Shown: one piece after another, positions 1-64,000 of the stretch
Layout: every line of letters begins with the position of its first letter
Numbering within the stretch: the stretch's first letter is position 1
Origin: Roseburia hominis
GTDB lineage: Bacteria > Bacillota_I > Bacilli_A > RFN20 > CAG-826
Reading direction: 5' to 3'
NCBI GenBank assembly: GCA_963642055.1
Contig: CAVIFQ010000005.1
Coordinates: forward strand, 9,633-73,632
Length of the DNA stretch: 64,000 nt
Made by a program: the position numbers and the translations under genes
The notes under the pieces: model-generated
What the model was told of the DNA's origin: nothing
The model's input: the letters and a program-made list of their open reading frames with translations, nothing else
The model's database searches: none

Positions 1-1560
1 GGTCTGAGGGTACTCGCCGTTCTGCTTTCTCGATATTGTCTTCGTGACGGCTTTGACCGTCACTTCCCCGGTGATGTTCTCGAGGGCTGAGGCATCATCC
101 CAACCCATGAACTGGGTCACGTTTTCCTTATCGTAGGAATAAGGCAATTCATACGGATAGCTTGCCGCGTTCCCCTTTTTGAAATAATGGGAGTATAGTT
201 CGGTCTCGTCGTTCATAAAAGTGACTTTGTAACCAGTGAAAGTAGTCGACCGATATTGCGCCTTGAAGGTGGTCGGGGCGGTGATATTAGTAAGAGCGTT
301 ATCCCAGGTATTGAATGTGTAGTCGGTCACGGAATCGCCACTTACGTCCTGCTCCTTTGTTGGGGTGGCTCCGCCATAGACGGCTTTGCTCCCTTGGAAC
401 ACCAAGGTCTTATAAAGTTCCGTGCCATCGTAATTGAGGAAGGTGCACCAATAATACTTCACCTCATTGAACTTCGCGGTGAAGGTCGTGTCGGCGCTGA
501 TGTTTTTGAGCGAATTGTCCCAGCCCGCGAAAGAATAGGTCAAGACGGTGCCGCTCCCATCATCGACGCTCTCTTTCGCGGGCGTCTTCCCTCCGTATTT
601 GATGGTGTCGCCGTTCCCGCAGTAGCCGACGTAAAGAGTCGTGCCGTCATAGTTCTTGAAGGTGCAGGTATAGGCATTGGGGCAATAGAACTGCGCGGTG
701 AAGGTCGTATCCTCCTTGATGCTGGTGAGTTCCTTGTCCCAGCCGGAGAACGCCCACGTCAAGGTTGAGCTGCCAGAGACAGTGTCAGGCTTAGTAGGCG
801 TAACCCCTTTGTATTCGACGCTGTCGCCGAAATTGACTGAGGTTTTGTAGAGTTCCTCACCGTCGTAATTGACGAACGTGCATTCCACGAGCGACTCGAA
901 CTTCGCGGTGAAAATAGTCGGCTTCTGGATATTCTCCAAGGATTTGTCCCAGCCAGCGAAGGTCCAATCGACATTGTGGCCGTCAATCGTCTCGCTCGGT
1001 TTCGTTGGGGTTGGCCCATCATAGACGATAGTAGAGCCCTTCTCATAATAGAACTCATAGAGCTTGCTGCCGTCGTAGTTATTGAAGATGCAAGGGACGT
1101 AAGTGACGGCGTCTTCCCCGTCTTTGCCATTCCCTCCCTTGATGTTCCCGGACTTGCTCCAGGCCCCATCGGCTTTCACATAATAATCAAAGGTATCGGT
1201 ATCGATATAGGAATCGCCATCCTTGCCGAGCGTGTCGGCTGGGGCTTCCTTGCCGTTCAATATCGAGGATCCGTCGGCCCCATTGACGCCGTTCGTGCCG
1301 TCTTGGCCGTCTTTGCCAGGGTCGCCTTTATCCCCTTTGTCGCCTTTTTCGCCCTTCTCGCCTTTAATAGAGGCCAGCCACTCCTCATACGAGAGAGTGC
1401 CGCCGTTATCGCGGTAAGCCTGATAAACCGCCGCGATTGATGGATCCTCGCTCGAGGCGCTGGAGGGGGATGACGAGTCTCCCCCAGCGCACGCTGTAAG
1501 GGCAAAGGCTGAAGAGGCCGTCAAAAGAAGTGCCAATAGATTTCTGTTTTTGTTTTTCAT
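1..1560 (-). CDS. surface lipoprotein, C-terminal end beyond window edge: lipobox signal peptide, short collagen-like G-X-Y run, then 5 tandem ~65-aa InlB-B / Listeria-Bacteroides-type repeats
   Basis: Frame is open from the ATG (complement of 1558-1560) to position 1; it is missing from the ORF track because it has no stop in the window. N-terminus is MKNKNRNLLALLLTASSAFALTAC. It is followed by GEKGEKGDKGDKGDPGKDGQDGTNGVNGADG, then repeats of the form F.NYDG..LY...G..Y.G..PTK...W.F.GWD. AAGGAG lies ~10 nt upstream. Confidence 0.75.
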   Translation of the reverse strand, partial: MKNKNRNLLALLLTASSAFALTACAGGDSSSPSSASSEDPSIAAVYQAYRDNGGTLSYEEWLASIKGEKGEKGDKGDKGDPGKDGQDGTNGVNGADGSSILNGKEAPADTLGKDGDSYIDTDTFDYYVKADGAWSKSGNIKGGNGKDGEDAVTYVPCIFNNYDGSKLYEFYYEKGSTIVYDGPTPTKPSETIDGHNVDWTFAGWDKSLENIQKPTIFTAKFESLVECTFVNYDGEELYKTSVNFGDSVEYKGVTPTKPDTVSGSSTLTWAFSGWDKELTSIKEDTTFTAQFYCPNAYTCTFKNYDGTTLYVGYCGNGDTIKYGGKTPAKESVDDGSGTVLTYSFAGWDNSLKNISADTTFTAKFNEVKYYWCTFLNYDGTELYKTLVFQGSKAVYGGATPTKEQDVSGDSVTDYTFNTWDNALTNITAPTTFKAQYRSTTFTGYKVTFMNDETELYSHYFKKGNAASYPYELPYSYDKENVTQFMGWDDASALENITGEVTVKAVTKTISRKQNGEYPQT

Positions 1561-1640
1561 TGACGAATATCTCCTTAAAATAAAAAAGCAAGCTTTGGTC
1601 ACCCCCTAGAATACCAAGGCTTGCGTGCTTACCCTAATTC

Positions 1641-1659
1641 AAAAAAAAAAAAAAAAAAC
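1641..1659 (-). repeat. A19 homopolymer (T19 on the coding strand of the lipoprotein gene)
   Basis: 19 consecutive A read directly. The tract ends 80 nt upstream of the ATG at 1560, about 27 nt 5' of a TGG-TATTCT extended -10-like element. Confidence 0.95.
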
Positions 1660-1802
1660 AAGCCCTTTTCGAAAAAAGCAAAGGAATCATCGATGCTTTT
1701 TAACTTGTAAGGAGCAATGCGAATTCGCTTCTTAGTTGTGGAGTGATACGCTCAAAATATCTACAAAAGGGCCTAAATGACTATATTTTGGGTTGATTGA
1801 TA

Positions 1803-1830
1803 AATTAAAAGCCCCGCTTAGATGGGGGCT
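1803..1830 (-). terminator. rho-independent terminator after rbfA
   Basis: On the minus strand: AGCCCC-N9-GGGGCT followed by TTTTAATTT, just 3' of the rbfA stop. Confidence 0.55.
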
Positions 1831-1837
1831 AGTTGAT

Positions 1838-2203
1838 TCAATCCTCGTCTTTCTTGAGCGAAGAGAGCTCGCTTTCTTCTTTGGCGAGCGCCTGTTCTAG
1901 CGACTCGGCCCGCTCGAACTGGTCATCGTAGATAAAGACGATGTCCGGGGCTTTGTATAAGTCCATTTTCTTCGCTAGAGAGGAGCGGACGAAGCCTTTG
2001 CAGCGATTGAGCTCCTCCAAGTTTTGGCGCGGGTATTTCGCGCCGATGAAGGAGACATACACCTTCGCAAGCGAATTGTCGGAATTGATGACGACCTCAT
2101 TCACTGAGGGAATGCCGACACGCTTATTCTTGAGCTCGAAGGTGAGGATATCGGAGATATTCCTCCCGATGAGCGCCTTGACTCTGCCTTGCCTATCCGC
2201 CAT
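1838..2203 (-). CDS. rbfA: ribosome-binding factor A
   Basis: ~120-aa protein (RVKALIGRNISDIL...SVNEVVINSDNSLAKVYVSF) in the conserved position after infB. The ATG shares one base with the infB TGA stop; the track ORF starts one codon earlier at GTG. Confidence 0.9.
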   Translation of the reverse strand: MADRQGRVKALIGRNISDILTFELKNKRVGIPSVNEVVINSDNSLAKVYVSFIGAKYPRQNLEELNRCKGFVRSSLAKKMDLYKAPDIVFIYDDQFERAESLEQALAKEESELSSLKKDED

Positions 2204-4062
2204 CACTCTTTCTCCACGAGTTCGTAACCCTCGATGATGTCGCCTTCCTTGATGTCGTTATACCCATCGATCGAAAGGCCGCATTCATAACCTTCTTTGA
2301 CTTCTTTGACGTCGTCTTTGAAGCGCTTGAGGGAGGCTAAATCGCCTTCGTAGATTATTACGCCAGCGCGTAAGAGTCTAACTTTCTCTTTGGCCTTAAG
2401 TTCGCCTGAGGTGACATAGGATCCAGCGACGGTGCCAACATGGGTGATTTTATAGATATGTCTCACTTCGGCTTGACCGGTCACTTTCTCCACCATCTCG
2501 GCTTTATACATGCCTTTGAGAGCGGCATTCATATCATCGAGGAGTTGATAAATGATTCGATATGGCCTGATCTCGACATGCTCTTCTTTCGCTTTCTCGT
2601 TGACGCGCGCGTCAGGTCTGATATTGAAAGCGTAGATAAGCGCGTTAGAGGCACTCGCTAGAAGGACATCGCTGTCGCTGATAGCCCCAGCCGCCGCGCT
2701 GATGACGTGGATATGGACGTGCTCGTTGCTGCATTTCTCTAAGGAGGCTTTCACAGCTTCCGCGCTTCCCGCCGTATCTGCTTTAACCACGACATTGATA
2801 TCTTTGATTTTCCCGGCGTTCACGAGGTTATTGAGGTCCGACAAAGAGAGAGCTGCGCTCCCGCTTTGGGTCTGCTCTTTTTTGGCAAGCGCCCTTCTTT
2901 CGGCGATGGCTTTGGCTTCTTTCTCGGTTGGGAAAGCCATGAAGCGGTCGCCCGCGCTTGGGACGGCGCTTAAGCCGGTGACCGAGACTGGCGTGCTAGG
3001 AAGAGCAGTTCTCACGACTTGCCCGTATTCGTTGCACATCCTTCTGATTTTGCCGTATATCTCCCCCACGACGACGTAATCGCTGTTATTGAGGGTGCCG
3101 TTTTGGACAAGCAAGGTGGCTTTTGGCCCTTCGCCTTTATCGAGATTGCTCTCTAAGACGGTGCCGATCGCATAACGATTCGGGTTGGCCTTAAGTTCCA
3201 TCATCTCGGCTTTTAGGAGTATTGCATCAAGCAAATCATTGATGCCTTTCCCGGTTTTGGCGGAGAGAGGGATCATCATCGTATCGCCGCCATAATCCTC
3301 GGCGATGATGTTATGGGCCATGAGCTCTTGCTTGACCCTATCCACATTCGCGCCAGGCTTATCCATCTTGTTGATGGCCACGATTATCTCGCATCCGGCG
3401 GCTTTCGCGTGGTCGATGGCCTCCAAGGTCTGAGGCATCACTCCATCATCAGCGGCCACCACAAGCACCGTGATATCGGTGACTTGGGCGCCGCGCGCTC
3501 TCATGGCGGTGAAGGCGGCGTGCCCTGGGGTATCGATGATGGTGATTTTCTTGCCACCGTACTCTTTTTGATAAGCGCCGATCGCTTGGCTGATGCCCCC
3601 GGCTTCATGCGATGCCACATCGCTGTTTCTGATGGCATCGATAAGCGTGGTCTTGCCATGATCAACGTGCCCCATCACGGTCACGATGGAGGGGCGCTCT
3701 TCAAGATCTTTCGGGTCATCGACGATCTCGAGTTCCTCGAAGTGGTCGGCATCGACGATCTTCTCTTTCTTGAAGTCGTAGCCGTATTCCAAACATAAAG
3801 TACCTATCGTCTCATCATCGAGCAACTGGTTGATGGTGACCATCTTCCCCTGCATGAAGAGGTATTTGATGATCTGGACGCTCGGGACGTTGATGGCTTT
3901 GCTTAAATCGGCCACCGAGAGAGGTTTGGAGTAGACGAAGACCCCGCCATTGACTTTGGCGAATTCCTCTTTCTTTTTGCCCATGGGGTGCGAGGCGAAG
4001 TTTTCGATTCTCCGCTTCTGGTTGTCATTCTTTTTGGAATGGAATTGCTGCGTTTTCTTCAT
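2203..4062 (-). CDS. infB: translation initiation factor IF-2 (short N-terminal form)
   Basis: GTPase motifs [17 protein letters not shown] and NKMD, with conserved IF-2 C-terminal domains. AAAGGAGA RBS upstream. Confidence 0.95.
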
Positions 4063-4343
4063 CGTGTCTCCTTTCTTAATAATGAGGTGGCCGCTTTTTT
4101 ATCGGTTACGAGGATGAGGCTCACTTCGGGGTAGCCCAAGGCTTCCCCTAGCTCTATCTTGCTATAACGTTCGATTACGGGGATATCCTCTAGAAGATGG
4201 CTCACTTCCTTTTTGGTGTTGAGACTCGCATCGCTCGCTAGAAAGGCCAATCTCCCCTTGGAGGAATATTTGGCTTCATTCCCTATAAGAGCCTTATGGC
4301 CCTTGAAGAGGATCCCGATAAATCCGAGCGTGGAGTCATTCAT
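4059..4343 (-). CDS. ylxQ: L7Ae-family RNA-binding protein YlxQ
   Basis: 94 aa located between ylxR and infB. GFIGILFKGHKALIGNEA and the following sequence are typical of the YlxQ/L7Ae-like family. Confidence 0.8.
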   Translation of the reverse strand: MNDSTLGFIGILFKGHKALIGNEAKYSSKGRLAFLASDASLNTKKEVSHLLEDIPVIERYSKIELGEALGYPEVSLILVTDKKAATSLLRKETR

Positions 4344-4350
4344 CTTCTTT

Positions 4351-4608
4351 CTATTTTCCTTTGTATAAGCTTTTGATATCTTCTTCCTTTACCTTGACTT
4401 TGAAGGCGCGGGAGAGGAGTTTGCCGTTTTTTAAGGCCTCTAGGCTACTTTCATCCTTTTTGATATAGGCGCCTCGCCCAGGCTTTGATAAGTCAGCATC
4501 GAATTCGACATGGCCATCGATATAGACGAGACGGAGGAGCTCATCGCGGGGGAATACTTCTCCCGAGATGATATCCTTCCGATAAATCGTCTTTTTATTT
4601 GTCGTCAT
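4351..4608 (-). CDS. ylxR: YlxR/DUF448 RNA-binding protein
   Basis: The 85-aa core is MTTNKKTIYRKDIISGEVFPRDELLRLV...GRGAYI. I place the start at the internal ATG (4606-4608), which overlaps the nusA stop by 14 nt. The 154-aa track ORF is an out-of-frame run through the nusA 3' end. Confidence 0.8.
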   Translation of the reverse strand: MTTNKKTIYRKDIISGEVFPRDELLRLVYIDGHVEFDADLSKPGRGAYIKKDESSLEALKNGKLLSRAFKVKVKEEDIKSLYKGK

Positions 4609-6295
4609 CGTAATAGCTGTCGTACTGGTCGAGATCCTCGTCTTCGTCCAAATTATCGAGGTCATTCGACATATTCTCCTCTTGCTCGATCTGCTCAAGC
4701 TCTTCTTGGGAATAGATCGGCATCGCATCGACTGCAGGAGTGACTTCGCTGCTTTTGACGCGTTCCACTTCTTCTTCGGTGATCTTATGCGGACGCTTGG
4801 CCTTGGGGTTGCCACGGGTAGAGGTAGCAGCTGGCTTGCTCTTGGCTTTCTCTAGCTCTTCCTCGAGCTCAGAGAGGCTCTTCGTGGTCTTCACCTCGGC
4901 GTGTTCAACGACTTTGGCTGGCTCTTCTTCTTTGACGAGTGGAGCAACAGTCTCGACTGGTTTATCTTCGGTAGTGGCTGGTTTATCTTCGGTAACTGGA
5001 GCAACATTCTCAGTCGGAGCGACAACAGTCTCTTCCTCTTTCTTCGCTTCGGCGGCTTGCTCGCGTTTGGCGGCCTCTAAAGCGGCGCTCTTACGGGCAT
5101 ATTCCTCTCTTTCCTCGGCTTTCTTCTCTTCTTCGGCCTGTTTCTGGAGGATATCGGTTGGTGTGTAGTCGATATCTTCGTCTTTGGCGATTGATTCCTC
5201 GACGATATCGATGTTCCAGCCGGTGAGCTTATTCGCTAGACGCGCATTCGCGCCTTTTTTGCCGATGGCTAAAGAGAGCTGCTCATCGCGCACGACGGCA
5301 ATGGCCTTTGGTTTCGGGGTAACATTCGCATCAACGATCTTCACGCCGAGAACCTGCGCTGGGCGAAGAGAATCGGCGATATATAATCCTGGGTTCTTGC
5401 TATAGGCGATGATATCGATCTTCTCTTTGTCGATGCCGTTACCGAGTTGAGCGACGATTTTCTGGATCCTATTCCCGCCTTGCCCAATGCAAGCGCCGGT
5501 TGGATCAACATCGGGGTTGGAAGTATAGACGGCGACTTTGCTTCTGACGCCTGCTTCGCGCGCGATGCCTTTAATAACGACCGTGCCATCATAAATCTCA
5601 TGGATTTCCTCTTCAAAGAGGCGGCGGAGAAAGCCTTCGCTCGAGCGAGTGACTTCAATCTGGGAGCCGCGGGAGGATTTCCCGTCCTCCGCCACTTGCT
5701 TCACTTCCTGGATATAGACTTTGATGCTGTCGCCAATGCGGAAGAACTCATCGCCGATCATCTCTTTGCGGGTCAACTCGACAACCGTTCTCCCGATATT
5801 GACGGAGACGCTTCTTTCATCGGCTTTCTCCACGGTGCCAGTGATCATCTCGCCGATATGGTCTTTGTAGATATCGTAAAGCGCGCTTCTTTCGGCTTTG
5901 CCGAGCTCGTTTCTTAGATTCCCTTTGACCGCGTTAGCGAAAACCTTCGATAGTTCAGCGACGGTCGCTGGGATTGGGTAGTTATCCCCTTCTTTCCAAA
6001 TCGGTGCGCCGAGACCTTCATTGGCCTCTTCCACATCGATCTCGAGATAATCGTCTTGGACGTCTTTGACGACTTTCTTGATCTGGGCAAGATAAATGGA
6101 GCTGTTGTCGAGATCGATTTTCACCTCCACCACGGCATCGTCGCCTCCGCCTAGATACTTGACGTAAGCTTTCCTTAAAGCCTCGGTCAAAGCGGCGATG
6201 ACGCTTTCTTCGCTTAATCCTTTGGCGTTGGCGATTTCTTTCACCGCATCGATGAGTTTCGGCATGATGACGGCATTTTTCTTTTTGTTTGGCAT
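4595..6295 (-). CDS. nusA: transcription termination/antitermination factor NusA with a ~195-aa E/K/A-rich, acidic C-terminal extension
   Basis: NusA N-terminal, S1 and two KH domains are recognisable (up to GKKGANARLANKLTGWNIDIV). A low-complexity tail follows, ending DEDEDLDQYDSYYDDDK. Confidence 0.95.
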   Translation of the reverse strand: MPNKKKNAVIMPKLIDAVKEIANAKGLSEESVIAALTEALRKAYVKYLGGGDDAVVEVKIDLDNSSIYLAQIKKVVKDVQDDYLEIDVEEANEGLGAPIWKEGDNYPIPATVAELSKVFANAVKGNLRNELGKAERSALYDIYKDHIGEMITGTVEKADERSVSVNIGRTVVELTRKEMIGDEFFRIGDSIKVYIQEVKQVAEDGKSSRGSQIEVTRSSEGFLRRLFEEEIHEIYDGTVVIKGIAREAGVRSKVAVYTSNPDVDPTGACIGQGGNRIQKIVAQLGNGIDKEKIDIIAYSKNPGLYIADSLRPAQVLGVKIVDANVTPKPKAIAVVRDEQLSLAIGKKGANARLANKLTGWNIDIVEESIAKDEDIDYTPTDILQKQAEEEKKAEEREEYARKSAALEAAKREQAAEAKKEEETVVAPTENVAPVTEDKPATTEDKPVETVAPLVKEEEPAKVVEHAEVKTTKSLSELEEELEKAKSKPAATSTRGNPKAKRPHKITEEEVERVKSSEVTPAVDAMPIYSQEELEQIEQEENMSNDLDNLDEDEDLDQYDSYYDDDK

Positions 6296-6306
6296 ATATT
6301 TCCCTT

Positions 6307-6768
6307 TCAGAATTCAATGGCTAATCTGGCTTTGTCGAGGTATTCGCGCTTAATGGCGATATCCTTCTTCTTCGCTTTCTCCTTGATACGGAGAGTGATG
6401 TTATCTTCGTTCACATCGATGAGCGTACCCTCCAAGGTGTTCTTCCCTTCATAAGGATGCGAGAGATGGATATTCACGTAATGGTTGAGGTAGTGGTCTA
6501 GCTTATCTAGAGAGAGCGGCTTTTCAGCTCCTAGAGAGGAGACATCAAGCGTATAGGCTCCTTCAATCGGATCATTCTCATCTAGGATCGGATTGATGAG
6601 CTCGCTCACCTTAACTATATCATCGAGCGATATAGCTTCATCTCGATCCACCACGATCGAGAGGGTGCCTCCTGAGGAAGCCCGCGCGTAGGAGATAGAG
6701 AAGATCGAATAACCTTTTTCTCGCAATGGCCCTTCCAAAAGCTCTTTGACTTTGCTTGTTTCTTCCAT
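6307..6768 (-). CDS. rimP: ribosome maturation factor RimP
   Basis: MEETSKVKELLEGPLREKGYSIFSISY... is RimP-like and lies first in the nusA operon. Start chosen at the ATG 7 nt after GGAGG; the track ORF begins 19 codons upstream. Confidence 0.9.
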   Translation of the reverse strand: MEETSKVKELLEGPLREKGYSIFSISYARASSGGTLSIVVDRDEAISLDDIVKVSELINPILDENDPIEGAYTLDVSSLGAEKPLSLDKLDHYLNHYVNIHLSHPYEGKNTLEGTLIDVNEDNITLRIKEKAKKKDIAIKREYLDKARLAIEF

Positions 6769-6781
6769 CCATACCTCCATT

Positions 6782-6808
6782 AAAAACAAAGAGTGGCCTT
6801 TGCCACTC
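6782..6808 (-). terminator. leader hairpin plus U-tract immediately upstream of rimP (candidate attenuator)
   Basis: On the minus strand: GAGTGGC-AAAG-GCCACTC followed by TTTGTTTTT. It sits between the predicted promoter and the rimP RBS. Confidence 0.5.
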
Positions 6809-6860
6809 CACTTTTCGCGTTGCACAGCAGAACCTCTTCCGAGGGTTTTCCGCCTTGCTT

Positions 6861-6889
6861 ATGCTACCCCGACCTCTCTAGCTTTGCAA
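6861..6889 (-). promoter_or_regulatory. sigma-70-type promoter of the rimP-nusA operon
   Basis: On the minus strand: TTGCAA, a 17-nt spacer, then TAGCAT, ~95 nt upstream of the rimP ATG. Confidence 0.45.
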
Positions 6890-6957
6890 GTGCTTTTTTG
6901 CTCCGATTTGCCCCATAAACAAGGGCTTTTGAGATATGAGAATGACGCTTATCTTTT

Positions 6958-6990
6958 TAACCTGCATTTTTGAAATATCATCGTAGGTTA
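6958..6990. repeat. copy A of a 32-33-bp dyad element (TAACCTRC - AT-rich core - GTAGGTTA)
   Basis: Sequence taacctgcatttttgaaatatcatcgtaggtta overlaps the stop codon of the HipA-like gene. It has the same orientation as copies B and C upstream of that gene. Confidence 0.85.
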
Positions 6991-8291
6991 TCTTTGATAT
7001 TCTCTAGGCGCTTCTGCCCGTTTAAGAGGAAGGCGATGAGAGTAGTTTCATCGACTTTGATGGATATATCATCTAGTATCGCGCGGATATCCTTTTCGTC
7101 TATCTTCTTGATATACAAAGAAGCGAAAAGCTCGCGCGCCTTCGCGTCTTTCTTTAAGAAACGCACAAGATAATCAATCAACCCGTCGCTTTTTCTAGAG
7201 ACATCGTGCGGATAGCCGTTCACCGATAGAAGAGCGATGTTGTTATCGAAATTGGGGGATAAAGAGATGATGCGCCCACTCTTCCGATCGCGGAGGAACC
7301 CGCAGTTCTCGTTGTGGCGGTCGACATTATTGACGAGGCAGTCGAAATATAGAAGCTGTAGATACTCTTTCGTGATGTCTTCGTTGAGCTCTAGTAGGAG
7401 CGGAAAGACATGCTCATAGGTATCATCGTCTTTGCCAGCGAGCGAAGAAAGCGGCTCGAAATTGACTTCCGTCGCAAAGTTCTTCGTCTTGATGTAGCCA
7501 TCAATCAATTCATACTCGGCCGATTTTATTCCAAGAGCGATAGCCAAACGGGAGCAGAAATACTCCGAGAAGAGCTCCTTCTCATTCCCTTTCTTCACTA
7601 GATACCAACACCCATCGATTCTTTTCCAGCATTTCTCGTAGCTCCCTCCTAAAGTGAGCTCCGGGGTGAGTCGCGCTTTCGAAGGAAGATAGAAAACATC
7701 TCCTTTCAAAGCGAGACTCGCATATTCATCGGAGAAGATGGAGACATCTTTCCAGCGTAATTTGGATTTAAAGGGCTTGAACCAGTAATCGTCAGTCAAA
7801 GAGATGGCGTGGACCGCTAAAGAGGTCTCAGTTTCATTATATGAGCTGATACCGAGTATCTTCTTGAGGAGACGCGAGTTATGGCGGCTCGAGTCAATGC
7901 TCCTAGAAGAAAGCCAGCTCTCGAGATTCTTCGACTTCAATATAGATAAGGGGGCCTTTGCTTCATTGATATAGGTGAGTCCCCCTTTTTTGAAGCGCGC
8001 GACCACTTCGTCTTTCTCCATCACTTCTCCGTCGAAAGAAGAAGCGGATGGCGATAAAGGCGATAAAGGAGGCGAAGATGGTAAATCATTCAAAAGGCTC
8101 TCCAGTTCCTTTCGTCTCTCGATAGCAGCCTTTATTCGCCCCACTTCCGCTTCTTTGATGTATTCGCTTTTGACTTTATTTCCTTCGCGGCGCTGAAGAT
8201 AGTACCTCTTTTTGTTTCCGATCCTCTTGACGGAAATATAGCCTTCAGGGAGAGATGATAACTCTTTTAATATTGCATCCTTATCCATCAT
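6978..8291 (-). CDS. HipA-family serine/threonine kinase-like protein (toxin-type) with an extra ~70-aa N-terminal module
   Basis: The C-terminal half has the HipA_C-like catalytic loop LVNNVDRHNENCGFL and an upstream DDYWFKP motif. No HipB/XRE gene is adjacent. Confidence 0.65.
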   Translation of the reverse strand: MMDKDAILKELSSLPEGYISVKRIGNKKRYYLQRREGNKVKSEYIKEAEVGRIKAAIERRKELESLLNDLPSSPPLSPLSPSASSFDGEVMEKDEVVARFKKGGLTYINEAKAPLSILKSKNLESWLSSRSIDSSRHNSRLLKKILGISSYNETETSLAVHAISLTDDYWFKPFKSKLRWKDVSIFSDEYASLALKGDVFYLPSKARLTPELTLGGSYEKCWKRIDGCWYLVKKGNEKELFSEYFCSRLAIALGIKSAEYELIDGYIKTKNFATEVNFEPLSSLAGKDDDTYEHVFPLLLELNEDITKEYLQLLYFDCLVNNVDRHNENCGFLRDRKSGRIISLSPNFDNNIALLSVNGYPHDVSRKSDGLIDYLVRFLKKDAKARELFASLYIKKIDEKDIRAILDDISIKVDETTLIAFLLNGQKRLENIKDNLR

Positions 8292-8310
8292 GGAATAAGG
8301 ATATATTTTT

Positions 8311-8408
8311 TAACCTACATTTTCAAATATCATAGTAGGTTATCCGATGTTTCCTACCTTTTGTGTTTGATATTCGTAACCTACATTTTGAAATATCATC
8401 GTAGGTTA
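8311..8408. repeat. copies B (8311-8342) and C (8377-8408) of the 32-bp dyad element, 66 bp apart
   Basis: Copy B is taacctacattttcaaatatcatagtaggtta and copy C is taacctacattttgaaatatcatcgtaggtta. Copy B starts 20 nt upstream of the HipA-like ATG. Confidence 0.85.
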
Positions 8409-8506
8409 CACCCAGCAAAACCCCATAAAGGAAATCGCCGCCAGATTGACGGCGATCTAGTGGAGTCTATCGTATACAGCCTTAAGCGCCCAACGAAGCG
8501 ATTTAT

Positions 8507-10081
8507 CTATATTTCAACGTACTCAATCTTCGAGCGATGCTTCAGACTCTTCGAGTCGTAAGCGATGCCTAGGAGCATCACTTTGCCGTGATATCCATTG
8601 AGCGTCGAGACGTAGTTCCTGTCCTTGATCTGCTTTATGGCCTCATCCGGAGAGTGATCGACTTTCAGCTCGATGATAATCGGGATATAGCCGGGCGCTC
8701 TCGGTGTGAAGAGCAGATCGGCCCTGCCCGTGGGGCAGTTCGGCTCTGGCGTGATCTTGTAGCATTTTTCCGCGTATTTGTACGAGATCCTGACGATCAC
8801 CGCGAGCACGCCCTCGTCGTTCTTGTTGAAGGGGGTCACGAGGTCGGCGTGGTTCTTGTCGAAGGTCTCGTCGATGTAGTCGGTGTTGCCTTTGAGGGTC
8901 TCCTCGAGGAGTTTCTTCGACTCCTGCATCGGGTTGTAGACGTCGGGCCAGGGGATATCCTGGATGGCGTTCACGATCTCGCCTTCTATCTCCTTGTTCG
9001 GGATGAAGCATTTTTTGCTCTCTTCCTCATACCCGAGATATCCAAGGTGTATGAGGACGGTGAGGGCGGCGTCTTTGCTATTCACATTCGTTAGATCGTT
9101 TCGGAACAGCTCGACGTTGACTGGCGCCTTCTCGCCGGCAAGCATCTTTATGATCTCGCCTTTGAGCGCCCCTCCGTCATAGTTCATGTATTCCTTGACT
9201 GGATCGATGTTGCCGGTCGATGTCCAGTAATTCCCGCACAGATGGTCCGTCAAAGCCTCGACGACCGATTTCGGGTTGTAGATCTCGATTCCACTTAGCC
9301 TATATCCATCGTACCAGCTCTTTATCTCGGAGAAATCCATACTCCACTTCTCGCATAGCTCTTTCACCTCTCCCTCGGTGAAGCCGAAGGAGTCGGGGAT
9401 ATCCCGAGGGTTCAGCATGTTGTATTCCTTGAAGTTGTTGAGGTCGGATTCGGAGGAATACCTCTTGATCGGGAGGATGCCGGTCATGTAGACAAGGTCG
9501 AGATAGGATTGGGCGTCGCTCGATTTGAAAAGGGCGCTGAGGAGTTTCATGTAGGAGTCGCAGAGTTCTTTATTGCTCGCCTCTTTCCTGAAAAGAACGT
9601 CCCATTCGTCGATGAGGAAGATGAAGCGCTCCCCGGTCTCGTTGTTTATCCTGCTAAGGCATTCCATAATCGTTTTCTGGTTGCTCGTCAATATGCCGGG
9701 GAAGGCCTCGTCTAGATCCGATCTCACGAATCGCACCAGCTTGTTCAGGAAGGCTCTGCCGCTTCTGGAGTCGTTATAGATCGATGCCATGTCGATCCAT
9801 ATCACGTTGTGCTTGTTGAGATGGCTCTCGAAAGAGGGGTCATCGTATATTTTGAGCCCTTTGAATAGTTCTTTGGAGGAGCAGCCTTTCGAGTAGTAGG
9901 CGTTGAGCATGGAGAGGGCCATGCTTTTGCCGAAGCGTCGGGGGCGCGTCACGCACATGAATCTCTTCGCTTTGCCGATGGAATCGTTCGTCGCCTTGAT
10001 GAGCATCGATTTGTCCACATAGATATCGTCATGGACGTTATCCGAGAACGTTTTATTGCCCTTGTTGAGAAAAATTGGCAT
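8507..10081 (-). CDS. AAA-ATPase_like (PF09820-type) N-terminal domain fused to a PD-(D/E)XK nuclease domain (PDDEXK_9/DUF1703-type)
   Basis: N-terminal motif FMCVTRPRRFGKSMALSMLNAYYSKG. C-terminal motif GRADLLFTPR...IIIELKVD...AIKQIKDRNY. The family assignment is from memory of these motifs. Confidence 0.7.
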   Translation of the reverse strand: MPIFLNKGNKTFSDNVHDDIYVDKSMLIKATNDSIGKAKRFMCVTRPRRFGKSMALSMLNAYYSKGCSSKELFKGLKIYDDPSFESHLNKHNVIWIDMASIYNDSRSGRAFLNKLVRFVRSDLDEAFPGILTSNQKTIMECLSRINNETGERFIFLIDEWDVLFRKEASNKELCDSYMKLLSALFKSSDAQSYLDLVYMTGILPIKRYSSESDLNNFKEYNMLNPRDIPDSFGFTEGEVKELCEKWSMDFSEIKSWYDGYRLSGIEIYNPKSVVEALTDHLCGNYWTSTGNIDPVKEYMNYDGGALKGEIIKMLAGEKAPVNVELFRNDLTNVNSKDAALTVLIHLGYLGYEEESKKCFIPNKEIEGEIVNAIQDIPWPDVYNPMQESKKLLEETLKGNTDYIDETFDKNHADLVTPFNKNDEGVLAVIVRISYKYAEKCYKITPEPNCPTGRADLLFTPRAPGYIPIIIELKVDHSPDEAIKQIKDRNYVSTLNGYHGKVMLLGIAYDSKSLKHRSKIEYVEI

Positions 10082-10128
10082 AAGTGTGCCCTCCTTTCCC
10101 TATATTGTAGCACATAAATCGGCCGCTC

Positions 10129-11319
10129 CTACGGCCTCCCTTTCCAGTCGGGCGAGAGCATCGCGCCACTCATCTCGTCCCATTTAAGGCTTCTGGCGGC
10201 CCGGACCACGTCTTTCGCGATCTCTTTGTTCGGGATGAAGCATTCTTTGCTCTTCTCGTCGTAACCTAGATAACCCAGGTAAATCAGCGTGGTCAAGGCC
10301 TCGTCTCTGTCATCGATCTCGTCGAGGCCGCCCCAGAACGAGCCGACGTCAACACGCAATCTCCCGCCGTCCATGAGCGCCTCGAAATCGCCTTTGAGCT
10401 CGCCGTTATTGAAATTCATGCACTGTGCGAGGGGATCGCGCGAGGCTGTGAATATCCAGCGCCCCTCGCACCTATCCTCAATGGCGTTGTTGACCGATAT
10501 CGGGTTGTAGATGGTTACACCATCCATCAGATAGGAGCCGAACCAGCATTTGATTTCGGAGAAGTCTCTGTCCCATTTGACGCATAGATCCTTGACCTCC
10601 TCTTCCGTGTAGCCGATGGACTCCCTTGTAACGGAAGGACGAGCGGCGCTGCAATCGATGAAATTGTTCAGCTCGCATCTGAGAGCGAATCTCTCGATAG
10701 GGAAGATGCCGGTCATGTAGACGAGGTCGATGCACCGAGAGACGTCGCCCGATTTGAAAAGGCTGCTCAAAAACCGCATGTAGGAATCGCAGAGGGCCTT
10801 GTTGGTGGGCTCTTTCCTGAAGAGCACGTCCCACTCGTCGATGAGGAAGACGAAGCGCTCCCCCTTGTTGCCAAGATCTTTAAGGGCAAGAGCAAGGGAA
10901 GATGACTCATCGGCGTCATGCTCGAGATGGGCGTCCGAAAAAGCTTCCTTGAGATCGAGATAGATGTACTTTTTGAGTTTTTTGACGAAGTCCTCACCTT
11001 CATCGAGCATGTTGTAGACCGATGCCATGTCGATCGATATCACGTTGTGTTTGTTGAGATGCTCTTCGAAAGAGGGATCATCGCATATCTTGAGGTTCTT
11101 GAACAGTTCCCTTGAATCGCAACCTTTCGAGTAGTAGGCGTTGAGCATCGAGAGAGCCATGCTCTTTCCGAAGCGTCTAGGCCGCGTCACGCACATGAAT
11201 TTGTCTGGAGTTCTGATGAGCTCATTGGTCTCCTTTATGAGCATCGATTTGTCTACGTAGATATCGTTTTTGAGGTTCTTGATGAACAGCGCGTTGTCTT
11301 GGTTTAGATAGAATGGCAT
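10129..11319 (-). CDS. truncated paralog of the upstream AAA-ATPase_like protein, lacking the PD-(D/E)XK domain
   Basis: Starts MPFYLNQDNALF...FMCVTRPRRFGKSMALSMLNAYYSKG and runs parallel to the neighbour as far as LGYLGYDEKSKECFIPNKEI, then ends. Start set at the ATG 8 nt after GGAGG; the track ORF adds 57 unrelated codons. Confidence 0.65.
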   Translation of the reverse strand: MPFYLNQDNALFIKNLKNDIYVDKSMLIKETNELIRTPDKFMCVTRPRRFGKSMALSMLNAYYSKGCDSRELFKNLKICDDPSFEEHLNKHNVISIDMASVYNMLDEGEDFVKKLKKYIYLDLKEAFSDAHLEHDADESSSLALALKDLGNKGERFVFLIDEWDVLFRKEPTNKALCDSYMRFLSSLFKSGDVSRCIDLVYMTGIFPIERFALRCELNNFIDCSAARPSVTRESIGYTEEEVKDLCVKWDRDFSEIKCWFGSYLMDGVTIYNPISVNNAIEDRCEGRWIFTASRDPLAQCMNFNNGELKGDFEALMDGGRLRVDVGSFWGGLDEIDDRDEALTTLIYLGYLGYDEKSKECFIPNKEIAKDVVRAARSLKWDEMSGAMLSPDWKGRP

Positions 11320-11475
11320 CGTTTCATCCTCCTGCCGACATTCTACCGCAGCAACCTCGCCTATAAGGCGGACATCTTTTGTCCGCTTTTGGGGGCAAAT
11401 GCTGCTTTTTTGGCTCGATAACCGCTGGAAGGGAGGAAGGAAATAATCACCTTCACCGATACTTATGGGCATATG

Positions 11476-11501
11476 AAAAACCCCTCGCAATTGGGCAAGG
11501 G
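11476..11501 (-). terminator. rho-independent terminator after the DegV gene
   Basis: On the minus strand: CCCTTGC-N6-GCGAGGG followed by GTTTTTC. Confidence 0.5.
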
Positions 11502-11525
11502 AGAATTCATGATCAAAGATGCTTT

Positions 11526-12374
11526 TTATTCGTGGTCGCCGTCATTGAAGTAGAGGATGCCAAGCGTCCCTGGGCCACAGTGGCAAGAGACGGTCCCGCC
11601 GGCGAAGGTTGGGTAAATCTCCTTGAATCCCTCTTTCTTGAGGCGCTCCACGCACCAAGAGACCGCTTCATCCGTCGCCGAGCTAAAGGTGATGAAAATG
11701 ATGGAATGATCGGGATTATTGTACTCTTTGAGCGTCTCTTCGACGTAGTCTTTGACCCATTTGTTCATCGGGCCGCGGAATTTCTTCCCCTGCCCCATCT
11801 TCCCGTCTTTGACGATGATCTGCGGGCGGATGTGGAGGAGATTCGCCCCGAGCGCCGCGAGACCGGAGCATCTTCCGCCTTTATAAAGGTAATTGACCGC
11901 TTCGATCGCAAAAGAAGCTTGATCAAAGGGGATTCTCTCTTTGACTTTCGTCACTATATCTTCTGGGCTCATCCCTTTATCGGCGAGCTTTTTGGCGTAT
12001 ATCGCTTGTAATGCCACGCCCGTAGAGAGGGTCCTTGAATCCACCACGTAGACGTTCTCGAATTTCTCGGAGGCTTTGACCGCGTTTTGGTAAGAGGCGG
12101 ACATATCGCTCGAGATGGTGAAATGGATGATGGCGTCATGATCCAAGAGGAGTTTTCTGAAATGCTCCTCGCTTTGGGCTTCATTGACCGCGCTCGTGCG
12201 CGCAAGTTTACCGGTTTTCGCGGTGTAGGCGAAAAGGTCCTTGCTAGTGACCTCGCCGTCATAATATTGCTCTTCGCCCATGATGATGGCGAAGGGGACG
12301 ACGTGGATATCGTATTTCTCTATGAGTTCCTTGGTCAAATCCAAGGAGGAATCGGAACTGATGGCTATTTTCAT
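11526..12374 (-). CDS. DegV family fatty-acid-binding protein
   Basis: 282 aa starting MKIAISSDSSLDLTKELIEKYDIHVVPF, typical of the DegV/EDD fold family. Confidence 0.85.
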   Translation of the reverse strand: MKIAISSDSSLDLTKELIEKYDIHVVPFAIIMGEEQYYDGEVTSKDLFAYTAKTGKLARTSAVNEAQSEEHFRKLLLDHDAIIHFTISSDMSASYQNAVKASEKFENVYVVDSRTLSTGVALQAIYAKKLADKGMSPEDIVTKVKERIPFDQASFAIEAVNYLYKGGRCSGLAALGANLLHIRPQIIVKDGKMGQGKKFRGPMNKWVKDYVEETLKEYNNPDHSIIFITFSSATDEAVSWCVERLKKEGFKEIYPTFAGGTVSCHCGPGTLGILYFNDGDHE

Positions 12375-12499
12375 TTGTTGTTCGCTCTTTTCTTTGCAGT
12401 CGACATTTTACTAGCCTCTCCTCTATCTTTCCACAAAGACGGAAATCACCGCCGAATTATGGCGGGCACTCTATAATAAGGAAAAAGGAGATAGACATC

Positions 12500-13012
12500 A
12501 TGAATACCCTTGATTGCATTGCGGCGCGAAGAAGCATCCGCGCCTATTCGAAAAGCGAAATGAAGGAAGAGGATATAAAGAAGATCCTCAAAGCGGGATT
12601 TGAAGCCCCGAGCGCGATGAATTACCGGCCGTATGAATTCATCGTCAATACCGATAATGCGTTCTGGAAGGACTATACGAAAGAAAAACCGACCTGCGCG
12701 ACGGCCGCCACCGCTTCTCTCACCGTCTTAATCGTCGGCGATAGCAACAAAAACCCAACCCAAGAATTCCTCATCGAGGATTGCTCCGCCATCACGGAGA
12801 ATATGCTTCTTGCCGCCACTGAGCTAGGCTACGGCTCCTTATGGGCTGGCATCAGATTCGGGAGCGACTTCCAAAAGAGACTCATCGCCGATTTCGCTTT
12901 GCCAAACGGCTATCTACCGATCGCTTTGCTGATCTTTGGGAAAGGTGCCGAGAAGAAAGGGCCCACCGATAGATACGAAGAGGCGAAGGTCCATTACGGG
13001 CGCAAATTCTAG
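12500..13012 (+). CDS. nitroreductase family protein
   Basis: 170 aa with TLDCIAARRSIRAY...EAPSAMNYRPYEF...YGSLWAG, characteristic of the NAD(P)H-flavin nitroreductase fold. GGAG RBS upstream. Confidence 0.8.
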   Translation: MNTLDCIAARRSIRAYSKSEMKEEDIKKILKAGFEAPSAMNYRPYEFIVNTDNAFWKDYTKEKPTCATAATASLTVLIVGDSNKNPTQEFLIEDCSAITENMLLAATELGYGSLWAGIRFGSDFQKRLIADFALPNGYLPIALLIFGKGAEKKGPTDRYEEAKVHYGRKF

Positions 13013-13024
13013 GGATTTAGGAAT

Positions 13025-14386
13025 TTACAAGCAGAAAGTCATGTAGACGGGAAGAGCGATCGTCCCGTCTATTTTTACGCTGAGGTTTTTCGGGTGAATG
13101 ATATAGCTAGCCATGATTCGATCCTTGAACTTGGCTTTAAAAGCATCGAGGGAGCTCGTTTTGTATGATTTCCCCGATTTGACCTCGATCGGGATGAGTT
13201 TTTTCGATACTTTGCTCCCGGAAGTCAAAAGAAAATCGATTTCGATGTCGTTCCGGTGCTTCTCGGGGGAATATTGGGTATAAAAATAGAGCTTGTAGCC
13301 ATTCGCGACGAGGGATTGAGCGACGACGTTCTCGAAAAACATGCCCTTGTTTATCGATAGTTTCCCAGATAAGAGCTCCTTGTGGTAAAGAGGGTCCGCC
13401 TTCTCGCCGTCGGAGAGAGAATGCGTCAAAAGAAGGCCGGTATCGCCCATGTAGCATTTGATGTAGTTCCTTTTCTCGTTGAGCGAGAGGCCGAAATTCG
13501 GATCGGCGCACATGAAGCATTCGTTGCAGATGAGTGAATCGGCGAGCCAAAAGAAAGTCTCTTCGTAAGCGATGGCTGTATCTTCTTCCCTGATCGATTT
13601 TATCCTGACCCTTTTCTCGTGCTGGGAGAGAAAAGAGGGCAACTGATCGAAAATGGAAAGGACTTTCGCTTTATATGAGCGATCGATTTTGCCGATATCG
13701 TCCCGATAAGCGTCCAAAATATCCCTTTTCTCACTCTCGCATGCCTCGAATTGCTTGTTGTTGGCGATGAACTCATCGACGGCTTTGGGCATCCCGCCGA
13801 CCAGCATATACTGCTTGAACAAGAACATCGCTCTTTTGTGAAGCGGGTCAAGCAATGGCTCTTTTTTGTTGAAGCAGTCCTTGATGTAGTCGGTTAATCC
13901 CTTTTCGTTCAGCGCCCAGGCGAATTCCTCGAAATCCATCGGATACATCCTGAGTTTTCTCTCTTCGGAGGGGATTAGGATATTTTTCGTGTTCTCTTTT
14001 ATCGAGATGAGAGAACCAGTCTCTATATAGTCGTAACGGCCATCTTTGACTAAATGCTTGATTGCCTCTCGCGCCCTCGGGAATGATTGGACCTCATCAA
14101 AGATAAGAAGGGATTCCCGAGGATACAAGGTTGTCTGATATTCCACCGAGAGGATCATGAAAAGGGAATCCAAGGAATCGAGCATATCGAGGAAGGCGTT
14201 TTTGATGGACGGCTTAGCCTTCGAGAAATCGATCAGGATATAGCTTCTGTAATTCTCTTTCGCAAACTGCTCAACGATGGTCGATTTGCCAATGCGCCTA
14301 GCCCCCTCTATCAAGATAGCTTTCTTCCCTTGGCACTCCTTTTTCCATTCGAGCAGTTTATCGTATACCTTTCTTTTGAAAATCAT
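13025..14386 (-). CDS. AAA_14 ATPase with DUF4143 C-terminal domain
   Basis: Walker A is GARRIGKST and Walker B-like is LLIFDEVQ. The architecture is typical of the widespread 'ATP-binding protein' family of unknown function. Confidence 0.75.
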   Translation of the reverse strand: MIFKRKVYDKLLEWKKECQGKKAILIEGARRIGKSTIVEQFAKENYRSYILIDFSKAKPSIKNAFLDMLDSLDSLFMILSVEYQTTLYPRESLLIFDEVQSFPRAREAIKHLVKDGRYDYIETGSLISIKENTKNILIPSEERKLRMYPMDFEEFAWALNEKGLTDYIKDCFNKKEPLLDPLHKRAMFLFKQYMLVGGMPKAVDEFIANNKQFEACESEKRDILDAYRDDIGKIDRSYKAKVLSIFDQLPSFLSQHEKRVRIKSIREEDTAIAYEETFFWLADSLICNECFMCADPNFGLSLNEKRNYIKCYMGDTGLLLTHSLSDGEKADPLYHKELLSGKLSINKGMFFENVVAQSLVANGYKLYFYTQYSPEKHRNDIEIDFLLTSGSKVSKKLIPIEVKSGKSYKTSSLDAFKAKFKDRIMASYIIHPKNLSVKIDGTIALPVYMTFCL

Positions 14387-14432
14387 GCGATATTACCTCT
14401 CTTTTTCATATGTAATTTAACGTATTTTAGTA

Positions 14433-14528
14433 AAAAGCGCAATCATCGAAAAGGCGATTTTGCCGGAAAAGCGCAATCATCGAAATGGCTATTTTGCCGG
14501 AAAAGCGCAATCACCGATATACCGATAT
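14433..14528. repeat. 34-bp tandem repeat x2.5, then CCGATAT x2
   Basis: aaaagcgcaatcatcgaaaaggcgattttgccgg is followed by aaaagcgcaatcatcgaaatggctattttgccgg and then aaaagcgcaatcaccgatataccgatat. It starts 47 nt upstream of the ATPase ATG (14386) and lies in the divergent spacer to the XRE gene. Confidence 0.9.
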
Positions 14529-14705
14529 GAGTAAAAAAAACGCCATTATAAAGAGATGAAATTGAGTCAAAAAATCGGATGGATTTTGATGATAAAACAC
14601 CCATTTTCAGGGTCGTCCATCTTCCGCTTGTATATAGGATAGGAAAGTGTTTTAATTTGGCCTCAGGCGAATTTTGCAAGTAATAGAACAGGGGGTGATT
14701 TTTCT

Positions 14706-15098
14706 ATGAATCGAGCAACTTTCATCGACAAAAGAAGGATTGGGGAATCCATCAAATCCCTGCGCAGAAAGAAGAGGCTCACCCAAGCTGATTTAGCGGA
14801 ACGCACTGGTTATAGCGTCCGCACCTTGCGCCGGATCGAGAAGGAGGGCACGGATAACCTCTCGATCATCCTCGTCTTCGCGGAAGCATTAAAAGTCTCT
14901 CCGCTCGACATCCTGAAAGGATGTTTTCTTTTTATACGGAAAAAAGCACTGGCGGGTTTCCCCGTGCAGCGCTTACTCCCATCTGTTATTCATGCACGTT
15001 CACGCCAGGCTGAGCCTATAAGAGCTACCCATAAGCTTCTGGAATGGGCTTTCGCCGCAACAACGGAAGGAACTCGATTATCCTTCAACTTTCAGTGA
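14706..15098 (+). CDS. XRE-family helix-turn-helix regulator; only the first ~72 aa are HTH-like
   Basis: LRRKKRLTQADLAERTGYSVRTLRRIEKEG...FAEALKVSPLDIL is a classic HTH_3 domain. The remaining 58 aa have no recognisable character and run antisense to the structured-RNA candidate. Confidence 0.65.
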   Translation: MNRATFIDKRRIGESIKSLRRKKRLTQADLAERTGYSVRTLRRIEKEGTDNLSIILVFAEALKVSPLDILKGCFLFIRKKALAGFPVQRLLPSVIHARSRQAEPIRATHKLLEWAFAATTEGTRLSFNFQ

Positions 15099-15473
15099 GC
15101 TTCAGCTATTCTTTTGGGGCCATTTTCAGTAGCCAATGACTCCGGCTTTCACCTACTCGCACCCGTCAAAGCAGTTATAGGGGGTTTCCCCTCATCAAGC
15201 CGCGCACTTCCTTTGGGAACGCAGATGCGCTTTTCCCAGAAGCGCATCATCTCGTGGGACATATTTCTATGGAGCCTCTTCTCGTGCCTGCTCGGACGGT
15301 CATTTACATAAAGAAGCGCGCTGCGCCATTAGCCAAAGCGGTCTTTTGATCCCGGGTACCTAATAGGTCTTGATCGCGAGATGATATCTCATCACGTCCT
15401 CTCTCTTGGTTACGCCCCAGCCATCAAGCAAGATGACTTCACTGGGTTCCAATGCCACTCTCCGAAGAGAGCA
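14940..15473 (-). ncRNA. candidate large structured non-coding RNA (~530 nt), family unassigned
   Basis: No minus-strand ORF of 60 aa or more. It starts after an extended -10 (TGTATAAT) and ends at a GAAA-capped hairpin plus T6. Many hairpins are capped by UUCG, GAAA or GAUA loops when read on the minus strand only. Confidence 0.35.
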
Positions 15474-15479
15474 AGATGG

Positions 15480-15487
15480 ATTATACA
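15480..15487 (-). promoter_or_regulatory. extended -10 element TGTATAAT
   Basis: A perfect TGnTATAAT on the minus strand, directly after the upstream gene's terminator. No strong -35 is present. Confidence 0.4.
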
Positions 15488-15491
15488 GACG

Positions 15492-15533
15492 AAAAAGATA
15501 AAAGCGTGAGGACAGAAATTGTCCGCTTTTTTC
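15492..15533. terminator. bidirectional rho-independent terminator
   Basis: AAAAAGATAAAAGCG(TGA)GGACA-GAAAT-TGTCC-GC-TTTTTT: the hairpin is flanked by an A-rich run and a T run. It lies 3' of the DUF4143 ATPase gene. Confidence 0.55.
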
Positions 15534-15539
15534 TACTTA

Positions 15540-16727
15540 TTACCTCGAGAGCCAATCGGCGATATCGATGATTCTGATGCCTTTATAGTCGTATTCCGGA
15601 TGGGAGGTTCTCGCTAAAAGGATGCGCGGATAGAGGTCTTTGATTTTTAGAAGTGGGTCCACTTCTCTCGCGAAGGTCTCTTCGCCTGATATATCATCGG
15701 AGACCTGAATGTAGATTCTCTCGTCTCTTTTTAGGGCCACGAAGTCGATTTCCTTTTTATAGAGCATCCCCACGTAGACCTCATACCCTCTTCGTAGTAA
15801 CTCAATGGCCACGATATTCTCGTAAACTCGCCCATAATCCATATTTCTGATGCCTAGAGTAGCGTATTTCAAGGAATGGTCGCAGAGATAGTATTTGTCA
15901 GAGGAGGTGAGATACTTCCTTCCCGCGAGGTCGTAACGCTTGATTTTATAGAAGAGGAAGGATTGGCATAGACTCTCAATATAGGAGCCGACGGTCTTAT
16001 CGTTCGTCTTCATCACGTTGCTACTCAAAACTTTCCTGATATTGCTGATGGAAGTAAGACTTGCGATATTATCGATCAAAAACGAAGAAATCTTCCTCAA
16101 TAGAACCTGATTCCTGATCCGTTTTCTCTTGATCAGATCCCTCTGGATGATCGTTTCATAAACCGTCGAGATATAGTCGTATTTCCTCTTTTCATTAGGA
16201 TATAGGTAGGAGCCAGGAAATCCCCCTTCATTGACGTAACGATCAAAGGAGAAGGAAGAAGGGGTAAGCTCATGGTAATTCATGAATTCCTTGTAGGAAA
16301 AAGGGAAAACCTTTATCTCGATCGCTCTACCCGTGAAAAGGGTCGCGAGGTCGCTGCTCAATAAAAACGCGTTTGAGCCCGTGAGGTATATATCGTAATT
16401 GCCCGTGGAGTGAAGGCTATTTATCGCCTTCTCGAAGTTCTCGCATAGCTCAACTTCGTCGATGAGCAGGAAATTCTCGCTCCCCTCTTTGTATCGCGAG
16501 ACGATGTATTCATATAATTTGTGGTAATCCTGCAGCTCCTCAAATTCGATTTTGTTGAAATCGATGCAGATGAGATTCGCATCTTGACGATTCTTCACGA
16601 GATACTCGAAAAACGATTCCATGAGAATCGATTTCCCTGAGCGTCGGACGCCCGTGATGACTTTGATATCCGGCGTCCCCATGAGTTCGATTAGTTCATT
16701 CAAATAAGGCCTTTCGATTATTTTCAT
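15540..16727 (-). CDS. AAA_14 ATPase with DUF4143 C-terminal domain (second paralog)
   Basis: Walker A is GVRRSGKS and Walker B-like is FLLIDEVE. Start set at the second ATG (8 nt after GGAGG); the track ORF starts 2 codons earlier. Confidence 0.75.
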   Translation of the reverse strand: MKIIERPYLNELIELMGTPDIKVITGVRRSGKSILMESFFEYLVKNRQDANLICIDFNKIEFEELQDYHKLYEYIVSRYKEGSENFLLIDEVELCENFEKAINSLHSTGNYDIYLTGSNAFLLSSDLATLFTGRAIEIKVFPFSYKEFMNYHELTPSSFSFDRYVNEGGFPGSYLYPNEKRKYDYISTVYETIIQRDLIKRKRIRNQVLLRKISSFLIDNIASLTSISNIRKVLSSNVMKTNDKTVGSYIESLCQSFLFYKIKRYDLAGRKYLTSSDKYYLCDHSLKYATLGIRNMDYGRVYENIVAIELLRRGYEVYVGMLYKKEIDFVALKRDERIYIQVSDDISGEETFAREVDPLLKIKDLYPRILLARTSHPEYDYKGIRIIDIADWLSR

Positions 16728-16767
16728 CCTCATATCCTCCTTTTTTCCTTAGAAGAGCGAATCAGCA

Positions 16768-16920
16768 TTCATTTTCTTGAACTATTTTTGATGTTTTATT
16801 TCACGATTTCAATAATTTTTCATTTTCTTGAAGTTTGTTCACTACTTTATTTCAATATTTTGAATATTTTTCATTTTATTGAAGTTTATAAAGCGTTTTA
16901 CTTCAAAAAAATGAATGTTT
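16768..16920. repeat. 51-bp tandem repeat x3 built around TTCATTTTCTTGAA
   Basis: TTCATTTT(C/A)TTGAA occurs at 16768, 16819 and 16870, giving an exact 51-bp period. An inverted partial copy, cttcaaaaaaatgaa, lies at ~16901. The array starts 41 nt upstream of the ATPase ATG. Confidence 0.85.
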
Positions 16921-17013
16921 TTTGCCTCTTGAGACGGGCCTTCAAGGTCGTAAGGCTGACTACTGCCGTCTCAAATCTTGCACGCAAGGAAATGCCGAAT
17001 GAACGTCAGGCAA

Positions 17014-17037
17014 CAAAAAGCCCGTAAAGGGTGGGCT
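17014..17037 (-). terminator. rho-independent terminator after the serine hydrolase gene
   Basis: On the minus strand: AGCCC-N9-GGGCT followed by TTTTTG. Confidence 0.5.
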
Positions 17038-17065
17038 TTATTAAAATTGTGTTCAGTAATGCCCT

Positions 17066-17944
17066 CTAACGGAGCAGAAGCTCATTGATTGAGGAGCCTT
17101 TTCCCTCGCGATCATCGCTCACCACGGCGATGACCTCGTCTTCGAAAAGGGCGAAAAGCTGCCCGCGCATGCCGTTGCCGTGCCTTTTGCCCGATTTCTT
17201 GTTAACCCAGATGGAATAACCGTAATAAGCGTCGCCACCCGTATCGACGAGATCGTTTTTCGAGAAATCGATGTAGTTCGATGAGACGATACGCTTATCT
17301 TCGTACACTCCCTCATTAAGGAAAAGGGAGCCGATTTTCGCCACGCTCACTGAATCTAGATATACTCCCGTTGCCCCCAAAGGATGGCCCAAAGGGTCGT
17401 AGTCGAAGGAGAAATCAATAATCGAAAGAGGCGCAAAAAGGCGCTCGATTATAAATTCATCGAGCTTTTGCTGGGATTTTTCTTCCACCACTCTCCCTAA
17501 AAGGTAGTAATTGGAATCGCTGTAGACGAAGGGCTTATCCTTTTGATAATAAAGGCCTTTCTCAAAGATAATGGATAGATAATCATCGGAATAAAAAGAT
17601 GACGGAGAGTCGCAGTCCACATCAAGGAAGCCGTTTTTGATGCCGCTTCTTTGCTGAAGGAGGTCTTTGATGGAGCAGCCCTTATACGAAATGGCCGAAG
17701 GATAAGAAGATAAGAAGATATCGCTCACATCTTCGTTTAAGCTGAGCTTCCCTTCATCTAGCAAAATGCCGATGCATAAAGAAGTGAGATTCTTGCTGAG
17801 CGAATAGATATCGGTCTTGCTTTCGCTTAGAAGAGAAATTTTCTCGATTTTCCCTGCCTTAAAAGAAGCGATGTTATAGACCTTCATCGCATTATTTTCG
17901 CGAAGAATCAGCTCTTCGAGCTCTTTTAATCTTCGTGAATCCAT
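17066..17944 (-). CDS. beta-lactamase-family serine hydrolase
   Basis: S-x-x-K motif (YSLSKNLTSL) and a YSDSNYYLLG block, typical of class-C-like/esterase family members. Overlaps the GH38 gene by 19 nt. Confidence 0.65.
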   Translation of the reverse strand: MDSRRLKELEELILRENNAMKVYNIASFKAGKIEKISLLSESKTDIYSLSKNLTSLCIGILLDEGKLSLNEDVSDIFLSSYPSAISYKGCSIKDLLQQRSGIKNGFLDVDCDSPSSFYSDDYLSIIFEKGLYYQKDKPFVYSDSNYYLLGRVVEEKSQQKLDEFIIERLFAPLSIIDFSFDYDPLGHPLGATGVYLDSVSVAKIGSLFLNEGVYEDKRIVSSNYIDFSKNDLVDTGGDAYYGYSIWVNKKSGKRHGNGMRGQLFALFEDEVIAVVSDDREGKGSSINELLLR

Positions 17945-20892
17945 AAGGTTTTGATCTCGAATGGACGGAAAGATAAAACGGAATCGGAGATATCTTCCTC
18001 TTTGATATCCTCCAAAAAGTTCACAAGCGAGATGCGTTTGCCCGCGAAACGGGTTTTGGAGAGATCAAGTTTTGCTTTCTTCCCGCTCCGCTCGTAGAGG
18101 CGGAGAATCATCCCCTCGCCCTTGTATTTGTTTTTAAGGCATGAGTATTCAAGATCGTCATTATGGAAGAGCTTTTCGCCTAGATTCATTTTCTTGCTTG
18201 AGGAAGTGAATTCACTGTTGAAGATATAGGCAAGTTGATCCACTTTGGCCTTCTTATCATCGCCAAAGTGCACGTAAAGAGCGTATTCGTAAGATGTTTC
18301 CCCGATATCGCTGTCGCGACAAGGATAAGAAGTTGAGCGCAATAAATCGAGCTCAAGGTCATCGCCTTTGATGTAGTAGCCGCATTTGGTCTTGTTGATT
18401 AAAGCGGCGCCCAAATCTTGTTTTGCATCATACACATCGACATATTGCTGCGCGCACACTTCATACTGTGCCTTTTCGTGAGTGGTGTCCTCTTTTCTAC
18501 TCCGTTTGAGTTTTCCGAACTGGATATCGCAGGTAGCGGAGGAAGAGGAGATGGCGAGATTGAAGTTGCTCCTCAGCATCCTCTTATTGTCTTTCCAGTC
18601 GACTTCGTGCTTGAAGGATATTACATCTTTGTCGGAGACTACCATGGTCTCTTTGACTCTCGATTCGTGGTAGCCATATTCGGACACTACTTCGTAAACG
18701 GGCCCATATTTCCTGATCTTTCTATTCAAAAGAGTCATATAGACCTCATCTTGGTTCCGGTAGCTCTCGCATATATTCCATCCATCGCCATGGTCGATAA
18801 ATACCCGTAACCTGTTGGCCCCTGCTTTCACCACTTCTTTCCCTAGCTTCTTCGCGTAGATTGAGGCGATATAGCCTTTTTCATCGAAGCGGATCTTGAA
18901 AGAAAGAGTCTCAATCGTATCCCCTTTAATTTCCCTTTCGTATGGGTAGGCGGCCTTTGCTTTCGCGCATTCAAAAGGAGACAAAGAGATAAGGTAATAC
19001 TTATTCTCTTCCTTGAAGAGCCTATTCACTTCGTAATTGAGGTGATTGAAATAGAAAGAGGAGGAAAGGTAGTCTTTCTGGTAACCTTTCACCGCTTTCT
19101 TATAGAGGTTATCAAGTTCACGTTCGATGGATAGATATTCCTCTTTCGATTCATCGTATACCCGTTTGATGGCGGAACCTGGCAAGATATCGTGGAATTC
19201 GAGCAATAAGACGCGGCGATAAAGAGCGTCGATCTCTGCATCGTAAGCGTGATTGCCCGTCAAGGCCAAGATGGTCTCTAAGCGCTTAATTTTCTCCTCC
19301 ATCTTGCGGTTATACTGCTTATTGAAGGAGATCGAGGTATAGGTGCCGGTGTGGTTTTCGAGATATAGCTCCCCTTGATAAGAAGGAAGCTCATCTTTGC
19401 TCTTTTCTAGAATGGAGAAGAAATTAAACACCGTATCGATCTCGACTTTGTTAAGGCCCATCAAAGAATCGATTCTTCTGATATTCTCAAGATGCTCTTC
19501 GCTCGGTCCTCCTCCCCCGTCGCCGATGCCGTAGATGAGGAGAGAATCCATGTTCTTCTTGTCGAGTTTGCTCAATCTCTTATTGCCAGCGAAAAGCGAT
19601 TTCGCGCTGGCGCCGGAATTGTATTCCCCCTCAAGCGGGAGATGGGTGAGCACCTCGCTCCCATCGATTCCTTTCCAAATAAAGGTATGGAAGGGGAAAT
19701 CCGTGAAGCGGTTCCAGGAGAGCTTGATGGTGAGGAAATAATCCATGCCGCCTTCTTTGATGAGCTGAGGGAGATTGCCGTTATAGCCAAAGGTATCGGG
19801 AAGCCAAAGATTATTCACGTAATGGGAGAAATTCTCGAGATAGAATTTCTGGCCGTACAGCATTTGCCTTGCAAGTTCCTCTTCCCCCGAGATATTGGTG
19901 TCGAATTCCACAAACGCCCCGCCGACGAGCTCAATCCGCCCTTCTTTCTCGTATTCTTTGAGTTTTTCAAAAAGAGCTGGGGCTTTTTCTTTAATCCAGA
20001 TGATCTGCTGAGGCTGCGAGATCACATAATGGAATTCGGGATAACGCTCCAAAAGGTAAAAAACGTTCGTGATAGTCCTGATGGCTTTTCTTTCGCTTTC
20101 TCTTACTGGCCAAAGCCATGCCAAATCAAGATGAGCATGCCCTACGGCGTGCATAATGGGCAGTTTATCGCTCGTATCCTCTTTAATAGAGAGGAGTCTA
20201 TCGAGAATCTCTCGAGACTCTCTCATCTTGTTTTTCCGGTCGTACCAGAATAAATCACGGACGGCGATCACGCCTTCATATAACGTTACAAAATACGGGC
20301 AAGTTGGCGAAATGTTCTCCAAAAGCGTCAAAAGCGCTTCATAATCGAAGCAAATGCGGCGCATTTCTTCGTCTCGTTCGACAAGAGCGATGCTTTTCAC
20401 GAGTCCTTTTTCTTGAATATTCCCAAACAGATCGTTATAGCCGCAGTCGAAATAGAGATCGAGTTTACCTTCTTCAACAAGGTCTTTGACCGGATAATAC
20501 TTTTTCCCCGGCTCGCCGAGGTTGCGGTCGAACACGCTCGAGCCGTTCGTGAAGCCCTTTACGGGCGTTCCGTCTTTATCGACGAGGAGCGCTTCCCCAT
20601 TGATATCGAATTCGATATAGGTATGCTCATTTATCAAGCATCCCTTTAAATCCTTATATACATGGAACCAGGCGCAGTCGAAAACCTCTTCCCCCCAGCT
20701 AGACTCTTTCTTTATCTTCTTGAAGCGGAGCTTGCTGATTTCTTGGAACGGCACTGGCTCTTTGGAGGTGGCCACTTCGTAATCCAGCTCGAGGATATGC
20801 GTATGTGACAGGGGGCGCATAATGCACTCGAGAATGTTTCTGGCGTCCCTTATTCCGTCTTTCTTATCGACATTGTTCGCTTCAAATTTCAT
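17926..20892 (-). CDS. GH38 alpha-mannosidase
   Basis: 988 aa with the GH38 N-terminal signature HAVGHAHLDLAWLWP, plus the central and C-terminal domains typical of bacterial cytosolic alpha-mannosidases. Confidence 0.9.
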   Translation of the reverse strand: MKFEANNVDKKDGIRDARNILECIMRPLSHTHILELDYEVATSKEPVPFQEISKLRFKKIKKESSWGEEVFDCAWFHVYKDLKGCLINEHTYIEFDINGEALLVDKDGTPVKGFTNGSSVFDRNLGEPGKKYYPVKDLVEEGKLDLYFDCGYNDLFGNIQEKGLVKSIALVERDEEMRRICFDYEALLTLLENISPTCPYFVTLYEGVIAVRDLFWYDRKNKMRESREILDRLLSIKEDTSDKLPIMHAVGHAHLDLAWLWPVRESERKAIRTITNVFYLLERYPEFHYVISQPQQIIWIKEKAPALFEKLKEYEKEGRIELVGGAFVEFDTNISGEEELARQMLYGQKFYLENFSHYVNNLWLPDTFGYNGNLPQLIKEGGMDYFLTIKLSWNRFTDFPFHTFIWKGIDGSEVLTHLPLEGEYNSGASAKSLFAGNKRLSKLDKKNMDSLLIYGIGDGGGGPSEEHLENIRRIDSLMGLNKVEIDTVFNFFSILEKSKDELPSYQGELYLENHTGTYTSISFNKQYNRKMEEKIKRLETILALTGNHAYDAEIDALYRRVLLLEFHDILPGSAIKRVYDESKEEYLSIERELDNLYKKAVKGYQKDYLSSSFYFNHLNYEVNRLFKEENKYYLISLSPFECAKAKAAYPYEREIKGDTIETLSFKIRFDEKGYIASIYAKKLGKEVVKAGANRLRVFIDHGDGWNICESYRNQDEVYMTLLNRKIRKYGPVYEVVSEYGYHESRVKETMVVSDKDVISFKHEVDWKDNKRMLRSNFNLAISSSSATCDIQFGKLKRSRKEDTTHEKAQYEVCAQQYVDVYDAKQDLGAALINKTKCGYYIKGDDLELDLLRSTSYPCRDSDIGETSYEYALYVHFGDDKKAKVDQLAYIFNSEFTSSSKKMNLGEKLFHNDDLEYSCLKNKYKGEGMILRLYERSGKKAKLDLSKTRFAGKRISLVNFLEDIKEEDISDSVLSFRPFEIKTLWIHED

Positions 20893-20915
20893 GTTGGTGA
20901 GTAAATTGTCTTTCT

Positions 20916-22214
20916 TTAAAGGCTATCTTTCAAGGCGAGCAAGGCGAAAGTCTCCGCGGAACTCGCGACGTCCATGATATCAAGATTGGTGTCTTTGTCT
21001 AATCCATATTGCCATCCGCTGATCCAATTCACCGGCAGAGTGTTATCGTAAAGATAGTTATTGTAGGCAAAATCGATGCTTTTTTGGACCTCCCCTAGAT
21101 AGCTGGAGGCTGAAGAATCGAACTTCAATAAGTCGTAATAGCCTTGGAACAAGGTGAGGTTGAACCAGATCGTGGTCCCAAGCGGGAACTGGTAGTAGCC
21201 TTCGATCAATTCATCGTTCCCGAAATAGGAAAGAGATGAAGCCATCGATTTTTTCGCTTGGGTGAGATAGCTCTCCTCATTGGTGGCGTGATATAAATAG
21301 GCCCCGCCCGAGATCATCGTGCCGGTGTTATAGGTATAGGCTGTGGTATCGAGAGTGCCATGGGTAATCGTCACTCCGCCCTTTTTCTCCGTCCCGATCA
21401 TATCGCCATAGAGGTTATTGTTCATCTTAAAAGTGGCAAGGGAGAAATCGTAGACGTCTTTAGCCCACGTTAGATAGCTGCGGCCGAAGACTTCCTCATT
21501 CGGGAAAAGTTCCGAGAGACGGACCAAAGTGGCGATGATGGGGCCATTGCTACAAGCGTGCTTGCTGTTATAATCGGGGCCCCAGAAGATGCCGCCCCAC
21601 TCTTTGCCAGTGTCGTTATTGAGTGAGGAATCCCAGCCCGAGAGGCAGTATTTGATGGTATCCACGCACTTCGTCAAAAGACTGTCGTCACCCAAAACCT
21701 CATAGGCGTTGAGGAATTCGCGCGCGATCCACATATTGTCGTCATATACATCTGCCATATAGCCGCTTCCGGCTTTATTTGCTCTCACCCCGCGCTTCAC
21801 GGCGTAGGCGCGGAAGCCGTCTTTCCTATCCTCATGATAGTATTCAAGCCCGTCAATAATCGTAAGGAGACGCTTTTTGATGGTCTCGTCATTTGGGTTG
21901 TTCCTTAATAGTTTGACGTATAAAGAGAAGAGGCTAGTGAAATGCCAAGCTGAGCATATTTCCTCGGTATCATCGACGGCGGGATAATAGTTATAGGCGC
22001 CGTTTAGCTCTTCATCGTAATAACGCTCCCACAACGAGTTCGCAATAACTTTGGAGCGCGCGTTATTCCTAGAGAAAGAAGTGAGCCCATCATCGGGGTT
22101 ATTCATGATGGAGCCGGCCTTATAACTGCTATAAGAGGTAGTGGTATTCCCACAGCTTGCTAGCATACCCATCGATAAGCCAGCCAAAGCTATTTTCGTC
22201 ATTTTCTTTTTCAT
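20916..22214 (-). CDS. GH76-like alpha-1,6-mannanase lipoprotein
   Basis: Lipobox LASCGN. GH76-type blocks are VYDDNMWIA, GGIFWG and YTYNTGTMISG. Confidence 0.7.
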   Translation of the reverse strand: MKKKMTKIALAGLSMGMLASCGNTTTSYSSYKAGSIMNNPDDGLTSFSRNNARSKVIANSLWERYYDEELNGAYNYYPAVDDTEEICSAWHFTSLFSLYVKLLRNNPNDETIKKRLLTIIDGLEYYHEDRKDGFRAYAVKRGVRANKAGSGYMADVYDDNMWIAREFLNAYEVLGDDSLLTKCVDTIKYCLSGWDSSLNNDTGKEWGGIFWGPDYNSKHACSNGPIIATLVRLSELFPNEEVFGRSYLTWAKDVYDFSLATFKMNNNLYGDMIGTEKKGGVTITHGTLDTTAYTYNTGTMISGGAYLYHATNEESYLTQAKKSMASSLSYFGNDELIEGYYQFPLGTTIWFNLTLFQGYYDLLKFDSSASSYLGEVQKSIDFAYNNYLYDNTLPVNWISGWQYGLDKDTNLDIMDVASSAETFALLALKDSL

Positions 22215-23485
22215 GCTTTTTCTCCTATGATCAGATCTTTTTCCTGAAGCAACAAATAGGCAAAGAGGGAATTGGACCAGGCAAACCAGCTCCTCGTGTA
22301 GTTATTTGGATTATCTTTGTCTACACCTTCGTGGGTGTAATTAGTACCAGCATCGCTCCTTTTCACCATTTCGATGAGCTCTTTTTTCTCTTTCTCACTA
22401 GAAGAGGTCAGAGCTTGGAGCGTCACCCCGATATGCCAGACGTAGCCTTCTTCGGTATGCGGGGAGCCAATCCCTTTTAAATATTTCCCCTCGAAATAGT
22501 AGGGATTGGAGAAACTGAGGCAGTAATTCCGGGTGTTTTTGTAAATCGGGTCAGTAGCATCAGCATAGCCAAAATAGGGAATGGATAAAAGCGAAGGGAC
22601 ATTGGCATCATCCATGAGGAGATAATTCCCGAGCCCATCCACCTCGAAAGCGTAGATATCGCCGAATTCCGGATGGTTGATGATGCCGTATTTTTCTATG
22701 CCCTCGTCTATTTCTTCTTTGAGGGTCTTGGCTTTAAGAGCAAGCTCTTTTTCGTTTATCTCAAGGAAGAGTTCCTCGAGTTCACGGAGAATCACGACCG
22801 CGAACATATTCCCTGGCACGAAGTAGCCGTATTTGCAGGCGTCATCGCTTGGACGATACCCGCTCCAAATCATGCCGGTATAAGCGACTTCCCCGCCTTT
22901 CCCGTGATTTGGGATATTAAAGCCCTCTTTCTCGCCAGGTCTATAATGCATATAGTCGCTACGCTCATGATGATGCTGCTCGGTGATGAAAGTATCCATG
23001 ATGATATTCGCGATTTTTACAAAGCGCGGGCTTAGTAGGCTCTTATCGCCCGTGACTTTGTAAAGGCGATATAGGAGCCAAACGGGATAGCAGAGCGAAT
23101 CGATCTCGAATTTCCTCTCCCAGGTATAAGGCGTCCTTAAGCCCTCATCGTCTTTATGGCCATGGCCATTCGGCTCTTTGTTGAAGGAATTCGCGTAAGG
23201 GTCGACCTCGATATAGAAGAATTGGCGCTTAATCAAACCCTTGATGAGGTTATAGACATCCTTATCGTCTTTCGCAAAATCGATATATTGGATGACGGAA
23301 GCGCTGGAATCGCGAAGCCACATCGCGGGGATATCGCCCGTGAGCATATACACTTCCTCATTCGGTAGATATTCAACGGTCGTATCGAGGCTATTGTAGA
23401 AGCAGTTATGGAACATCTTCCTGAGTTTTTCGTCAACGATCCTCTCCTCGAAAAGAGTAATCTCGCCTTTCATTACCTCGTACAT
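22211..23485 (-). CDS. GH125 exo-alpha-1,6-mannosidase (metal-independent alpha-mannosidase)
   Basis: The signature TGDIPAMWLRDSSA and an overall length of 424 aa fit GH125/DUF1237. Confidence 0.85.
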   Translation of the reverse strand: MYEVMKGEITLFEERIVDEKLRKMFHNCFYNSLDTTVEYLPNEEVYMLTGDIPAMWLRDSSASVIQYIDFAKDDKDVYNLIKGLIKRQFFYIEVDPYANSFNKEPNGHGHKDDEGLRTPYTWERKFEIDSLCYPVWLLYRLYKVTGDKSLLSPRFVKIANIIMDTFITEQHHHERSDYMHYRPGEKEGFNIPNHGKGGEVAYTGMIWSGYRPSDDACKYGYFVPGNMFAVVILRELEELFLEINEKELALKAKTLKEEIDEGIEKYGIINHPEFGDIYAFEVDGLGNYLLMDDANVPSLLSIPYFGYADATDPIYKNTRNYCLSFSNPYYFEGKYLKGIGSPHTEEGYVWHIGVTLQALTSSSEKEKKELIEMVKRSDAGTNYTHEGVDKDNPNNYTRSWFAWSNSLFAYLLLQEKDLIIGEKA

Positions 23486-23487
23486 AC

Positions 23488-25191
23488 TTATTTACCGTTC
23501 TTTGCCTTTTTCTTTTTCGCTTTCACGAAGAAGAAGGTGGCTCCCCCTAGAAGGATTGCGGCTACAGGAATGGAAATCCCCAAAATGAGAGGGAGAGAGG
23601 AAGAAGAAGGGATTTTTATCTCCACTTCCACGGTTTTCCCGTATGTCGGTTTCTCATAGTTGTTCCTTCCTTCGACATACTCTTCGTAGGTCCCATCATA
23701 TAGGAAAGAGGTATCGACGTTATTGCGGAGTATCACTAGTAGTCCGCCTTCAAAACGCTGGAAGACGTCCCCATCGACCTCAAAAGCATCGTCAAGCGGA
23801 GCTCCGTAACCGTTGTAGTCTTTGTTCCAGAGATAAAGCGCGTTATTGGCAAGAAGCACCACTTTATCATCGGTTTTGTTATAGACAAGGGCGGCAACAT
23901 TGGTTCTCGCGTCTCCCCAGGGGTTTGCCGAGGAGTCGCCCAAGATGAACTGCTGCGCATCAATCCCGTTCCAGTTGCCGTGGAAGTTTTGCTCCTTGAA
24001 GCCGACGAAGAAGCCGTTCTTATATAGATCCTTGTATTTCTTCTTGAGCTTGAGGGAGATTTTCTCGGCGTCTTCGTAATCGCCTTCGATCTTATCGCCC
24101 ACATCATTGAGGAAATCATTGACGTTATACCAGTCGAATTCCGTGAGGCTCTTGTAGATTCTCGCTGGGCGATATGTGTAGGAATATTCGCCATTTTCGA
24201 GGGTACAGATGACTGAGCCTTTCTTATGGACTTTGATGATCGTGCTCTTATCTTCAGAAGCGAATTCCTGTTGGAAAGCTCCATATTTGGAATCGACATA
24301 CGGGGTGGCGGAAGCGATGAAAATCTTGCTCGTTTCATCGTATGTGTAGCCGTTTTTATAGTTCACGGCACCAGTTGCATCGCGATATAGGAGCCCGCCT
24401 TCAAACATCTGGAAGGTGGTCTCGGAAGCTTCGCTTTCCCCTGGCAGAGTCACTGTATCGGTGATGAGATTACTGAGCGGATAACCTAATTGCGTCTTAT
24501 TCGAATCCCAGTAAGCGGCCTCCACTCCCGATAAAGCGAAGCATTCGCCTTTCGTCTCATCATCATTCACTTTGTAGTTATAGAAAATGAAGGACATTCC
24601 GTATCGATTGCCGTCGAAAGTGAAGGAGGAATCCCCGAAGGCGAAATCCTGGACGATATAGCCATCCCAGCATTTGACATAGGAGTTTTTAACCCCAAGG
24701 ATGATGTCTTTGTTGTAGAACTCCGTATATAGAGCCTTCATCTTCGTCTCGATGATGGGCTTTGTAGCCGAGGCATTGCTGAGGTTTTTGGAAAAATCAT
24801 CGCCACCGCTCGTGCAGAAATCATCGGCGACGTATTTTAATAAGAGGTCGAGCGCGACTTTGCTCCTTTTCCCGTCTTTGTCGATAGTGCGGCCGGCGTA
24901 GTTTTTGACGGTATGGCTTTTCTCGGTCAAAGTTATCACGCGGTAGCCAGCCTCAAAGTTTTGGTAGTATTTGTCATCCAGCGAGAAATAATCCCCCACT
25001 TTCTGTCCGAATTCGGTGGGCACGTTATCGAGAAAATAGTCGCTGAGATTCTTTTCATCGTCATTCGCCCGCAAGACGGTCTTGGAGAGTAAAGGAGCTG
25101 AGTAAGAAGAAACATCCTTTTTCTCTACCTTCCCTCCGTAGAGGAAGAGAGAGGCGAGTAGCGGCAAGAAAAGTAACTGTTTTGCTTTCAT
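23488..25191 (-). CDS. extracellular, C-terminally membrane-anchored protein with LGFP-like repeats; function unknown
   Basis: N-terminal signal peptide. C-terminal TM segment plus basic tail (PVAAILLGGATFFFVKAKKKKAKNGK). Repeats include QLGYPLS...FQMFEGGLLY and YGAPLD...FQRFEGGLLV. Confidence 0.5.
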   Translation of the reverse strand: MKAKQLLFLPLLASLFLYGGKVEKKDVSSYSAPLLSKTVLRANDDEKNLSDYFLDNVPTEFGQKVGDYFSLDDKYYQNFEAGYRVITLTEKSHTVKNYAGRTIDKDGKRSKVALDLLLKYVADDFCTSGGDDFSKNLSNASATKPIIETKMKALYTEFYNKDIILGVKNSYVKCWDGYIVQDFAFGDSSFTFDGNRYGMSFIFYNYKVNDDETKGECFALSGVEAAYWDSNKTQLGYPLSNLITDTVTLPGESEASETTFQMFEGGLLYRDATGAVNYKNGYTYDETSKIFIASATPYVDSKYGAFQQEFASEDKSTIIKVHKKGSVICTLENGEYSYTYRPARIYKSLTEFDWYNVNDFLNDVGDKIEGDYEDAEKISLKLKKKYKDLYKNGFFVGFKEQNFHGNWNGIDAQQFILGDSSANPWGDARTNVAALVYNKTDDKVVLLANNALYLWNKDYNGYGAPLDDAFEVDGDVFQRFEGGLLVILRNNVDTSFLYDGTYEEYVEGRNNYEKPTYGKTVEVEIKIPSSSSLPLILGISIPVAAILLGGATFFFVKAKKKKAKNGK

Positions 25192-25200
25192 AAAACTCCT

Positions 25201-26064
25201 TTATTTGATTCCTGTGTATTTGGTTTCCTTTAAGAAATACTTCTGGGTGAAGATGAAGAGGATGATGATGGGGAGGATGCTCAATAAAGACCCCGCCATC
25301 ATCTCGCCGGTGGAGGCGCTCGTCTGGAACTCATTCAAAGCCTGGCCAAGGGTGAATTTGCTCTCATCGAAGAGGATCAATGATGGCCATAAATAGGCGC
25401 TCCACGTCGAAACAAAGGTGAAGAGTCCAAGCGTTGTGACCCCAGGAAGAGCCATCCCTAGATATATAAGGAAGACGCGGAAGCCACTCGCTCCATCAAT
25501 TCGCGCCGCATCGCCAATATCATCGGAGAGATTGGTGAAGAACTGGCGGAGGAAGAGGATGCCGTAAATCGAGACCGCATTAGGCAAAATGACGCCGAAG
25601 AGCGAGTTATATAAGCCTGGGCCTAACTCATTCCCGAAGATATCTTTCGGGAAGAAAGGGAGAGAGGTAGTGACGATAAACTGCGGGATGAGGGTGATGA
25701 TCCCAGGAAGCATCATCGAGAAAAGGAAGATCTTGTATAAGACGGCTTTCCCGTAGAAATCGAATTTGGCGAAAACGTAAGCCGCCATCGAGCAAAAGAG
25801 AAGCTGGAGGAAAATCTCCATGAAAGCGATGAAGAGGGTATTGAAGATATATAGAGCCCAGTTATTCTCAAAAAGCGATGTCCAGTTAGAGAAAGTAAAA
25901 TCCCCATAAAAGAACTTGAAGCCATTCCCTTCCAGGTTATAGGCCGGCGTGAAAGAAGCGATAACCGACCAAATGAAAGGCACCATGAAAAGGAGAGCCA
26001 CCGCACTCAAGATGACAACGAGAACGATCTGCGGCACGGAAAGATGCCTATTTTTGATTTTCAT
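25201..26064 (-). CDS. carbohydrate ABC transporter permease (MalG-like)
   Basis: Six TM segments and an EAA-type loop (DAARIDGASGFRVFLIYLGMALP). Start uncertain: ATGs at 26064 and 26076; the track ORF reaches 26130 inside the upstream gene. Confidence 0.8.
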   Translation of the reverse strand: MKIKNRHLSVPQIVLVVILSAVALLFMVPFIWSVIASFTPAYNLEGNGFKFFYGDFTFSNWTSLFENNWALYIFNTLFIAFMEIFLQLLFCSMAAYVFAKFDFYGKAVLYKIFLFSMMLPGIITLIPQFIVTTSLPFFPKDIFGNELGPGLYNSLFGVILPNAVSIYGILFLRQFFTNLSDDIGDAARIDGASGFRVFLIYLGMALPGVTTLGLFTFVSTWSAYLWPSLILFDESKFTLGQALNEFQTSASTGEMMAGSLLSILPIIILFIFTQKYFLKETKYTGIK

Positions 26065-26980
26065 TCCAGCGTTCATACTTTTGCCTGTATTTATCTTTCT
26101 TGCCTTTGAATAAGCGCTTCTGGTTGTCATTCTCTTTCACGAATAGCTGCGTCAAGACGGTCACGATCATTATCAAGATGAATAGAAGCGTCGCCATCGC
26201 GCTGCCGTAGCCGAATCTCAGTTCCTTCGCGCTTAAATAAATCTCCACGACCGGGGTGATGGCTTTATCGTTGTTATATAAGCCAAGGAGATAGACCAGA
26301 TCGAAGAGCTGGAAGCTCCCGATGAGAGTCGTCGTGAAGATGAAATAGGTCGATGGACGAAGGAGAGGCACTGTGATATGGATGAACTGATTGAATTTAT
26401 TCGCCCCATCGATATCGGCGGCCTCATAGATTTTCGAGTCGATGCCAGTCATCGCCGCGAGGTAGATGAGCATGTTCCCGCCGAGCGCGCCATATAAAGA
26501 GATAGCGACAATCACCACCAGCGCCATATAGCCCATATTGAGCTCAACGCTTGCGGCCGAAAGAAGCGATTTCCAGACAAAGATCATCGCCGCCCCGCTC
26601 GTGAGCGAGGGGATATAGAGGATGACTTTGAGGAAATTGTGCTTGAGTTTGACCTTCGACACCAAGAAGGCGACCACTAGGCTAGTGATGATGGATAAAG
26701 GCACATAGAAGAGAGCGAAAATGGCGACATTCTTGAGCGAATTGAGGAAATATTTGTCCTCGAGTATCTTCCTAAAATTGTCGAAGCCGATGAAACCCGA
26801 GAATTTGACCCCGTCATAATCGGTGAAGGAGAAGACGAGGGAAAGGATAAAAGGGACGACGGTGAAGACGATAAAGAGGAGCAAAGCGGGCAGCAAAAAA
26901 GAATAGGATGTGATGGTATCGTTCCTCTTCTTTCTGGATGGGAGAGCGAAAACTTCGCTCTTCTTTGCTGCTTTTGCCAT
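26048..26980 (-). CDS. carbohydrate ABC transporter permease (MalF-like)
   Basis: EAA loop EAADIDGANKFNQFIHITVPLL. First ATG at 26980; the track start at 26989 is TTG. Confidence 0.8.
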   Translation of the reverse strand: MAKAAKKSEVFALPSRKKRNDTITSYSFLLPALLLFIVFTVVPFILSLVFSFTDYDGVKFSGFIGFDNFRKILEDKYFLNSLKNVAIFALFYVPLSIITSLVVAFLVSKVKLKHNFLKVILYIPSLTSGAAMIFVWKSLLSAASVELNMGYMALVVIVAISLYGALGGNMLIYLAAMTGIDSKIYEAADIDGANKFNQFIHITVPLLRPSTYFIFTTTLIGSFQLFDLVYLLGLYNNDKAITPVVEIYLSAKELRFGYGSAMATLLFILIMIVTVLTQLFVKENDNQKRLFKGKKDKYRQKYERWNENQK

Positions 26981-26985
26981 AAAAA

Positions 26986-28278
26986 TCAATACCTGTCGAT
27001 GATTTTCTGCGTCTCGACCGCTAACTCGGAGATGAGCGTATCGAGGGTGCCATCATATTGGCCTTTGTAGTATTCCTGGATGTATTTGTTGTAGACGTTG
27101 ATCTGGATATTCACGAATCCTGGGATCGAAGGGCGGGTGGCGTAATTATCCGCGTAGCTCGCGGCGTCTTTGAGCACTTCGGTATTCTGGATCCACTCAT
27201 CGTTATAGAGGGAAGTTAAAGCTGGCAAGGTATTGGAGGTTTTACTCCACTCTAAAGAGGTATCTTCATCGAGAAGCCAGGATTTCATGAATTCCCAGGC
27301 TTTCTCTTTCTTCTCTTTCCAGCTATCGGTCTGGTATTTCTCGATCGGGTTAGGAAGAGCGATACCAAATCCCCCGATCATGCCGCCGTTTTTACCGTTT
27401 GCGCCGGTATAAGCTGGCTGAGGGAGGAACTTATAGTGGAGGTCAGGGGCATACTTCTTGAGGTAAGAAGAAAAGTAGACAGGCTGATTGATCATCGCTA
27501 GGCGCCCATTCTTGAAGGCGTCTTTGCCGCTGTAGCTCGAATTGCAGACCTCATCCGCCCCGAAATCCTTGAAGTAATTGAGCACGGCGCGGGTCTCATC
27601 ATTATCGTATTCGATTGTCCCATTCGCCCCGAAATCGTTGCCCGTGGAGACCATGAACTTGAAGAAATGCTCGTGGAGGTCATCGGCCGAATAGCCAGCC
27701 GGGTTAAAGCCATCGCTCGTCTTATTGCTCACGCCATGAGCGACTTCTTTCAAATCGTCCCACGTCCAATTGGCGTTGATTTTGCTCTTGTATTCCTCGC
27801 TGATGAGATCGGTATTCACGTAGATTCCCCAGATATCGAGGTCTAGAGGGAGCCCGTACTGGTGACCCTTGTAAGTGAGCTCATCGTAAGCCTGTTTCTG
27901 GAAGATACCACTATCAACGGAATCGCGAGCGATGTATTCATCGATCGGCAAAAGGTATTCTTGGGCGGCGTAAGTTGGGGTATTGAAGCGGTCCCAGATG
28001 ACTAAATCAGGCTGCTTGCCCACAAGCAAAGCCGAGGCAAAAGAGGTCTCGAATTCCGCCTTGATGGTGAGTTTGATTTGGATATCGTGCTTGCTGTTGT
28101 AGCTAGCGATAAACGCTTTGAGGTTCTCGGCATCATGCTGGACCCATTGTCCGCCCGCCCACATCGTGAGGGTCGTAGTCCCCGAATTTCCGCTTTCGCT
28201 GTTCCCACCATTGCAGCTAGTGAGCCCCAATAACGAAAAAGCGGCCAGGGAAGCGATTAAGAGTTTTCTTTTCTTCAT
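26986..28278 (-). CDS. ABC sugar-binding lipoprotein (extracellular solute-binding protein family 1)
   Basis: MKKRKLLIASLAAFSLLGLTSCNG contains a lipobox. Size and composition are typical of a sugar SBP. ATG lies 6 nt after GGAG. Confidence 0.8.
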   Translation of the reverse strand: MKKRKLLIASLAAFSLLGLTSCNGGNSESGNSGTTTLTMWAGGQWVQHDAENLKAFIASYNSKHDIQIKLTIKAEFETSFASALLVGKQPDLVIWDRFNTPTYAAQEYLLPIDEYIARDSVDSGIFQKQAYDELTYKGHQYGLPLDLDIWGIYVNTDLISEEYKSKINANWTWDDLKEVAHGVSNKTSDGFNPAGYSADDLHEHFFKFMVSTGNDFGANGTIEYDNDETRAVLNYFKDFGADEVCNSSYSGKDAFKNGRLAMINQPVYFSSYLKKYAPDLHYKFLPQPAYTGANGKNGGMIGGFGIALPNPIEKYQTDSWKEKKEKAWEFMKSWLLDEDTSLEWSKTSNTLPALTSLYNDEWIQNTEVLKDAASYADNYATRPSIPGFVNIQINVYNKYIQEYYKGQYDGTLDTLISELAVETQKIIDRY

Positions 28279-28475
28279 AACTTTCTCCATCAATGAGTTT
28301 AGGGTGAAGGCTGCTCCTTTTGAGTTGGAAAACCGCCTTTATCCTCCGAGTCGAGAGTAATATAGCACAATGAGCGAATAACATATTTCGCGCGTCCGAT
28401 TATATATCTTATTTAAGCCAAATATGATTTGACGTAGACAAAGTAAAAGTTCGACATTATCTAAGGTTTTTCTAT

Positions 28476-28504
28476 TTGCAATATGGTTATCGCTCTCTTA
28501 TGAT
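28476..28504 (+). promoter_or_regulatory. sigma-70-type promoter of the MsmX-like ATPase gene
   Basis: TTGCAA, a 17-nt spacer, then TATGAT, 25 nt upstream of the ATG at 28529. Confidence 0.45.
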
Positions 28505-28528
28505 GAACTAAAATCAAGGAAAAGAAAT

Positions 28529-29830
28529 ATGTCTACCGTAAAGCTCGTAAACCTCAATAAAATCTACCCTAACGGGGTGCAGGCCGTTTATGATTTCTCC
28601 CTCGAAATAAACGATAAGGAATTCATCGCTTTCGTGGGGCCATCGGGGTGTGGGAAAACCACCACTCTCCGGATGATCGCCGGATTAGAGGAAATCACAA
28701 GCGGGATGCTCTTCATCGATGACCAGCTCTACAATGACGTGCCACCGAAAGACCGTCACATCGCGATGGTCTTCCAAAGCTATGCCCTCTACCCCCACAA
28801 AAACGTTTTCGAGAACATGGCTTTTGGTCTCAAGATGCGGAAAATCCCCGTCCCGAAACTCGATAAGGAAGGCAAGGAAATCAAGAAGATCGACAAGAAA
28901 GCCATCAAGAAATACGAGAAGCAATTAAAAATCTTCGAGGCGCAGTTAGAGATCGCCAAAAAGAACAATCCTGTTTCCATTGAGGAAGTCGAGCGCAACA
29001 TCAAAGCCACCAAAGAGAAAATCGAATATTATTCTTCCACCCCCGTCACTCTCTATAAATACGTTCACCGCCCCAAGAAAGAGATCGAGGAGCGTGTCTT
29101 CAAAGCCGCGAAGATCCTCCAGCTGGAGGATTATCTCGACCGCAAACCCGACGCTTTATCGGGTGGGCAGCGTCAGCGCGTCGCGCTCGGTAGAGCAATC
29201 GTAAGGAACGCCAAAGTCTTCCTCATGGATGAGCCGCTCTCCAATCTTGACGCCAAACTCCGCGTCCAGATGCGCACCGAGATCATCAAGCTCCACCAGC
29301 AAATGGGATCTATCACGATTTACGTCACCCACGACCAGACCGAAGCGATGACGATGGCTAGCAGAATCGTCGTCATGAAAGACGGCTATATCCAGCAAAT
29401 CGGCACCCCGAAAGAGATTTACGCTCACCCAGTCAACAAGTTCGTCGCCAGCTTCATCGGCTCCCCCGCGATGAACTTCATTGAGGCCACATATGATGGC
29501 GATAAACTCATTTATGGCAATGAGAAAATCCCGTTGAGAGCCGAGCAAATCAAAATCCTCAACGAGAAAAACGCCAAAAAAGACGTCATTATCGGTATCA
29601 GGCCCGAGAATATCATCTTGAAGCCAGTAAAAGAGGGAACTTCTACAATCGGCATCATCGAAACCCTCGGCAGCGAATTCCTTATCCACTTCAATCTCGA
29701 AAACGGGAGTAGCCTCTGCGCAAAAACGATGAGCGACAAAGATCTATCCGTCGGCTCTTCCATCTCTTACGAGTTCGATTTAGAGAAGCTCCACCTCTTC
29801 GACAAGGAGAGTGAAGTCGCCTACTTCTAA
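28529..29830 (+). CDS. MsmX/MalK-type sugar ABC transporter ATPase with a ~75-aa K/E-rich insertion
   Basis: Walker A is GPSGCGKTT, Q-loop is MVFQSYALYPH, signature is LSGGQRQRVA, Walker B is FLMDEPLS, followed by a MalK-like regulatory C-domain. The insert lies between FGLKMRK and PKKEIEERV. Confidence 0.9.
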   Translation: MSTVKLVNLNKIYPNGVQAVYDFSLEINDKEFIAFVGPSGCGKTTTLRMIAGLEEITSGMLFIDDQLYNDVPPKDRHIAMVFQSYALYPHKNVFENMAFGLKMRKIPVPKLDKEGKEIKKIDKKAIKKYEKQLKIFEAQLEIAKKNNPVSIEEVERNIKATKEKIEYYSSTPVTLYKYVHRPKKEIEERVFKAAKILQLEDYLDRKPDALSGGQRQRVALGRAIVRNAKVFLMDEPLSNLDAKLRVQMRTEIIKLHQQMGSITIYVTHDQTEAMTMASRIVVMKDGYIQQIGTPKEIYAHPVNKFVASFIGSPAMNFIEATYDGDKLIYGNEKIPLRAEQIKILNEKNAKKDVIIGIRPENIILKPVKEGTSTIGIIETLGSEFLIHFNLENGSSLCAKTMSDKDLSVGSSISYEFDLEKLHLFDKESEVAYF

Positions 29831-29845
29831 AAACAAGATACAAGC

Positions 29846-29874
29846 AAAAAAGCGCGACCGTCCGCGCTTTTTTC
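29846..29874. terminator. bidirectional terminator between convergent genes
   Basis: AAAAA-AGCGCG-ACCGTC-CGCGCT-TTTTTT. Confidence 0.6.
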
Positions 29875-29875
29875 T

Positions 29876-30985
29876 TTACTCCTTTTTTCTTAAATCCTTG
29901 ATGGAATTGCCTTCGTGGATCTTATAGGAACTGAATAGCTTGAGAGCCACATTCTCCTTTCGAATGAGCTTATCGAGGACAGAGACGGCGATTTTGCCCA
30001 TCTCGCTCTGATTTTGGATGATGCGGGCTATATTTGGATTAACAAGGCCATAATTGTAATCGAAAGTTATAAGGGAGTAGTCCTCCGGAATCGATTTCTT
30101 CATTTTCCTGATGGCTTCATAGATGATTTTGCACACCATGAATTCGCTCGAGAAGAGGCAAGTTATCTCTTTCTCCTTGTTGAGGAATTTGATCACCGCT
30201 TCCACGTCATTATCGAAATCCTCCACGCTGCAATTGGTGTTTGGGCACTTTAAGAAGTTCCCGACATATTGCTCTTTTAAAAATTTCTGATTGTAGAAGA
30301 AAGCGGACTGGAAGCCGTTCTTGCGGTTCTCGATCGAAGAGACTCCCGAGTCTTTGCCGCATAAAAAGGCGATTTTCTCGTGTCCTTTGTCAAAGAGGAG
30401 CTTCGTTGCTTTCTGCGTGGCCTCGAAATTATCCGTGCGGACGCAGTGCAGCTGCATGCCCGTGAAATCGCGGTCGAGGAGAACAATCGGAAAACCGTTG
30501 AAATGATGGAAGATGAGGCGCTCATTGTAGTATTCATCATGCACGGGCTGGATGATGATCCCCTTGCATCCCATCCCGATGAGCTCATCGACGTATTTGG
30601 ACTCTAGCTCGATATTGCCTTTGGAATTCTTGAACACCATGTTGTAGCCTAAAGCCGATAACTCGCGCTCCACGCTTATAAGGAGCTCAAGCCCGAAAGC
30701 TGGAGAAATATTGCTCAAAATGAGGCCGATGAGATTCAGTTTGCTGCTTTCAAGGGCATTATCTTTGACTTTCTTCGAGACGAAGGTCCCGCGCCCAGGG
30801 TAGCGGACGACATACCCTTCCGCCACCAAAATCTGCATCGCTTTCTTGATGGTGATCCTGCTAGTGAAATACTCTTTGGTGAGCTCATCTTCCGTAGGCA
30901 AACAGTCATCGATTTTATAGACCCCGTCGATGATTTTCTTCTTCAGGTCTTTGTAAATGCTTCGATAAAGCGAATCGCTGCTCAT
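29876..30985 (-). CDS. transcriptional regulator: GntR-type wHTH fused to a LacI/PBP1-type sugar-binding domain
   Basis: N-terminus is LPTEDELTKEYFTSRITIKKAMQILVAEGYVVRYPGRGTFV (GntR HTH). The remainder is periplasmic-binding-protein-like (NLIGLILSNISPAFG...). Confidence 0.75.
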   Translation of the reverse strand: MSSDSLYRSIYKDLKKKIIDGVYKIDDCLPTEDELTKEYFTSRITIKKAMQILVAEGYVVRYPGRGTFVSKKVKDNALESSKLNLIGLILSNISPAFGLELLISVERELSALGYNMVFKNSKGNIELESKYVDELIGMGCKGIIIQPVHDEYYNERLIFHHFNGFPIVLLDRDFTGMQLHCVRTDNFEATQKATKLLFDKGHEKIAFLCGKDSGVSSIENRKNGFQSAFFYNQKFLKEQYVGNFLKCPNTNCSVEDFDNDVEAVIKFLNKEKEITCLFSSEFMVCKIIYEAIRKMKKSIPEDYSLITFDYNYGLVNPNIARIIQNQSEMGKIAVSVLDKLIRKENVALKLFSSYKIHEGNSIKDLRKKE

Positions 30986-31025
30986 AAGTTCCCTTCCAAG
31001 AAAACGGTCGCTTCAAGCCCCCACG

Positions 31026-31039
31026 AAAGACCGGTCTTT
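31026..31039. promoter_or_regulatory. perfect 14-bp palindrome AAAGACCGGTCTTT (candidate operator)
   Basis: Read directly. It lies 41 nt upstream of the regulator ATG (30985) and is followed by a tandem ttgttatat x2. Confidence 0.3.
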
Positions 31040-31151
31040 GTTATATATTGTTATATTTAATAATAATACAGCCCATTAAATATATTTCATATAGAAAAAT
31101 AACCTTTTTCTGAACGTTTTACCGGAACCGGTAGCTCAGTCAAAAGGCCCA

Positions 31152-31208
31152 TAAAAAAACGAAAAGCATGGTTTCCGCATAGGGGGTGAAAAGGGAAACC
31201 ATGCTTCC
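31152..31208 (-). terminator. rho-independent terminator after the 955-aa lipoprotein gene
   Basis: On the minus strand: a 13-bp stem AAGCATGGTTTCC / GGAAACCATGCTT followed by TTCGTTTTTTTAT. Confidence 0.65.
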
Positions 31209-31226
31209 GTTAACGAGAGAGGGAAA

Positions 31227-34094
31227 TTATTCGCCGACAGTCACACTTAAGCCGGTTAAGACAATTTTGTAATTTCTCGAAGGAATGTGAACTCCAAGAT
31301 TGACGTTTTTGCCATTCTCAGTTCCAGCGAGTTGGCTCAAATCAAATTCGAATTCTGTAACGTTCTCGTTGATAGAGACAGTTTTTGTGTCCTTCAACTC
31401 GCCATTGAGAAGAAGTTGGAAGGTTGTGTTTTCTCCATCTGACTTAAAATTTCTCATGCCAACTTTGACTTTGACGGCTTTGCCGCTGAGCGTAGTATCA
31501 CTCAAATCGAAGCTGCGGGTGAAGCCGCTTGCGAAATCCTGAGTGCGGAAATTGATGCCTTCGTTATAGATGGAATAAGGTCCAACCGGAATAACCTGGA
31601 GAGCCGTATTGTCACCAAGTTTTTTGACGTCGCTCGCATCCCAACTCAGCGATTCCTTAACTTTGAGGATGCTTGAGAAGCCGATGGAGGAAAGGACTAA
31701 GCGATCATCATATCCGCCAGTGTCTTTATTATCTCCAGTTATATCTCCAGCGAGATTTTTGATTGAAATAGTCACTTCTTTGTTAAGATAGCTTGAGAGG
31801 TCGTAGACGTACATGACGGCGTTTTGGCAGTCATCACCATCATTAACGAATTTAGTGACAGCACCATTTTTGGTGAAATAGTCGGTATCGTAACCGATGG
31901 CTTTAAGCTTCACGGCTTCGTTTTCGCCTTCTTTGACGGTGACTTCGCCTTTGAAATCATTACCGAACGTACGGGCACCAAAAGCCATGGTTGCATGCTT
32001 TTCGTCAATCGTCATGGTTTTACTGATAGTAGAGCCATGACCAATCTTCAAGCCTTCATTATACTCACTGACGCCATCATCGCTCTTTGTCCAACCATTA
32101 TCGAGAACAGTTTCGTATTTGAGGTTGTCCTCGCCCATTTCCTCACGCCAGTTATCCTTGTAGTTACGGCCCCAGGTGAATTCACCATTAGATTGACTAG
32201 TATCTTTTTTATCTGCAGTCGCTGGATAAGAGAGTTTATCGTCAGCGATCTCATCATCGCTTACAACATATTCAATCTTCGAGAGGACAGCGCGATAGTT
32301 GCGGCTTGGGACATGGATGCTCCAGTTCGCGACTTTTCCGACTTCACTCGTCAAATCTATGCCGACGACCGCGAAATTGTCGGATTTATCTCTTGTCAAA
32401 TAGTCTTTATAGGTGTTTTTAAGAGCACCATTGACCATCGTTTGGAAGGTCGCCTTCACATTATCATCACAGAGTGAACGCCAGTAGGTTTGGGCATAGA
32501 CGTGCTTGCCTTCAGTGATACTCGATAAGTCAATCTGCTCGGAAATGCCGCCCGCGAAATCGTTCGTGCGGAAACTGACGCCTTCATTGAAGATAGTCCA
32601 AGCACCAGCCATCATGAGTGATGATTCAGTTTCGAAAGAAGCGATGTCGGTCGTATTGAAGGTTGTAGTCTCAGTGAGCGTTCTCTTGCCAGCAAAACTG
32701 ACGGAACCGATAACCAAATCTTCGTTCCCACCGGCCGCGTAGCATTTGAGGTTCACGATTGAAACCCAAACCGTTTTCCCGATATAGCTAGAGAGATCAT
32801 AGGTTCTTTGGGTTGCAACTTCGCAGCCGTCCCCCGCTCCTTCGAAATAACTCGGCGAAGTTTTCTTGGTGAAGTAATCGTTCGTATCGCCAATAGCCTT
32901 GATGAGAGTGCCATTCACCATCACACCACCGGCAAAATCTTCATCAGCGTTTCCGAAATTTCTGACGCCAATCGTCATATAGCAATTCTTCTCGATGATG
33001 CTGACCAGCTTCATGACCGACGATTCTTTTTGAAGTTTGTAGCCTTCATTGATGTCATCGCAATCGCCGACTTTGATCCAGCTTGCATCACCAGCGATAT
33101 TCGTTGGCTTGTCGACATTATCTTTAGGATTCATTTCGCCGCCCCAATTGCTCGTGAAATCGTGGCCCCAGTAATTGGCTTTGGTCGCTGTAGCGATTGT
33201 ATCTTTCAAAGTTTTATCAACGAAAGCGGCTTTGATAACAACGCAGTGATTGGAATAAGAGGAGGTCTCAGCAATGCGTACGACGTGCGGTTTGCTGTAG
33301 TCAAAGTCCTTGAGGTCGCTCAAATCATAAATACCCAAGGTTGTGCGTCCGCAGTTCTTATCCAAGGTGATGGTATCGGTATCGTGATTCATGGCTTGAA
33401 TAACAGTGCCATCGATCATCACTTTCACTTTCGCGCCGGTTTCACCTTCTTCTTGCCCTTCGAAATCGCGGAGAGCGATCTGCAAATAAGGCTTATCCGT
33501 GGAAATAGTCTTGAGAATCGCCATGCTTTGGCCAGCCTTGAGGTCAAGGCCTTCGTTCACGCTGGAGAGAACATCAGTCGATGCTGACCACTCCTCTTTA
33601 AAATCATCGGCGCTGCTCCAGGCGTCTTTGGTAGTGGCAATGTAATTGACCGTCACAGCAGCAGAGAAATCACTATCGAGGTAATCCTCGTCTTTTTCAT
33701 CGGCAATGGCCTTGACTTTGACGGTGGCAGCCGCGCCTTTATCGGTGAGCGGCACTTTATAAGATGTCGTAGAGACTTTCACGCCCGTCGTATCGTCATT
33801 GACGAAGACGAGGTAATAGAAGGCACCCTCGATATCTTCCCAGTTCACTTCGCCTGAGACGGTGGTCGAGGCCGTGACGACTGGGGCAGGCAAAGCGGTC
33901 TTCACTTTGACTGAAGAGTCTTCGGCTTTCGATGAAGACGAGGACGAGGATGAGGATTTGGTTGAGGATGCCGACGAGGAGGCGGATGAAGAGGCTTCCT
34001 CCTTTGAAGAGGCAGCGCTTGAAGTAGCATCTGGGCTGCACCCAGTGAGCGTCATCAAAGCGGCAACCGCAATTAAAGCAACTTTCTTTTTCAT
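31227..34094 (-). CDS. 955-aa surface lipoprotein with poly-Ser linker and five paralogous ~140-170-aa modules; function unknown (carbohydrate binding suspected)
   Basis: Lipobox LTGCS and an S-rich linker. The modules share NEG(L/Y/V/I) and YDLS(S/D) motifs and end in HVPSRNYRAVLSKIEYVV / HIPSRNYKIVLTGLSVTV. AAGGAGA RBS upstream. Confidence 0.7.
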   Translation of the reverse strand: MKKKVALIAVAALMTLTGCSPDATSSAASSKEEASSSASSSASSTKSSSSSSSSSKAEDSSVKVKTALPAPVVTASTTVSGEVNWEDIEGAFYYLVFVNDDTTGVKVSTTSYKVPLTDKGAAATVKVKAIADEKDEDYLDSDFSAAVTVNYIATTKDAWSSADDFKEEWSASTDVLSSVNEGLDLKAGQSMAILKTISTDKPYLQIALRDFEGQEEGETGAKVKVMIDGTVIQAMNHDTDTITLDKNCGRTTLGIYDLSDLKDFDYSKPHVVRIAETSSYSNHCVVIKAAFVDKTLKDTIATATKANYWGHDFTSNWGGEMNPKDNVDKPTNIAGDASWIKVGDCDDINEGYKLQKESSVMKLVSIIEKNCYMTIGVRNFGNADEDFAGGVMVNGTLIKAIGDTNDYFTKKTSPSYFEGAGDGCEVATQRTYDLSSYIGKTVWVSIVNLKCYAAGGNEDLVIGSVSFAGKRTLTETTTFNTTDIASFETESSLMMAGAWTIFNEGVSFRTNDFAGGISEQIDLSSITEGKHVYAQTYWRSLCDDNVKATFQTMVNGALKNTYKDYLTRDKSDNFAVVGIDLTSEVGKVANWSIHVPSRNYRAVLSKIEYVVSDDEIADDKLSYPATADKKDTSQSNGEFTWGRNYKDNWREEMGEDNLKYETVLDNGWTKSDDGVSEYNEGLKIGHGSTISKTMTIDEKHATMAFGARTFGNDFKGEVTVKEGENEAVKLKAIGYDTDYFTKNGAVTKFVNDGDDCQNAVMYVYDLSSYLNKEVTISIKNLAGDITGDNKDTGGYDDRLVLSSIGFSSILKVKESLSWDASDVKKLGDNTALQVIPVGPYSIYNEGINFRTQDFASGFTRSFDLSDTTLSGKAVKVKVGMRNFKSDGENTTFQLLLNGELKDTKTVSINENVTEFEFDLSQLAGTENGKNVNLGVHIPSRNYKIVLTGLSVTVGE

Positions 34095-34167
34095 GGATTC
34101 TCCTTGTTGTGCCTATTGCTTTGGGCTTTTAAGTTTGGTGATTTTTTAACAAAGAGGAAAAACAAAG

Positions 34168-34647
34168 TCAAATTGCCTTCATCACATAGAGAGCGAAAAT
34201 AATACTTATTAAATAAGTATTAAATTTTGATTGCTCATATAAATGTCCTATTTGGTATAGCATTTTATAACAAAGAAAAAGGGCGTTTTTCAGCCCTTGA
34301 GCACCTATTGAACAGCGGATAGAAAACCAAAAGATGAAGGATGAAGGATGGGTGACCACCGCTTCAGCCCTTTTGCCGCAATCGAATAACGAGTTCGGCT
34401 TTCTAGCCACCAAAAAGCGATGCCTCTTATCGCTAAATAGCCCCTTCAAGTGAGTGTTTAACTCAGGTGCCTTCTCCAAAGCGTCCATAACGATCGCACG
34501 GTCAGATGAAGATAAGACAAGCTGTTCTTCTTCTGTCGCATCTTCTTTCGCATCTTTCATCGCCGCAAAGATGATGTAACGATTAAGGCTGACTCCTTTG
34601 CAAGCGGAGGCTTCTTCAAGCAACGTCTTATCGTCTTTCTCCACCAT
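34168..34647 (-). pseudogene. degenerate DUF1778/TacA-like antitoxin remnant without a GNAT toxin partner
   Basis: The first ~75 aa (KTLLEEASACKGVSLNRYIIFAAMKDA...LSSSDRAIVMDALEKAPELNTHLKGLF) resemble the TacA helix region and C-terminal tail. The ORF then runs through a terminator-like hairpin (~34270-34300) as featureless sequence. Confidence 0.35.
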
Positions 34648-34957
34648 CAGCTCTATCCTTATATATTTATTGTTCCTAGATATATGCTATCCCCTTTTTC
34701 TTATGAGGATATTTCCTCAGTTTTTCCACCCTCTTTGAGGCGGATCCTCTCCCTATTCTATCCTCTTCCAAGCGTTTACTTTGCTCACTCTCGATAAGAT
34801 AATCTAAGAAAGCGAGCGTAAATATGACCAAGAAAAAGAAAATAACCACCATCATTGTTTCGAGCCTATCCGCCCTTCTTATCGCCACCACGATCGGTCT
34901 TCTCGTCAGGGATACAAATACGGCATCCCGCCTTTTGGTAATCTCAAGGAAGAACGC

Positions 34958-35632
34958 TTGAAGAAGCTCGAAGGCAATGGCGAAGCATATGCCTTGGAGG
35001 AAGTGGAAGAACTGCCAAGCTCCCCCATCAAAGGGTGGAAAGTCGCTTATCTAGGCTCTTCGGTCACTTACGGGGCTTCCTCTTTAGGCACCTCCTTCGT
35101 GGAATATATAAGCAAAAGGAACGGCAATCCCTATATCAAAGAAGCGGTCTCTGGCACCACGCTCGCGGATATAAATGACTCCTCTTACGTGAAGCGTCTA
35201 GCGAATATCGATAAGAAAAAGGAAATCGATATCTTCGTCTGTCAATTATCCACGAATGATGCGAGCAAGAAACTCGAGCTCGGCGATATCTCCTCCACTG
35301 ACACCAAGACTACGTGCGGCGCGATCAACTACATCATCGATTACGTCCATAAGACTTGGGGGTCCCTACTACTCTTCTACACGAACTCTTATTACGAAAA
35401 CTCCTATTACAAGCAAAGCGTTGATGCCTTGAATGAGATCGCCAAAAAGAAATACATCGGCGTCATCGATTTATATTCGGATGAAGAATTCAATAACATC
35501 AGCGAGAAGAAGCGCTCCCTCTATATGGAGGATAACATCCATCCGACAAAAGCCGGCTACTTGAAATGGTGGACCCCTAAGATGGAAAAGGGCATCTACG
35601 ATTTCGTGGAGAGATCGAAAGAAGCCTTTTGA
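34958..35632 (+). CDS. SGNH/GDSL-family hydrolase; catalytic domain only, N-terminal anchor in another frame
   Basis: Block I is VAYLGSSVTYG and block V is DNIHPTKAGY. The track start is TTG and there is no in-frame ATG nearby. A 45-codon ORF (34824-34958; MTKKKKITTIIVSSLSALLIATTIGLLV) encodes a signal anchor in a different frame. Confidence 0.7.
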   Translation: MKKLEGNGEAYALEEVEELPSSPIKGWKVAYLGSSVTYGASSLGTSFVEYISKRNGNPYIKEAVSGTTLADINDSSYVKRLANIDKKKEIDIFVCQLSTNDASKKLELGDISSTDTKTTCGAINYIIDYVHKTWGSLLLFYTNSYYENSYYKQSVDALNEIAKKKYIGVIDLYSDEEFNNISEKKRSLYMEDNIHPTKAGYLKWWTPKMEKGIYDFVERSKEAF

Positions 35633-35675
35633 TCAAAAATCCCCGCATTCCCCCTTTTATTTCAAGGATTGAGCC

Positions 35676-37103
35676 TCATTTGACGAGGTATTTTCTGCCA
35701 CTCGTTGGAAGATTGTTCGATTCGATGAATCCTCCCTCCTGGAGCTCTTTGATGATATTGTTCACGTAGGTCCTCGAAAAACCCAGATGGTCCTGGATGT
35801 CCTTTGGCCTAACGCCAGCTTTCCCTTTGGAGGCGATGTATTCAAGGGCCTTTCGCTTATTCACGGAGAGCTCATCTCCCTCTTTTTCCTTTTTCTTTAG
35901 ATAGATAATGAAGGAGGTTTCCTCTGGATGGGCTTGTTCAGTTAGTAAGGGCGTAGGCAAAGAAAGAGTTTCGGCGGAAGAGAAGAGGTTCGGTATCCCC
36001 GTGCCCGCTTTATCGGAAATGCCCAAAAGCCGGAAAAAGGTGTGTATTTGGGCATTCCTTGGCCCGCTTTTCCCGCCTTTTAAGGCTTGCTTCAATCCGA
36101 CCTTAACTCGCCCAGCGTTTCTTTCGATGAGCTTATCCCCCGTCAAAAGAATGGTTAACCCGCCATATAGCAAAACGGCATAATTGCTTAAGGCATTCAC
36201 GAGGAGCTCCCGCAAAATCGCTTGGCCTTTCAAAGCGCCGATATCCTGGTCTTTTGAGGCTATATAGGGCTTAGGCATAAAAGGCTCCGCCCTTTGATAC
36301 ACCAAAGAATAGAAATCGAACATATTCCCTGACCAGCCCATATCATCGGCGACGATGCGGTAATTCCATTTATCCTCGAAGGAAGAGGCTTCCCGATAAT
36401 CGAGAAGATAATCCTGAAAGACGGAGACGATCTTGAAGTAGTTGCTAAACATAAGGAGAGCCCCATTCGTCAAGACAGGTTCACCGTTACTATTTTTGGC
36501 GAAAGCGCCGATGGCATTAAGGAAATCCTTGTCGCTCAACGATGAATAATAGCTTCTAGGATGAACAATTTCGTATTTCTCCCTGAAAGAGTGAAGAGTC
36601 TCTATGTTCACGTCCTCGAAACCGTAATTCATCTTATTGGGGAGATAGTCGTAATTCTCGGTGGAATTATCGATGAGCATGGAGCGTATCTCATTCACCT
36701 CGGCCTTATGATCCCCTTCCCCTACTCTGATATAGGAATCAGCGAGATTGGAATTCAGAAAGACGGGCTTTTCGTTCCTTGGGGCTTCGTGAATATCAAC
36801 TTTGATTATTTGCTTGCCCTCTATTTCGATAACCTCGATATTCGATTCATTGATGAGAGGAAGAGAGACCTTCGTCTTGTTTCTCGATGTAGCGAGAATC
36901 GCATCGATCATCTGTTTAGGATTCTTTACGCCGATAACCTCATTCCCGTTTGTTACCTCCTTGATTCCTAGATAAATGGTTCCTCCTTCCGTATTCGCGA
37001 AAGAAGAATATGTATCCCAAAAAGAAAGAGGGAGCCCGTGCTCCGCCCCTTTAAGCTCAAGGGTTTCGCTTTCTTTCAGTTCACTTATATCTCTTAGTGT
37101 CAT
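35676..37103 (-). CDS. AlbA_2 (Schlafen-like) + HATPase_c_4-like + C-terminal wHTH protein (putative DNA-binding ATPase/regulator)
   Basis: N-terminus is ESETLELKGAEHGLP...SSFANTEGGTIYLGI. The middle contains LRELLVNALSN. The C-terminus is ALEYIASKGKAGVRPKDIQDHLGFSRTYVNNIIKELQEGGFI. Confidence 0.75.
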   Translation of the reverse strand: MTLRDISELKESETLELKGAEHGLPLSFWDTYSSFANTEGGTIYLGIKEVTNGNEVIGVKNPKQMIDAILATSRNKTKVSLPLINESNIEVIEIEGKQIIKVDIHEAPRNEKPVFLNSNLADSYIRVGEGDHKAEVNEIRSMLIDNSTENYDYLPNKMNYGFEDVNIETLHSFREKYEIVHPRSYYSSLSDKDFLNAIGAFAKNSNGEPVLTNGALLMFSNYFKIVSVFQDYLLDYREASSFEDKWNYRIVADDMGWSGNMFDFYSLVYQRAEPFMPKPYIASKDQDIGALKGQAILRELLVNALSNYAVLLYGGLTILLTGDKLIERNAGRVKVGLKQALKGGKSGPRNAQIHTFFRLLGISDKAGTGIPNLFSSAETLSLPTPLLTEQAHPEETSFIIYLKKKEKEGDELSVNKRKALEYIASKGKAGVRPKDIQDHLGFSRTYVNNIIKELQEGGFIESNNLPTSGRKYLVK

Positions 37104-37122
37104 AGGCTTTATCTCTTAAACA

Positions 37123-37230
37123 AACTATACAACTAAATTCGCAAACTATACAACTTTTCTTTAAAACTATACAACTAAACTTTGCAACTATACAACTAAA
37201 CTTGTCAACTATACAACCAAACTATAAAAC
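37123..37230 (-). repeat. 21-bp tandem repeat x5 (plus 1 degenerate) with core AACTATACAAC (GTTGTATAGTT on the coding strand)
   Basis: Cores at 37123, 37144, 37165, 37186 and 37207 give an exact 21-bp period; a degenerate copy lies at 37220. On the gene strand each core contains TGTATAGT, an extended -10-like octamer. The first core is 20 nt upstream of the ATG. Confidence 0.9.
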
Positions 37231-37429
37231 AAGAGCCTCATTCAAGTGCCATCCAAAAACGGCCAAACCGGTAAAAAATATGGCATCGCTCTTATTGTTT
37301 TAATACGTCGAGGCAAGAAAAAGAGCAATCGTAATGGCGAACATCAAGATACGTGTATTTCATACGGGCGAAGTGTGCGTGGCGGTGGAAATTCGCGAAA
37401 AAGATCAGCAAGTAATAGCACAACGTCAA

Positions 37430-37463
37430 TAAAAGCCACCGCGTATTTCATCGGTGGCTTTTA
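37430..37463. terminator. bidirectional terminator 3' of the beta-helix-like lipoprotein gene
   Basis: AAAAGCCACCG-N10-CGGTGGCTTTT. Confidence 0.6.
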
Positions 37464-37479
37464 TGAATGTAGGGGGCAT

Positions 37480-38790
37480 CTATTTGTAGCTAATAGAGGA
37501 AGTTGAGCCGTAATAGGTCTTGCTCGTATCCCAATCTTGGTCATTGAGCTTGACACTGACGCTCGCTCCGTTTTTGCCGGTCGTCCCCCATTGATTAGTG
37601 GCTTCCGCCACCATGAGGTAATCGGAAGAGGAGGCTTGAGTGAAGCTGTTATCGCTTAAGGTAACGACGGCCGTGATATTGGTGAGATAGAACATCGGGA
37701 CATCGCTCGTGGTGACTATAAAAGAGCAGGAGGTGGCGTAGAAATAGTCGGTGCCTTCGCTTGAATCGCCAGAGAAGGACTGATAGATGAAGATGCCACC
37801 GCGATCGATGACGTGAGTCGAGGAAGAAGAATCGCTTGTGCCGCTTCTATTGCCATCCCCTGAGCAAGAGAATGAGCAATCAGTGAGCGTCGCGCTTGAC
37901 CCGCCCTCCACCACGACCATCTGGGCTTTATTGGCGGTGCCAGAGGAAGAAGAGACGGTGATGGAATCGGTGCTATAAATAAGAGGAGAGCCATTCGAAT
38001 TGGTCTCGAGTTCCATATTGCTTGCGACGATACTGCCTCCACCCCTATCATTGGCGAGAGCCGCGCAAGAAGCGCCTTGTGTGGTTATCTTGACATTATT
38101 CGCCGTGATATCGCCGCCATAAGTGGTATGTAATCCCCTTGAGCCCGCGGAACCGCTGGTGCTGATCGAAGAAGAGGAAATCGTGATTTGACCATCATTT
38201 GTAGCCACAACAGCATTGGAGCCATTGCTCGAAGTTACGATATCCGCGTATTCGATCGTCGCTGAGGAGGCAGAGCCCGAAACCACGATTCCCGAGTTGA
38301 TGCCGTAGAAATTGTAATCATCGGACACTTGGCCGTTGCTCGCCGCGCTGCCGCTTTTATTCACGCTGACGTAGTTATCGCTGCTGCCTTTGATAGAGAG
38401 AGTGCCGCCATTGACGACGAGGAAGACAACTTGGTTAGAAGAAGAAGAGGCACTTATGTATTCCCCAGAGGTGATTTCGACTTTCACCCCATCGATAAGA
38501 TAGGCAGCTGAGATCGTCTTCGTGGTCGTTTGTCTCCCGTAGACGAATGAGAGGGAGGCACTGCCGCTTTTTATCTCATTGCCCGATGTGTCATAGAGTT
38601 TATCGGAGGTAGTACTCGCTGAATTTGAGGTGCCTGAAGAAGTGCTGGTAGATGAGCTGCCTTTAGATGACGAGCTACTCTCAGTTGATGAAGAAGCGGT
38701 GTTGCCACTGCTGCTACCTATATTCGCTGAGCAAGAGGCGCAGAGCAGCGTAACCGCGAGAGCTGGAATCAATAATCTGGATTTTTTCAT
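37480..38790 (-). CDS. surface lipoprotein, Ser/Gly/Thr-rich with parallel-beta-helix-like repeats; function unknown
   Basis: Lipobox LLCASCS and a poly-S/T linker. Repetitive blocks such as GGDITANNVKITTQGASCAALANDRGGGSIVASNMELETNS suggest a beta-helix fold. Confidence 0.55.
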   Translation of the reverse strand: MKKSRLLIPALAVTLLCASCSANIGSSSGNTASSSTESSSSSKGSSSTSTSSGTSNSASTTSDKLYDTSGNEIKSGSASLSFVYGRQTTTKTISAAYLIDGVKVEITSGEYISASSSSNQVVFLVVNGGTLSIKGSSDNYVSVNKSGSAASNGQVSDDYNFYGINSGIVVSGSASSATIEYADIVTSSNGSNAVVATNDGQITISSSSISTSGSAGSRGLHTTYGGDITANNVKITTQGASCAALANDRGGGSIVASNMELETNSNGSPLIYSTDSITVSSSSGTANKAQMVVVEGGSSATLTDCSFSCSGDGNRSGTSDSSSSTHVIDRGGIFIYQSFSGDSSEGTDYFYATSCSFIVTTSDVPMFYLTNITAVVTLSDNSFTQASSSDYLMVAEATNQWGTTGKNGASVSVKLNDQDWDTSKTYYGSTSSISYK

Positions 38791-38979
38791 AAGAGGTTCT
38801 CCTTTGCTGGATGAAACAACAATAAAAGAGCAACCTTAAAGGAACCTTAAGGATGTAGAAAAAATCCGGAAAAGTTATTTTTGATGAGATTCAGCGGATC
38901 GGAAACACAAAACCAACCAGCCATAAGTGACCTTATAGTGGCGATTTATCGTTACCGAAGATGGCGGATTTGACGCAAA

Positions 38980-39045
38980 AGTTTTGGGAATGAATTCCAA
39001 AAACTTTCTGAAATCGCATAGTTTTTGGAATTAATTCCAAAAACT
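38980..39045. repeat. two 26-bp palindromes 40 bp apart (AGTTTTTGGAATTAATTCCAAAAACT perfect; AGTTTTGGGAATGAATTCCAAAAACT imperfect)
   Basis: Read directly at 38980-39005 and 39020-39045. They lie in the 411-bp spacer between the AlbA_2 gene 3' end and the lipoprotein gene start, and may act as terminators. Confidence 0.85.
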
Positions 39046-39201
39046 TTTTAAGATTCTGATAAAGCATTGACGACGTTATTGGCATTCAATCGACGACATT
39101 TCTCGTCAAAAAATGAATCAAGCCTGTGTTTTTTATAACCGTGAGAAAAACGAACGATTATCAAAATGTTTCAGTAGAGAATCTTCAGCAAAAGTTAATA
39201 A

Positions 39202-40608
39202 TCAACGCGAAATTCGCCAATATCCTCTTGTGCCACCGATTCTTTCAATGATCTTTTTGTCTTTCAAAGAGTCGAGCGCTCGTTGAATGGTTCTAGCCGA
39301 TCTGCCAGATTTCTCAGTGATTTCGTATTTAGTAATGCGCGGATTATCCTCTATTTCTTGAAGGATTATCTTTTCAAATTCGGACAACGAATCGGTGGCA
39401 TCGTTAGCGACATCATTGGTGATGTCATTGGCGACATCATTACTGGCGCCATCATCGACATCATTGGTGACATCGATAACGTCATTGGTGCCATTGTTGG
39501 TATTGTTGCGATAAAAAACAAACCAAAATCCATCGATTTCTTTTTCGTAACCGACCTTGACATTGCTCTTCTTACAATATGAATAAGTCTTCGAAAAGCC
39601 AGTGCCCCACTTCTCGATGGCTTTGCATCTAAATAAGACATCGCAAATCAATTCGTTTCTGACCTTGGAAGAGATGGCTTTGTTCACGAAATCCTCGGGG
39701 TTATAGCCATCGGGAAAAGCGCCTGGGTTATAAATTGCGATTCTATTTGGAAATATATCGATTTCGTTCTTGCTCCACCCTACGTAATTGGCGTGAGCAA
39801 AAGAATTGACGATGATCTCCCTTAAAGCGTCGAGCGGCACTTCAGGCACGTCAGTCCTATCGAAGCCCTTGATTTGGACGCTCCAGTGTATGTTCTTTTT
39901 GATGTATTTCTCAGATTCTTCGATCAAGCTGAAAATATTTCCTTTAATAGGCGATATATCGATAAATGTCCTCTTTTCATTGGTGGCGAAAACCGCCATT
40001 TTAAGCTCAATCGGCCCTTTATTCGAAAACAAGAAGCGGCCAGCGTTATTCAAATGGAATTTATCGGCCGCTAGTAAACCAAGTTGCTCAAGAAGAGCGG
40101 GCTTATCGTATTTCATGGTCCCGATTCTTCCGCATGAAATGGCTTTATCGAAGAATTTGGCCAATTGGTCTTCGTCAACATCATCGATGGTGTCTTCCGA
40201 TTTTTGCTTTTCCCAGGATTTATAATTCACTTCAATGATCATTCTGGTGAGCTCATCGGGAGTCATTTCCCTGCTTTCGTCAGAAACGCGGACATAGTAT
40301 CTCCCGAAAGCGGAATACGGCCTTTCGTTTCCTTCGAAGGTGACTTTGATGATTCTTGAATCAGGAACTTCTTCTATGACGGGGAAAATCTGTGGCTTGA
40401 GCTTTTCGAATATTCTTCTGGAGATATCTCTTTGGGTATCTTGGCCAATGTCGAAACCGATGGCATCGCCGTTATTTTTAACGCCAAAATACAAAATGCC
40501 GCGCCCATGCTTATTGAGAATGGCTGCTATATCGATGATTGAGTCATCGAGCTCATTCGTCGTTTCTTTGAATTCCAGTAATTCCGATTCTTTTCCAAGG
40601 TTCATCAT
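39202..40608 (-). CDS. AlbA_2 + HATPase_c_4-like + C-terminal wHTH protein (second paralog) with an (N-D-V/I-x)n linker
   Basis: N-terminus is ESELLEFKETTNELDD...GRGILYFGV. The middle is LREIIVNSFAHANY...IAIYNPGAF. The linker is NDVIDVTNDVDDGASNDVANDITNDVANDATDS. The C-terminus is a wHTH (ITEKSGRSARTIQRALDSLKDKKII). Confidence 0.75.
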   Translation of the reverse strand: MMNLGKESELLEFKETTNELDDSIIDIAAILNKHGRGILYFGVKNNGDAIGFDIGQDTQRDISRRIFEKLKPQIFPVIEEVPDSRIIKVTFEGNERPYSAFGRYYVRVSDESREMTPDELTRMIIEVNYKSWEKQKSEDTIDDVDEDQLAKFFDKAISCGRIGTMKYDKPALLEQLGLLAADKFHLNNAGRFLFSNKGPIELKMAVFATNEKRTFIDISPIKGNIFSLIEESEKYIKKNIHWSVQIKGFDRTDVPEVPLDALREIIVNSFAHANYVGWSKNEIDIFPNRIAIYNPGAFPDGYNPEDFVNKAISSKVRNELICDVLFRCKAIEKWGTGFSKTYSYCKKSNVKVGYEKEIDGFWFVFYRNNTNNGTNDVIDVTNDVDDGASNDVANDITNDVANDATDSLSEFEKIILQEIEDNPRITKYEITEKSGRSARTIQRALDSLKDKKIIERIGGTRGYWRISR

Positions 40609-40637
40609 GTTGCTTTACCCGCTCATATTATAGCAAG

Positions 40638-40781
40638 TGGCACAAATTTGGCACTAATAATGGCACTAATGGCACTAATGTGGCACCAATTTGGCACAAA
40701 TTTGGCACTAATAACACCAATTTGGCACTAATCGTGGCACTAATGTGGCACTAATGGCACTAATCATGGCATCAATGGCAC
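40638..40781 (-). repeat. array of 13 TGGCA(C/T) hexamers plus 1 degenerate copy, mean spacing 10.6 bp (TTAGTGCCA on the gene strand)
   Basis: Hexamer starts are 40638, 40649, 40661, 40670, 40681, 40692, 40703, (40713), 40723, 40735, 40746, 40755, 40767 and 40776. The array starts 30 nt upstream of the ATG and overlaps the -35 position of a TGCTATAAT promoter (-10 at 40627-40632). Confidence 0.9.
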
Positions 40782-40878
40782 AAATACCTTTTCGGCCATT
40801 TGTCATATCGGAAGATAGTTCCCTCATATCCCGATATCAAAAAAAGCCTGACCATTTGATCAAGCCTTTAAATTCTAT

Positions 40879-40952
40879 TGGTGCCCCGCCGCAGAGTCGA
40901 ACTACGGATTGGTCCTTACCATGGACCCGTTATACCGTTTAACTAGCGGGGC
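40879..40952 (-). tRNA. tRNA-Thr (anticodon GGU), CCA encoded
   Basis: Hand-folded cloverleaf. Acceptor is GCCCCGC/GCGGGGC. D arm is GTTA-AACGGTA-TAAC. Anticodon arm is GGTCC-AUGGUAA-GGACC. T arm is CGTAG-TTCGACT-CTGCG, then ACCA. Confidence 0.85.
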
Positions 40953-40982
40953 GTCTCTCTCGCAGATTTCGCTGCGAGAGTG

Positions 40983-41011
40983 ATTATAGGTTAGTGATAT
41001 CCCCCTTGCAA
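40983..41011 (-). promoter_or_regulatory. consensus-like sigma-70 promoter driving tRNA-Thr
   Basis: On the minus strand: TTGCAA, a 17-nt spacer, then TATAAT, ~30 nt upstream of the tRNA 5' end. Confidence 0.55.
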
Positions 41012-41029
41012 GAAGGAATGAAGCATTCC

Positions 41030-42331
41030 TCACTCCTTTTTCGCGAGAAACTCCCCATATAAATCGTAAGTGGAGCTAGAGATAATCTTCACAGAAGCGA
41101 TATCCCCTTCTTTTAAGGGCGTATCGCTCGTAAAGAAGATATTGCCATCGATCTCATCCGGGGCGTTCCAGTAGCTGCGGAGCGAGTAACGCTTTCTCTC
41201 ATTATCATACCCTGTGACGATGCCTTCCATGCTCTCGCCGATGTGCCTCTCGTTATGCTCCTTGGAGATAGAGGCGGCAAGGGCCATGACTTCCTTTTGC
41301 CTGCGCTTTTTGGTGCTATAAGGGACTTGGTCCTTATAGGAATAAGCGGCGGTCCCTTCTTCCCGGGAATAGGTAAAATCGCCTAGATGGTCAAAGCCGA
41401 CCTCTTTGATGAAGGAAAGAGTGGCTTTATGGTCTTCCTCATTCTCCCCTGGGAAGCCGCTGATCAAAGTGGTGCGGAGCACCGCTTTCGGCATGAGCTC
41501 CTTGATGCGCTTAAATAGAGCAAGCATTGAAGCGACATCCCCATGCCTATTCATTAATTTAAGAAGATGATCGCTCGCGCATTGGATCGGCACATCGAAA
41601 TACGGGGCAATCGATTTTGAGGAAGCGATGAAGAGGAGCTCCTCTTCCGTTATTTCCTCAGGGTAAAGATAAAGGAGTCTAATCGAATAGAAGCCCAAAG
41701 AATCGAGCATCTTGAGCAAGTCCAGCATATCGGGCTTCTTGTTTACAAAGTCGCACCCATAATGCATCGGATCCTGGGAGATGATGCTGATTTCCTTGAT
41801 TCCTTCACTTTTCAGTTTCTTCGCTTCTTCTTCGATTTCTTCAAAGGGGCGAGAGAGATATCTTCCTCTTATATAAGGTATCGCGCAGAAAGAGCACATA
41901 TTGTTGCACCCCTCGCTGATCCTTAAATAGGCTGAATAAGAGCCTGTTGAGACCACCCGATGGAGCGGAGAGATAGGCAAAATGTCTTTCGTCCCAAGCA
42001 TCTCTCCGATTATCTCATGGAGATGCGGGTAATCGCTTATCCTCGCCCACTTGTCCACTTCGGGGAGTGCTTTCTTTAGCTCTTCGTAGTTTCTTTCCAC
42101 GAAGCACCCGGAAGCGAGGAGCTTCCCTTTATAGGCGCTCATCTCGAGGATTTTGTCGATCGCCTCTTTCTTTGCATCGGCGATGAAACCGCACGTATTG
42201 ACGATGATTAAATCGGCTTCCGCGGGATTGTTCGTTATTTGATAATCCCCATCGCGAAACATCGCGAGCATCATCTCGCTGTCGACGAGGTTCTTGCTGC
42301 ATCCTAAAGATACGATTCCGATTTTCTTCAT
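41030..42331 (-). CDS. rimO: ribosomal protein S12 methylthiotransferase RimO
   Basis: N-terminus is IGIVSLGCSKNLVDSEMM. Radical-SAM motif is CNNMCSFCAIP. C-terminal TRAM domain present. Its ATG overlaps the malQ stop (ATGA). Confidence 0.85.
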   Translation of the reverse strand: MKKIGIVSLGCSKNLVDSEMMLAMFRDGDYQITNNPAEADLIIVNTCGFIADAKKEAIDKILEMSAYKGKLLASGCFVERNYEELKKALPEVDKWARISDYPHLHEIIGEMLGTKDILPISPLHRVVSTGSYSAYLRISEGCNNMCSFCAIPYIRGRYLSRPFEEIEEEAKKLKSEGIKEISIISQDPMHYGCDFVNKKPDMLDLLKMLDSLGFYSIRLLYLYPEEITEEELLFIASSKSIAPYFDVPIQCASDHLLKLMNRHGDVASMLALFKRIKELMPKAVLRTTLISGFPGENEEDHKATLSFIKEVGFDHLGDFTYSREEGTAAYSYKDQVPYSTKKRRQKEVMALAASISKEHNERHIGESMEGIVTGYDNERKRYSLRSYWNAPDEIDGNIFFTSDTPLKEGDIASVKIISSSTYDLYGEFLAKKE

Positions 42332-43797
42332 AGACGCTTGTATTTGCTTAAAAGGGTCCTTAATTCCGGGATCCTCTTCTCGAATTCGTCGAAGGAGGTG
42401 ATTCTATAGGTCCAATTGACATCATCGATGACGCTTGGCACGTTGATTCGAGCCTCACTCCCCTCTTTTAAGACATCTTGGAGCGAGATAAGGGCGTAAG
42501 AGGCGGGCAAAGAGAGCTCGTATTCGATCATCTTGTCGACGATATCGCCCTCTTTGAAGCCGAGCTCCTCGAGCTTAGCTAGCCAGCTCTTCTGCTCTTC
42601 TTCCTTCAAAGAGAGGAAGTAGCCTTTCATGGTGTCATTATCGTGGGTCCCTAAATAAGCGACGAGATGCTCTTTCTTCCACTGCTCATTATGATTGAAC
42701 TCAGCATCGAAGAAAGTGAACTCGACGACGTTCATGCCGGGGAAATTATAATGGTCGCGGAGCGTCAATACCTCTGGGCGGAGATCGCCTAAATCCTCGG
42801 CGATGATATCCACATTCGGCACCTTTTTCCATAAAGTGTCGAAGAATTCATACCCTGGCGCCTCTATCCAAGCCCCGTCAATGGCGGTCGGACAAGAAGA
42901 AGGAATCTTCCAATAGGTATCGAAAGCCCTAAAGTGATCAAGACGCAAAATATCGTAAAGAGAGGCATTCAGCTTGATGCGGTTAATGAGAAAACTGTAA
43001 TGCTCGTCTTTGAAGCGCTCCCAGTTATAGATAGGATTGCCCCATCTTTGCCCAGTCGGCGAGAAATAATCCGGCGGGACGCCCGCGATCCAGGCGGGTT
43101 TTTTATCGGCGTCTAGTAGGAACTCATTCTGCGCCTCATAGACATCGCACGAATCGTAACCCACGTAGAAAGGAAGATCGCCGATGATGCGTATGCCTTT
43201 CTTATTCGCGTAGTCCTTCAGCTTCAGCCACTGCTCATAAAGCGTTTTCTGGAGCCAAATCTCGTAATCGGCGGCCTCTTTCTCGCTTTTATTGAGCCCT
43301 TCGTATCCGCCTTTTATTTTCTCTTGCTTCTCCTTGGGCCAGTTGTCCCAGCTAGCGAGCCTCTCGCTCCGCTTTAACGACATAAAAACCGACCAATTCT
43401 TCACCCAAGGGTGGGTGGAGATAAAGCCTTCAAGGCATTTTGGGTCTTTTTCTACGGCCTTATGGAAAGCCTTATAGAGATATGGGGTTTTATAGACCCT
43501 GATATCCTCGTAGTGTACCTTATCCATCTTCTCGTTATAGGAAGTGAGATTATCGATGAGGCCGTCTTGCTCTAGAGCTAGCAAATCGATATAGAGCTCA
43601 TCGAGAGCAAAGGAGGAAAACGGCTGATACGGGGAATGGCCATAACCAAGCGGATTAAGCGGCAAAATCTGCCACAAGGAGAATCCGCCCTTATATAGCA
43701 AATCGACGAAACGGTAGGAGTTCTCCCCAAAATCGCCGATCCCAAAGCGCGAAGGAAGCGCGCTTATTGGGCACAGAATGCCAGAGCTTCTTTTCAT
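42328..43797 (-). CDS. malQ: 4-alpha-glucanotransferase (amylomaltase, GH77)
   Basis: RSSGILCPISALPSRFGIGDFG at the N-terminus, 489 aa, with GH77 blocks (DHFRAF, GTHDND). Confidence 0.9.
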   Translation of the reverse strand: MKRSSGILCPISALPSRFGIGDFGENSYRFVDLLYKGGFSLWQILPLNPLGYGHSPYQPFSSFALDELYIDLLALEQDGLIDNLTSYNEKMDKVHYEDIRVYKTPYLYKAFHKAVEKDPKCLEGFISTHPWVKNWSVFMSLKRSERLASWDNWPKEKQEKIKGGYEGLNKSEKEAADYEIWLQKTLYEQWLKLKDYANKKGIRIIGDLPFYVGYDSCDVYEAQNEFLLDADKKPAWIAGVPPDYFSPTGQRWGNPIYNWERFKDEHYSFLINRIKLNASLYDILRLDHFRAFDTYWKIPSSCPTAIDGAWIEAPGYEFFDTLWKKVPNVDIIAEDLGDLRPEVLTLRDHYNFPGMNVVEFTFFDAEFNHNEQWKKEHLVAYLGTHDNDTMKGYFLSLKEEEQKSWLAKLEELGFKEGDIVDKMIEYELSLPASYALISLQDVLKEGSEARINVPSVIDDVNWTYRITSFDEFEKRIPELRTLLSKYKRL

Positions 43798-43806
43798 AAA
43801 CGTCTC

Positions 43807-44991
43807 CTATTTCTCGATGTGGGCACCAAAGGAGGGTATCACCACTTTCACGATGGAGCTAGAAGGATAATATTGCTCCATTTCCTTTATGAAGGCTTCT
43901 TCTTCATCTTTGTAGACGAAATTGATGGTGGTTCCCACTAACCCTCCTCCCATCACGCGAGAAGCGCCTTTGCTTAAGAAGAGATTCGCGCGTAAGACCG
44001 CTTCCAGTGGGCTCCCGGCGAATTTGCCAGGGATCATCGCGTTTTTAAGGAGTGTCTCTTGCGAGATCTCAGTCGCTCTTTCTAGCTCCAAGAAAGCCTC
44101 GAGGTTCTTCTCTTTGATGGCTTTATAGGCCCGGTCTACGCGTCTCTCCTCTTCATAGAAGTGGCGGGCGCGGAGTTTGGCTCTGACGGAGACTTCTTTC
44201 CAATCGCCTTTAGAGAGCATATCGACAAAATCCTTCTCATCGACTTCGCGTAAAACCTCTTTATCGAACATCTTTTTGGCGACTTCCTTCATATCAAGGG
44301 GCATTTCGCTGTAGAGGTCGCTTAAGCCGGCGTGAGAGGCGCCAGGATTGACCAAGATGATGGATAAAGGCCATTCGCTTGGGAAAGCAATCGGCTCCAC
44401 CACGGCTTTCTCCGGGTTTGCAAAATCGAGGTAGCAGACGCCACCGAAGGCGCTGCCGCATTGGTCAAGTAAGCCGCTCGCTTTCCCAAAGTAGACGTTT
44501 TCGGCGTATTTGCCAGCAAGCGCCATATCCAAACGCGAAATCTTATCGTCATTATATAAATAGGATATAGCCTCGGCGATGAATAGCTCATAAGCGGCTG
44601 AAGAAGAAACCCCAGCCCCCGGGAAGATGTCACTCACAAGCGCAGCCGAGAATCCCCCGACCTTATATCCCATCTTCGCGAGAGCGCTGATGACGCCACG
44701 CGTGAGGGATTTGGCACTGTACCCGTCCGCCTTATTGAAGCGGAGATCATTGACGGAGAAAGAGAAGAGAGGGTAACCGTCGCTATGGATGGAGACGAGC
44801 TCATCGCTCTTCTCGATGTAGCCGCGGATGCCAAGGCTACAGGTAGCCACAAGGCACTTCCCGTGTTGGTGGTCAGTGTGATTGCCGAGTATCTCCAGCC
44901 GCCCATAGGAGATTTCCTTGATGGTCGGTTTCTTTTTGAATGTGTCGAGATATATTTTCTCCGCTTTAGCAAAAGCCTCTTCGTTAGTCAT
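43807..44991 (-). CDS. galK: galactokinase (GHMP kinase)
   Basis: GRLEILGNHTDHQHG galactokinase signature and GHMP motif PGAGVSSSAA. Operon context with galT and galM. Confidence 0.85.
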   Translation of the reverse strand: MTNEEAFAKAEKIYLDTFKKKPTIKEISYGRLEILGNHTDHQHGKCLVATCSLGIRGYIEKSDELVSIHSDGYPLFSFSVNDLRFNKADGYSAKSLTRGVISALAKMGYKVGGFSAALVSDIFPGAGVSSSAAYELFIAEAISYLYNDDKISRLDMALAGKYAENVYFGKASGLLDQCGSAFGGVCYLDFANPEKAVVEPIAFPSEWPLSIILVNPGASHAGLSDLYSEMPLDMKEVAKKMFDKEVLREVDEKDFVDMLSKGDWKEVSVRAKLRARHFYEEERRVDRAYKAIKEKNLEAFLELERATEISQETLLKNAMIPGKFAGSPLEAVLRANLFLSKGASRVMGGGLVGTTINFVYKDEEEAFIKEMEQYYPSSSIVKVVIPSFGAHIEK

Positions 44992-46474
44992 TGAGAGCCT
45001 CCTTCAAGAATCTGTCTAAGCCCTTACGGCCCTTTTCGTCGTTTTTATAAACCGCGACGTTATTAAGAATGCCACGGCATACCTCATTGATGTATTCGCG
45101 GGAGGAGATATGCTTCTCCTTCATCTCTTTGATCATATCCCCGAAGATGGATAAATCCGGATAAAGGGCAAGATATTCTTCTTCGCTGTAGCCTTTTTCG
45201 ATGACTTCTTCCACTTCCTTGCATTGACGCTTTAATCGCGCTGGGAGGATGAATAAGCCAGCCGCCTCGATTAATCCGATACCCTCTTTCTTGATGTGAT
45301 GGTATTCAGGATGGGCGTGGAAGATACCGTCAGGATAAGTTTCATTACACTTGTTATTGCGGAGAAGGATCGTCATCTCGTAATTCTCGCCGTTTTTCCT
45401 CACGATCGGGGTGAGGGCGTTGTGGCGTCCTTCTTCATCATGCGAGATGATGGAATTCTCGGAATCATCATAATGGAGCCACTTATCGAGGATACGGGAA
45501 GCAATTAGGAGCATTTCATCCCTGTCTTTGCCTTTTAATCTAATCGCGGTGTCATAGAAATCGACGATCGAGACCTCGGTGTTTTTATAGCGGCTAGGCA
45601 CCACTTTACGGTCTTTCGCTAGAAGAAGCGGCAAAAGGTGCTCGCCACCTTGGAAATGCTCGTGATTGAGAATAGAGCCCCCGACGATTGGGAGATCGCT
45701 GTTGCTCCCGATGAAATAATGCGGGAAAAGGTCCACGAAATCGAAGAGGCAAGTGAAGGTCCAAGGGGAGATTTCCATCGGCACGTGCTTCTCGTAGAAG
45801 AGGATGCAGTGCTCGTTATAGTAGACGTAAGGGGAATACTGGAAATACCATCTTCCACCGGCCAGCGTCAAAGGGATCGTGCGGATATTCTCGCGGGCTG
45901 GATGATGACTATTGCCCTCAAAGCCAAGGTTCTCTTTGCAAAGGACGCACTTCGGGTAAGAGGTGGAGACTGGGGCCTTAAGGAGTTTGGCGATATCCTT
46001 GTTGTTTTTCTCAGGTTTCGAGAGATTGATGGATATCTCTAAAGGCGAGCCGTCTTTGTAAGTAGCGAGCCAAAGCTCGTTTTTGTCGACTTTGCTTTTG
46101 GCGATGTAGTCATTCGCGATCGATAGACGGTAAAGATAATCGGTCGCGCTCTTTTTGTCAGTTTTATAAAGCGAGAAGAAAGTCTCATTGACGGCGCTTG
46201 GAAGAGGGCTCAATAAACCCATGACGTAGGTGGCTTTTCTAGACGCTGCCCCTTCTTCTTCGCCTTGGCTCACGAAATAAGCGACGATCTCATTCACGAT
46301 CTCATCGGGCACTTTCATCTCATCGATGTGCTTGTAGTCGATTTCCCCTTCGAATGGCGCTTCGAGCTTAAAATAGGATAAAAGGAAATTGGTGAGGTAA
46401 ATCTCATCATCCTCTTTCATCCCCAAATGCTTTTTCGCGTAATAAATGGCTTTCGCGACGGTTTCACTGATCAT
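44984..46474 (-). CDS. galT: UDP-glucose--hexose-1-phosphate uridylyltransferase (family 2 GalT)
   Basis: 496 aa, the long Firmicutes-type GalT, with GGSILNHEHFQGG. Overlaps galK by 8 nt. Confidence 0.85.
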   Translation of the reverse strand: MISETVAKAIYYAKKHLGMKEDDEIYLTNFLLSYFKLEAPFEGEIDYKHIDEMKVPDEIVNEIVAYFVSQGEEEGAASRKATYVMGLLSPLPSAVNETFFSLYKTDKKSATDYLYRLSIANDYIAKSKVDKNELWLATYKDGSPLEISINLSKPEKNNKDIAKLLKAPVSTSYPKCVLCKENLGFEGNSHHPARENIRTIPLTLAGGRWYFQYSPYVYYNEHCILFYEKHVPMEISPWTFTCLFDFVDLFPHYFIGSNSDLPIVGGSILNHEHFQGGEHLLPLLLAKDRKVVPSRYKNTEVSIVDFYDTAIRLKGKDRDEMLLIASRILDKWLHYDDSENSIISHDEEGRHNALTPIVRKNGENYEMTILLRNNKCNETYPDGIFHAHPEYHHIKKEGIGLIEAAGLFILPARLKRQCKEVEEVIEKGYSEEEYLALYPDLSIFGDMIKEMKEKHISSREYINEVCRGILNNVAVYKNDEKGRKGLDRFLKEALND

Positions 46475-46478
46475 CTTC

Positions 46479-47450
46479 TTATCTCTCCTTAAAGAAACTA
46501 TATGTTATCGTATCGACTTTTTTAACGCCTTTTTCAACCTTCATCCCCGCAAAATCGTTTGGCGGGTATTCAGGCTCGATAGCCACGCTGCTCCGCGTAT
46601 GAAGAGGCTTATTATCGATCCCGATAATCGAGGAATCGGCGTAATTGCTTGAATATATGACGGTCGAGGGGAAGCTTGTGGATATCTCCAGCCGGTATTT
46701 ATCGCCACGTAAGAGGATTGGTGCCTCATCTTCTTTCTTCTCATCGAGGATGAAGCAATGGTCATACCCTTGGGCGTTGGTTTCATATAAATACGGGTCA
46801 TTTATATCGCGCCCGATTTTCTTCTCAGTCCGGAAATCTAGGCATGACGGCGCTTTTTCTTCGCCTTTGATCGATAAATCCTTCTCGTAAGTGAGGATCT
46901 TAGAGGACGCTAGACGGAGCGAGAGATTCTTGCAATCGCTTTCTCCAAGCGTGAAATAGGAGTGATTGGTGAGATTGACGGGCGTAGAGATATCGCTGCT
47001 TGTTTCATAGACAATCGACAAAGCATCGCCGACAAGCGCATAAATGATATTGACCTCCAGATTCCCTGGGTAGCCGTTATCCCCATCCTTCGAGAAGATG
47101 GATAGCACAAGTTTATCGCCTTCGATTTTGTCAGAGAAATATCGGAAAGAGAATGCGCCTTTCCCGCCGTGCAAAGAGTTACCGCCTTCATTGATAGAGA
47201 CATGATAGAGCTTACTCTCGAAATAAAGCTCGCCGTTTTTGACTCGTCCAGCGACACGGCCAACGCTTTTGCCAAAGTAGGCATCGCTCGTACAATACGC
47301 GCGGTAATCAAGCGGCCTCATTATCATCTCTTCGCCGTAATACTTAAGCGAATAGATGCCAGCGCCGAGAGTAGTAATTATTACCTCTAGGTGCTCGTTA
47401 GTGAGCAGATATGCCTTATCCCCTTCGATTGCTATCTCTTTGATTTCCAT
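46479..47450 (-). CDS. galM: aldose 1-epimerase (mutarotase)
   Basis: GNSLHGG, NLTNHSYF and YDHCF blocks. Start set at MEIKEIAIEG (ATG 47450); the track ORF extends into the cls 3' end. Confidence 0.8.
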   Translation of the reverse strand: MEIKEIAIEGDKAYLLTNEHLEVIITTLGAGIYSLKYYGEEMIMRPLDYRAYCTSDAYFGKSVGRVAGRVKNGELYFESKLYHVSINEGGNSLHGGKGAFSFRYFSDKIEGDKLVLSIFSKDGDNGYPGNLEVNIIYALVGDALSIVYETSSDISTPVNLTNHSYFTLGESDCKNLSLRLASSKILTYEKDLSIKGEEKAPSCLDFRTEKKIGRDINDPYLYETNAQGYDHCFILDEKKEDEAPILLRGDKYRLEISTSFPSTVIYSSNYADSSIIGIDNKPLHTRSSVAIEPEYPPNDFAGMKVEKGVKKVDTITYSFFKER

Positions 47451-47475
47451 ATATGACCTTCTTTCTTTTATCCAT

Positions 47476-49041
47476 TTATAGAAGCGGCGCGATGAGCTTA
47501 AGAAGCGGCCAGTGCCAGCCATACTTCTTCTTGATGGCGCGCCAATCGTCTTTTTTGACCTCTTTCGATTCCGCGAACATCTGTTCGAAGTCGTTTTTGA
47601 TATCTAAGCAAGCTGAGGAATCGGCGATGAAGACCGCGTTCTCGTAGTGGAGGTAAAGCGATCTGTAGTCGAGATTGATGGTGCCGGTGACCGCGAGGTG
47701 GTCGTCCGCCAAAAAGCTCTTTTCGTGGATGAAGCCTGGCGAATATTCGTAAATCCTTACGCCGGCGATAAGTAATTCCCGATAGTAGCTTCTCGATAAA
47801 GAATACACCTGTTTCTTGTCGGGGATGCCAGGCGTGATGATTCTGACATCGACTCCGCTTAAGGCGGCCCGCTTAATGGCTTCGCTCATCTCCCGATTCA
47901 AGATGAGATATGGGGTAGTGATATAGCAATATCTTTCCGCTCGAGCAAGGAGCGAGAGATAGACGTTTTGGCCGACTGCGCTATAAGAAAAGGGGATATC
48001 GCCATAAGGCTGGATGAAGCCGTCGCTACTGGGGAAACCGCCAATCTCATTGATGAAAGTCTTCGGCGAATAGTAATAGATATCGATATTGAAGCTCTTC
48101 TCGAAATTGTCTTTCCATTGGCTTAAGAAATCCAACGTGAGATTGCTGACCGCCTCTCCTTCCAAGCGGACGGCATTATCCTTCCAAACGCCGAAGCGCT
48201 TTTTCTCGTTGATATACTCATCGGCGATATTGATGCCACCCGTATAGCCAGTATGGCCATCGATGACCAAAATCTTGCGGTGATCGCGGTTATTGAGCTT
48301 GACCGAGATAAAGGGCTTGATGGGACGAAAAGAATAAGCCTTGATGCCTTTTTTCCGGAGCTCTTTATCGTAATTTTTCGGGAGCGTCGTCAAAGAGCCA
48401 AAATCATCATAGATGAGGCGGACATCCACCCCTTCTTGCACTTTCTCAAGGAGGATCGAGAGAATCTCACTCCACATCCTCCCTTCAGCGATGATGAAAT
48501 ACTCTAGGAAGATGTAGTGCTTGGCTTTCTTTAAATCGATGAGCATGCTCTTAAAAGCCTCTTCGCCAAGGGGATAATAGGTCACTTTGGTGCGCTCATA
48601 AATCCCGTTCCCTGAGCCTTCCTCGATATAGGAAGAGATGGCGTAAGAAGATAAGTCAGTGCTCTTTAATTTCTCTTTCGTATCGGTATCGGTGGCTGGA
48701 ATCTGCAAGCTCTTCAACAGGCGTATGGACTCTTTTTGCTGGCGCGGCGAGATTCTCTTATTCGCGAAGAGCACAAAAAAGAGGATGCCGACCACCGGCA
48801 AGACGCCGATGGCGAGAATCCAAGCGATTTTGTATTCGCTTTCGGTATTCGTGAAGAAAGCGTAAAGCTCGAAAAAAGCCTGCGCCGCCAGATAAGAGAA
48901 AATCATCGGGATATAGGTCTCTTTGGTCAAAGTCGCGCTGGTGAGTAGATAAAGAAAGGCGACCAGCAGCGCGATTTGGAGGAATATGAGAAAAAGAGCG
49001 AGTATCTTTTGCCATCTCCCGCCCGCCAGAATCCTTTTCAT
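47476..49041 (-). CDS. cls: cardiolipin synthase (PLD family, two HKD motifs)
   Basis: N-terminal TM helices. HKD motifs are NRDHRKILVIDG and IHEKSFLADD. First ATG at 49041; the track start at 49047 is GTG. Confidence 0.9.
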   Translation of the reverse strand: MKRILAGGRWQKILALFLIFLQIALLVAFLYLLTSATLTKETYIPMIFSYLAAQAFFELYAFFTNTESEYKIAWILAIGVLPVVGILFFVLFANKRISPRQQKESIRLLKSLQIPATDTDTKEKLKSTDLSSYAISSYIEEGSGNGIYERTKVTYYPLGEEAFKSMLIDLKKAKHYIFLEYFIIAEGRMWSEILSILLEKVQEGVDVRLIYDDFGSLTTLPKNYDKELRKKGIKAYSFRPIKPFISVKLNNRDHRKILVIDGHTGYTGGINIADEYINEKKRFGVWKDNAVRLEGEAVSNLTLDFLSQWKDNFEKSFNIDIYYYSPKTFINEIGGFPSSDGFIQPYGDIPFSYSAVGQNVYLSLLARAERYCYITTPYLILNREMSEAIKRAALSGVDVRIITPGIPDKKQVYSLSRSYYRELLIAGVRIYEYSPGFIHEKSFLADDHLAVTGTINLDYRSLYLHYENAVFIADSSACLDIKNDFEQMFAESKEVKKDDWRAIKKKYGWHWPLLKLIAPLL

Positions 49042-49284
49042 ACGCACCCTATTCTACTTGCCTATATCGCTACGCGATAGAAATTTTACGCTTTTAAAAA
49101 GCAAACGCATTAGAATTCGGAAGCGATTCAAAGCATCATCGATAAATGCAGAAATCGTTCCTGATGGAGATATTAGAAGCGCCACGAATACCCTATTTGT
49201 TGCCTAATTTGTCGCCGAAAATCTAGGTTGTTCTTGGCGCAAAACTCGCCAATTATTTCATTTTTACGGGCGCATATTTCAGGG

Positions 49285-49377
49285 CAAAATACAAATTTTC
49301 CATGTTTTTAAAGGCTCCCAAATACAAGTTTTTCATGTTTTTGGAGGCCTCCAAATACAAGTTTTTCATGTTTTTGG
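49285..49377. repeat. 33-bp tandem repeat x3 (CCAAATACAAGTTTTTCATGTTTTTGG)
   Basis: Units start at 49285 (diverged), 49318 and 49351. Each has CCAAA...TTTGG terminal dyads. The array is an orphan in the 564-bp spacer between the cls start and the SDR gene 3' end. Confidence 0.85.
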
Positions 49378-49565
49378 CGTTTATGGCGCTTCAGCTCTTT
49401 TACGAAAGGCGTATACAAAAATGGGGAAAATGCGTCACGAGACAAAATAAGATAATGGAGAAAATCCTCTCAAAACCGACTTTCTTTTGTGATTTTCGTA
49501 AAATAAGGAGATTTTGCTAAGAATATCAAAATCCCTACAAAAGCCCTTTGTTTTGCTCGTTAAGT

Positions 49566-49595
49566 GAAAAAGACGCGGGTTTTCCGCGCCTTTTT
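49566..49595. terminator. bidirectional terminator 3' of the SDR gene
   Basis: AAAAA-GACGCGGG-TTTT-CCGCGCC-TTTTT. Confidence 0.6.
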
Positions 49596-49611
49596 GAGCT
49601 GAGTTTATGAA

Positions 49612-50454
49612 TCAAACGCCCGAATAGGAAGAGAAGCCGCCATCGATCGGGAGAACGACGCCGGTGATGAAGGAAGAAGCTTCCTCGCTCGATAAGAAGA
49701 GCGTGGCTCCCACTAACTCATCGACTTCCCCAAAGCGACCCATCGGGGTGTTATTGATGATCTTATGGGCGCGCGCTGTCGGAGTGCCATCTTCTTTCCA
49801 TAGCAAACTCTTATTCTGCGTGGTGCTGAAGAAACCTGGCGCGATGGCATTAACTCTGATTCCCTCTTTTGAGAAATAGGTGGCAAGCCATTTGGTGAAA
49901 TTGCTCACGCTCGCTTTCGCGCCTGAATAAGCTGGGATCTTCGTAAGTGGAGTGAAGGCGTTCATGCTCGAGATATTGAGGATGGAGCAGCTTTTTCTCC
50001 CAATCATGTCTTTGGCGAAAACCTGGGTTACTAAAAGAGCAGAAAGGAAATTGAGATTGAAGACGAATTCGATGCCAGAAGCATCAAGATCGAAGAATGT
50101 TTTGAGTCCTTCTTTGGAAGCGTCGAAGAATTCATCGTCGGTGCTGGCTTTGGGGTTATTGCCTCCCGCGCCATTGACGAGAATATCGACTTTGCCGAGT
50201 TTCTCATTCACGGCTTGATGGCACGCGACGATTTCCTCCTTTTTGAGGCAATTGACCGCGAAAGAGGCGGCGACTCCGCCTTTATCCCTGATCTTTTTGG
50301 CGACCTCTTCCGCTTTCTCAGCGTTGAGGTCAAGGACGGCGACTTTGGCTTTCGCAGCTGAAAAAGCTTCGGCAAGAGCTGAGCAAATGATGCCTCCAGC
50401 GCCCGTGATGGCGACGACTTTTCCTTCAAAATCCGTAATTGATGGCAATTTCAT
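49612..50454 (-). CDS. SDR-family oxidoreductase, UxuB/YjmF-like (probable D-mannonate/fructuronate oxidoreductase)
   Basis: Rossmann motif is VVAITGAGGIICSALAEAF and the catalytic motif is YSGAK. It lies directly upstream of uxuA in the same operon. ATG lies 8 nt after AAGGAG. Confidence 0.7.
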   Translation of the reverse strand: MKLPSITDFEGKVVAITGAGGIICSALAEAFSAAKAKVAVLDLNAEKAEEVAKKIRDKGGVAASFAVNCLKKEEIVACHQAVNEKLGKVDILVNGAGGNNPKASTDDEFFDASKEGLKTFFDLDASGIEFVFNLNFLSALLVTQVFAKDMIGRKSCSILNISSMNAFTPLTKIPAYSGAKASVSNFTKWLATYFSKEGIRVNAIAPGFFSTTQNKSLLWKEDGTPTARAHKIINNTPMGRFGEVDELVGATLFLSSEEASSFITGVVLPIDGGFSSYSGV

Positions 50455-50466
50455 ATTTATCACTCC

Positions 50467-51504
50467 TTATTTAAGTTCGGCCATTTCGAATAAACCGTTG
50501 ATATATGTGGCTCCTAGAGCCCTATCGTATAAGCCGTAGCCCGGCTTTTCGTCCTCTCCCCAGATGTTTCTTCCATGGTCTGGGCGGACGTAACTATTAA
50601 AACCATTATCGACGAGCGCCTTTACGATCGCCCCCATATTGAGGCTTCCGGAGAAGCTGTTATGCCCCACTTCCACGAAGGAGCCATCTTTACCTGTATA
50701 GAGGATATTCCTTAGATGCGCGAAATGGATTCTTCCGTCTTTCGCGTATTTCGCGGCCATTTTCACAAGGTCGTTTTTTCTGCTAGCTCCTAATGAGCCG
50801 GTACAGAAAGTGAGGCCGTTGCGCTTAGAAGGAATGGCAGAAAATAAACGATCGAGGTCTTCTTCCGAAGAAATGATGCGCGGAAGAGAGAAGATATCCC
50901 ATGGCGGATCGTCAGGATGAATAGCCATATTGATGCCCACTTCCTCGCATACCGGAATTATTTTATTTAAGAAATAAATGAGGTTATCGAATAACTGTTC
51001 ATGGCTGATATCTTTGTAAATCCCAAGCAAATTCTGCAATTCCCCTTCCGAATACGATTCATCCCACCCTGGGAGATGGAGCTTATTCGGGTCGACTTTC
51101 GCAAAATCGCGATAGGAATAGGAGAGCGAATTGCTCCCGTCAGGATTCTTATGATGCATATCGGTCCGCAGCCAATCGAAAACCGGCATGAAGTTGTAGC
51201 AGATTACTTTGACCCCGACTTTCGCGCATAAACGGATATTCTCCGCGTAATTTGCGATATACCTATCTCTATCCGGAGAACCATATTTGATCTCTTCAAC
51301 GACCGGGATCGATTCGATAACTTCCATCGTTAAGCCGTTTTTTATCGCCACTTCTTTTAAGGCCAATAAGGAACTCTCTTTCCACACTTCGCCCGGCTTC
51401 ACGTCATACGGGGCGGTCACGATCGATTTCATGTTGGGGATTTGGCGGATTTGTTCAAGAGTTATCACATCGTCGAATCCATACCATCTAAAAGAAAGCT
51501 TCAT
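50467..51504 (-). CDS. uxuA: mannonate dehydratase
   Basis: MKLSFRWYGFDDVITLEQIRQIP and the following sequence are the characteristic UxuA N-terminus; 345 aa. Confidence 0.9.
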   Translation of the reverse strand: MKLSFRWYGFDDVITLEQIRQIPNMKSIVTAPYDVKPGEVWKESSLLALKEVAIKNGLTMEVIESIPVVEEIKYGSPDRDRYIANYAENIRLCAKVGVKVICYNFMPVFDWLRTDMHHKNPDGSNSLSYSYRDFAKVDPNKLHLPGWDESYSEGELQNLLGIYKDISHEQLFDNLIYFLNKIIPVCEEVGINMAIHPDDPPWDIFSLPRIISSEEDLDRLFSAIPSKRNGLTFCTGSLGASRKNDLVKMAAKYAKDGRIHFAHLRNILYTGKDGSFVEVGHNSFSGSLNMGAIVKALVDNGFNSYVRPDHGRNIWGEDEKPGYGLYDRALGATYINGLFEMAELK

Positions 51505-51704
51505 CTTTTTTCCTCGCTTCCAGAGTAATTATGCGCGAAAACATTCTAAAAAGAATTGCAAAATCTATTCAAATACATTGCATTTCTTTTATTAGATTTC
51601 CGCTTCAAAGGGGCAAAATCAAAAATTATTGCAATGTTTAATCAAAAAAATGGCAATTGTTATTCCATCATTCCTTTCTTAGACTCTTATAGGCAGGAGG
51701 CAAT

Positions 51705-53108
51705 ATGAAATATCTAGACGAAGACTTTTTGCTTCAAAACTCATACGCGAAAACCTTATATCACGATTACGCCGAGAAAATGCCGATATTCGATTTCCAT
51801 AACCATCTTGAGGCGGAGGAAATCTATCTCGACAAGAAATTCTCTTCTATCACCAGTTTCTGGCTCATCGATGAAAATAAGCATGGCGACCATTATAAGT
51901 GGCGATTGATGCGGGCTAACGGGGTGGATGAAGCCTATATAACTGGCGATGCGCCCGAAAAAGACAAATTCATCAAATGGATGGAAACGCTCAGGGTGGC
52001 GTATGGAAATCCGCTTTATGAGTGGTCGTTGCTCGAATTAAAACGCTACTTCGGGTTGGACGATCCTCTCTCATATGAGGATTCAGAGCTTTATGACATC
52101 ATCAATGGAAAATTGGCTTCCTTAAGCGTCCGCTCTTTGTTGCACAAATCTAACGTCAAAGTGCTAGCCACTACCAATGACCCAACGGATGATCTGCGCT
52201 TCCACCACCTCTTGAAAGAGGATCCTATTAACGACATCGAAGTCGTGGCCACTTATCGTCCCGATAAGATGGCCAACATCAACGATCCTTCTTATTCCTT
52301 ATATATAAAGAGGTTAGGAGAGAGTGCCAATATCGTCATCGATAGTTACGATAAACTTCTCGAAGCCGCGGAAAGAAGGCTTCTCTATTTCAAAGAGTGC
52401 GGCACTTTCATCAGCGATCACTCCATCGAATCGCTCCTCTTCCGCCCTTTGAATAAAGAAGAGAAAAATAAGATTTTCAAGAAAGCCATCGATAAGCAAA
52501 ATCTCGATGAAGAAGAGGCACTCCTCTTTAAGAGCAATCTAATCGTCGATCTCGCTAGAGTATACAAAAAGCACGATATTGCGATGCAGCTTCACTTAAA
52601 AGCCTCAAGGAACAATTCGAAGAGGATGTTCGCCAAACTTGGTCCCGATTCCGGATTCGATGCCATCAATGGCGGCGATTCCATCATCGGGCTCAGCAAG
52701 ATGTTCACGCTGCTTGATGAAACGGAGGAACTGCCAAAAACAATCCTCTATTCCTTGGACCAGAATGACTGGGCCGCTTTAACGGCTCTTGCTTACTCTT
52801 TCCAAGAAAAAGGAATCAAGGGCAAGATGCAGCTAGGTGCTGCCTGGTGGTTCTTCGATAATGCTGAAGGGATGAAACGTCAGCTCTCCACCATCAGCAA
52901 TATCGGACTGCTGTCCTCTTTCATCGGCATGGTCACCGATTCGAGAAGCTTCCTCAGTTTCACGCGCCACGAATATTTCCGCCGCGTGCTCTGCTCTTAT
53001 TTGGGTGAGCTCATCGAAAGCGGCCATATCCCCTTCGATAAAGAGGGCCTAGGGAAAATGATCCAAGGCATTTGCTACAATAACGCCAAAACCTATTTCG
53101 GGAGATAA
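51705..53108 (+). CDS. uxaC: glucuronate isomerase
   Basis: YLDEDFLLQNSYAKTLYHDYAEKMPIFDFHNHL is the characteristic UxaC N-terminus; 467 aa. Confidence 0.9.
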   Translation: MKYLDEDFLLQNSYAKTLYHDYAEKMPIFDFHNHLEAEEIYLDKKFSSITSFWLIDENKHGDHYKWRLMRANGVDEAYITGDAPEKDKFIKWMETLRVAYGNPLYEWSLLELKRYFGLDDPLSYEDSELYDIINGKLASLSVRSLLHKSNVKVLATTNDPTDDLRFHHLLKEDPINDIEVVATYRPDKMANINDPSYSLYIKRLGESANIVIDSYDKLLEAAERRLLYFKECGTFISDHSIESLLFRPLNKEEKNKIFKKAIDKQNLDEEEALLFKSNLIVDLARVYKKHDIAMQLHLKASRNNSKRMFAKLGPDSGFDAINGGDSIIGLSKMFTLLDETEELPKTILYSLDQNDWAALTALAYSFQEKGIKGKMQLGAAWWFFDNAEGMKRQLSTISNIGLLSSFIGMVTDSRSFLSFTRHEYFRRVLCSYLGELIESGHIPFDKEGLGKMIQGICYNNAKTYFGR

Positions 53109-53111
53109 ATC

Positions 53112-53729
53112 ATGAATAACGCCTTAAACAAAATCAAAGAATGCAAACTGGTGCCGGTCATCGTCGTGAATGACCTTGATGAAACGCGCGCCTTATTGAG
53201 CGCATTAGAAGAAGGTGACGTCCATGTCGCCGAAATCACTTTCCGCACCGCTTTAGCGAAAGATGCCATCGCCATCTTTAAGAAAGAATTCCCGTCTTTC
53301 CTTTTCGGGGCTGGGACCGTCTTAAATGCGGAACAAGCTAACTCCGCCATTGAAGCCGGCGCCGAATTCATTGTCTCCCCAGGCTACGCCGAAGAAGTCG
53401 ATGAAGTGGCAAAAAATGCCGATATTCCCTATATTCCTGGGGCCGTCACGCCTACGGAGATCACTACTCTTCTCCTGAAAGGTTTCACCTACCTCAAGTT
53501 CTTCCCTGCCGATGTCTATGGCGGATTAAAAGCCATCAAGGCCCTTTCCTCGGTCTTCAAAGACGTGAGCTTCATGCCTACAGGCGGGGTGAATCTCGAT
53601 AATCTAGCGGACTTCGCCAAATGCAAAAAAGTGTTCGCGATCGGTGGCAGTTTCCTCACGAAAGGGAGCCATGAAGAAATCGTGAATAATTGCAAACACG
53701 CAATGAATATCATCAAGGAGAATCAATAA
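53112..53729 (+). CDS. eda: 2-dehydro-3-deoxy-phosphogluconate (KDPG) aldolase
   Basis: 205 aa with LVPVIVVNDLDETRAL...VAEITFRT...KFFPA...GGV. Confidence 0.85.
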   Translation: MNNALNKIKECKLVPVIVVNDLDETRALLSALEEGDVHVAEITFRTALAKDAIAIFKKEFPSFLFGAGTVLNAEQANSAIEAGAEFIVSPGYAEEVDEVAKNADIPYIPGAVTPTEITTLLLKGFTYLKFFPADVYGGLKAIKALSSVFKDVSFMPTGGVNLDNLADFAKCKKVFAIGGSFLTKGSHEEIVNNCKHAMNIIKENQ

Positions 53730-53730
53730 T

Positions 53731-54753
53731 ATGAGCAAAATCGTCACTTTCGGCGAAATCATGCTTCGCCTTTCTTCCCCACTCAATTCGCGACTAATCC
53801 AATCGCAGTCTTTCGATGTGCATTATGGCGGAGGGGAAGCCAATGTCGCGGTGAGTCTTTCTAATTACGGGCATAAGGTGAGCTTCCTGAGCAAATTGCC
53901 CGATAATCCCTTGGGAGATGCGGCGCTCAATTCGCTCCGGAAATACGGCGTCGATACCTCTTTCATCAGCCGCGGTGGCGATAGATTAGGCATCTATTAT
54001 TTGGAGACTGGCGCCTCAATGAGAGCGTCAAACGTCATTTATGACCGCAAATACTCATCCATTTATGAGGCTAAAGAAGGCGATTTCGACTTCGATAAGG
54101 TTTTTGAAGGCGCCGATTGGTTCCATTTCACGGGCATCACCCCAGCTCTTAATGACAACATCGCGCATCTAGTCGAACTTGCTTGCATCGCCGCGAAAAA
54201 AGCCGGGTGCACCATCTCCTGCGATCTCAATTTCCGCAAGAAACTCTGGTCGAGCGAGAAAGCGATCAAGGTGATGAGCAACCTCATGAAATACGTCGAC
54301 GTCTGCATTGGCAACGAAGAAGATGCCGAGAAATGCTTAGGTTTCAAAACCAAAGACACCGATGTAACAAAAGGCGTCATCTCCACTGCTTCTTACGAAA
54401 GCATCTTCAAGCAGATGGAAGAGAAATACCATTTTAAATACATCGCCACTTCCTTGCGCGAATCGATTTCCGCAAGCGACAACAACTGGAGTGGGCTCCT
54501 ATATGATGGCTCTTCCTTCGCTCTCTCGAAAAAATACAGCATTCATATCGTCGACCGGGTTGGGGCGGGCGATGCTTTCGCCGCCGGTATCATCCACGGC
54601 TTATTGACGTATAAGGATATCAACAAAGCCATCGAATTCGCGGTGGCCGCCAGTGCGCTTAAGCACACCATCCCTGGCGATTTCAATCATGTCAGCGTGA
54701 AAGAAGTCGAAACCCTCATGAACGGCGATGGCTCAGGAAGGGTGCAACGTTAG
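53731..54753 (+). CDS. kdgK: 2-dehydro-3-deoxygluconokinase (PfkB family)
   Basis: PfkB motifs are GGGEANVAV and DRVGAGDAFAAGIIHG. Operon context uxaC-eda-kdgK. Confidence 0.85.
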   Translation: MSKIVTFGEIMLRLSSPLNSRLIQSQSFDVHYGGGEANVAVSLSNYGHKVSFLSKLPDNPLGDAALNSLRKYGVDTSFISRGGDRLGIYYLETGASMRASNVIYDRKYSSIYEAKEGDFDFDKVFEGADWFHFTGITPALNDNIAHLVELACIAAKKAGCTISCDLNFRKKLWSSEKAIKVMSNLMKYVDVCIGNEEDAEKCLGFKTKDTDVTKGVISTASYESIFKQMEEKYHFKYIATSLRESISASDNNWSGLLYDGSSFALSKKYSIHIVDRVGAGDAFAAGIIHGLLTYKDINKAIEFAVAASALKHTIPGDFNHVSVKEVETLMNGDGSGRVQR

Positions 54754-55526
54754 TCCTTCTTTAAACCGCTCGGCGATTCGCCAAACGTCTTGACGTAAAG
54801 CCGGTAAAAGGTTGAATAATTCTCGAACGAGTAGCGTAAGGCGACCTCGTTCTTTTTTTCTCCCGCCTCGATTGCTTTCCTGGCGGCGATGAGCTTTTTC
54901 ATCTTGATCATCTTCATGATCGATATCTTCATGCTGCGTTTGAAGGCGTTGCAGATTTGCGATGAGGAATAATGGAAAGTGGAGGCAATCCTTTCTAGCG
55001 AGATCGGCTCTTCGATATGGAGGTCTATCCACTCTACGATTTTGGCGATCGTCTCATCGTATTCGCTCACGATTTCCTCTTCATCGTTGAGGAGGAAAAC
55101 CAGAAGTTTCATGAGCTCGCTCTCGAAAAGGACCGCTACTTCCTCCTTATCGTACTTCTCGTAATATTCATCCAACATCGGGAAAATCGAGAGAATCGCA
55201 GGTGAAGCGATATGAAAGACGCGTAACGATGATAAACGCGCTTTGACGGAAGAAGGCAAAGAAGAATCGTCGAATTTGAGCACGTAACGCTCATAACGTT
55301 CCTCCGAATCCACTTCCGCGAAGTGGTTTCTTCCCGCTCTCACGAAAACGATATCGCCATTATTGAGGCGTTTCTTTTGCCCTTCGACGTGATAAGTCAC
55401 TTTGCCTTTTTTGAAGAAGACGATCTCATGAAAATAATGAAGATGCTTCTCATAGCTCTCCGTCGGTTTCTTTTTATCGTCGAATTTATGGGCGAAATCT
55501 AATCCCGGGCACTGAAAAGAGAACAT
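54750..55526 (-). CDS. AraC-family transcriptional regulator (cupin N-domain plus HTH_18)
   Basis: C-terminus is IASTFHYSSSQICNAFKRSMKISIMKMIKMKKLIAARKAI...YSTFYRLYVKTFGESP. First ATG at 55526; the track start is TTG. Confidence 0.8.
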   Translation of the reverse strand: MFSFQCPGLDFAHKFDDKKKPTESYEKHLHYFHEIVFFKKGKVTYHVEGQKKRLNNGDIVFVRAGRNHFAEVDSEERYERYVLKFDDSSLPSSVKARLSSLRVFHIASPAILSIFPMLDEYYEKYDKEEVAVLFESELMKLLVFLLNDEEEIVSEYDETIAKIVEWIDLHIEEPISLERIASTFHYSSSQICNAFKRSMKISIMKMIKMKKLIAARKAIEAGEKKNEVALRYSFENYSTFYRLYVKTFGESPSGLKKD

Positions 55527-55705
55527 AGGCAAAGTATATAGCGTTCTCCCACAAAAAGCGCTGAAACCGCGATGAATTTCTAATCTCTCATATCATCGTC
55601 AATGCCTATTTGCGTTGTATTTCTAGGCTCAAGTAACCAATAGTTCTCGTTCGAATCATGCCTATGATCGCTTATACGATACTTAACGATTTCGAATAAT
55701 CGATA

Positions 55706-55812
55706 AAACTGTTCACTCTCACTGAACACTTTCGCGATTTTGCCAAAAAACTGTTCACTGCCACTGAACACTTTTGCGGTCTATCGTGAAACTGTTCACT
55801 AGGACTGAACAA
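55706..55812. repeat. 41-42-bp tandem repeat x3 with dyad core AAACTGTTCACT-NNN-ACTGAACA
   Basis: Cores at 55706, 55748 and 55789. The array lies 180-290 bp upstream of the AraC gene start, in a 394-bp ORF-free spacer. Confidence 0.85.
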
Positions 55813-55920
55813 TATTCATCTTTTATCAGATACGATTAAAGGACCGGTAAAGGACAACCATCTAAATGTGCTCACACTTAAAAAGGAGCGATAATCCCGC
55901 TCCTTTTCAATGCTGTTTGC

Positions 55921-56184
55921 TTATTTAATCGCTTGGATAGAAGGATCGCTTTCGTAGGTCTCAAGCATCTCGGAAGCTTCTTCCAATTCCTCTTCGCTCG
56001 GCTCTTCAAGCGAAGTGCCATCGGATGAGGTCACCACGAGTAAATCATCTGGGCTCTCATCCTTGAAGATGAAATAGAAGGTCTTCTTTCTTTCCGGATT
56101 CTCGTAGAAGAAGAGGATTTTCCAAGTCTCTTCATTGCCTTCTTCATCGCTGATGATGATCGAATTGTCGGTTATCTCTGCCAT
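55921..56184 (-). CDS. DUF1292 family protein
   Basis: 87 aa; ITDNSIIISDEEGNEETWKILFFYENPERKKTFYFIF and an acidic tail are typical of DUF1292. Conserved position next to alaS. Confidence 0.7.
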   Translation of the reverse strand: MAEITDNSIIISDEEGNEETWKILFFYENPERKKTFYFIFKDESPDDLLVVTSSDGTSLEEPSEEELEEASEMLETYESDPSIQAIK

Positions 56185-56199
56185 ATCTTTCTCCTTTTA

Positions 56200-58803
56200 T
56201 CACAAACTGGCCTTTATCTCATCGACGATAGAAGAGAAGCCGTTGCTACTTTTAACTTGGCCTGTTGCCATTTCGGGTCTTCCTCCGCCACCGCCGCCGA
56301 GCGCTTTGGCGAATTTCTTCACGATATCGCCGGCTTTGGCTTTCTTTAAGGTCTCTCCGCCGATCATGACGACGAGCGGACGTGCCCCTTCTTTACCTCC
56401 TAAAAGGATCAAGAAGTAGTCTTTGTCTTTGCTCTTGATGGTATCGGAGAGAGTCAAGAGATCGTCTTTGCTCGCCCCTTCCTTCACCAAAGAGAGGAAG
56501 CGGATACCGTTAATGAGAGGAGAGGAAGCCACGTCTTTTGCTTCAAGAGCAGCTATTTTGCCTTTCAAAGCCACATTGTCGCGGGATAGAGCCTTCTTCT
56601 CTTCGCTCTCTTTCTTTAAACGAGAGAGGAAAGAGGCTTCATTGACATCGTATACCTTCAAAGCTTCCGCGAGAATATCGGCCTTTTTCCTGAAATAGGA
56701 GATGGCTCCTAAAGAGGTATAGGCTTCGATGCGGCGGATGCCACTTGAGATGGCTTCATCACTTGCGATCACGAATAAGCCGATTTCGCTCGTGTTCTTT
56801 ACGTGGGTCCCGCCGCAGAATTCCTTGCTGTAGTCAGAGAAAGTGACAACGCGGACGGTCTTTCCGTACTTATCGGCGAACTCCATCTCGGCGCCGAGTT
56901 TTTGGGCCTCTTCGATAGGCAAGATCAAGGTCTTTTCCTCGATTCCTATCTCGATATAGTGATTCACCTCATCTTCGATTTTCTTGATCTCCTCTTCGCT
57001 GAGCTTTCTATCGGCATCGTAATCGAAGCGGAGATAATCCTTATCGACATAGGAGCCTTTTTGCTCGACGTGACGAAGCAAGACGTTAGAGAGAGCGCTG
57101 TGAAGGAGGTGGGTGGCGCTGTGATTGCGCTCGATGAGGCGGCGCGCCTCTTTATCGATGGACAAAAGCAATTCATCGCCTTCTTTTATCGTCCCAAAAC
57201 GAGCCTTCACGTGATGGAGATGTTGCCCGTTCGGGGCCTTTTTGACGGAGATAACAGAGAAAGAGGCATCGGAACTCGAGACGATTCCAGTATCACTCAC
57301 TTGTCCGCCCATCTCGGCGTAGAAAGGCGTCTCATCGAAGATGATATCGCCTTCTTCTTCGATGCTATCGACTCTCACCCCGTCGACGAATAAGCCGATG
57401 GCTTTCGCCTTGAGTTCATCTTTGTCGTAACGGAATTCGCTTGGGGTTTTGAAATCCAATAAATCCTTGGACTGCTTATGGAAGGAATCGATTTCCCCAC
57501 GCGCCGCGCGGGCTCTTTCTCTTTGCTCTTCCATCGCTTTCGCAAAACCGTCTTTGTCACATTTCACGCCATATTCCTCGGCGATTTCATAAGTGAGGTC
57601 GCTCGGGAAGCCATAGGTATCGTAAAGCTTGAAGATTTCTTCGCCCGTGAGTTCTTTCTTCTCTTCGATCATCTCTTTGAGGAGAGCTTCACCGCTTGAA
57701 AGCGTGCGGAGGAATTTGCTCTCTTCGCTTTTGATCATCTTGGCTACTTCTTCTTGCTTATCGAGCAGATATGGATAGAAGTCTTTGTATTTGCTCACTA
57801 CCGCTTCCACCATCTTGTACATGAATTCGCCTTCAATGCCGAGCTTTCTCCCGTATCGCATGGCTCTTCTTATGATGCGGCGAAGAACATACCCTCTCCC
57901 TTCATTCGAGAAAGAGGCGCCGTCGCTGAGCGCGAAGGTGAGACAACGCGAATGATCGGCGATCACACGGAAAGCCATGAGATTGTCGCCTTCGTATTTC
58001 TTGCCGGACAAAGCGGCGATTTTCTCGATGAGCGGCGCGAATAAATCGGTCTCGAAATTGGTTTTCGCCCCTTGAAGGATACAAGCGATTCTCTCTAATC
58101 CTGAGCCCGTATCGATGTTTTTGCTTGGAAGCTCTTTATATTCGCTTCTTGGAATGGAGGGGTCGCAGTTATATTGACTGAAGACGATGTTCCAGATTTC
58201 GATGTAACGGTCATTATCGATGTCGTCGGCGATGAGTTTGGTTCCTAAACCCTCAGGATCGTATTCTTCGCCACGGTCGAAGAACATCTCGGTGTCTGGT
58301 CCGCCTGGGCCTTTGCCGATTTCCCAGAAATTGCTCGCCATCGGGATGAGGTGGTCTTCTTTCATTCCACATTTCACCCACAGTGAAAAGGTCGCTTTAT
58401 CGTGCGGTTCATAGGTGATATAGAGCTTGTCTTTATCAATTCCAAAACCAGTTTCTTCATTCGTGAGGATCTCGTAAGCCCAGGGAATGACCTCATCGCG
58501 GAAATAATCGCCGATCGAGAAATTGCCGAGCATCTCGAAGAAAGTATGGTGACGCGCCGTGTGGCCAACATTCTCGATATCATTGGTGCGGAGGGATTTC
58601 TGCACGTTCACGATGCGGCGGGATGGCGGCACTTCGCTCCCGTCGAAATACTTCTTTAGGCCCGTGACTCCGGCATTGACCCACAAAAGCGATTTGTCCT
58701 CTTTCGAAGGCACCAAAGAGACGCCTGGGATGTATTTATGCCCTTTGCTCTCGAAGAAAGAGATCCATCTCTCCCTGATTTCTTGACCAGTCAGCGCTTT
58801 CAT
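56200..58803 (-). CDS. alaS: alanine--tRNA ligase
   Basis: 867 aa. N-terminus is LTGQEIRERWISFFESKGH and class II motifs are present. The editing-domain zinc motif has HSATHLLH near the start and C..GGTH at CGGTHV. C-terminal DHHA1 domain present. Confidence 0.95.
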   Translation of the reverse strand: MKALTGQEIRERWISFFESKGHKYIPGVSLVPSKEDKSLLWVNAGVTGLKKYFDGSEVPPSRRIVNVQKSLRTNDIENVGHTARHHTFFEMLGNFSIGDYFRDEVIPWAYEILTNEETGFGIDKDKLYITYEPHDKATFSLWVKCGMKEDHLIPMASNFWEIGKGPGGPDTEMFFDRGEEYDPEGLGTKLIADDIDNDRYIEIWNIVFSQYNCDPSIPRSEYKELPSKNIDTGSGLERIACILQGAKTNFETDLFAPLIEKIAALSGKKYEGDNLMAFRVIADHSRCLTFALSDGASFSNEGRGYVLRRIIRRAMRYGRKLGIEGEFMYKMVEAVVSKYKDFYPYLLDKQEEVAKMIKSEESKFLRTLSSGEALLKEMIEEKKELTGEEIFKLYDTYGFPSDLTYEIAEEYGVKCDKDGFAKAMEEQRERARAARGEIDSFHKQSKDLLDFKTPSEFRYDKDELKAKAIGLFVDGVRVDSIEEEGDIIFDETPFYAEMGGQVSDTGIVSSSDASFSVISVKKAPNGQHLHHVKARFGTIKEGDELLLSIDKEARRLIERNHSATHLLHSALSNVLLRHVEQKGSYVDKDYLRFDYDADRKLSEEEIKKIEDEVNHYIEIGIEEKTLILPIEEAQKLGAEMEFADKYGKTVRVVTFSDYSKEFCGGTHVKNTSEIGLFVIASDEAISSGIRRIEAYTSLGAISYFRKKADILAEALKVYDVNEASFLSRLKKESEEKKALSRDNVALKGKIAALEAKDVASSPLINGIRFLSLVKEGASKDDLLTLSDTIKSKDKDYFLILLGGKEGARPLVVMIGGETLKKAKAGDIVKKFAKALGGGGGGRPEMATGQVKSSNGFSSIVDEIKASL

Positions 58804-59005
58804 AATTTGCTCCTTTAAATAAATAAAACACCCTTCACGAAGGAACGCTTGCGCGCGGTACCATCCTTCTTCACCTATGGGTGCTCTCTTCTCTTCTTAA
58901 CGCGAAGACGCGACGGGGATTATCCGCATTGTCGTAGGAGTGGCGCGCCCAAAAATCTGGGCTTAGTTCCTACCGCCGAAAGTTTATCACGCGCGCAAGG
59001 AAAGA
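58804..59005 (-). promoter_or_regulatory. T-box riboswitch leader of alaS
   Basis: The minus strand carries the T-box sequence GAAGGAUGGUACCGCG (complement of ~58853-58870). The terminator is CACCC...GAAGGA-loop-UCCUUC...GGGUG plus UUUUAUUU, just before the RBS. A GC-rich Stem I base is present. The specifier codon is not confidently assigned. Confidence 0.6.
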
Positions 59006-59076
59006 CAAGAAAGAGCGGAGATATCGCCGCTCATAACCAGCAAGCAAATTGACGGAGAAGAGCTCATTTAACACCC

Positions 59077-59113
59077 AAAAAAAGCCGTTTTCTGAAATTT
59101 AAACGGCTTTTTG
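59077..59113. terminator. bidirectional terminator
   Basis: AAAAAAA-GCCGTTT-N10-AAACGGC-TTTTT. Confidence 0.55.
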
Positions 59114-59276
59114 CGGGGATATCAGTTATTTGTGCTTGATGGAAATGATAATGGAGAGAGTTCAATCCCTTCTTCCATCTTCTTTAAATGCAATTTGCAC
59201 AGTGTCCATGGGAAAGTTAGGATTTATCGATATTTTTGATCAGATGACTGATGATTTTATACAAATTTCTATTCTA

Positions 59277-59436
59277 TTCGTAAAATGTTATTCGATACGC
59301 ATTACGATTTCGTAAAATGCGATTCATTACACAATACGTATTCGTAAAATGTAATCCATTACACATTACGATTTCGTAAAATGTGATTTGATGCACATTA
59401 CGTGTTCGTAAAATGTGATTTTTGACATGTTACGAA
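59277..59436. repeat. 32-bp tandem repeat x5, each unit an imperfect dyad TTCGTAAAATG-N~12-ACATTACGA
   Basis: TTCGTAAAATG occurs at 59277, 59309, 59341, 59373 and 59405, an exact 32-bp period. The array is an orphan in a ~700-bp ORF-free spacer (59114-59811). Confidence 0.9.
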
Positions 59437-59811
59437 GATTTTTAAACCGCGATGAAACTCAATCGAGAATGCAAATGATTGTATGGGGGCCGCCTTCAAT
59501 AAATAGATTCAATTTCTATTTCAGAAAGGTGAGAAGCACCGTCAGGATTGATTGCGAAGAGTGTCTTTTGATGATCACCCTAGCTTCATAGCAAAACAAG
59601 TTTTAACCAAGATTTTCGCATAATTACCGAGCGTTATGAGTGCTGGGAATTAGGTTCTAATCGAGCATATTCACGCAAATTCCGATTAAATGCCTAGTCG
59701 ACTCGTCATTTAATCGAAAGTCCTTAAAAATGTAGGCTTTATCGAAAGAAAAAACGCGATCAAGTTTTCAGTTTTTGCCAAAAAAGCTCTTTTTAGTCTA
59801 TAAAACGAGGC

Positions 59812-60687
59812 TTAGCTGAGAGTTACTGCTAATTCTCTTTGGGCCCCGTTAGCCCCCGTAAAGCTCTTGCTCCAGCCACCATAATAATTCAGGTATTCTT
59901 TGAAGTTTGCGTAGTGATCAGTCGTATAGAAGCACACCGCATCATAACCGCCCTCTTCATTCGGATAAGAGGTCGACGATTCCGAGGGCAAAATCACAAG
60001 ACGCGCCACTCCTCGATTTATTTTGTATCCATTGTTGTAGCCGACATTCACCGTTTCTGTAGCGATATCGAGTTCGTAATATGGCGTCTTTTCTCTGCTC
60101 CATGGCCCGATAGAGGTCGAATAGTCGGAAGACCCTTTATAATTCCCATACAAATAAACGGAATAGCAGCGCCCCTCTTTTCCGATTTTGAGAGCCTCGG
60201 TTTTGGAAACGGCGTAATTGGAAGGAAAAGAAGAGAAAGCCTCGTAATAAGCCGCCACTTCTTCTGGTTCGATGTAGCTATTTCCGCGCGTGAGGGTCAA
60301 TGCGACCGTATATTCCAAGGAACCATCGGATAATTGACTGACTTTATATACGTCCGCTGTATCCTCATCGCTCTTTCTTTGCTTGACCCTGAAAGAAGAA
60401 AGAATCGGATTAGAAGACGATGAAGATGATTTCCCTTCTGAAGTAGATTTGCTTGAAGAGGCGGAAGAAGAACTATCACGACTAGACGATGAAGAAGAGC
60501 TTGATTGGGAAGAACTGCTAGAGCTAGACGATGAAACAGTACTCGAAATTGAGGAACTTTCGGAGTTGGAAGATGAACTCGAAAAAGATGAACTTTCAGA
60601 AGAAAAGGGCTCGAAATCAAAAGGAGAACAGGAAAAAAGAGTTGAGGCGAGAGAAAAAGAGAAGGCTATCAATCTTTTCTTCTTCAT
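59812..60687 (-). CDS. secreted lipoprotein with a barnase / RNase N1-T1-Sa family ribonuclease domain
   Basis: Lipobox LFSCS and a poly-Ser linker. EEVAAYYEAFSSFPSNYAVSKTEALKIG parallels the barnase N-terminal helices. YYELDI...NRGVARLVI...FYTTDHYANF matches the catalytic E/R/R/H blocks. Confidence 0.7.
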   Translation of the reverse strand: MKKKRLIAFSFSLASTLFSCSPFDFEPFSSESSSFSSSSSNSESSSISSTVSSSSSSSSSQSSSSSSSSRDSSSSASSSKSTSEGKSSSSSSNPILSSFRVKQRKSDEDTADVYKVSQLSDGSLEYTVALTLTRGNSYIEPEEVAAYYEAFSSFPSNYAVSKTEALKIGKEGRCYSVYLYGNYKGSSDYSTSIGPWSREKTPYYELDIATETVNVGYNNGYKINRGVARLVILPSESSTSYPNEEGGYDAVCFYTTDHYANFKEYLNYYGGWSKSFTGANGAQRELAVTLS

Positions 60688-60690
60688 TGC

Positions 60691-61905
60691 TTATTTCCAG
60701 TTTTCGGGCATCGTGCGATTGTTTTTCATCCAATCGCTATCCTTGAGTTTCTTCGAGCTCGCGCTTCCTTTGACGGTCTTTTCGCCGGTTTTATCGTATT
60801 TCACCTCGATATCGCCATTCAGATCGCTGAGCTTCCCGATATTTCCTGCTACACCCGTAGAAACGGCACTTGAGGTCACATAAACATCGTCCGTCCATTT
60901 GGCCCAATTATTTATTGTTTCTTGATAAGGCATCGTTCTGTCGTTGTTTTTGGTGTATTCATTGCTGCCAGCAACGCAGCAAGTGCAAATCGTTTCCGGT
61001 TTAATGGAAGAAAGGAAAGAATCGGGGTTTGCATTGATTGAACCATGATGCCCACCTTTATAAAGGCTCACGGTGCCTATATCGTTATTCGCGAGTAAGC
61101 TCGCACACCCACTTTCCTCAAGATCACCGGTAAAAAGCATTTTCTTCTCGCCTTGCTTAAAAAGGAGGCAAACGCTTTGGTTATTTTCGCAACTCTTATC
61201 GATGCTATCGTAATACTTCTGATAAAGAACGCTCATCGACAAACCTTCGCCGAGCGTATAAGTTCTCTGAGCGCCATTCGTTTCGCTGTAGCATTCTTTC
61301 GCGGTGTAATGTTTTGCCCCATTTTTGATGGCATAATCGCGCGCAGTGCAATAATTTTGATAGACATAGGTCGTTTTGCTAGTCAAAGGAAAATCGATTA
61401 AGGTATCAACCTTGTATTGATATAAGATACCCGATTTATTGTTATACCCACCACTGAAAGCTGCGATGTGATCCTGATCAGCATGGGTAGCGATGACGTA
61501 TTCAAGTTTCCCATCCGTGCAATACTCATCAATTTTGTTTTTGAGCGTAGAAGCACTGTCGTATCTACTCCCGGCATCGATCAAGATATCGTTTTCGCCA
61601 GCCTTGATATAAATGGAATCGCCATTATATTGATTGCCAAGCGTCAGAAAATGGAAGGATATCTCCGCAAAATCCCCTTCTTTTTCATTTGCGCTCGAAG
61701 AATCGCTTGATGATGAACTTGATTCACTTGAAGACGAACTCGCTTCGCTCGACGATGAACTTGGCTCGCTAGAAGAGGAAACCTTTGGGAAAAAGCCATC
61801 AAGGTCGCAGCTTGTCAGAGCGATTGAAGATAAAAGAGGAGAGAAAAGGAAAAGGGCCTTCCTAAGAAAATGCCCCCGCTTCTTATTTCTTCTTCCCTTT
61901 TCCAT
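60691..61905 (-). CDS. secreted lipoprotein with a ComEC-type MBL-fold metallo-hydrolase domain
   Basis: Lipobox LTSCD and a poly-Ser linker. MBL motifs are ILIDAGS, ATHADQDHIAAF, FTGDLEE and GGHHGS. Confidence 0.7.
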   Translation of the reverse strand: MEKGRRNKKRGHFLRKALFLFSPLLSSIALTSCDLDGFFPKVSSSSEPSSSSSEASSSSSESSSSSSDSSSANEKEGDFAEISFHFLTLGNQYNGDSIYIKAGENDILIDAGSRYDSASTLKNKIDEYCTDGKLEYVIATHADQDHIAAFSGGYNNKSGILYQYKVDTLIDFPLTSKTTYVYQNYCTARDYAIKNGAKHYTAKECYSETNGAQRTYTLGEGLSMSVLYQKYYDSIDKSCENNQSVCLLFKQGEKKMLFTGDLEESGCASLLANNDIGTVSLYKGGHHGSINANPDSFLSSIKPETICTCCVAGSNEYTKNNDRTMPYQETINNWAKWTDDVYVTSSAVSTGVAGNIGKLSDLNGDIEVKYDKTGEKTVKGSASSKKLKDSDWMKNNRTMPENWK

Positions 61906-61907
61906 TG

Positions 61908-63044
61908 TTAGATATCGCTCCTAGTTCCTTTATAGAAAGTCTTATCGATGATCCCACCGCCAATCATGCGCCCATCTTCAAGATAAAAGGCGGCGAATTG
62001 ACCTGGGGTGACGGCTTTATAAGGCGCAAGATATTCGAGTTTCACATTCTCGCCCTCGAAAGAAAGATAACATGGCTGATCCTCTTGCCTATATCTGAAT
62101 TTCACGCCGACTTTAATCGGAGCGGTCGGTTTTTCACCGATCCAGTTGATGTCGGTCACAAGGCAAGAATCGCTGTTGAGGTGATCATCTTCATTGCCGT
62201 TTGCGACATAAAGGATGTTCTTATTGACGTCTTTTTTGCAGACAAACCACGCTTCATCCCCGAGCCCTTTGACCCCGCCGACCCCGAGTCCTTTATGCTG
62301 ACCCAAGGTGTAATAAAGCACACCCATATGGGTGCCGATCACTTTTTTCGTCTCAATGTCCACGATATCGCCTTTCGTGGCGGGGAAATAATTGTGAAGG
62401 AACTGCCTGAAATTCCGCTCGCCGATGAAGCAAACGCCGGTCGATCCATGCTTTGAGGCCACTTCGGTCAAGCCGAGTTTCTCCGCCAAAGTGCGCGATT
62501 CCACTTTCGTGATATCCTCCATCGGGAAAAGGGAGTGAGAAAGTTGCTCTTCACTCACTTCGCAGAGGAAATAAGTCTGGTCTTTGTTCTTATCGAGTGG
62601 CTTAGATAAATAAACATGGCCGTCTTTCTCGACTTTTTTGGCGTAATGCCCCATCGCGATGTAATCGAAGCCTTTATTGAGGGCAAAGGAAAGGAAACTA
62701 TCGAATTTGATGTATTTGTTGCAGAGGACGTCAGGATTAGGGGTCCTGCCTTTTTTGTATTCGTTGAGGAAGTACTCGAAAACGTTATCCCAATACTCCT
62801 TGATGAAGTCCATTCTTAGTAACGGAATACCAAGTTTCTCCGCCACTTTCACGGCGTCATGGTAATCGGCTTCCTGGGGGCAAACATTGTCATTGATGGT
62901 GGGATTGCCGAGATAATCGTTATTCGCGGCCGCATCCCAGTTCCGCATGAAGCAGCCTGTCACATCGTAGCCTTGCTCTTTGAGTTTATAGGCGGCGATC
63001 GCACTGTCAACGCCACCGCTTAAGCCAAGCAGCACCTTTTTCAT
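61908..63044 (-). CDS. mnmA: tRNA 2-thiouridine(34) synthase
   Basis: PP-loop motif VLLGLSGGVDSA and a conserved MnmA body; 378 aa. Confidence 0.9.
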   Translation of the reverse strand: MKKVLLGLSGGVDSAIAAYKLKEQGYDVTGCFMRNWDAAANNDYLGNPTINDNVCPQEADYHDAVKVAEKLGIPLLRMDFIKEYWDNVFEYFLNEYKKGRTPNPDVLCNKYIKFDSFLSFALNKGFDYIAMGHYAKKVEKDGHVYLSKPLDKNKDQTYFLCEVSEEQLSHSLFPMEDITKVESRTLAEKLGLTEVASKHGSTGVCFIGERNFRQFLHNYFPATKGDIVDIETKKVIGTHMGVLYYTLGQHKGLGVGGVKGLGDEAWFVCKKDVNKNILYVANGNEDDHLNSDSCLVTDINWIGEKPTAPIKVGVKFRYRQEDQPCYLSFEGENVKLEYLAPYKAVTPGQFAAFYLEDGRMIGGGIIDKTFYKGTRSDI

Positions 63045-63496
63045 AAGTTGAAGAGCTCCTTGCTATCGAGCAATAAAGTGAAAGGCCCATCGTTCTCGAG
63101 ATCGACTTTCATATCAGCTTGGAAGACGCCGGTCTCAACTTTTGGATAACGTTCTTTCAGAAGATTGTTCCATAAGGCATACATGGCTTTGGCATCTTCT
63201 ATCCCCATCGCTTCAACAAAAGATGGGCGGTTCCCTTCTTTGGCGTTCCCGTAAAGAGTGAACTGGCTCACTGAAAGGAAAGAGCCATCGACATCGCTTA
63301 TCGATTTATTGGTCTTGCCATTCTCGTCCTCAAAAATGCGGAGTTTGCTCACCTTATCGGCCATTTTCTTAAGTGTTGCGATATTGTCGCCATGCGTGAA
63401 GCCGACGAAGAGTAAAACGCCACGGCCGATCGAAGAAAATAACTCACCATCGATGGTGACGGAAGCCCTATTTACGCGCTGAAGCAAAATTCTCAT
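63041..63496 (-). CDS. dtd: D-aminoacyl-tRNA deacylase
   Basis: MRILLQRVNRASVTIDG...SQFTLYGN...GNRPSF is the classic Dtd sequence; 151 aa. Confidence 0.9.
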   Translation of the reverse strand: MRILLQRVNRASVTIDGELFSSIGRGVLLFVGFTHGDNIATLKKMADKVSKLRIFEDENGKTNKSISDVDGSFLSVSQFTLYGNAKEGNRPSFVEAMGIEDAKAMYALWNNLLKERYPKVETGVFQADMKVDLENDGPFTLLLDSKELFNL

Positions 63497-64000
63497 TTTT
63501 TGATGTACTCGTGGATAATCGAAGGTAGCCTTATCGGCGTATCACTATATAGGAAAGCGGAGCGGATGTCTCTAAGAACATCCTCAATCCCCTCTTTATT
63601 CGTGTAGGCTTTCGCGAGTTCCTCGCCTTTTTCGACATGATCGCCGACTTTTTTGTTGAGGACTATGCCGGCGGCATTATCGATTTTATCATCCATTGTC
63701 GCTCTTCCAGCCCCGAGCTTCATTGCCCCGATACCGATAGAGAGGGAGTCGATACGCTTGATATAGCCGCTTTCTTCGCTCGTAATGGAAATGGCATATT
63801 TGGCTTTCTCGAATTTATCGAGATCATCTAAATAGGAGGTATCTCCGCCCTGCGCCTTGAAGAGCTCTTTGAGTTTCTCGAAACCTTCCCCGTTAGCGAT
63901 ATTCGCTTCGATCATCTTCCGCCCTTCTTCGTAGCTAGAGGCAATATGGGCTTGCTCTAGCATGATGGCTCCAGCGCCCGTGACGAGCTCGACGAAATCT
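63493..64000 (-). CDS. pdp: pyrimidine-nucleoside phosphorylase, C-terminal part (5' end beyond window)
   Basis: The frame is open to the window edge (...DFVELVTGAGAIMLEQAH...). The C-terminal domain, with KLGAGRATMDDKIDNAAGIVLNKKVGDHVEKGE, is typical of PyNP/thymidine phosphorylase. Confidence 0.8.
   Translation of the reverse strand, partial: DFVELVTGAGAIMLEQAHIASSYEEGRKMIEANIANGEGFEKLKELFKAQGGDTSYLDDLDKFEKAKYAISITSEESGYIKRIDSLSIGIGAMKLGAGRATMDDKIDNAAGIVLNKKVGDHVEKGEELAKAYTNKEGIEDVLRDIRSAFLYSDTPIRLPSIIHEYIKK

Follow-up and report, generated by a model that had tools for sequence, protein, structure and literature searches.

The question raised by this locus is what 14 copies of one hexamer, lined up in a single orientation directly before the -10 of a promoter, are doing in front of a gene for a Schlafen-type protein that ends in a winged HTH (wHTH). 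The locus lies in a 64-kb stretch of DNA (64,000 nucleotides), hereafter the window, and the coordinates of its features are collected in Table 1. The answer that we favor, with a probability of roughly 0.62, is that the array is a multi-site operator, on which the encoded protein would line up head to tail through its wHTH, giving negative autoregulation.

Table 1. Features of the Schlafen-type locus, in coordinates of the window
Feature	Position	Strand	Remarks
Schlafen-type gene, 468 aa	39202..40608	(-)	SLFN_AlbA_2, residues 7-116; HATPase_c_4, 282-350; disordered linker, ~369-406; winged HTH, ~407-468
Winged HTH coding region, presumed array reader	39205..39390	(-)	80% nt identity to the 91% ortholog vs. 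~97% in the rest of the gene
Intragenic inverted array	39391..39507	(+)	~9 in-frame 12-nt units; linker NDVT/NDVA/NGTN; TRF 39394-39474
Extended -10 element TGCTATAAT	40627..40635	(-)	TATAAT 40632->40627, TG 40635-40634; TGnTAnAAT counterparts 3' of the ortholog arrays
Promoter operator array (candidate)	40638..40785	(-)	14 head-to-tail units, core GTGCCA, mean period 10.6 bp
Intrinsic terminator of tRNA-Thr	40842..40869	(-)	Separates the array from upstream read-through
tRNA-Thr(GGT)	40879..40952	(-)	Upstream edge of the intergenic region; syntenic in the 91% ortholog L002

On the plus strand, the array is made of 12 exact copies of TGGCAC (at 40638, 40649, 40661, 40670, 40681, 40692, 40703, 40723, 40735, 40746, 40755, and 40776), the remaining two copies being TGGCAT (40767) and AACACC (40713), the latter degenerate; the unit is ATTAGTGCCA-like when read on the gene strand. 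All 14 share one orientation and are spaced by 11, 12, 9, 11, 11, 11, 10, 10, 12, 11, 9, 12, and 9 bp, with a mean of 10.62 bp. This site search confirmed the description in an earlier note on the same DNA, which had listed 13 exact TGGCA(C/T) copies and a degenerate one, with these spacings and a mean of 10.6 bp. Counting both strands, TGGCAC occurs 36 times in the window, compared with 12.2 ± 3.3 expected, a number that none of 100 shuffles reached, and 12 of the 36 sites are packed into the 145 bp of the array. Likewise, the 10-mer TGGCACTAAT, with at most one mismatch, was found 14 times (2.3 expected). Twelve of these near-matches are in the array, another lies on the opposite strand, in the DNA that codes for the gene's own linker, and only one more exists, at 22340, so that a regulon within the window was rejected. 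The phasing of the copies is high (resultant length of 0.87 at 10.5 bp and of 0.93 at 10.65 bp), as expected from the earlier claim that they all face one side of the helix, but the spacings depart only weakly from a random order (permutation p 0.02-0.13), so that the phasing is mainly a product of the mean spacing. An identical array is present in the Logan contig L001 (SRR13434599), possibly from the same sample as the window.

At its downstream end, the array stops 5 nt before the extended -10 of the gene, where the gene strand reads GTGCCA-AATTT-GTGCCA-CTTGC-TATAAT. The second-last core occupies the -35 position (GTGCCA-16 nt-TATAAT, with a TG before the -10; 10/12 match), which bears out the placement given in the earlier note for a promoter with its -10 at 40627-40632. 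The repeated motif, hence, overlaps the -35 and the spacer of the gene's own promoter, and this position is kept in homologs. At the other end, the array follows the terminator of the tRNA-Thr, and because it sits downstream of this terminator and upstream of the -10, it is not predicted to be transcribed. An RNA element, with a 5' leader pairing with the linker region of the mRNA, is unlikely for the same reason; a search against Rfam returned tRNA only and no other RNA element. The locus is chromosomal, and its neighbors are housekeeping genes, namely a methylthiotransferase-type gene of the UPF0004/radical-SAM/TRAM architecture (RimO/MiaB-like) and, further off, that for alanyl-tRNA synthetase. 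In the syntenic ortholog, a Glyco_hydro_77 gene adjoins the locus. A phage origin was rejected, as a scan of viral contigs gave no relatives.

The identity of the encoded protein could be deduced from its domain matches, which are SLFN_AlbA_2 (PF04326, E 1.5e-17), HATPase_c_4 (PF13749, E 4.3e-16), and HTH_24 (residues 410-455, E 1e-6); the first and the last of these agree with the AlbA_2/wHTH gene that the earlier note had placed downstream of the array. By its domain order, the protein belongs to the "pSlfn-HisKinase-HTH" class of prokaryotic Schlafens. In a 2026 study, Schlafen-HisKinase-HTH fusions are 19.2% of 5,930 prokaryotic Schlafens, and other Schlafen fusions were shown to be phage-triggered tRNases, the HisKinase-HTH class being left out of the tests; word searches of its main text returned no passage on the cis-regulatory DNA of the class (PMC13056530). 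The regulation of this architecture was also not found described in the literature on AlbA_2, HATPase_c_4, PF04326, and PF13749. Residues E7, E9, E12, E19, and D26 are invariant in the homolog alignment A1, and the E7-x4-E12 acidic pair appears, in a reading of the sequence, to resemble the E-x4-E/D pair. We regard the protein as a candidate for phage defence, and probably as a potentially toxic effector of the tRNase type.

The only sequence relative with a solved structure is the uncharacterised DIP2311 (3lmm). The AF2 monomer model of the protein is poor overall (pLDDT 58); in it, the wHTH (410-468) is predicted to be folded (pLDDT ~80) and the linker (369-406) to be disordered (pLDDT <50). 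Foldseek matched this low-confidence model to 3lmm, to the N-domains of SLFN12 and SLFN5, to the SAMD9 tRNase domain, and to generic wHTH domains, and, given the quality of the model, the fold matches other than 3lmm, the Schlafens, and the generic wHTH domains were set aside.

Whether the array is a peculiarity of the window was addressed in a survey of 54 non-redundant homolog loci, which counted as positive if the 150 nt before the gene contained any 7-mer three times or more, with 1,377 windows from the same loci serving as controls. Such repeats were found in 41% of the homolog loci, compared with 3.2% of the control windows, and among the orthologs with at least 50% identity, the proportion was 86%. 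On these counts, the promoter array is a family trait of the Schlafen-HisKinase-HTH homologs. The cores in homologs are GTGACA, GTGCCA, ACGACA, or GGGACA, with lineage-specific flanks, and the arrays have 2-6 copies at a period of 11-12 bp, the 14 copies of the window being the largest array observed. Judged against these homologs, the 14 copies are an expansion of a family element of 2-6 copies. Close orthologs differ strongly in copy number (14, 5, 5+1, 4, and 3). The 91% ortholog (L002), which is syntenic and has the same tRNA-Thr, carries one GTGCCA, then four TTGGTGACA (spacings 9, 12, 9, and 12), and then TTTGCTACAAT; a 75% ortholog has five GGTGACA units followed by TGCTAAAAT, with a sixth unit over the start region; a 74% ortholog has three units and then TCTATAAT; and in orthologs of 79% and 73% identity, there are four and three units, respectively.

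The register between array and -10 is unchanged from 40% to 91% protein identity. The last core ends 5 nt before the -10 in 13 loci (the window, L002, L003, L005, L009, L010, L013, L043, L068, L069, L071, L076, and L077), and in two loci of the window's subfamily it lies 3 nt before it. Additional copies just 3' of the -10 are seen in L003, L069, and L071, and one subgroup of homologs has palindromes, AAGTGACA-n4/5-TGTCACTT, on either side of the -10; both are layouts typical of repressors. In L029, L031, L035, and L040, the last core is itself the -35, with a 17-nt spacer, while in L019 and L023 it abuts a consensus TTGACA. The arrays of L019, L023, and L026 are upstream of a consensus -35, a position that fits activation equally well.

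As the earlier note had held, the array is private to its gene. The second Schlafen paralog in the window (35676-37103) is preceded by six AACTATACAAC units at 37121-37223, the second paralog of L005 has its own motif, GTGGACATGTT, and, by this comparison of motifs, each Schlafen paralog has a private one. The arrays are not hypervariable, since no array differences separate loci for identical proteins from three different samples (L005/L006/L007 and L003/L004/L008), or the window and L001, in what is a small sampling; with the same proviso on sampling, a contingency (phase-variable) tandem repeat was rejected because identical-protein loci share identical arrays. The variation in copy number that the earlier note had looked to was, thus, absent among identical-protein loci but present between orthologs (2-6 vs. 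14 copies). In L070 and L078 (80% identity), the promoter array is missing, and a frameshift immediately ahead of the linker separates the wHTH from the rest of the protein. Within the wHTH, the recognition region RTIQRxLDSL is kept where the core is GTGACA-like, and L040, whose motif is ACACCCAAA, has KTPQAVTYNL. The A/C position of the core toggles with no change in the recognition helix (L020 vs. L024), and both forms are mixed in L002 and L015, so that GTGCCA in the window versus GTGACA in the 91% ortholog need not mean co-evolution.

The promoter unit of the locus is also present inside the gene. Reverse-complemented, it forms in-frame tandem repeats of the linker DNA between HATPase_c_4 and the wHTH, and the transcription unit, therefore, contains a second set of the motif. 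Read on the plus strand, antisense to the gene, this intragenic array is composed of TTGGTGACATCA-like operator-type units, mostly of the GGTGACA or GCGACA types, with TTGGTGCCA at 39484-39493 being the window's own promoter variant, and a 39-nt part of the window's linker array has 87% identity to the L002 promoter array when the latter is reverse-complemented. When the upstream 150 nt were compared with the antisense strand of the CDS, the longest exact match fell in the linker window (0.78-0.87, 9% of the CDS) in 26 of the 54 loci (binomial p ~1e-13), that of L029 being an A/T string only, and self matches of at least 12 nt occur in 28% of the loci, the corresponding figures being 3.6% for cross-locus pairs and 11% for the forward orientation; because the loci are related by descent, the p-values overstate independence.

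The motif in the linker co-varies with that of the promoter, and the linker peptide tracks the motif class (NVT, NVV, NVP, GTV, DLGV, and VTYD). ACGACA goes with NVV or NSV, GGGACA with NVP, CAGTGCC with GTV, the ACACCCAAA of L040 with DLGV, and the palindromic class with VTYD or VTL. For example, L009 has four copies of ATTGGTGACA in the promoter, ttggtgacatcattggtgacattggtgacatcattggtgaca on the antisense strand of the linker, and the encoded peptide NVTNDVTNVTNDVTN, and L014 has five copies of TTTCTTGTGACA in the promoter and a linker antisense that contains catttcttgtgacatttgtagtgaca. Codon choice was analyzed in loci for which the sole selection rule was the presence of two or more GTGACA in the promoter. 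The Val of the linker "VT" dipeptide is encoded by GTC in 26 of 27 cases, compared with 26% of the Val codons elsewhere in the same genes, and the codon preceding the dipeptide ends in T in 25 of 27, a bias that indicates that it is the DNA, not the peptide, that is conserved in the linker.

Promoter and linker arrays can also occur separately, as L003, L005, L015-L017, and L076 have promoter arrays without the linker mirror, and L012 has 11 antisense GTGCCA units in the linker, the promoter array being absent. In distant homologs (<40% identity), linker repeats are present, and promoter copies were not detected within 2.5 kb. No antisense CDS copy was found in the second Schlafen paralog of the window, in the second paralogs of L005 and L049, or in two AAA_14/DUF4143 genes, all of which have upstream arrays or repeats. 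The correlation between promoter and linker copy number is weak and not significant (rho 0.26). Part of the match between the two could be due to gene conversion between inverted repeats and not to shared binding. An antisense promoter in the linker was discarded, as its -10-like TATAAA strings come from conserved F-Y-R codons and their spacing to the last core is inconsistent (7, 14, and 18 nt). In the literature searched, there was no description of promoter arrays or of an antisense in-frame linker mirror. The earlier note contained neither the antisense mirror nor the view of the 14 copies as an expanded 2-6 copy element.

Comparison of the window with L002 revealed a mosaic. The upstream flank, with the RimO/MiaB-like gene (UPF0004, radical SAM, and TRAM) and the tRNA, is 92.8% identical at the nucleotide level, the stretch from the -10 to the linker is 97% identical, and the wHTH 80%, with no homology further downstream; the breakpoints in identity coincide with the two arrays. 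Codons 1-367 differ by five amino-acid and 22 synonymous changes, and the 63 wHTH codons by 15 and 12, respectively. Since synonymous divergence is raised in the wHTH too, we interpret this as a recombination mosaic and not as positive selection, and, on the same grounds, the strong divergence of the wHTH does not count as clean evidence of adaptive co-evolution of wHTH and operator between the window and L002.

These observations can be brought together in the following mechanism. Each unit of 9-12 bp bears a single asymmetric core, which is GTGCCA in the window and GTGACA in most relatives, and one C-terminal wHTH would bind per core, so that many molecules would be lined up head to tail along roughly the same face of the helix. 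The two copies closest to the -10 would cover about -23 to -18 and -34 to -29 of the extended -10 promoter, and, as these are parts of the -35 and the spacer, their occupancy should exclude RNA polymerase, leading to autorepression of a probably toxic effector. The inverted linker array, which lies ~1.15 kb downstream, may be an auxiliary operator, a suggestion that we make tentatively and with well under even odds: dimers or oligomers would connect it with the promoter array, so that the DNA folds back into a loop, or, as an alternative role for the linker array, bound units would block elongation. The inverted orientation would be a requirement of a two-fold symmetric fold-back loop zipped by dimers, comparable to the handcuffing of iterons. 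We infer all three parts of this scheme, that is, the wHTH as reader, repression as the effect, and looping. A more far-reaching version, which we consider doubtful, is that these are "self-addressed" Schlafens, a widespread group of defence nucleases in which the antisense of the linker DNA would provide sites of the wHTH that match those at the promoter, and the loop, zipped by stacked dimers, would both silence the gene and store an inactive DNA-bound nuclease, released or activated upon infection. If true, the linker peptide would be a mere by-product of a cis-regulatory code inside the reading frame.

Among known systems, the closest in mode of action would, by analogy, be looping autorepressors whose auxiliary operator is intragenic, such as lac O2 and gal OI. 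The operators lac O1/O2, with O2 inside lacZ, and gal OE/OI, with OI inside galE, are cases of autorepressor-type looping with an operator in the transcribed region. Common to these and the present locus are sites that overlap the promoter and a second set in downstream coding DNA, which an oligomeric regulator could bridge. The differences are that the sites here are tandem arrays (14 and ~9 units), inverted with respect to each other, with the linker set in frame on the antisense strand of the regulator; that the regulator forms one protein with a Schlafen nuclease/ATPase body; and that looping is here proposed from sequence. A likeness also exists to the pho box of OmpR/PhoB regulators, made of 7-bp repeats with an 11-bp period in place of the -35, in the head-to-tail wHTH geometry, the 11-12 bp period, and the -35 position, although here there is no receiver domain and the copies are many more. 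Unlike those of the pho box, the copies extend to cover the spacer or the -10, a layout suggestive of repression. The wHTH autoregulators of toxic defence modules, such as the AbiEi antitoxin and the BrxR/CapW-type regulators, are similar in that a wHTH acts at the promoter of a potentially toxic defence gene, but these are mostly proteins of their own and act through one or two inverted repeats, whereas the wHTH here is the effector's own C-terminus and is accompanied by long direct-repeat arrays and an intragenic mirror.

The earlier note had taken the array for the site of a cooperative DNA-binding protein, a proposal that is supported by its recurrence in homologs, the fixed register to the -10, and the private motifs; the iterons, DnaA-box clusters, and ParB-like spreading that it had offered as models found no support, as no Rep, ParB, or DnaA-type proteins or motifs and no origin features were found. 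Iteron arrays are served by winged-helix Rep initiators (pPS10 RepA, R6K pi, and F RepE), with handcuffing and autorepression. They share with our array the helically phased direct repeats and the adjacent gene for a winged-helix protein, and handcuffing is the nearest precedent for the bridge between promoter and linker, but their period is ~22 bp and not ~10.6 bp, and neither a Rep domain nor origin features nor a plasmid context is present here. Given the missing Rep domain, the period of 10.6 bp, and the chromosomal housekeeping neighbors, an iteron/Rep replicon was rejected, the resemblance being one of mechanism only. ParB/parS spreading was rejected because no ParB domains were found and the units are asymmetric direct repeats, not the palindromic 16-bp parS, and a DnaA-box cluster because the unit ATTAGTGCCA, on a reading of the sequence, has no match to TTATCCACA-type 9-mers.

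Negative autoregulation has to be weighed against four other explanations. An activator-type array like the pho boxes, in which tandem wHTHs at or upstream of the -35 would recruit RNA polymerase and produce positive autoregulation, seems unlikely to us, even though direct repeats with an 11-12 bp period, standing in place of the -35 at an extended -10 promoter that lacks a good -35, are what such a system would have, and even though the arrays end at or just upstream of the -35 in L019, L023, L026, L029, L031, and L035 and the core GTGACA matches TTGACA at 5/6 positions. In the window's subfamily, however, the last copy is in the spacer, 5 nt from the -10, a position that would occlude the polymerase, as would the copy over the transcription start in L003, L069, and L071 and the palindromes that bracket the -10; in addition, TGn extended -10 promoters should work without an activator. 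We give a somewhat smaller chance to the DNA acting by itself, with no dedicated binder, whether by intrinsic curvature, by UP-element-like stimulation, or as a slippage-prone contingency repeat. The mean period of 10.6 bp, the A/T-rich spacers, and the strong variation in copy number among close orthologs are compatible with this, but it is the G/C core and not the A/T spacer that is conserved across relatives, the strict 12-bp periods of many relatives rotate by ~50 degrees per copy, one subgroup has palindromes, and the arrays are identical at the identical-protein loci from three samples. Moreover, curvature leaves the motif-matched antisense copies in the linker unexplained. The curvature raised in the earlier note is, thus, not favored, given the conserved core, the drift of the 11-12 bp periods, and the palindromic subgroup.

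A shade less credible again is that the inverted arrays are recombination sites, at which the promoter and Schlafen-ATPase module would be inverted, or swapped as a cassette, with respect to the wHTH. The promoter and residues 1-368 are indeed flanked by inverted repeats of 10-22 nt, the breakpoints of the window/L002 mosaic fall at the arrays, with 97% identity between them and 92.8% and 80% in the flanks, and just before the linker the contig of L048 ends and L042 is interrupted. Nevertheless, among ~70 loci the N-terminal module was never opposite in strand to the wHTH, no recombinase gene was found near the locus in the window, and the fixed register of array and -10 would be left unexplained. 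An invertible DNA switch was rejected on similar grounds, with no inverted state in ~70 loci and no recombinase found among the neighbors. The least probable explanation, in our opinion, is that the promoter array is a relic without function, left when an inverted partial duplication carried the linker repeat upstream, the linker repeats themselves being under selection solely as a flexible, low-complexity peptide. Tandem repeats of 12 nt are present in the linkers of the whole family, including distant homologs without promoter copies, and low-complexity linkers are common; a relic, however, would not account for the same -10 register at 40% and at 91% protein identity, the linker peptide differs between motif classes, with the linker DNA following the promoter unit, and the codon choice in the linker (GTC in 26/27) indicates identity at the DNA level.

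With a predicted DNA motif for each protein and a predicted layout of an autoregulatory promoter, the HisKinase-HTH Schlafens gain a biology that can be tested. A regulatory array that runs antisense, and in frame, through the DNA for the linker of its own regulator is unusual. If experiments confirm the arrays, these would give an account of how a potentially toxic tRNase stays restrained, would provide natural orthogonal wHTH/operator pairs with a tunable number of sites, and would be a clear case of DNA-level selection shaping the low-complexity linker of a protein. In practice, part of the control of such genes would be changed or removed by codon-optimising them or by cloning them with no more than 100-150 bp of their native upstream sequence. 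Finally, regarding the genomic surroundings of the family, AbiEii, Fic, and AAA_14/DUF4143 genes adjoin some relatives of the Schlafen-type gene.

Between the window and L002, the syntenic locus with a 91% ortholog of the main Schlafen-type gene, window positions 39159-42400 form a mosaic of identity, with 92.8% upstream, 97% between the promoter array and the antisense in-frame array of the linker (the coding DNA between HATPase_c_4 and wHTH), and 80% over the wHTH, downstream of which homology is absent. The recombination breakpoints fall at the promoter and linker arrays.

Disrupted or cut copies of the gene were also observed. In the 80%-identity ortholog of L078 (1501-2697) and L070, a frameshift turns the linker repeat from (NVT)n to (MSP)n and truncates the protein; the wHTH coding sequence runs on out of frame, and the promoter array is missing in both. 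The homolog of L042 (about 3520-4100) is broken at about residue 340, directly before the linker, by an inserted ORF whose translation looks like that of an Rpn/PD-(D/E)XK-type transposase-like protein, and the contig carrying L048 stops at this same point of the gene.

Linker repeats were also found where no promoter array is present. The homolog of L012 is a 520-aa ORF with eleven antisense GTGCCA units (3619-3781) in a strongly expanded linker, read as (NGTQ)n; it has no promoter array, and it appears to be operonic, because its coding sequence begins directly at an upstream ORF's stop codon. Seven distant homologs (L051, L054, L055, L057, L059, L061, and L062; 35-39% identity; Omnitrophota, Elusimicrobia, and others) carry 3-5 in-frame 12-nt tandem repeats directly before the wHTH, at 0.82-0.87 of the coding sequence, with the repeat peptides GLVE, GVNE, EGLS, EKSS, TQKT, and KVGE. 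No matches to these linker repeats were found within 2.5 kb on either side.

Other genes and tandem repeats of the window are listed below.

Genes and tandem repeats in the window
Feature	Position	Strand	Description
AAA_14/DUF4143 ATPase gene	13025-14386	-	
Private tandem array	14433-14517		34 bp x 2.5; upstream of 13025-14386
AAA_14/DUF4143 ATPase gene	15540-16733	-	
Private tandem array	16768-16922		51 bp x 2.4-3; upstream of 15540-16733
Second Schlafen-type paralog	35676-37103	-	475 aa; AlbA_2 + HATPase_c_4 + MarR-like wHTH
Array of second paralog	37121-37223		Six AACTATACAAC units; upstream of 35676-37103
Ser/Thr-rich ORF	37480-38790	-	436 aa; between the two Schlafen paralogs
Tandem repeat	49287-49377		33 bp, 2.8 copies; between short-chain dehydrogenase and PLD-type (cardiolipin synthase-like) genes
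Alanyl-tRNA synthetase gene	56200-58803	-	
Tandem repeat	59275-59420		32-bp unit (TTCGTAAAATGTGATTCAATACACATTACGAT) x 4.5; about 470 nt upstream of alanyl-tRNA synthetase gene

The array of the second Schlafen paralog, whose units repeat every 21 or about 10.5 bp, begins 18 nt from the start codon, and the coding sequence holds no antisense copy of it. Both AAA_14/DUF4143 arrays lie 35-50 nt 5' of the start codon of their gene, and neither coding sequence contains a mirror copy of the upstream array. Genes of this family also adjoin Schlafen homologs in L003 and L077, two of the homologous loci. The ORF between the paralogs has a lipoprotein-like N-terminus (LLCASCS) and no match in Pfam or PADLOC, and a different ORF, of 590 aa, occupies its syntenic position in L002.

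Outside the promoter array, TGGCAC occurs 24 times, against about 12 copies expected for the whole window and a shuffle maximum of 22. This excess is likely an effect of codon usage, since the - strand, which carries the larger part of these copies, is also the one that encodes the majority of window genes.
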